Assembly: GCA_049317805.1 (NCBI GenBank)
Contig: JBMOHO010000001.1
Span: 1 to 39,943 of the forward strand
Source: Saprospiraceae bacterium
GTDB lineage: Bacteria; Bacteroidota; Bacteroidia; Chitinophagales; Saprospiraceae
Length of the DNA stretch: 39,943 nucleotides
Reading direction: 5' to 3'
This document shows positions 1 to 39,943 of the stretch, in pieces. Made by a program: the position numbers and the translations under genes. The notes beneath the pieces were generated by a model. The model worked only from the letters and a program-made list of their open reading frames with translations. It had not been told where the DNA came from and did no database searches. The first letter of the stretch is position 1. Each line of letters begins with the position of its first letter.

Positions 1-587
1 TACAGGTTTTTGACGCCGTCGTACTGGCGTTTGGCCACTTGAAGCTCTATTTTGGCCCTTTCCAGGTCGATGCTGTCGCTTTGTACCTTTAGGCGGCCTT
101 GAATGATTTTGTTGCGGATTTGATCGCTTTTGCTGTTCAATTCGCGCTGCATGGCGCTGATCTGCTGGTCGAGCGCCCCCACCTTGTCTGAATACGCGCC
201 GATGGAACCTTCCTTGGCATCCACCTGGTTGCCCACACGTTCCACAATGTTGGGGTCAAAATAGTCGGTTTTCACTTCGGTTAAATGCAGGATGGTGTCT
301 CCCTTTTTAACCGTTTGACCTTCGGTGACATACCACTGCTCAATTCTGCCCGAAAACGTGGCCTGAATGGTTTGAGGCCGATGCTCGGGCCGCAACGTGG
401 TGACTTTTCCGTTGGCCTGAATATTCTGCGTCCACGGCAAAAACATAAACAAGAGAAACAAGCCGAGCAGCACAAGCAAGAGGTTGCGCACGGAGAGGTG
501 GTACGCCGACAGTTTACTGAGCTCCGTGGCGCGCAGCCCAATCATGTCGGCTTCACAATGCACTTTATTGTTGGTGATGTTTAGCAT
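1..587 (-). CDS. HlyD-family membrane-fusion (periplasmic adaptor) protein, N-terminal ~195 aa; the 3' end lies beyond the window edge
   Basis: The minus-strand frame is open from ATG 587-585 to position 1. It is absent from the ORF track because no stop lies inside the window. My translation is MLNITNNKVHCEADMIGLRATELSKLSAYHLSVRNLLLVLLGLFLLFMFLPWTQNIQANGKVTTLRPEHRPQTIQATFSGRIEQWYVTEGQTVKKGDTILHLTEVKTDYFDPN... It shows the membrane anchor, lipoyl-like hairpin and following coiled coil typical of HlyD adaptors. It starts 11 nt after the stop of the ABC exporter gene upstream on the same strand. Confidence 0.75.
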   Translation of the reverse strand, partial: MLNITNNKVHCEADMIGLRATELSKLSAYHLSVRNLLLVLLGLFLLFMFLPWTQNIQANGKVTTLRPEHRPQTIQATFSGRIEQWYVTEGQTVKKGDTILHLTEVKTDYFDPNIVERVGNQVDAKEGSIGAYSDKVGALDQQISAMQRELNSKSDQIRNKIIQGRLKVQSDSIDLERAKIELQVAKRQYDGVKNL

Positions 588-598
588 GGGCGGTAGGG

Positions 599-2368
599 TT
601 ACATGAATTCTTCCTGGCTCATGGTGAAGTCGCGCTCAATCCGAAAGATGAAGTCAAAATGTTCTGTTTTTTGCACATCGTCAAACGAGCCGTCGAACAC
701 AATAATGCCGTCTTTGAGCACCACCACCCGGTCGCAAAGGGAAGCGAAAATGGCGTCTTCGGTCACACAACAGAGCGTCCACTGGTGGCTGCGGTCGGTT
801 AAATAATGCGAAATGCGGAGGCGGTCGCGGTAGTTGAGGTTTTGGAGCGGGTTCTCCATGGAGAGCATTTTGGGCTTGCTGACCACGGCGCGGGCCACCA
901 GTATTTTGTTGACGATGCTGCGGGGCAGGTTGACGCCCCCGGGCAACAGCTCGGTGTTGATGCCCTCCGGCAGTTTGCGGATGTATTCGCCCAGGCCTAT
1001 GGCGTCTATGATTTTCAGCACGTGTGGCAAGTCAACGCCATCTTGTTGGATGGTGATGTTTTCCAGCAACGAGCCTTTAAAAATGTCTTCTTGCGACGAT
1101 AAATCGCCGATGACCGAGCGCAGGCTCCGGAGGTTGATGTTGCTTTTGGGCAGTCCGTTGAACAACAGCACACCGGTAAAATTGCGTTTGAGCACCGACA
1201 GGATTTGCATGAGCGTGCTTTTGCCCGAGCCGCTGTACCCGGCAATGGCCACGCGCTCGCCGGCGTGTATTTTCAGGTTGATGTTGTTCAGGATCGGTGA
1301 GTCGTAATCGGCATTTTGGTAGCTCAGGTTGCGCAATTCCACGCTCAGGGGCTCGTTGCTGCAAAAATCATCGACACTCAAGCCGTCTTCGCGCTCCAGG
1401 GGCAGGTCGGTTACCTGACCGATTTTCTCTACCGCTGTTAAAATATCGTAGCCGGTTTCGTGCAAATTGATGAGCTTCTCAACGGAATCGACCACGAACA
1501 GGATCAATATTTCAGAGGCGACGAACTGGCCAAGGTTCAGTTCGTTGTTCATCACCAGCAAACTGCCCAGCACCAGAAATCCACCCAATACGAGTACCCG
1601 AAAAGCCACACTGCTCAGAAACTGAATGACCAGGATGCGCCAGTGATCGGCCCGTGCAGACAGGTAGTTTCCAGCGTGATCATCGGCCCGGGTCAGGGGG
1701 AATCGGTTGTTGCCCACCAGTTTAAACGTCGGGGCCACGCGGCCTACCTCCTCCAGCCAATATACCAATTTGTACTTGTATTTTGATTCCAGGAGGCTGG
1801 TTTTCAGACCCAATGGCGTGGTAAAGTAGAAAAAGAGCAGCAACACCAGCAGCAAAATGAGCGACGAGGTAACAAACGTACTGTGGTAAAACGACAGAAA
1901 CAACAAGCTGATGACAATTTGCAACAACGCCGTACTGCCGTCGATGAGCAGTTTAGGCAAGCCTTTCTGGATCGTGATGGTGTCAAAAAAACGGTTGACC
2001 AATTCGGGAATGTACTCATTCCGCAAGTCTTCGAGGTTGAGGCGCGGAATGCGCACCGCAAAATCGACGGCGGAGTCGGCGAAAATGCGCCGCTGGATAT
2101 GCTCCGTTACATTCAGTTGAAAGTAGCGGAGCATACCAACAAACATAGCCCCGATGACGACAAACAAGATCATAACCCCCCACGATGCAGAAATGGCGCC
2201 ACCGGCTATTAAACCAATAATGGCCTGAATACCAAGCGGCAGCGAGAGGTTGATCAAACCGATCACCAAGGCATAAATGAAAATATACCGCATTTCCATG
2301 CGGTATTGGCCCAACAAACGGGCCACGCGCTGGAATGGCGTCAATGCGCCGGGGCGTGCTTCAGCCAT
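599..2368 (-). CDS. ABC exporter, fused permease + nucleotide-binding domain (type I secretion / bacteriocin-exporter-like, without a C39 peptidase domain)
   Basis: 589-aa ORF with a hydrophobic multi-helix N-terminal half and a C-terminal NBD carrying Walker A GYSGSGKST. It is followed 11 nt later by the HlyD-type adaptor gene. The other NBD motifs look degenerate (see findings). Confidence 0.85.
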   Translation of the reverse strand: MAEARPGALTPFQRVARLLGQYRMEMRYIFIYALVIGLINLSLPLGIQAIIGLIAGGAISASWGVMILFVVIGAMFVGMLRYFQLNVTEHIQRRIFADSAVDFAVRIPRLNLEDLRNEYIPELVNRFFDTITIQKGLPKLLIDGSTALLQIVISLLFLSFYHSTFVTSSLILLLVLLLFFYFTTPLGLKTSLLESKYKYKLVYWLEEVGRVAPTFKLVGNNRFPLTRADDHAGNYLSARADHWRILVIQFLSSVAFRVLVLGGFLVLGSLLVMNNELNLGQFVASEILILFVVDSVEKLINLHETGYDILTAVEKIGQVTDLPLEREDGLSVDDFCSNEPLSVELRNLSYQNADYDSPILNNINLKIHAGERVAIAGYSGSGKSTLMQILSVLKRNFTGVLLFNGLPKSNINLRSLRSVIGDLSSQEDIFKGSLLENITIQQDGVDLPHVLKIIDAIGLGEYIRKLPEGINTELLPGGVNLPRSIVNKILVARAVVSKPKMLSMENPLQNLNYRDRLRISHYLTDRSHQWTLCCVTEDAIFASLCDRVVVLKDGIIVFDGSFDDVQKTEHFDFIFRIERDFTMSQEEFM

Positions 2369-2498
2369 GAGTCAGATGTTTTCCTATTGCGCAATGAAAC
2401 CGATAAATCATGGAATGGTTCAATAGCTTAACTATTTATGATAAAAGCAAAAAGGGGTACACATGTGGTTTTAACGGCCAAATATGCGGCCTGTTGTT

Positions 2499-2506
2499 TA
2501 TTTTTG
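2499..2506 (+). promoter_or_regulatory. Candidate Bacteroidota -7 promoter box (TAnnTTTG) for the acyl-CoA reductase gene
   Basis: TATTTTTG lies 20 nt upstream of the TTG start at 2526. The motif has only 6 fixed positions, so roughly 10 chance hits per strand are expected in 40 kb. Support comes only from its position. Confidence 0.3.
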
Positions 2507-2525
2507 CCAAAAATAAGGACTGCTT

Positions 2526-3560
2526 TTGGACAAGCAAGAAAGAATTGATGCATTAGTGGCCTTGGGGGCTGAGTTGAGTGTTTTACACCAGGATCCAGAG
2601 TGGGCAGGCATCTTGCAGTTGGCCCAGGCTGAAAACGGCTGGTTTACCCCCGAAAACGTGCACCAGGCGGTATCGGCCATAGCCTCGGCCATGCTGACGC
2701 ACGCGCATTTGACCAACTGGCTGGATCGGTATCCCTGGGTGGCTGGCCCCACCGACCGCTCCGTCGCCCTCGTAATGGCCGGCAACATTCCGCTGGTCGG
2801 GTTTCACGACTGGCTTTGCGTCTTTGCAGGCGGCCACCGTGCCAAGGTCAAACTTTCGGACAAAGACAGGGTGTTGTTGCCTTTTTTGCTGCGGAAACTG
2901 GGCGACATCGCGTTTGAATCCTGGGCGTTCACAGAGTTTGCCGTGGAACACGAGCCCCTGCGCCAGTTTGACGCCGTGATTGCCACCGGAAGCGACAACT
3001 CATCCCGTTATTTTCATCAATATTTTGGCAAATATCCGCACATCATCCGCAAAAACAGGAACAGCATTGCGGTGCTGGACGGCACGGAAACGAAGGCCGA
3101 CCTGATGGCACTCGGGCGCGACATCTTTAATTATTTTGGCCTCGGTTGCCGCAATGTGAGCAAATTGTACGTCCCTTTCGGGTATGATTTCGAGTTTTTG
3201 CTGGAGACCCTGCACGAATACCGCGATATGGTGCAGCACAATAAATACCTGAACAACTTTGACTACAATTTTACGCTGTTTGTCCTCAACAACATTCGGT
3301 ACATGAACAACGGATGCATCTTGTTGAAAGAAGACGACTCGCTTACCGCGCGCATTGCCACCCTTCATTACGCGCATTACCAGGACTTGCAAGATTTATC
3401 CGATAAAATAAACCAACAAAAGGCGGGCATCCAGTGCGGAGTAGGCAACATGACCCTGCCGGATTTCCCTTTATTGCCGTTTGGCACCACGCAAACGCCC
3501 GGTTTGACCGATTATGCCGACGGGGTGGATGTCATGCAGTTTTTGGGCGATATCCGATAA
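2526..3560 (+). CDS. LuxC-like acyl-CoA reductase family protein
   Basis: 344-aa ORF with a TTG start. The segments VALVMAGNIPLVGFHDWLCVF, GHRAKVKLSDKD and ATGSDNSSRYFHQYFGKYPHIIRKNRNSIAVL match my recollection of the ~350-aa Bacteroidota acyl-CoA reductase (LuxC) family. The assignment is from memory, not a search. Confidence 0.6.
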   Translation: MDKQERIDALVALGAELSVLHQDPEWAGILQLAQAENGWFTPENVHQAVSAIASAMLTHAHLTNWLDRYPWVAGPTDRSVALVMAGNIPLVGFHDWLCVFAGGHRAKVKLSDKDRVLLPFLLRKLGDIAFESWAFTEFAVEHEPLRQFDAVIATGSDNSSRYFHQYFGKYPHIIRKNRNSIAVLDGTETKADLMALGRDIFNYFGLGCRNVSKLYVPFGYDFEFLLETLHEYRDMVQHNKYLNNFDYNFTLFVLNNIRYMNNGCILLKEDDSLTARIATLHYAHYQDLQDLSDKINQQKAGIQCGVGNMTLPDFPLLPFGTTQTPGLTDYADGVDVMQFLGDIR

Positions 3561-3563
3561 AAA

Positions 3564-4652
3564 TCAAAGCCTCGAAACAAAAAGACCATAAACCCATTCG
3601 TCCTCGGCAATGCGGAACCACGAACCGTGTTCTTCAATGATGTCAACCGGCGCTCCGTGGGGCAATTGTCGGACGATGTGGTAGGTGGTATCAGGCCCTG
3701 AACGCACGTTGAGGACGGCCGTGCCGCTCACCTCTCCCCGGCTGATGTAGACGGCTGTGAGCATGGAGGCATGTACCCAGCGTTGTTCGCCGACGGCCAC
3801 CCACTGGTTTTCGTGGCGCAGGGCGTCCAGCATGCTGCGGCAGGGCAGGGCGTCTACCACGGGAAAGTGCATGCCCGGGCCGCTGCGCACCGAAGCGCCG
3901 GCGGGTTCGCGTACCATGTGCATGAGTTCTGTTTTTTCGGGTCGCAGGTGGTCTGATGCCACCCACAGGTGCCGACCAATGCGGCGCCAATGTTCATCGT
4001 GTTCAAAAACCGCCACCAGCGCGCCCTCGGGCAGCATCTCGGCCACCGGAAAATCCAGGCCAGGCCCACGCCGTACAGGTGCCTGGCCGCCATGTATGCG
4101 CGCGCGGGCGGCGAGCCCTTCGGGTATGTGCTGCATGGATTCTTCGACCGCTGCCAGAAAGCGACTCCAGGCATCTTCGTGCGTCAGCGAGTCCTGGTGC
4201 AACTGTCCTGGTGGCTGGCGAAATACAAAACGGGTGCTCAGCCGGTATTTTCGCAATAGATAAGCGGTCAAGTCGGCGGCGTAGCGCTGCAATTTGTTCC
4301 AATCGGCATCAGGGTACACGCAAAGGTCGAGCCCAAGCAAAAAATAATCCGGTTCCACATTGGACAGCCCCACTACGGGACGGAGCTCGGCCGGCGGCGA
4401 TTGCGCATGCATGTGAAAAGCCCTTTCATTGTCCGGTATGCACTGGAGCACGCCTTTGTCGTCTACGATATAGTGGGTAGATTGCTGGTCAGCGCCGTTG
4501 TTGTAAAAATTGCGCAGGGCATGTGCCGGGTCAGGGCGCATCACCTCATGGATCATTATGCCCTTTAGTTGTCGGATGGCATGTTGCCCGGCGTCGCGCA
4601 AATATGGTCGGTTGCGGGCATTGTTTAGCAGGTCAGCAGTTATGGGGATCAT
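3564..4652 (-). CDS. N-acetylmuramoyl-L-alanine amidase (Amidase_2/PGRP type) with three C-terminal SH3b repeats
   Basis: The ORF runs 3564..4697, and the most likely ATG is at 4652 (MIPITADLL). The amidase motif reads IMIHEV...STHYIVDDKGVLQCIPDNERAFHM. Three ~65-aa SH3b-like repeats follow (VRRGPGLDFPV.., VRSGPGMHFPV.., VRSGPDTTYHI..). Confidence 0.8.
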   Translation of the reverse strand: MIPITADLLNNARNRPYLRDAGQHAIRQLKGIMIHEVMRPDPAHALRNFYNNGADQQSTHYIVDDKGVLQCIPDNERAFHMHAQSPPAELRPVVGLSNVEPDYFLLGLDLCVYPDADWNKLQRYAADLTAYLLRKYRLSTRFVFRQPPGQLHQDSLTHEDAWSRFLAAVEESMQHIPEGLAARARIHGGQAPVRRGPGLDFPVAEMLPEGALVAVFEHDEHWRRIGRHLWVASDHLRPEKTELMHMVREPAGASVRSGPGMHFPVVDALPCRSMLDALRHENQWVAVGEQRWVHASMLTAVYISRGEVSGTAVLNVRSGPDTTYHIVRQLPHGAPVDIIEEHGSWFRIAEDEWVYGLFVSRL

Positions 4653-4714
4653 GGTACCAAGGAGTTGATCCGTCGAACAGAACGGCACAACACGCAAAAA
4701 TAGTGCAGGAATAT

Positions 4715-4722
4715 TACCTTTG
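4715..4722 (+). promoter_or_regulatory. Candidate -7 promoter box (TAnnTTTG) for trmD
   Basis: TACCTTTG lies 27 nt upstream of ATG 4749, in the divergent intergenic region between the amidase gene and trmD. Short motif, positional support only. Confidence 0.35.
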
Positions 4723-4748
4723 CATCACTTTTTTATGATGTGTTTGAT

Positions 4749-5438
4749 ATGCGTATAGATGTTGTTACCGTTTTACCCGAATTATTGGACGGACCGTTTG
4801 CCCACTCCATCCTCAAAAGGGCCCAGGACAAAGGGTTGTTGGAAGTACATGTGCACGGCTTGCGCGGGTACGGCATGGGCAAACACCAACAAGTAGACGA
4901 CTATCCTTTTGGCGGCGGGGCCGGCATGGTCATGCGTCCGGAACCCATTGCCGCCTGTTTTGATCAACTGCTTGCCGAACGGCCTTACGATGAAGTCATT
5001 TACACCACGCCGGATGGCCTGCGCCTTGAGCAAGCGCATTGCAACCACTTGTCGATGAAACAAAACCTGCTCATCCTGTGTGGACACTATAAAGGTGTGG
5101 ATGAACGGATCAGGGAAAAATACATCACCATGGAAGTCAGCATCGGCGATTATGTGCTCTCCGGCGGTGAACTGGCAGCCGCGGTGATCGTGGATACCAT
5201 AGGTCGGTTGCTGCCCGGGGTGCTCAACGACGAAACCTCGGCGCTTTTCGACAGTTTTCAGGATGACCTGCTGGCGCCTCCTGTGTATACGCGGCCGGCT
5301 GAATGGGACGGATTGGCGGTGCCGGCAGTACTGTTAAGCGGCCATGAGCGCCAGATAGAGGAGTGGCGGCATGAGCAAAGTTTGCTGCGCACGAAACAGC
5401 GCAGACCCGATCTGTACGCAAAATTTATGGGTGAGTAG
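4749..5438 (+). CDS. trmD: tRNA (guanine37-N1)-methyltransferase
   Basis: [17 protein letters not shown]..., [33 protein letters not shown] and [13 protein letters not shown] are classic TrmD motifs. The ORF track starts at GTG 4740. ATG 4749 fits the family N-terminus better. Confidence 0.9.
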
Positions 5439-5478
5439 GATGCTATTTGCCTGTATTGGTTCCAATAACGCAGCCAGA

Positions 5479-5631
5479 TCACCGGTTTTTACGGCATTTA
5501 TCAGAACAATACCGGACCTCTTCCCATACTTTTTCCCATTTTTTGCGCCAGGCAAACGGGCGTCCGCACACCACACATATCTTGACCGGCAGGTTTTCTT
5601 TTTTAGGCGGATTGTTGCCGTTTTTTTTCAA
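5479..5631 (-). CDS. Small DUF2256-like zinc-ribbon protein (50 aa, TTG start), absent from the ORF track
   Basis: My minus-strand translation is (L/M)[49 protein letters not shown]. The core C-x2-CGRPF-WRKKW-x-W-x2-V-YCS-x-CR matches my memory of the DUF2256 family. No ATG lies between the upstream in-frame stop (TAA 5650-5648) and the Cys core, so TTG 5631 is the only conventional start. The stop is TGA at 5481-5479. Confidence 0.55.
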
Positions 5632-5668
5632 AATGTTTATTAATTGTTTTTAAAAACACAATATGTTG

Positions 5669-5676
5669 TATATTTG
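5669..5676 (+). promoter_or_regulatory. Candidate -7 promoter box (TAnnTTTG) for the zinc-ribbon gene
   Basis: TATATTTG lies 78 nt upstream of ATG 5754 and 21 nt upstream of the TTG at 5697. Short motif, positional support only. Confidence 0.35.
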
Positions 5677-5753
5677 CGTCGTCATGCAACGCGGGTTTGA
5701 CCCATAGTCCCTCAAATACGCGCAAACACCCTTACCCAAAATGCAAAAATGTC

Positions 5754-6701
5754 ATGCAATTATGTCCAAACTGTGCGGCTGAAATCATTCCGGGCGCCCG
5801 GTTTTGTCACCGTTGTGGCGACAAAATAGCGGAGCGCAGCAAAGCATGTCCGGCTTGTCGGGAGAACAACCCTTTTCCGTCTGTGTTTTGCCACCACTGT
5901 GGTTTTCATTTTGAAGGCAAAGATGCTGAGCGTGCCGCGTATGTGCCGCGGTATCCGCTGTCGTTTGACACCGGAGAAGTAACAGAGCAAATCAAGGCTT
6001 TGTTTTTTCGGAGTTTGCGGCAAAGGGTAGGGGAGGAGTTTGACCCACAACGCTACAGCGAGTTTGTGGAACGGTTTTACCAGTCGCGTTTCCGGGAAAT
6101 TTATGCCGTTCGGGCGGCGCAAATTGCCAAAGAAGCCCAGGCCGACTGGGAGCGGTTCGGGCGCACGGGCCTGCCCGACATTGACAAACGGATAGATGCC
6201 TCATTTGACGGTCTGCTCGACTATTTTGCCATTCAATATTGCCCCGACCTCGGGGGACTGGCCCTGCCGGAGGCCATATTGAAATACGAAAGGGCGGAAC
6301 CGGCGCATACCGACATGCGGGTGATGATGGCGGATTACCTCGCTTTTCAACGCGAAAAAGAACGGATATACACCGATTTCATATCCATGGACGCCATCGT
6401 GCTGGAAAACGCCTGTCGGTCTTTTTTGAAAGCGAGCAGGGAAGAAACGCTCTATTTCCTGTGCGATTTATCGGCTAAAAACAGCGGCAAAGAAGGTTTT
6501 GCCATGAGCAACCAGGCCTTGTATTGGAAATCGCCGTTTGACCGCGCCCGCGCCGTACACTACGCGCAGCTGAATCAATTGAGCCTGAAAAAAGACCATT
6601 TGACCATAAACGGGCTGTTTTTTTCCGTCAATCCTTCCCTTGATTTGAAAATATACAAACTCCTGAAAAAACTTCGATCCTGGTACGCCCTTCAAAACTA
6701 A
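5754..6701 (+). CDS. Double zinc-ribbon domain protein with an uncharacterised C-terminal region
   Basis: The ORF runs 5697..6701, and the likely start is ATG 5754 (MQLCPNCAAEIIPGARFCHRCG...CPACRENNPFPSVFCHHCG). That gives two CxxC...CxxC ribbons. I do not recognise the remaining ~260 aa. Confidence 0.6.
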   Translation: MQLCPNCAAEIIPGARFCHRCGDKIAERSKACPACRENNPFPSVFCHHCGFHFEGKDAERAAYVPRYPLSFDTGEVTEQIKALFFRSLRQRVGEEFDPQRYSEFVERFYQSRFREIYAVRAAQIAKEAQADWERFGRTGLPDIDKRIDASFDGLLDYFAIQYCPDLGGLALPEAILKYERAEPAHTDMRVMMADYLAFQREKERIYTDFISMDAIVLENACRSFLKASREETLYFLCDLSAKNSGKEGFAMSNQALYWKSPFDRARAVHYAQLNQLSLKKDHLTINGLFFSVNPSLDLKIYKLLKKLRSWYALQN

Positions 6702-6788
6702 GCTTCTGGCAGCGTGCGTTTACCGCTTGATGGAACTTTTTGTAAATTATTTGGGTTCTAACACTTGCATAGTTGGTGCAATTCGACG

Positions 6789-6796
6789 TAAATTTG
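6789..6796 (+). promoter_or_regulatory. Candidate -7 promoter box (TAnnTTTG) for tRNA-His
   Basis: TAAATTTG ends 15 nt before the tRNA 5' end. A TTG at 6765-6767 sits at a plausible -33 distance. Confidence 0.4.
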
Positions 6797-6810
6797 CCCC
6801 GCTAAAAAAT

Positions 6811-6886
6811 GGAGGTTGTAGCTCAGTTGGTTAGAGCGTTGGTTTGTGGCACCAAAGGCCGGGGGTTCAAATCCCCTCAATCTCCC
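6811..6886 (+). tRNA. tRNA-His (anticodon GTG)
   Basis: I folded the cloverleaf by hand. The extra G-1 (6811) pairs with discriminator C73 (6886), the hallmark of tRNA-His. The acceptor stem is GAGGTTG/CAATCTC with one G-T pair, followed by T8 A9. The D arm is GCTC-AGTTGGTTA-GAGC. The anticodon stem is TTGGT/ACCAA with loop TTGTGGC, giving anticodon GTG. The T arm is GGGGG-TTCAAAT-CCCCT. CCA is not encoded. Confidence 0.9.
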
Positions 6887-6893
6887 TACGAAG

Positions 6894-6917
6894 AGGCTCC
6901 TTATGGGAGCCTTTTTT
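6894..6917. terminator. Hairpin + T-run, likely a bidirectional terminator between tRNA-His and the convergent DUF1573 gene
   Basis: GGCTCC-TTATG-GGAGCC is followed by TTTTTT. It lies directly after the tRNA and overlaps the stop of the minus-strand gene ending at 6916. Confidence 0.6.
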
Positions 6918-7386
6918 ATTTTACCTGTCCTTTCAGCATGATGCTTGTTTGGCTTGGCAAGGAATTGGCGGTCACGTAGATCAACTTTTTCTGCAAACCG
7001 GTGCGGCCTGAGGTGTTGAACTTGGCGTAAATTTCACCGCTTTCACCGGGTTTTACGGGTTCTGTAGGCCATTCCGGCACCGTGCAGCCGCAAGAGGATC
7101 GCGCATTGCTGATGAGCAGGGGCGTTTTTCCGGTGTTGATGAATTTGAATTTGTGCTCCACCAGGTCGCCTTCTTTTACCTCTCCAAAATCATATTCGGC
7201 TTCCTCAAACGTCAAGCGGGCCATCTGGGTGGTATCGGTTGTGCCGTCTGCGGTAACCGGGTTGCGCACCAAATCGGCATTGGCGCCATTGCGTATTTCC
7301 TTTACACTTTCCTCTTTGGGTTCCGACTGGCAGGCCACCCACAGGCAACCGTAGAGGCAAAACAAAACACCTACTGTATTTTTCAT
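6916..7386 (-). CDS. DUF1573 domain lipoprotein
   Basis: The likely start is ATG 7386 (MKNTVGVLFCLYGCLWVAC, a lipoprotein-type signal). FDFGEVKEGDLVEHKFKFINTGKTPLLISNARSSCGCTVPEWPTEPVKPGESGEI is the characteristic DUF1573 core. Confidence 0.8.
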   Translation of the reverse strand: MKNTVGVLFCLYGCLWVACQSEPKEESVKEIRNGANADLVRNPVTADGTTDTTQMARLTFEEAEYDFGEVKEGDLVEHKFKFINTGKTPLLISNARSSCGCTVPEWPTEPVKPGESGEIYAKFNTSGRTGLQKKLIYVTANSLPSQTSIMLKGQVK

Positions 7387-7433
7387 GTGCTGATGCTTAT
7401 TTTTGCTGCAAAGATACACGCTTGCATAGACAC

Positions 7434-7946
7434 ATGCCACGACGATATTACCTGATTGGCTTTATGGGTGCCGGCAAAACCTACTGGGGGACACGGATGG
7501 CACAGGCCCTGAATTGTCCGTTTATAGACCTGGATGAAGCCCTGGAGAGCCGGCACGGCATGTCGATACCAGCCATTTTTGAACAATACGGCGCTCGTAC
7601 GTTTCGCCAATGGGAACGCCAGATGCTGCTGGATACGGCCATGGAGCCCCGGCTGGTTGTCGCAACAGGCGGTGGAACGCCTTGTTTTGCCGACAACATG
7701 GACTGGATGAACCAGCACGGCATCACCATATTTTTGCCTGTTCCGGCGACCATATTGGCCGAACGGCTGAGCAATCAAATGGCTGGCAGACCACTGTTGC
7801 AGGGCCTGGAGCCCGAGGCGCTTCCCCAATTCATTGAATACAAGCTACATGAGCGGATGCCGTATTATGAAAAAGCCGGTGTAATATTGCCCGTGTATAA
7901 ATTAGGCACAGACTGGTTGCCCTTGTTGCAAGAAATATCCGGTTAA
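7434..7946 (+). CDS. aroK: Shikimate kinase
   Basis: MPRRYYLIGFMGAGKTYWG (P-loop) is followed by FIDLDEALESRHGMSIPAIFEQYGARTFRQWE and VVATGGG. The ORF track starts at TTG 7422; ATG 7434 is preferred. Confidence 0.85.
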   Translation: MPRRYYLIGFMGAGKTYWGTRMAQALNCPFIDLDEALESRHGMSIPAIFEQYGARTFRQWERQMLLDTAMEPRLVVATGGGTPCFADNMDWMNQHGITIFLPVPATILAERLSNQMAGRPLLQGLEPEALPQFIEYKLHERMPYYEKAGVILPVYKLGTDWLPLLQEISG

Positions 7947-7968
7947 CTTAGCTTTGTTGCTCCTTTGA

Positions 7969-10215
7969 ATGCGTATGTTGACTTATTTACACAAGTTAAG
8001 ATTTTTCTACCTGCTGGCCATCGCCACTGTGGTGCTGATGTTGGCGCTCAACCAGTGGGTGGCACAACGCCTGCTGCACAAGCAGGAAGCCGACGGGCAA
8101 GTGGTCAATGTGGCCGGTCGTCAACGCATGCTCAGCCAGCGCTTGTCCAAGCTCGCGCTGCTGTATGCCCAAGACACGCCAGAGCCTGAAGCAACAGCGT
8201 GGCAAAAAGAGTTTTTTGGAAGCCTGGAGCTGTTTACCACGTCACACAAGCGCTTGTTATCAGGCCAGGTGGCACAAGGCGAATATGCTCCGCTCAGCGA
8301 CACCATCCGGCAGATGTACGCCGACCTGGACGTATACTACCTGCCGCTCACCAATGCCTTGAATCTTTTTGCTGAAAAAACGAAAACGCATCAGGATGTA
8401 ACGGAAGAACGGAAACAAATTCTGCGCTATGAACAGCTTTTTCTGACCAATATGGACGCCATCGTCTTCCAGCACGCCAATGAGTCCAAAGCAAAAATAT
8501 TTCAGTTGCAACGATGGGAAAACTGGCTGCTGGCGGTTGCATTGATTGCCCTGGCGATTGAATTGTTGTTCATTTTCAGGCCAATGTTGATCAAACTGGA
8601 ACAAACACTCCAGGAAAATGCGGTTTATCAGGAAGAATTAAAAGGCATTGCAGCCTCCAATGCCTTAGCCAAAGAAAAAGCGGAGGCCGACAGCAAAGCC
8701 AAATCAGCCTTCCTGTCGAACATGAGCCATGAAATTCGCACCCCCATGAACGGGGTCATGGGCATGGCCGAACTGATGGCCTACACGCCGCTGGACAAAA
8801 CCCAGCAAGACTATCTGCACATCATTCGCACCAGCGCAGACAACCTCTTGCGCATCATCAATGACATCCTCGACTTTTCAAAGATTGAAGCGGGCGGCAT
8901 CCAATTAGACCTACACAGCTATTCACTGCGTACGTTGGTGGAAGAAGCCCTCGACCTCCTGTCGGTCAAAGCGGCCGAGAAAAACATTGATTTGCTTTAC
9001 CACCTTGATGAACGCGTGCCTGAACGACTGCGTTTTGACTCTACCCGCCTGCGTCAGGTGTTGTTGAACCTGGTGGGCAATGCCGTTAAATTTACCCACA
9101 AGGGGCACGTGGACGTGCGGGTGTATTTTTTATCGGAAACCGATACCCATGTAGAACTCAACTTTCAGGTGATCGATTCCGGTATTGGCATTCCGACGGA
9201 CAAGCAGGACATGCTTTTTACCGCTTTTACACAGGCGGAAGTGCACATAGCGCGGGATTATGGCGGCACTGGCCTCGGTCTGGCCATCAGCAGCCACATG
9301 GTGCGGGTGATGGGCGGCGAACTGCGGGTGGAAAGCCAGGTGGGGCACGGTTCTAATTTTTTCTTTATTCTGCCCTTCGAAAAGGAGACGCGTTTATTGG
9401 AAAACAACCCGGTGGAGACCGATCACCTCGCCGGAAAAACCGCCCTGTTGGTAGATGACAACGCAGCCAACCGCAGCCTCATGGAAGAGCTGTGCAGGCG
9501 ATGGGGCATGCAAACCATGAGCGCCTCCGACGGACAACAGGCACTTACGCTGGCCAATTCGCTGGCTGTGGGGCCCGATTTTGCGTTGCTCGACATGAAT
9601 ATGCCCGGCATGGACGGGTTGGCTTTGCGGACGGCTTTGGGTCATTTGCCGGCTTGGAAAGACACCCAGTATGTCCTCTTGAGCTCTTCCGCTTTTAGTG
9701 AACGAAAAGGCAGCAGTGGCTTTGATGCTTCTCTGACCAAACCAGTCAAACACCTCGTGTTGCACAACGAACTGGAGGCCCTTACTCAAGGCAATACCAG
9801 AAAATTAACCGATCAAACGGTCATGTTGCCCGAGCCAGAGCAACAACCGCGACTTAAACTGCTTTTGGCAGAAGACAATGTGGTCAATCAACAGTTTATC
9901 CACCGCGCGTTGAGTAAGCTGGGCCATGAAGTAGATTTGGTTGACAATGGACAAAAAGCGTTGGAATATGCCCTCCGGACGCCATACGACCTTGTGCTGA
10001 TGGACGTGCACATGCCTGTGCTGGACGGCATGGAAGCATCTCGCCGCATACTGGCCCAAAAACCCGACACCATCATATTGGCTGTTACCGCCAACGCCAC
10101 TACTGAGGTTAAAGAAGCTTGCCTGAAAGCAGGCATGAAAGATTTCCTGTCCAAACCGTTTTCAGTAGAACAATTGGGGTGTTTGCTGTCAAAATGGGTT
10201 TCAAACAAGGATTAG
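7969..10215 (+). CDS. Hybrid sensor histidine kinase / response regulator (PilJ/NarX-type N-terminal sensor, HisKA, HATPase_c, two receiver domains)
   Basis: There is an N-terminal TM helix plus the NVAGRQRMLSQRLSK box. The H-box is FLSNMSHEIRTPMNG. HATPase motifs are LLNLVGNAVKFT and DSGIGIP...GGTGLGLAIS. The two REC domains are LLVDDNAANR...LLDMNMPGMDG and LLAEDNVVNQ...LMDVHMPVLDG. Confidence 0.85.
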   Translation: MRMLTYLHKLRFFYLLAIATVVLMLALNQWVAQRLLHKQEADGQVVNVAGRQRMLSQRLSKLALLYAQDTPEPEATAWQKEFFGSLELFTTSHKRLLSGQVAQGEYAPLSDTIRQMYADLDVYYLPLTNALNLFAEKTKTHQDVTEERKQILRYEQLFLTNMDAIVFQHANESKAKIFQLQRWENWLLAVALIALAIELLFIFRPMLIKLEQTLQENAVYQEELKGIAASNALAKEKAEADSKAKSAFLSNMSHEIRTPMNGVMGMAELMAYTPLDKTQQDYLHIIRTSADNLLRIINDILDFSKIEAGGIQLDLHSYSLRTLVEEALDLLSVKAAEKNIDLLYHLDERVPERLRFDSTRLRQVLLNLVGNAVKFTHKGHVDVRVYFLSETDTHVELNFQVIDSGIGIPTDKQDMLFTAFTQAEVHIARDYGGTGLGLAISSHMVRVMGGELRVESQVGHGSNFFFILPFEKETRLLENNPVETDHLAGKTALLVDDNAANRSLMEELCRRWGMQTMSASDGQQALTLANSLAVGPDFALLDMNMPGMDGLALRTALGHLPAWKDTQYVLLSSSAFSERKGSSGFDASLTKPVKHLVLHNELEALTQGNTRKLTDQTVMLPEPEQQPRLKLLLAEDNVVNQQFIHRALSKLGHEVDLVDNGQKALEYALRTPYDLVLMDVHMPVLDGMEASRRILAQKPDTIILAVTANATTEVKEACLKAGMKDFLSKPFSVEQLGCLLSKWVSNKD

Positions 10216-11564
10216 GATGGCGCCTGCCCGAGCGCTGTTTTGTACGTGTCTAAACACCGCGCTCTGGCAAAAGCATGATCAACCATGGGGGCAGGGTAGC
10301 GGTTGGTATTGAATTCGGGCACCCAGCGCCGGATGTATTCGTGTTTGGGGTCAAATTTTTTGGCTTGTTCAGCCGGATTAAAAATACGGAAATAGGGCGC
10401 TGCGTCGGTGCCGCAACCCGCTGCCCATTGCCAGCCTCCGGAGTTGCTGGCCAGGTCAAAATCAAGCAGTTTTTCGGCAAACCAGGCCTCGCCGAGGCGC
10501 CAGTCGATCAACAGGTGTTTGGTCAGAAAACTCGCTGTGATCATGCGTACCCGGTTGTGCATGAACCCGGTAGCTGCCAGTTCACGCATACCGGCGTCGA
10601 CAATCGGGTAACCGGTCGTGCCAGCTTTCCATCGTTCGAGGTCTTGCGGTGCGTCGCGCCAGGGCACGCGGTTGTAAGCAGGCTTAAACGGGTGGGTGGC
10701 TACGGCAGGAAAGTGCGCCAGGATTTGGCTGTAGAAATCGCGCCAAATGAGTTCATTTACAAAAACGTCGTTGAGGGCAAGAGCATGTCGCGCTTTTTCG
10801 CGGATGCTGATGGTGCCAAAACGAAAATGCACACCTAGCCGGGATGTGCCAGCCTGGGCGGGAAAATTGCGGGTTTGGTCGTAAGAGCGGATGAGTCCAC
10901 GCGATACCGAAGCTGGCGGGAATGGGATGCCGGCAGGTTCAAAACCGATGTCGTGGAGCGCAGGGTAGGGTAGGGGTGTTGTTTGAAACAAATTGTTGGC
11001 GCACTGTTCTATTGGGTACGATTTGAGGAAAGACGATTGTTTTTCACCAGTGTCGGAAGGCTCTGTTTTCGATTCGAGTTTGGCGCGCCACTTCCGGCTG
11101 TAAGGTGTGAACACGGTGTAGGGCTTGCCGTCGTCTTTCAGTACTTCATTATGTTCAAACACCACGTGGTCTTTGAAGGTATGAAACGGGATGTTGTGTT
11201 GGTTGAGCAGGTTTTGGATGTCGGCGTCGCGTTGCAGGGCGTAAGGCTCGTAGTCGCGGTTGGTGTACACCGCGCCGATGTTGAATTCGTTGAGCAGTTG
11301 GTGCCAAACGGCTATCGGTTTTCCGATTCGAATGAGCATGCTGCTGCCGTGGGCAGCCAGTTCGTCGCGCAGGTTTCCAAGGGCCTGGTGAATAAATTCC
11401 ACCCGGGCATCCTGGCGGTTGGGCAAGTCATTGAGGATGTCGGTGTCAAAGATAAACAGGGGCAACACCGGCAGGGGGGCTTTAAGGGCATGGTACAGGC
11501 CTGCGTTGTCGTGCAGGCGCAGGTCGCGGCGGTGCCAAAAGACGGCGCAGGGTGGATTGAGCAT
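10212..11564 (-). CDS. Deoxyribodipyrimidine photolyase / cryptochrome family protein
   Basis: Motifs seen: FWHRRDLRLHDNAGLYHAL, TSRLGVHFRFGTISIRE, WRDFY, GYPIVDAGMRELAATGFMHNRVRMITASFLTKHL and GGWQWAAGCGTDAAPYFRIFNP. The likely start is ATG 11564 (the ORF extends to 11624). Its stop overlaps the stop of the convergent kinase gene. Confidence 0.85.
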   Translation of the reverse strand: MLNPPCAVFWHRRDLRLHDNAGLYHALKAPLPVLPLFIFDTDILNDLPNRQDARVEFIHQALGNLRDELAAHGSSMLIRIGKPIAVWHQLLNEFNIGAVYTNRDYEPYALQRDADIQNLLNQHNIPFHTFKDHVVFEHNEVLKDDGKPYTVFTPYSRKWRAKLESKTEPSDTGEKQSSFLKSYPIEQCANNLFQTTPLPYPALHDIGFEPAGIPFPPASVSRGLIRSYDQTRNFPAQAGTSRLGVHFRFGTISIREKARHALALNDVFVNELIWRDFYSQILAHFPAVATHPFKPAYNRVPWRDAPQDLERWKAGTTGYPIVDAGMRELAATGFMHNRVRMITASFLTKHLLIDWRLGEAWFAEKLLDFDLASNSGGWQWAAGCGTDAAPYFRIFNPAEQAKKFDPKHEYIRRWVPEFNTNRYPAPMVDHAFARARCLDTYKTALGQAPS

Positions 11565-11669
11565 GCGGGGAGAAACAAATGGGGTGGGTGTAGGGTTTAG
11601 TACTTGTCGTCGGAAAAAAGCCAAACACGACGCACATCAACACCTCCAATAACTGTTGACTCATCATTC

Positions 11670-14081
11670 ATGAACATTAAAACCATATTAAAGGTGGTAG
11701 TACTGCTCGCCATACCATCGTTTTGCGAGGCGCAGCAAACTAGTGTAACCATTTCCGGCGCTGTAAAAGAACAGGGCACACAATCGGCAATGGCATTCGT
11801 GAGCGTCGTACTCAAAACGGAGCGAGACAGCGCCTTTGTTGCAGGCGTCATAACCGACGAAAATGGCCGGTTTTCGATTGCGAACCAAAAGCCCGGAAGT
11901 TATTTGCTGGAGGTATCGTTCATGGGCTATGCCACATACCGACAGCCGCTTTTTGTAGGCAATTTGACCAATTTTCTGGATGTAAAAAGCATTGAATTGC
12001 AAGAAAATGCATCCAACTTGGAAGAGGTTTTGATCACCGGAAAACAACAGGTGATCAGCGATAAAATGGATAAAAAAACGTATTCCGTCGCAGACAACCT
12101 CAGTCAGGGCGGTGGCTCGGTGCTTCAGGCCATGCAAAACCTGCCGGGCGTGACGGTGCAGGATGGCAAGGCGCAGCTTCGGGGCAGCGATAAAGTAACC
12201 GTGTTGATAGACGGCAAACAAACAGCGTTGACCGGATTCGGCAGCCAGTCAGGATTAGACAACATACCCGCTTCTGCCATTGAAAAAATTGAAATCATCA
12301 ATAATCCTTCGGCAAAATACGATGCAAATGGAAATGCCGGCATCATCAACATCATTTACAAAAAGAATAAACAGGAAGGATTTAATGGCAAAGTCGGTTT
12401 ATCTGCCGGACTGGGCGCGCTGTGGGTCAAACAAGAAAATTTGCCTGATATTCGCCCACAATACCAGGCTACGCCTAAAATCAATCCATCGCTTTCGCTC
12501 AATTACAGAAAAAACAAGACCAATATCTTTTTTCAAGGCGATTACCTGTACACCCAGACCTTGAATAAAAATGAGTTTGTGGTGCGTACATACGATGACG
12601 GCACGGTGATCAATCAGCAGACCAAGAGAAACAGAAATACCGGTTTCCTGACGACCAAGGCTGGGGCAGACTGGAACATCAACGACCACAATACCCTCAC
12701 GATATCAGGATTGTTTGGCAGTGAAAAGATTATTGACCGGGGCGATCAGCCGTTTTACAACGAAGACCTGTCTGAACAGCTCCGGCTGTGGCAGTTTCTG
12801 GAAGATGAACTGAAGACAACTGTGATGGCTACCGCCGCATACCAGCATAAATTTACCGAGCCCGGCCACTTGTTGAATATTGGTTTCAACTATACTTTTC
12901 ACCGGGAGGATGAAAAATATTTCTTCGACAATATTTTGCCCACGTACACTGGTTACGACGCATTCAAACTGCTGTCTGACGAACACGTGGCAGACCTCAA
13001 CGTCGATTACGTGCGGCCTTTGAAGTACGGCAGGGTAGAGGGGGGGCTGAAATTTCGCAGGAGGGAAATACCAACCAACATGCAATTTTTTCCGGGGTTG
13101 AATTCACCCTTAGACACCAATGCCGGCGGATGGGCCACCTATTCGGAGGTCATTCCTGCCTTGTACAGCAATTATGTTTTTGAAAACAAAAAAATAGAGG
13201 CCGAGCTTGGCTTACGGGTAGAATATGTTGATTTACAGTATGATGTAAATCCAGACCACAACACCTATACCAGCGACGGATACCAGTACACCCAACCTTT
13301 TCCGAGCGTTCGATTGGCTTATAAGATTGACGAACGGCACAAGGTATCTTTGTTTTACAACCGCAGGGTAGACCGACCCAACGAAGTCGATATCCGCATT
13401 TTTCCAAAATACGACGATGCGGAAATCATCAAAGTGGGCAATCCGGCGCTGCGGCCACAGTTTACCCAAACGGTGGAGCTGGGGTACAAAGCGAGCAAAG
13501 GAAATGGCTATTTGTACGGTGCGTTTTACCACCGGGCGGCCGACAACACCATCACCCGCATTTCAAGCAGTATTCCAGGCAGCACACTGATATACGCCAT
13601 TTTTCAAAATGTCAACCGCAGCTATAATACCGGACTGGAATTTGTGGCGTCGCAGGAGCTTGAAAAATGGCTGACGTGCAACGTGAACCTCAACGTATAC
13701 CGAAACCAAATCAACGCCTTTACGGTAGAAAACCTGTATCCTACACCAAATACATTCAGCGCCGATGCGCAACAACTGGTTTCCGGAAACCTGAAAGTCA
13801 ATTCCGGGTTCCATTTGCCACATCATTGGGAATTGCAGCTGACAGCCATATGTCTGGCGCCAGACATCATACCGCAAGGCAAAGTGGAAGGTCGGTTCTC
13901 CCTGGATGGCGGGGCAAAAAAAACAGTGCATAACGGAAAAGGAGAATGGTTTCTAAACGCTACCGATATGCTGAATACAATGGTCATCCGCAAACAACTG
14001 ACAGGCGATGGATTTTCGTACACCAGCGCTGATTACTATGAGACACAGGTGTTTAGGATTGGATACAACCAGAAATTTTGA
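11670..14081 (+). CDS. TonB-dependent receptor / outer-membrane beta-barrel protein with N-terminal CarboxypepD_reg domain
   Basis: The likely start is ATG 11670 (MNIKTILKVVVLLAIPSFCEAQ signal). VTISGAVKEQG...GVITDENGRFSIANQKPGSYLLEVSFMGY is a CarboxypepD_reg fold. The plug region reads VLQAMQNLPGVTVQDG. It ends in an aromatic residue (...RIGYNQKF). Confidence 0.8.
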   Translation: MNIKTILKVVVLLAIPSFCEAQQTSVTISGAVKEQGTQSAMAFVSVVLKTERDSAFVAGVITDENGRFSIANQKPGSYLLEVSFMGYATYRQPLFVGNLTNFLDVKSIELQENASNLEEVLITGKQQVISDKMDKKTYSVADNLSQGGGSVLQAMQNLPGVTVQDGKAQLRGSDKVTVLIDGKQTALTGFGSQSGLDNIPASAIEKIEIINNPSAKYDANGNAGIINIIYKKNKQEGFNGKVGLSAGLGALWVKQENLPDIRPQYQATPKINPSLSLNYRKNKTNIFFQGDYLYTQTLNKNEFVVRTYDDGTVINQQTKRNRNTGFLTTKAGADWNINDHNTLTISGLFGSEKIIDRGDQPFYNEDLSEQLRLWQFLEDELKTTVMATAAYQHKFTEPGHLLNIGFNYTFHREDEKYFFDNILPTYTGYDAFKLLSDEHVADLNVDYVRPLKYGRVEGGLKFRRREIPTNMQFFPGLNSPLDTNAGGWATYSEVIPALYSNYVFENKKIEAELGLRVEYVDLQYDVNPDHNTYTSDGYQYTQPFPSVRLAYKIDERHKVSLFYNRRVDRPNEVDIRIFPKYDDAEIIKVGNPALRPQFTQTVELGYKASKGNGYLYGAFYHRAADNTITRISSSIPGSTLIYAIFQNVNRSYNTGLEFVASQELEKWLTCNVNLNVYRNQINAFTVENLYPTPNTFSADAQQLVSGNLKVNSGFHLPHHWELQLTAICLAPDIIPQGKVEGRFSLDGGAKKTVHNGKGEWFLNATDMLNTMVIRKQLTGDGFSYTSADYYETQVFRIGYNQKF

Positions 14082-14229
14082 TCTCCGGATGGTGAGTGTC
14101 AATTACGGGATGAGTTTGTGGAGAGCCAAAAGAGAGGTCTAAACCGGCCTTCAAACTTTCACTATAATTTATATTATGTTAAATAGCGAGGAATAATATC
14201 TTCATACTGGGAAAAGTCTAATCTATTGG

Positions 14230-14976
14230 TTACCCACGAAGCGTATTGATTGTACCGGGCCTTTTTATCACCACTTTAAACTGTTCTGCATCCTTGTCGT
14301 TGATGAATTCAATATGTGGCCACGCCTTCAAGGATCGCAGGATGCCACTGCCAATGCCCCGATAAGGCAGCACATCAGGGGCAAGTGAAGTGAGTATGGT
14401 ATTGCGAGAGCGACGAATACCCGCCCGGATTTGTGCTTCTGTGAGGTTATTGGGCAACTTGCCCGGGCTGATGATTTCGATGCGGTTGTCGAACACGAAT
14501 AATTTGATGCTGTCGTGAATGAAATAATCCCGGTGGAGCAATGCGTTCACAAGCAACTCTTTCAATACGATTTCCGGAATCTCCAGGTCACCAAGGCTGT
14601 TAAAGTCCTTGCCATTTTGAGGACGGTGGAGCGCTCGTTTGAGGAAATCGAGACCACGCATATAACATTGGGTGAGCGTACCACGAATGTCCTCGCTGCT
14701 GTGGTATTGTGATCCGGAAATATCGTCGCCTACAAACCAGACAGCTGAAATATGGAACTGTGGCAACACTTTTTCCGGGTGCTTGGCAAAAAGCAATGCT
14801 CCTGCTACATTCAGGCGGTCACCATCGGCAAGCCGAAGGTTGGCGAGCAGGCGGGGCAGATCGGATTCATCAAGTGCGTTTTGGTATTTTGTCTCGTAAA
14901 ATGCCCTAAAGTCGCGCACATCCAATTCGTCAGCAATGGTGAAGGGCAAGGACATTTCTTCGGCATAGAGATCCAT
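14230..14976 (-). CDS. HATPase_c_4-type ATP-binding protein (RecG-like 'putative transcriptional regulator' family), apparently lacking the usual N-terminal AlbA_2 domain
   Basis: NVAGALLFAKHPEKVLPQFHI, PEIVLKELLVNALLHRDY, IEIISPGKLPNNLT and RSRNTILTSL match the middle and C-terminal parts of that family as I remember it. The ORF is only 248 aa and begins 9 nt after the amt stop, so the N-terminal ~130-aa domain seen in full-length members is missing. Confidence 0.5.
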   Translation of the reverse strand: MDLYAEEMSLPFTIADELDVRDFRAFYETKYQNALDESDLPRLLANLRLADGDRLNVAGALLFAKHPEKVLPQFHISAVWFVGDDISGSQYHSSEDIRGTLTQCYMRGLDFLKRALHRPQNGKDFNSLGDLEIPEIVLKELLVNALLHRDYFIHDSIKLFVFDNRIEIISPGKLPNNLTEAQIRAGIRRSRNTILTSLAPDVLPYRGIGSGILRSLKAWPHIEFINDKDAEQFKVVIKRPGTINTLRG

Positions 14977-14985
14977 CTGTAATAC

Positions 14986-16335
14986 TTAACGTTTAAAACT
15001 CTTCCCTTGCAAAAACACCGACTCCTCGTGCTGCGAAATGTCCAAGCCCATCAGTTCTTCTTCTTCTGATACCCGCAATGGCGTAAAAAACGCTACCAAA
15101 CGATACAGTAATAATGAGCCAAAAAAAGTAAACGCGCTCACCATGAGTAGCGCCAGCATGTGATTGAGAAACAAAGTCGTTTCTCCGGTGATCAGTCCGC
15201 CTTTGGTGGCAAACACTCCGGTGAGGATCATGCCCACAATGCCACCCACCCCGTGGCAAGGGAATACGTCGAGCGTATCGTCGAGGTCAGATTTTGATTT
15301 CCAGTGCACCGACAGGTTGCACACAATGGCAGCCAGCATACCAATGAACAGGCTGCTGCCGAAACTGACATACCCGGCCGCCGGTGTGATGGCCACCAAT
15401 CCGACCACCGCCGCTACACAGGCACCTACTGCCGACACTTTCTTGCCGCGCACAATGTCAAACAGCATCCACGCCAGCATGGCAGAAGCCGACGCCAGGT
15501 TGGTATTGATGAACGCCTGCACGGCCAGCGCGTTGGACTCCAGGGCGCTGCCCGCGTTGAACCCGAACCACCCGAACCACAACAGACCGGTGCCCAGGAT
15601 GACAAAAGGCACATTCACAGCGGTGTGGCCTTTTTGTTCCAGGTGCGATTTGCGGCGGCCCAAAAACATGGCACCCGCCAAAGCGGCAAAACCCGCCGAA
15701 ATGTGCACCACCGTGCCCCCCGCAAAATCGAGCACGCCCATTTTAAAAAACAAGCCCTCCGGATGCCAGGTCATGTGCGCCAGCGGACAGTAAATCAGCA
15801 ATGAAAACAAACAAATAAAGATGACGTAACCCCAGAAACGCACGCGTTCGGCAAATGAACCCGTGATGAGCGCCGGGGTAATGATGGCAAACTTCAACTG
15901 GAAAGCGGCAAACAACACAAATGGCAGCGTAGGCCCCATGCGCTCATGGGCAGCCAGCCCTACATTGTCGAAAAACAAAAAAGTGCCCGGATGGCCGATC
16001 ACGCCCCCAATGTCGTCGCCAAAAGCCAGGCTAAAACCCACCACGTACCACAGCAAACTCACAATGCCCAGGGTAACAAAACTTTGCAACATGGTGGAAA
16101 TGATGCTTCGGGCGTTGACCATGCCGCCGTAAAAAAACGACAAACCGGGCGTCATGAGCAATACCAGGCCGGAAGCAGAGAGCATAAACGCAATGTTGCC
16201 GGTGTCAAAGGTTCCCCCTTCAGGATGTCGAGACGGGTAAAACGCAGACAGGGCCGTCAACACGATAAATATGCAAAAAATGACGACCGATATGTTTCGG
16301 CTGTTGTTGGTGGTTTTGTCCTGAAGGTTGGCCAT
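14986..16335 (-). CDS. amt: Ammonium transporter (Amt family)
   Basis: It has multiple TM helices and typical Amt segments: FYGGMV, DFAGGTVVHISAGFAALAGAMFLGRR, GTGLLWFGWFGFNAGS and DVFPCHGVGGIVGMILTGVF. The likely start is ATG 16335 (MANLQDK); the ORF extends to 16446. Confidence 0.9.
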   Translation of the reverse strand: MANLQDKTTNNSRNISVVIFCIFIVLTALSAFYPSRHPEGGTFDTGNIAFMLSASGLVLLMTPGLSFFYGGMVNARSIISTMLQSFVTLGIVSLLWYVVGFSLAFGDDIGGVIGHPGTFLFFDNVGLAAHERMGPTLPFVLFAAFQLKFAIITPALITGSFAERVRFWGYVIFICLFSLLIYCPLAHMTWHPEGLFFKMGVLDFAGGTVVHISAGFAALAGAMFLGRRKSHLEQKGHTAVNVPFVILGTGLLWFGWFGFNAGSALESNALAVQAFINTNLASASAMLAWMLFDIVRGKKVSAVGACVAAVVGLVAITPAAGYVSFGSSLFIGMLAAIVCNLSVHWKSKSDLDDTLDVFPCHGVGGIVGMILTGVFATKGGLITGETTLFLNHMLALLMVSAFTFFGSLLLYRLVAFFTPLRVSEEEELMGLDISQHEESVFLQGKSFKR

Positions 16336-16376
16336 GTTGCTGCTAAATGGTTTTAATGGTATTCTCCGAATGGGCG

Positions 16377-16384
16377 CAAAGTTA
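16377..16384 (-). promoter_or_regulatory. Candidate -7 promoter box (TAnnTTTG) for amt
   Basis: The minus strand reads TAACTTTG, 42 nt upstream of ATG 16335. Short motif, positional support only. Confidence 0.35.
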
Positions 16385-16450
16385 GGTGATGAACGGGATT
16401 TATTTGACGAGGCAGCGGCCACAAAAAAGACCGCGCCCCAAAACACACAT

Positions 16451-16480
16451 GTTACAATAATGCCATACTTGGTTACAATA
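16451..16480 (+). promoter_or_regulatory. Direct repeat GTTACAATA-N12-GTTACAATA (21-bp period) in the amt / 16530 divergent intergenic region
   Basis: GTTACAATA occurs at 16451-16459 and 16472-16480. The identical 9-mer pair with the identical 21-bp period recurs at 26608-26637. The spacers are not conserved. Confidence 0.4.
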
Positions 16481-16529
16481 CGCCTACTCCAGTGCTTCCG
16501 ATGCCCCGAATTTTGTGAAAAATTTCCTC

Positions 16530-17084
16530 ATGAAAACTTCATCTCTTTTTTGCCTATTGTTTTTGATTCTGCCCGCTTGTATGAGCGCTCAGGCAGACGA
16601 CCAGCTTGGCGGCATGGACAGTGAACGGTACGTGTACGTCAACCGTTGGGTGTCGCCGGTGTTCAGCGATTTCGTTTCCGTCACCCAGGATCATGCTTCC
16701 GACGCCCAGATGACAAGCTGGGGCTACACCAAAAAAACGTACCAGTACTCCGGCTGGCTGTACAAACCCGCACCCAATGCCGTAGCCGTGTACCGGTGGA
16801 CGATGCCCAACTGCAAGGAGTTCATCGTGCTGGCCGAACACGAGCATACCGACACGCAGTTGACTGATTGGGGGTACACCGACAAAACATTTATGTTTTA
16901 TGCCTACAAAACCCGTTTGAACGACGACTTCGCTGCCGTCAACCGCTGGGTGAATGCCCTTCCAAACGGCAACCCTTGTCGCGATTACACCCTGAGCGTC
17001 CTTGAATCTGAATTCACCGACCAGCAGTTGACAGCCTGGGGATACCGCGACAAAAAGACGCAGTTTTACGTACTCAAGCCGTAG
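16530..17084 (+). CDS. Secreted protein (possible lipoprotein) made of three ~60-aa internal repeats
   Basis: The likely start is ATG 16530 (MKTSSLFCLLFLILPACMSAQ). The three repeats are VNRWVSP...DAQMTSWGYTKKTYQYSGWLYKP, VYRWTMP...DTQLTDWGYTDKTFMFYAYKT and VNRWVNA...DQQLTAWGYRDKKTQFYVLKP. Confidence 0.6.
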   Translation: MKTSSLFCLLFLILPACMSAQADDQLGGMDSERYVYVNRWVSPVFSDFVSVTQDHASDAQMTSWGYTKKTYQYSGWLYKPAPNAVAVYRWTMPNCKEFIVLAEHEHTDTQLTDWGYTDKTFMFYAYKTRLNDDFAAVNRWVNALPNGNPCRDYTLSVLESEFTDQQLTAWGYRDKKTQFYVLKP

Positions 17085-17115
17085 CAAAATTGGGTCAAAA
17101 CATACCCGTACAAGC

Positions 17116-17141
17116 GGGGAGTGGCGCGCATGCCGCTCCCC
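17116..17141 (+). terminator. GC-rich hairpin downstream of the repeat-protein gene (candidate intrinsic terminator without a U-tract)
   Basis: GGGGAGTGGC-GCGCAT-GCCGCTCCCC forms a 10-bp stem with one G-T pair. It lies 32 nt after the stop at 17084. Confidence 0.45.
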
Positions 17142-17216
17142 TACCCTGCCGCATGCGCTGACGCCTGAAAAATTTTTGCATTTTCATAAAAATATATGTT
17201 GTAATGTAAAAAATGC

Positions 17217-17224
17217 TACATTTG
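17217..17224 (+). promoter_or_regulatory. Candidate -7 promoter box (TAnnTTTG) for the S8 peptidase / TPR-CHAT pair
   Basis: TACATTTG lies 40 nt upstream of ATG 17264 in an AT-rich intergenic region. Confidence 0.4.
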
Positions 17225-17263
17225 CGGTATAAAGGTCATTTCAAACCCTAAATTTCAGAACCA

Positions 17264-18718
17264 ATGGAAACTACCTATCTTTTGATCATTTTGTTGCTTG
17301 TGCTGCTGCTGGTCTTGGCAGGCATCGTATTGTTTTACGGTTGGTACAATCAAAAAGACAAAGCACCAGATCAACCGGTCACACCTCCTGTTATTCCTCC
17401 GGTCAGACCATCCAAGGTTTTCCCCAAGGCTGGCCCCAATGGTGAAGACGTCGTCACTACTTATGACCCCACTTCCCTGATCTTCTCGTATTCGCCCTTT
17501 ACCGATTCGAAAGAGTGGATCAATTACGTGCACAAAAGCTTGAGAGACGCCGGTTATTTCCTGGAGGACGAGTGCGCTTGTTCAGGCAAGATTGAACTTT
17601 GGCGGTACGATAGCGATACCATGGGGCCTAAGGTGACTCTAATCGGTGATGATAAAAACGCCATTGGCAAGGGATCAACTACTACCACGGGTACCATCAG
17701 TGAGGGGAGCGGTCTGAGTTTAAATTTTGATCTGGTATACAAGCCCGAGCAGATAAGAGCCAAAAGTACAGATGATGACCGCACCAAGCCTGTTTGTGGA
17801 GGCAACCAGAAGCCGGTGCGGGTTGGTGTGGTGGATACGGGTGTAGACTATTGCCACCCCGAGTTGAATGGTTTTCTTTGGCCTTCCAAACCGCTTTCCC
17901 CTGCGGAAGTTTGTATCGGAACACCTGCTCTTTTTGGTGCCAATTTGATCACCCCAGGTGCCGCGCCCAAGGATCAACACGGACATGGTACTCAGTTGTG
18001 TGGCATTATTGCGGGTTTTGCCGATCATGATTCAGACTACAAAATGGTTAACATGGAAGTGGTCAATGTCAAATTTACCTCCGGCAGAGGGGGCAATGGC
18101 AGCCTGTTCAAGGCCATTTGCGGCGTGTATTACGCCATGAATCAAGGGGCCAAAGTGATCAACATGAGCTGGGGTTACCTCGACACTGAAGCACCCGAAC
18201 TGATGCGCCCACTGTTGGCGCGTGCTGAAAGAGAAAACATTGTACTGGTAGCAGGTATAGGCAACAACGCCGTGGCGCTGGATAAAGACCTGAGGTTCTG
18301 GCCTGCTTCTTTTGCTACAGAATCAAAAGTACTGATTTCCGTTGGCGGTTTGGAAAATCAAGATGAAACCAATTTGGCAAGCATGTCCAACTGGAGCCAT
18401 AAGCCGGAACACATGAACATTGTAGCCCTTGCAAAAGACGTACTCACCACTTTCCCGACAGATGTGGTAGACGCCAATAACAACACTGGAATGTACACGC
18501 TGAGCAGCGGCACTTCCATGTCTACGGCCATTGTCACCCGTACAGCCGCACTGTTGCGCGCTTACAATAACAATCTTACAGCCGCTCAAACCAAGCAGCT
18601 TATTATTGATTTTGGCAAGCCCGTTTCTTTGTCCACCATCAGTAATGATCCCACAAAAAGAGAAATAATCCAAACAAAATTACTTGATCAGGCTGCGGTA
18701 TTAGCGAACGTACTGTAG
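17264..18718 (+). CDS. Membrane-anchored S8 (subtilisin) family serine peptidase
   Basis: It has an N-terminal TM helix (YLLIILLLVLLLVLAGIVLFYGWY). The catalytic triad motifs are VGVVDTGVDYCHPEL (Asp), HGHGTQLCGIIAG (His) and SGTSMSTAIVTRTAA (Ser). Confidence 0.85.
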   Translation: METTYLLIILLLVLLLVLAGIVLFYGWYNQKDKAPDQPVTPPVIPPVRPSKVFPKAGPNGEDVVTTYDPTSLIFSYSPFTDSKEWINYVHKSLRDAGYFLEDECACSGKIELWRYDSDTMGPKVTLIGDDKNAIGKGSTTTTGTISEGSGLSLNFDLVYKPEQIRAKSTDDDRTKPVCGGNQKPVRVGVVDTGVDYCHPELNGFLWPSKPLSPAEVCIGTPALFGANLITPGAAPKDQHGHGTQLCGIIAGFADHDSDYKMVNMEVVNVKFTSGRGGNGSLFKAICGVYYAMNQGAKVINMSWGYLDTEAPELMRPLLARAERENIVLVAGIGNNAVALDKDLRFWPASFATESKVLISVGGLENQDETNLASMSNWSHKPEHMNIVALAKDVLTTFPTDVVDANNNTGMYTLSSGTSMSTAIVTRTAALLRAYNNNLTAAQTKQLIIDFGKPVSLSTISNDPTKREIIQTKLLDQAAVLANVL

Positions 18719-18756
18719 CGATTGCGGGCTATTATGCCACATTGCCACCACCTGCC

Positions 18757-21750
18757 ATGCGCAAATCAACTGATCAAAACCAGGCATACATACACGCCAT
18801 TACCTTAATAGCCCTTTCAGGGTTACTATGGCTGGGGTGTATGGGACAGCAGGAACCTCAGATCGTTTCTTCTGAAGCAGGTCTACAACATGCTTGTACT
18901 GATGAAAAGGTACAACAGGTTATTGATGACAAAAGAACAGCAATATCTTCCAATACGCCCTTGGAGGGTTTGCGTCATTTATGGGAAAAGCATCAGGATA
19001 GTCGTTGTTTTCGCATTGATTCCCTATTGGCCGCAGCTGCACATGACTTGGGAAGGCAGTTTGAAAACGATTGTCATGTAGCGCTTAAATGTCATCAATT
19101 GGCCTTGGAGATCAGAAAACAGATGTATACCCCTGAACCTGTCCATATCGATGTTCAACGTTCATATTTCAACATTGGGTTTAAAAATTTTGAATTAGAT
19201 GAATTAGACAGTGCGTTGTACTATTACAACCAGATACCCAAAACAGCACCCATTAACCTACCCTATTTTGTCAAAACGTACGAAACGGGGAACGTATACA
19301 TGCGAAAGGGAGAGCTTACTACAGCAGGAGCGTATTTAGATGAAGCCGAACACTATCTCCAAAAAAATCAGGATATTGACGTGCAAATTCTAACAAAAAC
19401 GCCCTCATTGATGGTCGTTGTTTCTGATTATTACCGCCAAATAAAAAAATGTAGTACGTCGATCGAAAAAGGGAAAACCGGTTTGGCCTACCTTGCTCAA
19501 AACGGCATAATAAGTCCAACCAATTACGCAGCTTTGTGCAACAACATAGGCATGGCCTGGATAGATTCACTTGGCATGGTAGCCAAGGAAATGCACCCAA
19601 TACCCACCGCCATCAGGGACTCCGCCATTTGGTACACCGTACAGGGCATTCGGGTTTTTGAAGATGCTAACGATGTAGTTCGTTTTGCCGAATCCTCCAG
19701 AAACCTTGGAAAACTATACCTACGCTGCAATCTGTATCCGCAGGCAATTGCCTGTTTGTCCAAAGCCATACAAAAAGTAAAAACCGATAACGCCGCCCTG
19801 CGCATACTTCAGGCTGAATTATTCATCAATAGAGGTGTCTGCCAGTATCATATCGGGCAATACGATTCAGCACTTGCCGACTATGATTCCGCTACATCTC
19901 TGTTGTTGCCAGCCTACCACAATGGAGCCAGTACAGCATCCGACTACTCCGAAGAGCCTATAGCCGACCTCGTAGACTTTTTTAAACTGCTTGATTCGAA
20001 GGCGCTCACCCACCTGGCGCAGTTCAAGGCTAATCCGTCGGACATAACACCACTTTGCAAAGCCGACACCATATACACCTCCCTCACCACCCTTGCCGAC
20101 CGCATGCGCTTGGAGTACTTATCCTCCGATTCGAAGCAAAACCTGTCAGCCGAGTTGCAAGGGAGATTAGATAACGCTTTTGAGGTGTGCCTGTTGCTCA
20201 AACAACATGACCCGAAGCATGCCGACCAATACCTTAATCGGGCTTTCAGCATCGCTGAAAACAGCAAGTCGGCCATGCTCCTGGAATCCGTGCGCCAAAA
20301 AAGCGCGTTTGATCAATTGTCGCCCGAGTGGAAGGCCCGGAATGCGTATTTGAAAGACCGGCAGGTGAAAATTGAAGACGACATGTTTCTCAAAAGGAAT
20401 AACCCCGGTGCCATGTCTGCTTTGCAACAAGCCTGGCGTGAAAACTTTGAGGATCAACGCCAATTCAGGGACAGCCTGGAGCAGCAAAACGCTCAATTTT
20501 TCAATGCGCGGAATTTTCATTCGGATATAGCCGCCGATGCTATTCAAAAAAATTTATTAGGCAAAGACCGCTTCCTACTGGAGTACTATACCTTCCAAAA
20601 CGAGGTGTACATTTTTGTGGTGACGCCCGACACCTTGGTGCTGCGTTCGGTGCCCCTGCAAGCCGATTTTAGCAAACAGCTGAACCTGCTGAACAGCAAA
20701 CAGGAGACAACAGAAACAATGCGCGCGGCGCACTCGATTTACAATCAATTGTTGGGGCCTGTAGACGACCTCTTGCCTGAGGGTGCCCGGCTGATCATCA
20801 TCCCCGACGCACCGTTTCACAACCTGCCGTTTGAAACGCTGCTGTGGCAATACGACGGAGGCAACGCGCAACAGCAATTGGAAAACAAACGCTACGCCCT
20901 GTTTCGCTACACCATCAGCTACTGTTATTCCGCCAACCTGCTGATGGAAATGACCAAAAAAGTGCTGCCACCGAAAACAAAGCACGAGTTGGCCGCTTTC
21001 GCACCCGATTTTGCGCAGGAACAGGTTTCACCCTGCGACCCTACCCTACCCTCCTCCCTCTGTGCGGTGCTGCCCAGCCTCACGCCATTGTCCAATGCCG
21101 ATGAACTGAACAAAATAGCCCAAAAAGTGCGCATCAAACGGTATGAAGGCGTAGAGGCAAACAAAACGAATTTCCTGGGCAGTTGCAACACACGCAGCTT
21201 GGCCCACGTGGCGTCGCATTGCGTGCTCAATGACGACGATCCGAATTTTAACTTCATTGCGTTTGCCGGGTTTAAGCCGGGGAGCCAGGAAAATGGGCTG
21301 CTTTTCCTGAACGATTTGTACGCGCAACCGCTTAACCTCGATTTTTTGGGTTTTTCTGCCTGCGAAACCTCGAAAGGCCAGTTTGTTAGCGGCGAAGGCA
21401 ACATGAGCATGGCCCGAGGCCTCACCTCTGCCGGTGTAAAGAGTTTTGTGACCACGCTCTGGCCGGTGTACTCCGACAACAATGCTGCCATTTTTCCCCG
21501 GTTTTATGCAGCCTTGCAGTCGGGCGTGCCCAAAGACGTGGCCCTGGCAGAAGCCAAGCGTGCGTTTGCCCTCGGTCAGGGCCGTTCGCCGTTCGACTGG
21601 GGCGGGCTGGTGCTCATTGGCGACGCGGGTGCCATTACGCTCCAGGATTATCGCTCTGGCGATCCCTTCCCTTGGTGGTTGATGGCGGGTTTGATGGCCA
21701 TTTCGGCTTGCACATTTTGGTTTTTCCGCTCGCGGAAACGCGTTATTTGA
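18757..21750 (+). CDS. TPR-repeat CHAT-domain protein with a lipoprotein-type signal and a C-terminal TM anchor
   Basis: The likely start is ATG 18757 (MRKSTDQ...LIALSGLLWLGC). About 550 aa of TPR-like helical repeats follow. The CHAT domain reads RLIIIPDAPFHNLPFETLL, AHVASHCVL (His) and LGFSACETSKG (Cys), then FVTTLWPV. The C-terminus is WWLMAGLMAISACTFWFFRSRKRVI. Confidence 0.8.
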   Translation: MRKSTDQNQAYIHAITLIALSGLLWLGCMGQQEPQIVSSEAGLQHACTDEKVQQVIDDKRTAISSNTPLEGLRHLWEKHQDSRCFRIDSLLAAAAHDLGRQFENDCHVALKCHQLALEIRKQMYTPEPVHIDVQRSYFNIGFKNFELDELDSALYYYNQIPKTAPINLPYFVKTYETGNVYMRKGELTTAGAYLDEAEHYLQKNQDIDVQILTKTPSLMVVVSDYYRQIKKCSTSIEKGKTGLAYLAQNGIISPTNYAALCNNIGMAWIDSLGMVAKEMHPIPTAIRDSAIWYTVQGIRVFEDANDVVRFAESSRNLGKLYLRCNLYPQAIACLSKAIQKVKTDNAALRILQAELFINRGVCQYHIGQYDSALADYDSATSLLLPAYHNGASTASDYSEEPIADLVDFFKLLDSKALTHLAQFKANPSDITPLCKADTIYTSLTTLADRMRLEYLSSDSKQNLSAELQGRLDNAFEVCLLLKQHDPKHADQYLNRAFSIAENSKSAMLLESVRQKSAFDQLSPEWKARNAYLKDRQVKIEDDMFLKRNNPGAMSALQQAWRENFEDQRQFRDSLEQQNAQFFNARNFHSDIAADAIQKNLLGKDRFLLEYYTFQNEVYIFVVTPDTLVLRSVPLQADFSKQLNLLNSKQETTETMRAAHSIYNQLLGPVDDLLPEGARLIIIPDAPFHNLPFETLLWQYDGGNAQQQLENKRYALFRYTISYCYSANLLMEMTKKVLPPKTKHELAAFAPDFAQEQVSPCDPTLPSSLCAVLPSLTPLSNADELNKIAQKVRIKRYEGVEANKTNFLGSCNTRSLAHVASHCVLNDDDPNFNFIAFAGFKPGSQENGLLFLNDLYAQPLNLDFLGFSACETSKGQFVSGEGNMSMARGLTSAGVKSFVTTLWPVYSDNNAAIFPRFYAALQSGVPKDVALAEAKRAFALGQGRSPFDWGGLVLIGDAGAITLQDYRSGDPFPWWLMAGLMAISACTFWFFRSRKRVI

Positions 21751-22558
21751 ATTTATCCTGGAGTTCTACGGCCTTTTCGCGGGCTTCTTCGTTGACAGGC
21801 CCCTGTAGGTCGGGGTCGTTTTCCAGCATGTCGTTCAGTTGGGCACGTATGGCTTTCCATTGATCCGGGTGTTCACCGAGTTTGGCCAGGAGGAGATTGA
21901 CCTTCATTTTGCCGATGCTCTTGTTGTACCGGTCCTGTTCCACCGTGCTGCGCTGAGCAAGACATTCTTCAAGGCCCTTGCGCGCTTCGGCGTAGTGTCC
22001 GTTTTTCAGTTCCCAGTGCGCCAGGTAGTAATGGGCCATGCAGAATTGGCCGCAAGATTGGGCCAGTTGAGCAAGGCTGTCGCGGCCGCCGGGTTTCAGG
22101 CCGTAATACAAGTCAGAAGAGCGCTGGAGCACATCCCGCGCGTCCATGGTACCACCGCCAGCCTGGCTGAAGTTGAACGGACGGAGCATGTGCGCCTCCA
22201 CGGGTTGAAAAGAAGGGACGGCTTGAGTGCGATACAGCAACCACAATCCGGAAAGCATGATAGTGGCCAATAAAGCGCCGGTGACAATGGGTTGGGCGCT
22301 GAAGGCAAGCCACAGTTTGTCCCACCAATTGAGTTGAGGTATGGGCAGGGGGCCGGTTTCCAGTCGAACCTGGTTGGCCAGGGTGCGCTGTTGTTCGAGT
22401 AAAAAGTAATCGTCGGCTTTTTCAGACAGGTTAAATTGGATGTAGGCTTTTTTCAGGTCGGCGTCTTGTCGAAGTGCTTTTTCAAAATCCTTTCGTTCAG
22501 CTGCGGTCAGTTGTCCGTAGAGGTATTGCTGGATTTTATCTGCGTAAGAATTGTTCAT
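21743..22558 (-). CDS. Anti-sigma-factor-like single-pass membrane protein with an extracytoplasmic TPR-like domain
   Basis: The likely start is ATG 22558 (MNNSYADKIQQYLYGQLTAAERKDFEKALRQDADLKKAY), an N-terminal pattern common in Bacteroidota anti-sigma factors. The TM helix is IVTGALLATIMLSGLWLLY. The C-terminal helical repeats include AHYYLAHWELKNGHYAEARKGLEECL. It lies directly downstream of the sigma-like gene. Confidence 0.5.
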   Translation of the reverse strand: MNNSYADKIQQYLYGQLTAAERKDFEKALRQDADLKKAYIQFNLSEKADDYFLLEQQRTLANQVRLETGPLPIPQLNWWDKLWLAFSAQPIVTGALLATIMLSGLWLLYRTQAVPSFQPVEAHMLRPFNFSQAGGGTMDARDVLQRSSDLYYGLKPGGRDSLAQLAQSCGQFCMAHYYLAHWELKNGHYAEARKGLEECLAQRSTVEQDRYNKSIGKMKVNLLLAKLGEHPDQWKAIRAQLNDMLENDPDLQGPVNEEAREKAVELQDKFK

Positions 22559-22586
22559 GATGAGCAGAAGATTAGGTTTAGGTCGT

Positions 22587-23213
22587 TTATGCAAACGTGT
22601 TAAAAAAATCGTCCAGGTCTTCCCGCATACTTTTCAGGATGATGCGGAGCTTTTCCCGGCAACGGGTTAGTGTTTGAGGTACAGAGCCAGCCGAAAGTGG
22701 TTTTTCGTCCGGTTTCTTTTGTTCGTTGGCGCGCTCGGCAAGTACGGACTTGTCGGTCACCGGCGGTTCTTCGAGGTAGTACAACCACATGAGGAGGCTG
22801 CACTGGTCGCCGAGTTGACCGACTGCCCGTTCAACCACTTCGCGCAAATTGAACCGCTCGTTGGCTTCCGGGTCTGTGATCATGAGCCGCAGGTAGTCTA
22901 TCGGCAGTTCATCGGAGGCGTTGATGCCTTTTCGACGAGCTGCTGTGCACACGTTGCGGCACAGGCCGTGGAAGTAAGACCGCAGGTTGGTGCGGGGGCC
23001 GCGTCCGGCTTGAATTTCAACGACTACCCGAATGACGGCTTCGTGGAATACGTCCTCCCAGTCCATCAGGGTAGTCAATGCGCTAAACTGCCGGCTTACC
23101 TTGTAGGCTGTTTTTTGGAGGTCTTTGTTGTTGTACAACAGTTCGTAAGCCTCTTTCATGCTTTCATCGGTACCGGTCAGTACCGCATTTCTAATCGCAT
23201 TAATGTCGGACAT
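22587..23213 (-). CDS. Divergent ECF-like sigma-70 family factor
   Basis: The region-2-like segment is WEDVFHEAVIRVVVEI...LRSYFHGLCRNVCTAARRKG. The region-4-like segment is LGDQCSLLMWLYYLEE...SAGSVPQTLTRCREKLRIIL, with an unusual ~25-aa insertion where the first HTH helix is expected. Confidence 0.55.
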   Translation of the reverse strand: MSDINAIRNAVLTGTDESMKEAYELLYNNKDLQKTAYKVSRQFSALTTLMDWEDVFHEAVIRVVVEIQAGRGPRTNLRSYFHGLCRNVCTAARRKGINASDELPIDYLRLMITDPEANERFNLREVVERAVGQLGDQCSLLMWLYYLEEPPVTDKSVLAERANEQKKPDEKPLSAGSVPQTLTRCREKLRIILKSMREDLDDFFNTFA

Positions 23214-23375
23214 AATGAGCGTTCAAAGGTTAGTAACAGAAAGAGGGTTAAAATAAACAAGTCGAACGCATGAAATAACGATATTATACAAAAAAAGATT
23301 ATAAGTACCGGCATATGGCATGCAAAGATAAAAACATGCGGCCAGGGAATCACTCCACTGGCACAAACTCTGCAA

Positions 23376-24929
23376 CTATGCTTCCTCAGCCTTCCACTCC
23401 TGCACGTTTTTGGCCTCTACGTCGAAGGCCACGCCCACCAGCGTCAGCGGTTTGCCGGCGGAGCGGAAACGTTCCGGGTAGCCTTTGGCGCGAATCTGGC
23501 CCAGCGCCGCCTCTGCGCGCTCGCGCAACTTGAACTCAAACACATACACGCGCCCGCCCGTGTCGAGCACCGCGTCCATGCGGCCCTGGTTGGTGGGAAT
23601 TTCGGAGTGGACGACGAAGCCCGTGAGCGTGAGCACGACGTGTACTACGGTGTGGAAATACGACTCCTGCGTGCCCGCGATCTGGTACGGGATGGAGGCG
23701 AACAGGCTGGACAGTACCCGAAAAAAAGCCTCAAGGTCGCCCGCCTCCAGCGCATCGCGCATCTTGTCGGTGTAGGTGTGCTCTGTGAGGAACACGGGTT
23801 TGTCGGTGTACTCGGCCAGCAGGTTTTTCAAAAAGGAGCTTTTGACCTCCTCGTTGGGGTACGACAGGTGGTAGCGCTGGCGCAGCGGGTTGGACGCATC
23901 AATTCTTTTTATGGTCAGGTAGCCCGTCTGGAACAGCAGCGAGACGGGGTCAATGGCGCTCACGTCGGCACTTTCCAGCAGGGCCTCCGAGCCGGACACG
24001 CTTTCCAGTTCGTAGGCCGTGATTTGCCTTTTTTTCAGCAACCGGGTCAGAAAAGACGGTGTGCCGGTGGTGAACCAGTAGTTGGCGAAGCGTCTGTCGG
24101 CAAAAAAATTGAGCAGGGAAAAAGGGTTGTACACCGTGTTCTTCCCGTCCCAGGAGTAGCCGTTGTAGTAAAACCGAACGGCTTCGAGCAGCTTCGGCAT
24201 GGGCATCCCGATATCGCGGCCGGCGCGTTCCATGTAGGGCTGAAAATTGGCCAGCACCTCCTCCTCGCTCCAGCCCAGCAGGCAAGAAAAATCGGGGTTC
24301 ATGGTGATGTCGTTCAGGTTGTTCAGGTCGGAGAAAATAGACACCCGTCCGTACTTGGACACCCCGGTGATGAACACGAAATGGATGCAGCGGTCCAGCG
24401 ACTTGAGCGTGGCGTAAAAATTCTTCAGGGTGCGCACGTTTTCCTGGATGCGCTCCTCCTCCTCGCCCAGAAAATCGGTGATGGCCTTGTCGTACTCATC
24501 TATGAGCACCACGACCTTGCGGTCGGCGCTGCTCAGGGTTTCGAGCAGTTCCACAAATTTCCCTTTGTAATCGGCCTGCGTTAGGCGGACGTTGTTGTCG
24601 CGTGCATTGGCTTCCATCTGTTTGTCCAGCTCGATCGGTAGCGGGTTGGAGAGATAGTCCATCTGGTTGAAGTCCACCCGGATCACCGGGTACGGTTCCC
24701 AAGTGATCTTGTCCTCGATCCACAGGCCCTGGAACGGCGTTTTGTTTCCCCGAAAAATCTCGTGCAGCGTGCTGACCAGCAGCGACTTGCCGAAGCGCCG
24801 CGGCCGGGACAGGAACAGGTATGGGCCAGCCTGGAGCAGCCGGTGAATCTGTTCGGTCTTGTCCACGTACAGGTAGCCATCGCCGATGAGCGAGGGGAAG
24901 TCCTGTTTGCCGATGGGAAGTTTTTTCAT
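23376..24929 (-). CDS. Predicted AAA-ATPase (AAA-ATPase_like) + PD-(D/E)XK nuclease family protein
   Basis: MKKLPIGKQDFPSLIGDGYLYVDKTEQIHRLLQAGPYLFLSRPRRFGKSLLVSTL..FQGLWIE is the stereotyped N-terminus of this very common Bacteroidota family. The C-terminal part (...EIPTNQGRMDAVLDTGGRVYVFEFKL...) fits the PD-(D/E)XK module. Confidence 0.85.
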   Translation of the reverse strand: MKKLPIGKQDFPSLIGDGYLYVDKTEQIHRLLQAGPYLFLSRPRRFGKSLLVSTLHEIFRGNKTPFQGLWIEDKITWEPYPVIRVDFNQMDYLSNPLPIELDKQMEANARDNNVRLTQADYKGKFVELLETLSSADRKVVVLIDEYDKAITDFLGEEEERIQENVRTLKNFYATLKSLDRCIHFVFITGVSKYGRVSIFSDLNNLNDITMNPDFSCLLGWSEEEVLANFQPYMERAGRDIGMPMPKLLEAVRFYYNGYSWDGKNTVYNPFSLLNFFADRRFANYWFTTGTPSFLTRLLKKRQITAYELESVSGSEALLESADVSAIDPVSLLFQTGYLTIKRIDASNPLRQRYHLSYPNEEVKSSFLKNLLAEYTDKPVFLTEHTYTDKMRDALEAGDLEAFFRVLSSLFASIPYQIAGTQESYFHTVVHVVLTLTGFVVHSEIPTNQGRMDAVLDTGGRVYVFEFKLRERAEAALGQIRAKGYPERFRSAGKPLTLVGVAFDVEAKNVQEWKAEEA

Positions 24930-25034
24930 GGGCGCGAAGGTAGGGAAAAGCGTGCAATGCGGTTTTTACTCCACGGGCACAAACCCCGCCCACTGGTACG
25001 GGTTAATGAGCCGTGTACCAAACCATGCCTACGT

Positions 25035-25433
25035 TTATAAATGTTCCGAATTTGGTGGCATAATGCGCTTTTTCCGCAGACTTATGACCGCCACAACGGC
25101 CGTGATCAAGAACGGAAGACTCCACACAATGATCTTCCAGTTCATGGCCAACAGCCCGATAACAAATAACAATATCATGATGGTGCTCAAACAAACCAGA
25201 CCGGCGAGAAACAACGCTTTTTTGGGCTTTGTTTGAAATAAGGTCACCAGCAACATTATTTGTCCGAGCATGGGCAATATGGTGAACGGATGGATAACCG
25301 ACAAAGGGCTGTTCCAAAGTTTTTGAAAAACGACGACTTCCAGTTCGTACAGAAATCCGTGGTTGCCGCCGCCCCATTCGAGGTAGCCGATGAGGGAACT
25401 GAGGAAAAGAATAAGGATAATAGGCTTTTTCAT
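25035..25433 (-). CDS. Small hypothetical membrane protein (about four TM helices)
   Basis: 132-aa ORF: MKKPIILILFLSSLIGYLEWGGGN... with four hydrophobic segments and a clean ATG start. No family recognised. Confidence 0.5.
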   Translation of the reverse strand: MKKPIILILFLSSLIGYLEWGGGNHGFLYELEVVVFQKLWNSPLSVIHPFTILPMLGQIMLLVTLFQTKPKKALFLAGLVCLSTIMILLFVIGLLAMNWKIIVWSLPFLITAVVAVISLRKKRIMPPNSEHL

Positions 25434-25683
25434 GGTGTTTCAATATATGACTATTCTACCAATACAAACCCCGCCCACGCCATCGCTCAATTATTCCACT
25501 AATGTAAAAAAAACAACCATAAACGATCAAAATATTTGGAATGTGTAGTTGAATAAAAAAATTTGCAAGCTGGTGTTGATTGGGATGCAAGACCTGTTAC
25601 TACCCTTTAACATCGGCTAATGAGCCCCAAATGCCAGGTACCGTGTTTTCCTGCTTATCCCCCCTGAGAAGCCATAAAACCAA

Positions 25684-26196
25684 ATGAAGTGGAATCAACT
25701 CCCGTCCGGAAAGCCGGACGGGAAATTCCTTAGCCGCCACCTTGCGTATTGCACCCCATCCATTTTCCAGGCATCATCTTCCCCCCTCATCATGAACCAA
25801 ACAGCATACCTCCCCAACTACAGTGCCCCCTCCCCTGCCCTATTGGCTCCCATGCGTTCGCGCACCGGCGAATTGCTGATCAACCGCATTCAGGAAGCCA
25901 TCATCCACCACATCGACGACGAGGCGTTTGGCCCCTTTGAATTGGCCAAAGCGATGGGCATGAGCCGCTACCACCTGCACCGGCTGATCAAATCGGCCAC
26001 AGGCCTGAAAACCACCGAACTCATGCACCAGGTGCGCATAAAGCATGCCTGCTCCATCCTGATGTCCACCGGTTATTCGGTCAAGGAAGTGGCCTATGCC
26101 GTGGGGTACAGCACGCCGAGTTATTTTACGCGGGTGTTTCGGCAGGTAATGGGGGTGTGCCCGCAGGGATATTTAAGGAGTGCCGTGGCAGAATAA
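25684..26196 (+). CDS. AraC-family HTH transcriptional regulator (DNA-binding domain only)
   Basis: The C-terminal ~100 aa read LINRIQEAIIHHIDDEAFGPFELAKAMGMSRYHLHRLIKSATG...VKEVAYAVGYSTPSYFTRVFRQVMGVCPQGY, the double HTH of AraC/XylS. The start is uncertain; internal Met codons lie at about 25792 and 25852. Confidence 0.75.
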   Translation: MKWNQLPSGKPDGKFLSRHLAYCTPSIFQASSSPLIMNQTAYLPNYSAPSPALLAPMRSRTGELLINRIQEAIIHHIDDEAFGPFELAKAMGMSRYHLHRLIKSATGLKTTELMHQVRIKHACSILMSTGYSVKEVAYAVGYSTPSYFTRVFRQVMGVCPQGYLRSAVAE

Positions 26197-26361
26197 GCAT
26201 CATCTTCGAATATCCGTGAAGGGGAGGTTACTATTTTGAACGACGGGGGTGGCATATACGAGCTGCGTTTATCCGGTCATATTCCAGCTGGTTTGTACTT
26301 CATACAACTGACTGACGTAGCCGGCAAACAGGAAACGTTGTTGTTTTGTGTGCAAGATTAA
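26197..26361 (+). pseudogene. Orphan remnant of a T9SS C-terminal sorting domain (Por_Secre_tail-like), no start codon
   Basis: The frame directly after the AraC stop reads ASSSNIREGEVTILNDGGGIYELRLSGHIPAGLYFIQLTDVAGKQETLLFCVQD*. The ...L..G.Y.I.L.....K....L pattern resembles the CTD at the end of the 38257 gene. There is no Met or upstream coding sequence, and a hairpin terminator follows. Confidence 0.55.
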
Positions 26362-26382
26362 CAATTAACTGGTCTTTTTTGG

Positions 26383-26425
26383 ACAGCGGAAAGCCAATAG
26401 TTGTGGTTTTCCGCTGTTTTTTTTG
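26383..26425 (+). terminator. Intrinsic terminator (hairpin + T-run) belonging to the decayed T9SS-tail gene
   Basis: ACAGCGGAAA-(14 nt)-TTTTCCGCTGT is followed by TTTTTTTT. It lies 22 nt after the TAA of the remnant. Confidence 0.55.
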
Positions 26426-26607
26426 GGTAAAATTTAGAAATGTTGACCATTAATGAGCCGCTACATAAATCGGATGCATCTGCTTCGCTTCCTTGACCCA
26501 GGATATAGCAGTAAAGGTAGCATATTCTCTTACCATTGATCAGGAGACACTCGTATTCCTGGAGCAGCACTACTCTGCAGGGCTGTACAGATGTATCGGA
26601 CGCGCAT

Positions 26608-33743: not shown

Positions 33744-34047
33744 AGACTACCCAGATTTTCACAGATTATTCATCCATATTTCAAAAAAGCAATCTGTGAA
33801 AATCAGAGTAATCTGTGGTGCATCAATGGCAAAATGGATATTTATACCCACCACAGACTACCCAGATTTTCACAGATTATTCATCCATATTTCAAAAAAG
33901 AATCTGTGAAAATCAGAGTAATCTGTGGTGCATCAATGGCAAAATGGATATTTATACCCACCACAGACTACCCAGATTTTCACAGATTATTCATCCATAT
34001 TTCAAAAAAGAATCTGTGAAAATCGGAGTAATCTGTGGTGAATCAAT
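33741..34047. repeat. Tandem repeat, 2.8 copies of a 110/111-bp unit, each with an internal 14-bp inverted repeat
   Basis: Units start at 33741, 33852 and 33962. Copies 1 and 2 differ by one extra C. Copy 3 has two substitutions and breaks off after 86 nt. Each unit contains GATTTTCACAGATT, then 22-23 nt, then AATCTGTGAAAATC, plus a third AATCTGTG 19 nt further on. Confidence 0.95.
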
Positions 34048-34095
34048 TGAGGATGAGCGTCCAGTAGTTCATGGCTTACAGGGACTGTCTACCCC

Positions 34096-37000
34096 TCACG
34101 CCACCGGCTCTTTCCCCAATATCCGTTTCAATTCCGCAATCGCGTTGTCCTCCACAAAATAGCTGAGGTGGTCAGCCGGTATGATCGTGATGTCTTGTGG
34201 CGCAATCAGTCCGTTCGGGCCTTTTTGGCTGCTCACTTCCACCAACCAGTCGTGCGGCTCGTCAAACACAAACCAATCCAGGGTTTTTTTGACCACAAAT
34301 CGCTTGAGGCGCTTGAAAAACTTTGCGGACTCATTGTCCAAACGATCCAGCTCTGTAGAGTCGCCGCCCAACAAGCTGTAGCGCACCGAATCGGGTTTGT
34401 TGGTCGGGAAATTGAGGTTTTTGATGAAATCAGACTTGGGATTTTGCTGATCGATGGTCACAAATACCGCTTTGCCAATGGTTTTGGCGATGTACGACAG
34501 CGGCACGATGTAGGGTTTCAGCACCGCCACCCCGTTGAGTGCCCGACCCAGCAAGCCAAAAATCTTTTTGTGAAAACCAGACAGGTCTGAACCCAAACTC
34601 GGCGAACCCACCAGCAGCACATGCTGCACAAATGCGCCGCCATCCGTTTTTTCCACCATCCAGCGGCACACCAATCCGGCCATCGACGGCGCCACCATGG
34701 TGATGCGGGCACCCTTTTCGGGCAAACAGGCGTCTACGCTTTTCAACCGCGCCAGCATGTCGCCGGCCGTTTTTTCCAGCGGCGTGTTCAGTGCCTCGTA
34801 CTCGTACGCCAAAAACACGTCGTACTGCGCAGCAATGCCCAACTGGGTCATTTGTTCAATTTTGTCCTCTATGTTCACCAGATTGCCGTGGGTGACAAAC
34901 AGGATGGAATTGGCCTGCGACACCACAGCGCGCACCTGCTCCACGTCGGTTACCCGGATGCCGTCGGGCTGAATCATCATCAACGTGTTCGGCAGCTTCT
35001 GGTACCTCATTTTTTTGAAAAAGAGCTTGACGGCCCTAAACACGCCGCGCTCCTGCAGGTCCGACGCGCCGCCGCCCAACACACCCGGCGTGGCGTCGGG
35101 CAGGGTGATGATCTCCACGTCGCCATTTTCGTTGGTGTAGCCCATGGGCAGGTACAGTTCCGTTTCGGCGTCGTAGCCGTACGGCACAATGACTTCATCC
35201 GCACCGGCTTTTTCATCCAATTCGAGGCGCAAAGGCTCGGTGAGTTCGCCAAACACCTCGGTGAGTTGAAGAATGGACACCGCCTCATCGTATTGCACTT
35301 CAAAAGAACGCGAAAAAACGCCGCTTTCCGTGGCCGTATCGCCCCAAAGGGACGCCGGTGGCAGCACAAATTTTTCCATTTCTGCCGACACGCTGCGGGT
35401 TCCGTTGTCGCTTGTTTTCAACAGGTCGCGCACGTCGGCCACCGTACACAGGGTGGCTTTGGCGCTGAAACCCGCTGGTTTGCCAGTGATGCGGAAACCG
35501 CCGCCCGACACCTGTGTCAGCTCCACAGGGGCCGAAGGACACACGATGCGCACCGGAATGGTGATCACGCACCAGTCGGGTTTGGTGGCACCCGGTTTTT
35601 GACCGAACCCGCCGCGTTTGTCGCTCTCCTCCACGTCAACAGGCAGCGGCGGCTGCACAAAATTGTTCAGTTCAAAATACTGGTTAGACACGAATACCTT
35701 GAGGTACTCCGTGATCTCGCGCACTCCCCGCTGCAATATTTCTTTTCTGATAAACAGCGGAATGGCGTTGAACGTGGCACCGTCGGAATGGAAATCGAAG
35801 GTGTGCGATTGCCCGAAGTCTGTTTGCTGCGGTTTCATCGACAAGGTGACGCCGCACTCATTGTCTAAGTACAAGCCACCCACGTAATAGCCGGGCTTGT
35901 TTATTTTCACGGTGCAACGGAGGGCCGGAATCTCTTCGGAACCGTCGGCGCCGTAGCGGTAAGTGAGTTTCACCCCATTGCGGCCAACGGATGTGCCCTC
36001 TGCAGTTTGGATGGTGTCTGGACTGATGTTGTCCAACACCTCCAGGCGGATGTCGATATCGCCGGCGCGCAACCCTTCAAACGGCGGCCGATCCAGTTCC
36101 TGCACAAAACGCCATTTGCCCACGCCGTCGCAGAACGACACAAACACGCCAGCCGCTTCCTGGCGCATGAACACGGGGTAGCTGTTGTCTTTTTTGAGCA
36201 GCATGTATTTGCCGTTGGCGTCGGTGCGCACCACGTAATCGGCGTCCGCTTTACTTACTGCATCAAAACGACAATAGACCGGTTTGCTGAACGCCACGAT
36301 GTTATCCAACGAACGGCGCTGCTCGGGGTCATCTACGTCTATGAAAATGCTGATTTTGGGCGCGGCCATGTCCTGGATAACGCCCATTCGTTTGCCCTCT
36401 TTGGCCAAGGCCACATCGGCGTCGTTCAATGCGCCCTCAGGCACATCCAGCACGGAGTAGGTAGACAGCACCTCTTTGACGGCAAAAACGGCATGTTCCA
36501 CTTTCACGGTCGTGGGGTGTTCGGGCGTGCCCGCCACGATGCCCTGCAGGGCACCGCCTTTGAGCTGCCATTCGCCTTTTTCAAACAAGATGGGAAACGA
36601 CAGGTCATGTTGTTCAAAGTGGCCGCCCAGAAATCCGTCGTGCAATTGTGCGCCGCCCCAGGCATCCACCTGCGGAATCTGGTCGCTCACCCGGTTGCGC
36701 ACCAGGGCACCTGTGCGGCGGGCTATTTCGGGGTAACTCAACGCAGCACCGCCCTCTTGCAGCACCCGCAACAGGCAGTGGGTGAATACGCCGCGGGGTT
36801 TGCCTTCAATGCGCATCTCCTTGGCCAACTCGCTGTCGCGGGCCGCCGCCAAATGGATGTGGCGCGCCTCGCGGGCATAAAAAGCCTTGCCGTCGATGAG
36901 GTCGAACACCTGATCGGTTACGGGTATGCCCTGCACGCCGAGCAGGTTTTGAAAAGCACTGGCAGCATACGTGGCCTGCGCGTGGCGCACCCGCACGTCG

Positions 37001-37542
37001 CCGTCGCCCTCACCGCGGGTGCCGCTGCCGGAGTGGCAACTGTCGGTAATCACCAGCACATGTGCCTCGGGTTGGTTGCGGTACACGCGGTGGATGAGGT
37101 AAGCCAGTTCTTTGTCCAGGAGGTCGCGCGAGCCGCTGCGGCTGTCGAGGCACACCAGCGTTTCGTTCATGCCGTCGGACTTCAGGTGGGCAAATTCGGG
37201 CGCTGCGCTTTCCTGGGAGCCGTGACCGCTGTAATAAAACAGGCACACGTCACCGGGTTTTACCGCGTCGGTGCACAGGTGGTCAAAGGCGTCAATGAGT
37301 CCCTGGCGCGTGGGCAGGGCGCGTTCGGGCAGGGCGTCCAGTTCAGATGCCAACGCAGCAACAGACTCCAGTTCGTGCGCATGCGGGGCCAGCAGGTACT
37401 TTGGCCGCCACTGGAGTTCGTTTTTGCGGCTAAATTGTTGGAAAAAAGCGCCGACAGCCAGGGTGTCGGGCACGCAGCCGTTGAGCGGGCTTTGCGGGTA
37501 AGCGTTGATGCCCACGAGCAGGGCATGGATGGTGTTTGTCAT
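34096..37542 (-). CDS. Giant fusion protein: N-terminal caspase (peptidase C14) domain, ~500-aa unknown middle, C-terminal alpha/beta-hydrolase-like domain
   Basis: The caspase part reads IHALLVGINAY, CLFYYSGHGS (His) and VLVITDSCHSGSG (Cys). The C-terminal ~290 aa read ILFVTHGNL..., YDVFLAYEYEALN, ITMVAPSMAGLVCRW (nucleophile-elbow position, Ser codon 34684-34686), VLLVGSPSLGS, EPHDWLVEVSS and IPADHLSYF, which is the order and spacing of a Ser-Asp-His hydrolase. Confidence 0.8.
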   Translation of the reverse strand: MTNTIHALLVGINAYPQSPLNGCVPDTLAVGAFFQQFSRKNELQWRPKYLLAPHAHELESVAALASELDALPERALPTRQGLIDAFDHLCTDAVKPGDVCLFYYSGHGSQESAAPEFAHLKSDGMNETLVCLDSRSGSRDLLDKELAYLIHRVYRNQPEAHVLVITDSCHSGSGTRGEGDGDVRVRHAQATYAASAFQNLLGVQGIPVTDQVFDLIDGKAFYAREARHIHLAAARDSELAKEMRIEGKPRGVFTHCLLRVLQEGGAALSYPEIARRTGALVRNRVSDQIPQVDAWGGAQLHDGFLGGHFEQHDLSFPILFEKGEWQLKGGALQGIVAGTPEHPTTVKVEHAVFAVKEVLSTYSVLDVPEGALNDADVALAKEGKRMGVIQDMAAPKISIFIDVDDPEQRRSLDNIVAFSKPVYCRFDAVSKADADYVVRTDANGKYMLLKKDNSYPVFMRQEAAGVFVSFCDGVGKWRFVQELDRPPFEGLRAGDIDIRLEVLDNISPDTIQTAEGTSVGRNGVKLTYRYGADGSEEIPALRCTVKINKPGYYVGGLYLDNECGVTLSMKPQQTDFGQSHTFDFHSDGATFNAIPLFIRKEILQRGVREITEYLKVFVSNQYFELNNFVQPPLPVDVEESDKRGGFGQKPGATKPDWCVITIPVRIVCPSAPVELTQVSGGGFRITGKPAGFSAKATLCTVADVRDLLKTSDNGTRSVSAEMEKFVLPPASLWGDTATESGVFSRSFEVQYDEAVSILQLTEVFGELTEPLRLELDEKAGADEVIVPYGYDAETELYLPMGYTNENGDVEIITLPDATPGVLGGGASDLQERGVFRAVKLFFKKMRYQKLPNTLMMIQPDGIRVTDVEQVRAVVSQANSILFVTHGNLVNIEDKIEQMTQLGIAAQYDVFLAYEYEALNTPLEKTAGDMLARLKSVDACLPEKGARITMVAPSMAGLVCRWMVEKTDGGAFVQHVLLVGSPSLGSDLSGFHKKIFGLLGRALNGVAVLKPYIVPLSYIAKTIGKAVFVTIDQQNPKSDFIKNLNFPTNKPDSVRYSLLGGDSTELDRLDNESAKFFKRLKRFVVKKTLDWFVFDEPHDWLVEVSSQKGPNGLIAPQDITIIPADHLSYFVEDNAIAELKRILGKEPVA

Positions 37543-37563
37543 TTGGCAATTTGGTTTAAGTTC

Positions 37564-37581
37564 GGTTGTAAAGTTACAACC
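37564..37581. repeat. Perfect 8-bp palindrome GGTTGTAA-AG-TTACAACC between the Uma2 pseudogene and the caspase gene start
   Basis: Read directly from the sequence. It contains the TAA stop of the Uma2 frame (37574-37576) and lies 22 nt upstream of the caspase ATG (37542). The 2-nt spacer is too short for a hairpin loop, so if it is functional it is more likely a protein-binding site. Confidence 0.5.
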
Positions 37582-38084
37582 AAATTTTACCTATGCAAAC
37601 TTCAAAACCAGGCAAAACATCGTCTCCGCTCAAAAGAACCTCAAAGGAAACTTCTGCAACTGCTTGTTCAGGGCGGTAGATGTACGTTTTGCGATGCTGC
37701 GGATCAATTAACCAGCCGAGCGCGCAGCCACAAGTGGTGTATTCTTCCATTTTTTCCTTCAAACCAGACAAGTTTTGGTCGGGGGAACGAATTTCCGCCA
37801 CAAAATCGGGGACGATGGGCGCAAATTTTCGACGATCAGTTGCGGGCAATGCTTCCCAGCGTTCCCGACGAATCCAGGCTAAGTCTGGTGAGCGCTCGGC
37901 TCCATTGGGCAGTGGAATTGGTGGGTGGCATGATGACAATGAATTTATCCCAGGTGCGCTCTATCCGCAAATCCGGGTTCAACAGACAAAACCGGTAAAA
38001 TTGCTCCTCAGACATGCCACCGTCAGGCAATTGAAAAGCAATGCCAGGAAAATTACGGGCTGTATTTGCTGCAGCAATAGTCAT
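37574..38084 (-). pseudogene. Uma2-family (DUF820) endonuclease gene disrupted by an internal out-of-frame deletion
   Basis: The N-terminal part is in ORF 37836..38084 (...MSEEQFYRFCLLNPDLRIERTWDKFIVIMPPT). The C-terminal part is in another frame, ORF 37574..37939 (PLPNGAERSPDLAWIRRERWEALPATDRRKFAPIVPDFVAEIRSPDQ...GWLIDPQHRKTYIYRPEQ). In intact family members as I remember them, ~35-40 aa separate the MPPT and LPNG..RSPD motifs. Here the two motifs abut with a frame change near 37925-37935. Confidence 0.6.
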
Positions 38085-38118
38085 ACAGGCATCATTTGTT
38101 GCAAATATATGCCATTTT

Positions 38119-38254
38119 ACGGAATGCGGAATGCGGAATGCGGAATTTTCTCATCCTTTCGGATTTTATGCATCATTCCCAATAATGCAGCAAAAAAATT
38201 GAGGGAATGTGCAAATTCCGCATTCCGTATTCCGCATTCCGCACTCCGTATTCC
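38119..38254. repeat. Inverted pair of GGAATGC heptamer tandem arrays (potential ~26-bp stem with ~68-nt loop)
   Basis: The left arm is (GGAATGC)x3+GGAAT at 38121-38146. The right arm, at 38214-38254, is the complement: ATTCCGC ATTCCGT ATTCCGC ATTCCGC ACTCCGT ATTCC. It lies immediately downstream of the stop (38257) of the T9SS protein gene. Confidence 0.9.
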
Positions 38255-38256
38255 AC

Positions 38257-39943
38257 CTATTCTGCTATGATCTTCACCACTTCCACACCCTTTGAGGTGT
38301 GCAGTTCGGCCATGTACACGCCGGCCTGCGTGAAAGTCACGGGCAGCATGTGCGCCCCGGCGTCGTATCGGGCGCGTTGCTCCAGCAGCACCTTGCCGTT
38401 CAGATCCAGCACGCGGAGGAGCGCCTCGTCGGTTGTGGGCAGGGTGAAGTGCAGTTGGGTGTAGCCTGCTGCCGGGTTGGGCTGGGCGCGCAGGGTAGTC
38501 CTTGTGGCCAGGGGCTGCCCGGTGGTGCTGACCTGGCTGAACGCCAGTTCGATTGGTTTGACCTCAATATCCGGCGTATAGGCTTCGGCGGGCAGCAACG
38601 AAGCGTCGAGGCCTATGACCTCGCTAAGCCGTGCACCGCTTTGCAGCGGCATGAATTGCAGGGTAAAAAACACGTTGCCGTCGGTCACTTCGGAACCCTG
38701 AATCTGCGCGAATACGCTGCGGATTTCGCCCTGCGCCACGTTGTACGTGCCAAATTGCTGAAGGCTCAACAAGCCGCCTTGCGGTGTGCTGATGTCCTCC
38801 AGCGCCAGCACATCGGGGTCAAAATGCAGCACAAACTGGTACGCCGCCACGTGGGCAAAACCCTCCACGGTCACGGGCACAGCCACGGACTGTCCGGCCT
38901 GCAAGACCTGATCGGCGCTGCGCAGCACCACCGGCTCCGGACGCATGGCCGGATTGGCCGCCGGAGTGGTCACGTCGCCGAGTTTCACGCCGGTGAAGTC
39001 GACATCCATTACCGGGCTGTTTACGCCGTTAAGCGACACGCTTTCCGGGAAATTCCACGGCACGTTCGGGTTGGGGAACACATAATCGGCGTCGACAAAA
39101 CGCCAGGAAGTATTCCACAAAGTATTGGCTTGCTGATTGCCTAAGAGGGCCTGCTGGATGAGCGATGCGTCCTGCAAGCTGATGGCGTTGTTTTTGTTCA
39201 CGTCGGCGGCTATGCGCGGGTACGGGGCACCGAGGAGGGGGTTGCCCGTCACGTGCTGCTGTATGCGCGTGGCGTCGGCAGCGGTCACGCCGTTGAATTT
39301 GTTGATGTTTTTTGTGGGGGTGATGGTGATGTTGCCGCCAGCGCTCAGGCTGACGGAATAGTTGCCGTCGGCATCGCTGTCACCGCTACCCGTGCCATCT
39401 CCGCTTACGTTAACTGTAGCGCTTTTCACACCCTGAGTTTGGTTGGTCGACCATTTTATGTTGCCCTCTACGGACAGCAGAACGGTCATTCCCATCACTG
39501 CAAAATTGTACGGATTTTCGTCGCAGTCGTTGTTGGCGATGTTGACTTCCGCCGTGTGTGCCCCCCCGACCACGGGCGTGTAGGTCACATCGAAGGTGAT
39601 GCTGCCGTTTGGCCCGTTTACGGTGGCAGGCAGGGTGATGTTGCTCACGCTGAATAGCGACGCATCTGGCCCGTTGATCGTGATGGCCCCTGCGCCGAGG
39701 CTCAGGTCAGCGTTGCCGATGTTCTGGATGGTGAAGGTGCGCGTGATGGGCATACCGGTGGTCGAGCCAAAGTCCGTAAGGTCGCTTGCAGATGGCATGT
39801 TGTCACCGTCATCAATGTCCATGCCGTTGCCCTTCAGGTTAATATCATTGGCCACACCAAGCCGGATCGACACGTTGTCGGATAAGGCATTTGCAGTGGC
39901 AAAATCCTGTAGCCCGTCCCCGTTGAAATCACCGATCGCTACG
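38257..39943 (-). CDS. Large T9SS-secreted surface protein (FG-GAP, Ig-like/choice-of-anchor-D-like, dockerin-like, cohesin-like, T9SS C-terminal sorting domain); the 5' end lies beyond the window
   Basis: The ORF-track start at 39873 is a GTG. The frame stays open to the window edge (VAIGDFNGDGLQDFATANALSDN, an FG-GAP repeat). The dockerin-like pair is NGVTAADATRIQQHV and ADVNKNNAISLQDASLIQQALLG. The cohesin-like segment is VAVPVTVEGFAHVAAYQFVLHFDPDVLAL. The C-terminal tail is LRAQPNPAAGYTQLHFTL...LDLNGKVLLE...AGVYMAELHTSKGVEVVKIIAE. Confidence 0.8.
   Translation of the reverse strand, partial: VAIGDFNGDGLQDFATANALSDNVSIRLGVANDINLKGNGMDIDDGDNMPSASDLTDFGSTTGMPITRTFTIQNIGNADLSLGAGAITINGPDASLFSVSNITLPATVNGPNGSITFDVTYTPVVGGAHTAEVNIANNDCDENPYNFAVMGMTVLLSVEGNIKWSTNQTQGVKSATVNVSGDGTGSGDSDADGNYSVSLSAGGNITITPTKNINKFNGVTAADATRIQQHVTGNPLLGAPYPRIAADVNKNNAISLQDASLIQQALLGNQQANTLWNTSWRFVDADYVFPNPNVPWNFPESVSLNGVNSPVMDVDFTGVKLGDVTTPAANPAMRPEPVVLRSADQVLQAGQSVAVPVTVEGFAHVAAYQFVLHFDPDVLALEDISTPQGGLLSLQQFGTYNVAQGEIRSVFAQIQGSEVTDGNVFFTLQFMPLQSGARLSEVIGLDASLLPAEAYTPDIEVKPIELAFSQVSTTGQPLATRTTLRAQPNPAAGYTQLHFTLPTTDEALLRVLDLNGKVLLEQRARYDAGAHMLPVTFTQAGVYMAELHTSKGVEVVKIIAE

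Follow-up and report, generated by a model that had tools for sequence, protein, structure and literature searches.

A caspase-hydrolase fusion protein from a Saprospiraceae bacterium as a candidate protease-licensed effector of nSTAND1 conflict systems

What is the function of a single bacterial polypeptide that begins as a caspase and ends as an alpha/beta hydrolase, and does an unusual nucleophile elbow mean that the hydrolase has lost its catalytic role? These questions are raised by a 1148-aa reading frame in a 39,943-nucleotide stretch of Saprospiraceae DNA (the window). The original prediction, made from the sequence alone, located this frame exactly, including its ATG start, and tentatively read the product as an effector-sensor fusion of a conflict system. 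We find that the protein consists of a metacaspase-type C14 domain, a middle region of ~540 aa, which we divide into modules M1 and M2, and a C-terminal lipase-like alpha/beta hydrolase (Table 1). The gene is most likely, with a probability of about one half, a protease-licensed effector, that is, the latent killing arm of an nSTAND1 (NLR-like) conflict/abortive-infection system. This reading is based on the identities of the domains, their intact active sites, purifying selection on the reading frame, and linkage to protease-nSTAND1 genes.

Table 1. Positions of the caspase-hydrolase gene, its domains and key residues, and neighboring features in the window
Feature	Position	Strand	Remarks
CHAT-domain protease, 580 aa	26792..28534	(+)	First gene of sensor operon; 38% identity to CHAT gene beside 63% relative
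nSTAND1 NTPase - one TM helix - FGE-sulfatase (C-type-lectin fold), 902 aa	28531..31239	(+)	Presumed sensor
EAD11 adaptor fused to short CHAT protease, 289 aa	31295..32164	(+)	
Three tandem copies of 110-nt hairpin-forming (MITE/REP-like) unit	33741..34047	.	Immediately 3' of caspase-hydrolase gene
Caspase-hydrolase gene	34096..37542	(-)	ATG start, 1148 codons + TGA stop; caspase - M1 - M2 - lipase-like hydrolase
Peptidase_C14, metacaspase-type, residues 1-295	36658..37542	(-)	Pfam, PADLOC, PDB sequence, Foldseek
Catalytic His107 in YYSGHGS	37222-37224	(-)	Invariant in 116 full-length relatives
S1 Asp167 of D-x-C motif	37042-37044	(-)	Invariant in relatives
Catalytic Cys169 in DSCHSGS	37036-37038	(-)	Invariant in 116 full-length relatives
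Arg176, candidate p20/p10-type autoprocessing site	37015..37017	(-)	Basic in 113/113 relatives
Arg186, after Arg176	36985-36987	(-)	Invariant
M1, residues 296-667, family-specific beta-rich + alpha/beta module	35542..36657	(-)	Model pLDDT 87
Arg643, candidate cleavage or pseudosubstrate site	35614..35616	(-)	R 96, K 8 of 113
M2, residues 668-832, second family-specific beta module with helical insert	35047..35541	(-)	Ends at Arg832
Arg716, in hypervariable loop of M2	35395-35397	(-)	R 100, K 3 of 113
Arg832, end of M2	35047-35049	(-)	Basic in 113/113; P1' = S, D or G
Lipase-like alpha/beta hydrolase (DUF7379), residues 833-1148	34099..35046	(-)	Profile, Foldseek, triad
Oxyanion HG, residues 885-886	34885-34890	(-)	Invariant or nearly so in relatives
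Nucleophile Ser953	34684-34686	(-)	Codon verified; invariant or nearly so
Ala955, Ser+2	34678-34680	(-)	Gly in all other members
Asp1098 in EPHDW	34249-34251	(-)	Invariant or nearly so
His1125 in PADHLSYF	34168-34170	(-)	Invariant or nearly so
8+2+8 inverted repeat GGTTGTAA-CT-TTACAACC	37564..37581	.	Overlaps Uma2 stop codon
Uma2 pseudogene	37574..38084	(-)	Directly upstream of caspase-hydrolase gene; frame-shifting 98-bp internal deletion vs intact copies

Two catalytic domains

The N-terminal domain matches Pfam PF00656 (Peptidase_C14) across residues 6-293 (E 3e-19, 70 bits against a gathering cut-off of 21.4) and the PADLOC 'caspase' profile (E 1e-24), and its sequence matches in the PDB are GSU0716 and metacaspases. 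Foldseek identifies a caspase-hemoglobinase fold, with matches to AtMC9, TbMCA2, AtMC4 and MALT1 (E 4e-11 to 1e-7). The complete C14 caspase that had been predicted from the YYSGHGS and DSCHSGS motifs is thus borne out by the Pfam match and by an invariant dyad. The D-x-C-H-S-G motif implies a predicted Arg/Lys specificity. This motif, the fold and the His-Cys dyad are shared with metacaspases, orthocaspases and the MALT1 paracaspase (MEROPS C14B), and the caspase is followed by a beta domain, an arrangement also seen in MALT1 (caspase-Ig3); the present protein differs from all of these in its M1-M2-lipase extension, its lack of an N-terminal prodomain and its bacterial conflict-system context.

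The C-terminal domain opens with a conserved leader strand of the SIKLFFKK type and is an alpha/beta hydrolase, as had been proposed. Foldseek matches it to the bacterial lipases 5h6g, 1ex9, 6wpy and PlaB (E ~3e-6) with the canonical strand order, and its profile matches solved lipases by sequence. The core is modelled by AF2 at a pLDDT of ~90, with a flexible lid at ~986-1044. The window protein scores 23.9 bits with PF24096 (DUF7379; E 4.5e-5), below the gathering cut-off of 33, and precomputed matches to this profile are recorded for nearly all of the full-length homologues. The Ser, Asp and His put forward in the original prediction as triad candidates all proved correct and conserved; as judged from the sequence, they form a putative triad in the canonical Ser-Asp-His order, accompanied by an oxyanion HG motif. 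Fold and sequence similarity lead us to guess at a lipid substrate.

The nucleophile elbow of the family is A-[HPS]-S-M-G-G, typically A-H-S-M-G-G, which is also the elbow of Bacillus LipA; AxSxG is a well-known lipase variant. The A-P-S-M-A-G of the window protein still fits the Sm-x-Ser-x-Sm pattern. Its Ala955 is exclusive to this copy (1/116 full-length relatives) and corresponds to a GCC codon where the 97% relative has GGC. The elbow is therefore the peculiarity of one allele and not typical of the family. A degenerate scaffold was rejected, the triad and HG motif being kept across phyla, although Ala955 might weaken the elbow in this allele. Family I lipases, Bacillus LipA and the PlaB phospholipase resemble our family in several respects: the elbow is A-H-S-M-G-G, the HG motif is present, the triad residues come in the order Ser-Asp-His, and a lid is inserted after strand beta6. 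Our family differs from them in being non-secreted and fused to a protease, in an identity of only ~15%, and in the alanine at Ser+2 of the window allele.

Both active sites (caspase dyad, S1 Asp, hydrolase triad and HG) are kept in 113-116 full-length relatives from at least 5 phyla. The family numbers at least 480 homologues, most of them full-length, and the full architecture is found in Bacteroidota, filamentous Cyanobacteria, Chloroflexota, Planctomycetota and rhizobia. A survey of the architecture, one of the checks originally suggested, shows that it is common and already catalogued (PF00656 + DUF7379, with the NCBI name 'caspase family protein'), which lowers its novelty, yet does not make the protein characterised: the family is widespread in bacteria but unstudied. 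The cytoplasmic character of the protein was called correctly, in that we found neither signal peptide nor TM segment in its 1148 residues (maximum 19-aa Kyte-Doolittle mean, 1.45). In 21 of 113 relatives a C-terminal TM tail stands behind the hydrolase, an observation that we count towards a membrane target.

The middle region and its conserved arginines

The region between the two catalytic domains had been described as matching nothing recognized, and this holds in Pfam, PDB and BFVD searches: residues ~296-870 have no Pfam match even at E up to 10, and the PDB and the viral structures of BFVD contain no fold match at E <= 1e-3 with a meaningful TM-score. Even so, its structure is predicted with confidence (pLDDT 87). 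M1 always lies directly C-terminal to the caspase domain, and is found both in proteins composed only of caspase and M1 and in a pseudocaspase-M1-EAD11 protein. M1 and M2 are moderately conserved across phyla, and divergence from the 88% relative peaks within them.

Four conserved arginines located in flexible loops look like candidate processing sites, on the evidence of conservation and model confidence. Arg176 is seven residues past the catalytic cysteine in a disordered loop (172-179, pLDDT < 50). Arg643 is the lone conserved basic residue of the most variable, indel-rich loop of the protein (638-654, pLDDT < 50), and is retained in the caspase-M1-only proteins too. It and Arg716 are the protein's most extreme cases of a single conserved position within an otherwise hypervariable loop rich in indels. 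Around Arg716 and Arg832 model confidence is lowered, in blocks averaging pLDDT ~67-77, and at all four positions the P1' residue is small or acidic. These arginines lie outside the hydrolase core and could instead play structural or binding roles.

Linkage to nSTAND1 sensors and related systems

Gene neighbors were counted with custom HMMs and precomputed Pfam matches (PF20703 for nSTAND1) at 75 full-length loci from different species; 38 loci are well flanked, with 5 kb or more of sequence on each side. An nSTAND1 gene is present in the flank of 39 of the 75 loci and lies within 1 kb in 24, in 21 of these immediately downstream on the same strand; 62% of the nearest nSTAND1 matches are thus found within the closest 10% of the range of distances. 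Among the 38 well-flanked loci, 26 have an nSTAND1 gene, and 32 have an nSTAND1, a further caspase or a CHAT gene. The sensor genes that adjoin family members encode either caspase-nSTAND1 proteins or CHAT plus nSTAND1, and the sensor-side caspase domains retain His, Cys and D-x-C in 36 of 36 cases. The recognizable sensor modules (WD40, TPR or FGE) are carried on these separate nSTAND1 NTPases. The original prediction was right to suspect a conflict system: the gene is part of a defence island, and STAND sensors are encoded next to its relatives. The effector-sensor fusion was rejected: we assign the sensor to a separate nSTAND1 NTPase and regard the 1148-aa protein as its effector partner.

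From these data we infer an order of events, a cleavage at arginine, a lipid substrate and a defence phenotype. The effector would be a cytoplasmic zymogen: a metacaspase-type protease of Arg/Lys specificity, together with its obligate M1, would be tethered via M2 to the lipase-like hydrolase. An nSTAND1 NTPase would detect the invader through its variable module, which is a transmembrane FGE in the window and WD40 or TPR in relatives, and would then oligomerise and turn on its fused caspase or, in Bacteroidota, a co-encoded CHAT protease. The sensor-linked protease, the caspase of the effector itself after recruitment or dimerisation, or both, would cut after R176, R643, R716 and R832. Cleavage would release or un-inhibit the lipase, leading to attack on membrane lipids and to killing or arrest of the cell.

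Not every locus conforms to a sensor-effector arrangement. Six of the 38 well-flanked loci have no partner whatever. In the window, the CHAT, nSTAND1-TM-FGE and EAD11-CHAT genes are 2-10 kb from the caspase-hydrolase gene, and the sensor operon is convergent with it and separated by insertions; the operon is missing at the same place in the 97% relative, which has no adjacent nSTAND1 gene and in which EAD11-CHAT directly adjoins the caspase-hydrolase gene. The window CHAT and nSTAND1 genes are nonetheless homologous to those beside the 63% relative. The partnerless loci and the 97% relative would suit a self-contained dual effector with no upstream protease. Its activation might come from dimerisation, from Ca2+ or from the binding of a phage trigger to M1/M2, to name some examples. 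M1/M2 would then be the sensor and the caspase would broadly degrade cellular or phage proteins, as PCaspase does, with the lipase acting in parallel. Such a protein would account for two invariant catalytic sites and for the constancy with which M1 accompanies the caspase domain, also in caspase-M1-only proteins, and the lack of a known fold and the peak of divergence in M1/M2 leave room for a binding role. We nevertheless hold it to be rather unlikely, as tight operonic linkage to caspase-nSTAND1 or CHAT + nSTAND1 at most loci favors an external sensor, and the moderate conservation of M1/M2 across phyla is unlike the hypervariability of known sensor modules.

The presence of caspase-fold domains on both sensor and effector, together with the absence of an EAD from the latter, is also what would be expected if the effector caspase-M1 served mainly as an adaptor or decoy, docking to the sensor caspase or CHAT by homotypic dimerisation in the manner of CARD or EAD adaptors. 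Cutting would then be by the sensor-side protease only, and the lipase would be the sole killing activity. The dead dyad of the pseudocaspase-M1-EAD11 paralogue indicates that caspase-M1 can function without catalysis, and in VMAP systems ~70% of the caspases in effector position reportedly lack activity (Kaur 2020, PMC7159879). In our family, however, 85 of 86 loci keep the effector-side dyad and S1 Asp, implying that catalytic activity is itself under selection, and we judge a mere docking role to be quite unlikely.

The protease-licensed effector that we favor has close parallels. A caspase/hydrolase effector pair was predicted in NTP-dependent conflict systems, where caspase-domain proteins always have a neighboring alpha/beta-hydrolase gene (Kaur, Burroughs, Iyer, Aravind 2020, PMC7159879), and in the two-gene pair of Lysobacter capsici LcHydrolase is a zymogen that becomes toxic when LcCaspase cleaves it at two R|G sites (Evans et al. 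2025, PMC12642450). In a module of this kind the hydrolase is encoded with a sensor-linked caspase-like protease; here the caspase is fused, and caspase/CHAT-nSTAND1 genes are adjacent at most loci. By description, our family has in common with the pair a Cys protease coupled to a lipase-like alpha/beta hydrolase, linkage to STAND or other sensors, hosts that are soil, multicellular or otherwise complex bacteria, and, with the Lysobacter proteins, proteolytic licensing at P1-Arg sites, which here are candidate sites. It differs in being a single polypeptide with the ~540-aa orphan M1 and M2 between protease and hydrolase, in the additional protease, caspase or CHAT, that is fused to the sensor or encoded next to it, and in its phyla (Bacteroidota and Cyanobacteria as against Actinobacteria and Pseudomonadota). 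Whereas the LcHydrolase sites are inside the hydrolase, the hydrolase core of our family contains no conserved R-G dipeptide, and the conserved P1-Arg candidates (176, 643, 716 and 832) are all upstream, in linkers and the caspase domain. The fused protein with its orphan middle is thus an uncharacterised variant of a known pairing.

A cascade of two co-encoded caspase-fold proteases also has a precedent, in that SAVED-CHAT cuts and activates PCaspase in type III-B CRISPR/CBASS (Steens et al. 2023, bioRxiv 10.1101/2023.06.23.546230). There, a sensor-coupled CHAT activates the second caspase, resulting in abortive infection; the cascade proposed here is a prediction, with an nSTAND1 NTPase in place of a cOA/SAVED sensor and a downstream caspase fused to a lipase. 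In common with described nSTAND1/EAD conflict systems and DGR-diversified STAND-FGE sensors (Kaur et al. 2021, PMC8195603; Dore et al. 2024, PMC10907252), the window holds an nSTAND1-TM-FGE sensor, CHAT proteases and an EAD11 adaptor. In contrast to these systems, the caspase-hydrolase protein has no EAD, EAD11 being confined to the 289-aa CHAT neighbor, and the window contains no DGR template/variable repeat pair.

A variable genomic island

The family leans towards filamentous or complex bacteria, and in cyanobacteria a link between orthocaspases and stress-induced cell death has been described. Both points would fit a role outside defence, such as developmental or stress-induced cell death or membrane remodelling in filamentous/multicellular bacteria, with the island location incidental. 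The surroundings argue against this, and we consider it very unlikely, although defence and non-defence roles are not mutually exclusive. The gene neighbors are STAND NTPases, CHAT, EAD11, MoxR/vWA, PIN and Uma2; the island is variable, and flanks with 97-99% identity enclose a gene body that diverges by 7-27% in DNA. Such an allelic-replacement mosaic is a signature of conflict genes, and the neighbors and the variable island are likewise hallmarks of conflict systems.

The flanks also bear marks of decay. The upstream Uma2 gene is decayed, as first noted, and the tandem hairpin units belong to a 1.28-kb insertion (32813-34093) missing from the 97% relative. Taken with an alanine unique among 116 relatives at an otherwise invariant glycine, the documented decay and insertions raise the question of whether the window allele is hypomorphic or nearing inactivation, its lipase crippled by G955A at a locus eroding through the Uma2 pseudogene, the MITE insertion and separation from the sensor. 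We attach little probability to this: the intact 1148-codon frame is under purifying selection (pN/pS ~0.10 against the 97% relative), alanine at Ser+2 is compatible with the Sm-x-Nu-x-Sm rule for nucleophile elbows, and a single-base assembly or sequencing error is possible at this codon.

The palindrome previously reported as perfect upstream of the gene has an 8+2+8 structure and is thus imperfect; nor is it conserved, as a substitution disrupts it in the 88% relative. By our estimate ~0.6 such repeats are expected by chance per 40 kb. Within it, TAACTTTA (37569-37576) is a near match to TAnnTTTG, the consensus of the Bacteroidota -7 promoter element, and a TTTG (37596-37599) is found 19 nt upstream, so that the two may form a putative promoter.

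The caspase-like and lipase-like domains

The gene under study (34096..37542, minus strand) encodes 1148 aa between an ATG start and a TGA stop, matching the coordinates of the original prediction, and its product has, as had been read from the sequence, neither a signal peptide nor a TM segment. Residues 6-293 match Peptidase_C14 of Pfam (E 3e-19, 70 bits, cut-off 21.4), and the PADLOC 'caspase' profile also matches (E 1e-24). Among solved sequences, GSU0716 and metacaspases come closest to this domain, and their DSCHSG motif lines up with the query's. Foldseek against the PDB likens the N-terminus to the metacaspases AtMC9 (4e-11), TbMCA2 and AtMC4 and to MALT1 caspase-Ig3. In an alignment of 116 full-length family members, His107, Cys169 and Asp167 of the D-x-C motif are invariant or nearly so. 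Together with the Pfam match this bears out the claim of a complete caspase domain, and we regard it as rather unlikely that the domain serves for docking only.

The C-terminal domain resembles lipases both in structure (Foldseek against the PDB: Streptomyces MAS1 5h6g, P. aeruginosa 1ex9, B. licheniformis 6wpy and PlaB) and in sequence, a profile of the domain recovering the solved lipase 7x2p (5.6e-9), family I lipases (~1e-6), Bacillus LipA and PlaB. The Pfam family DUF7379 (PF24096) matches the query at residues 894-990 at 23.9 bits (E 4.5e-5), below its cut-off of 33. The secondary-structure elements follow the canonical order of a strand and HG, a strand-Ser953-helix unit, a lid at ~986-1044, Asp1098 and His1125. 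His885-Gly886, Ser953, Asp1098 and His1125 are invariant or nearly so in the same 116 members, and Ser953 (codon 34684-34686) is the serine originally singled out. Because lipases are returned by Foldseek and profile searches and the canonical order holds with its triad, the domain lacks neither the alpha/beta-hydrolase fold nor the triad, the two absences that would have spoken against the predicted hydrolase. By fold and active-site motifs, both the caspase and the lipase-like assignments hold. A further search of a 5.8-billion protein set with the C-terminal profile recovered no more than one fragment and generic lipase-family proteins of Streptomyces, its word index evidently swamped, and is uninformative on stand-alone DUF7379 hydrolases beside caspases.

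The elbow around Ser953 reads A-H-S-M-G-G in the family, the AxSxG variant of Bacillus LipA, and A-P-S-M-G-G in the near clade. The A-x-S-x-A elbow that had been read from the sequence is an allele-specific G955A substitution (position 34679) and not a family trait, since among the 116 members alanine at Ser+2 occurs in the window's copy alone (GCC, against GGC in the relative of 97% identity). The two genes differ by 117 synonymous and 33 non-synonymous codons (pN/pS ~0.10), a low ratio indicating purifying selection, not decay, of the window's gene. With the elbow substitution and this ratio side by side, a hypomorphic allele seems improbable to us, and apart from G955A the window's copy is a typical family member.

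The middle region and the extent of the family

The full-length AlphaFold2 model, built on a 113-sequence alignment, has a mean pLDDT of 83, with low-confidence loops at 172-179, 638-654, 746-748 and 1023-1025. Residues 296-870 modelled alone reach pLDDT 87 and pTM 0.79. Despite this confidence, Foldseek found no match to the region in the PDB at E ≤ 1e-3 and no meaningful match in BFVD, and Pfam, applied to this region in four divergent members, matched nothing at E up to 10; the earlier statement that the region matches nothing known thus stands. The Ig-like sandwiches TEAD-YBD and RhoGDI surfaced as weak candidates in the PDB and BFVD searches (target TM-score 0.2-0.44) and were rejected.

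When 1.84 billion representatives were searched exhaustively with phmmer, the middle region turned up in only 278 proteins, 150 of them at E ≤ 1e-10. Nearly all are proteins of 1100-1250 aa with the region at ~295-870, the rest being caspase-M1 proteins of 630-720 aa and a few longer ones. The region splits into M1 (296-667), which always follows a caspase or pseudocaspase and is also present in proteins made up of caspase and M1 only and in one with the order pseudocaspase-M1-EAD11, and M2 (668-832), which links M1 to the hydrolase. One locus (L007, 15352-18516) carries a paralogue whose caspase dyad is dead, with FFAGNSS and LDHPQS replacing SGHG and DSCHSG; M1 and a C-terminal EAD11 come after the caspase part, and the gene shares its cluster with a family member and a caspase/AAA(MoxR-like) gene set. 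A weak vWA match occurs only in the analogous gene of another locus (L010). Matches to EAD11 within the effector were all sub-threshold (E 0.5-9) and recurred at one place in homologous proteins; as these are not independent, a hidden EAD11 was rejected, and no EAD coupling was found in the caspase-hydrolase protein itself.

The query has 480 matches in the 5.8-billion protein set, most spanning 98-100% of its length with PF00656 and PF24096; many distant ones also score as PGAP1, LCAT, Palm_thioest, DUF676 or Abhydrolase_6. They are named 'caspase family protein', 'pimeloyl-ACP methyl ester carboxylesterase' or 'triacylglycerol esterase/lipase', and Bradyrhizobium and Mesorhizobium members are among them. 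A genome scan (one genome per species) gave 471 related loci, the best 80 of which lie in Saprospiraceae (including a MAG carrying a relative of 63% identity), Lewinellaceae, Chitinophagaceae, Cytophagales and Spirosoma, in many filamentous cyanobacteria, and in Chloroflexota and Planctomycetota. A hydrophobic TM-like tail, lacking in the window's protein, follows the hydrolase in 21/113 members, all of them longer (~1210-1280 aa) distant relatives and many cyanobacterial (L009, L032-L083; for example P0059 and P0103).

Gene neighbourhood and a candidate proteolytic cascade

HMMs built from the window's proteins were scanned over 80 species-level loci, 75 of them full-length. An nSTAND1 gene lies in the flank of 39 of the 75, within 1 kb in 24 and immediately downstream on the same strand in 21; as an internal control, 62% of the nearest nSTAND1 genes fall within the first 10% of the distance range. 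Where at least 5 kb was available on both sides (n=38), nSTAND1 is present at 26 loci; counting those with a further caspase or CHAT gene as well brings the number to 32. The sensor-side caspase domains retain His, Cys and D-x-C in 36/36 cases. In the 63% relative and in Chitinophaga niabensis a divergent CHAT and nSTAND1 pair directly adjoins the gene, in Kamptonema a caspase-nSTAND1-WD40 gene lies 1.5 kb downstream, and further loci carry caspase-S8, caspase-WD40, caspase-amidase-GDSL and caspase/MoxR/vWA sets. We see little likelihood, given such neighbours, of a physiological role outside defence. These genes support the part of the original prediction that placed the protein in a conflict system, but the presumed sensor is a separate nSTAND1 gene and not part of an effector-sensor fusion. 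A self-contained dual effector, with M1 and M2 as its sensor, is accordingly a doubtful reading.

Three precedents bear on the function. A neighbouring alpha/beta-hydrolase gene always accompanies the caspase domains of NTP-dependent conflict systems (Kaur et al. 2020, PMC7159879); LcCaspase, by cutting the LcHydrolase zymogen at two R|G sites, turns it into a toxin (Evans et al. 2025, PMC12642450); and PCaspase is cleaved and activated by SAVED-CHAT (Steens et al. 2023, bioRxiv 10.1101/2023.06.23.546230). Combined with the family evidence, they best support a reading in which the caspase-lipase protein is a death effector that stays latent until proteolysis, acting downstream of an nSTAND1 sensor, licenses it. 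The killing activity would be that of the lipase, with membranes the likely target. The internal R|G sites that define the LcHydrolase-type module in its published description are not seen in the query hydrolase.

Among the positions that are Arg or Lys in at least 75% of members, four lie in flexible loops and have small or acidic P1' residues. These are R176 (basic in 113/113, seven residues past Cys169, pLDDT < 50), R643 (104/113, pLDDT < 50, in a loop kept in caspase-M1-only proteins), R716 (103/113) and R832 (113/113, just ahead of the conserved leader strand (837-846) of the hydrolase). Screening the whole protein blind for conserved residues in variable neighbourhoods returned eight positions; R643 and R716, both in 53-column indel-rich stretches, were the most extreme and R186 was a third. 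Residues at which an Arg-specific protease cuts would be expected to show such a pattern as its P1 sites, and from it we infer that cleavage may occur.

Taken together, the latent effector could be the lower tier of a two-tier cascade, a tentative reading to which we give a probability of roughly 0.3. An NLR-like nSTAND1 'apoptosome' bearing an initiator caspase or CHAT would cleave the executioner pro-caspase; M1 and M2, whose folds have no relative among solved structures, would hold the lipase inactive until then; and cuts at the four conserved arginines would both mature the executioner caspase and release a membrane-destroying lipase. Caspase-M1 would be a reusable 'executioner cassette', used also in proteins that lack the lipase or carry an EAD11 adaptor.

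The protease/alpha-beta-hydrolase effector logic is the known part in this family; the single polypeptide, the two orphan modules and the second, sensor-borne protease are new. We found no paper on DUF7379 or on a caspase-lipase fusion in the literature on DUF7379, orthocaspase-hydrolase architectures and caspase-phospholipase defence, and if the cascade is real, it would be a fused, self-amplifying death effector without described counterpart. Death effectors that need licensing by a protease are increasingly recognized as a dominant principle of prokaryotic immunity and as the evolutionary background to eukaryotic caspase/NLR signalling. To these the family would add a fused protease-lipase effector paired with a second, sensor-borne caspase as a candidate initiator/executioner cascade, ~540 residues of confidently folded yet unclassified domains that always accompany a caspase, and candidate cleavage sites defined sharply enough for a direct test of the model. 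It is found in hundreds of species of at least four phyla, annotated only as 'caspase family protein', and being so widespread, one experimental characterization would annotate many genomes. It is a good testable target for a specialist, unsurprising in kind.

Neighbouring genes, variable island and repeats

Genes and remnants near the caspase-lipase gene in the window
Feature	Coordinates	Strand	Remarks
CHAT	26792-28534	+	
nSTAND1-TM-FGE	28531-31239	+	single TM helix at ~residues 505-524, then FGE-sulfatase domain
EAD11-CHAT	31295-32164	+	
PIN toxin	32086-32601	-	PIN_3, 171 aa; overlaps 95-aa upstream ORF (region 32086-32807)
Two-gene cassette	33040-33743	-	GC-poor (0.34); 101 aa + 127 aa
Uma2 remnant	37574-38084	-	

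The make-up of the nSTAND1-TM-FGE protein suggests an extracytoplasmic sensor. Its architecture is elsewhere a DGR target (Kaur et al. 2021, PMC8195603; Dore et al. 2024, PMC10907252), and a search of the window found no DGR template/variable repeat pair for it. A T9SS (Por_Secre_tail) cohesin/dockerin cargo gene also adjoins in the window; this gene, and the occurrence of the 63% relative in a Saprospiraceae MAG, point to a Saprospiraceae-like Bacteroidota genome as the probable source of the window.

The 97% relative has its gene flanked by an intact Uma2 gene and, 360 bp downstream, an EAD11-CHAT gene. Relative to it, the window has insertions at 32813-34093 (MITE repeats and cassette) and 32191-32544 (PIN), only the small-ORF part of the PIN region being present there, and 11645-31293 (~19.6 kb, including CHAT and nSTAND1-FGE) corresponds to 0.8 kb, marking a large variable island. 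The island encodes a TonB-dependent receptor, an ammonium transporter, S8 and TPR-CHAT, AAA-ATPase_like/PDDEXK_9, an AraC regulator, CHAT and nSTAND1-TM-FGE; its Peptidase_S8 gene (484 aa) is followed at once by the TPR-CHAT gene (1002 aa) at 17264-21750, a second protease pair.

The cassette genes have no Pfam match. The cassette is ~98-99% identical to the locus of the 88% relative (L001), is absent from the 97% relative and looks like a small toxin/immunity-type insert. Upstream (Uma2) and downstream (cassette) DNA are 97-99% identical to L001, whereas the gene body from about codon 50 onwards is 7-27% divergent in nucleotides, with many synonymous changes; this mosaic suggests that recombination put a divergent allele in place. 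Three tandem copies of a 110-nt unit (33741-34047), each an imperfect MITE/REP-like hairpin with 33-nt arms ~88% complementary, have taken the place of the 5' part of an ORF that encodes 158 aa and is intact in L001; in the window 101 aa of it remain (33438-33743). The palindrome reported at 37564-37581 proved to have a 2-nt loop and to be unconserved in the 88% relative, with ~0.6 such repeats expected by chance, and was rejected as a hairpin or terminator. Between the Uma2 remnant and the cohesin/dockerin gene, heptamer-like arrays of GGAATGC and ATTCCGC form an inverted repeat with 58-nt arms (38118-38254) that is partly conserved in relatives.
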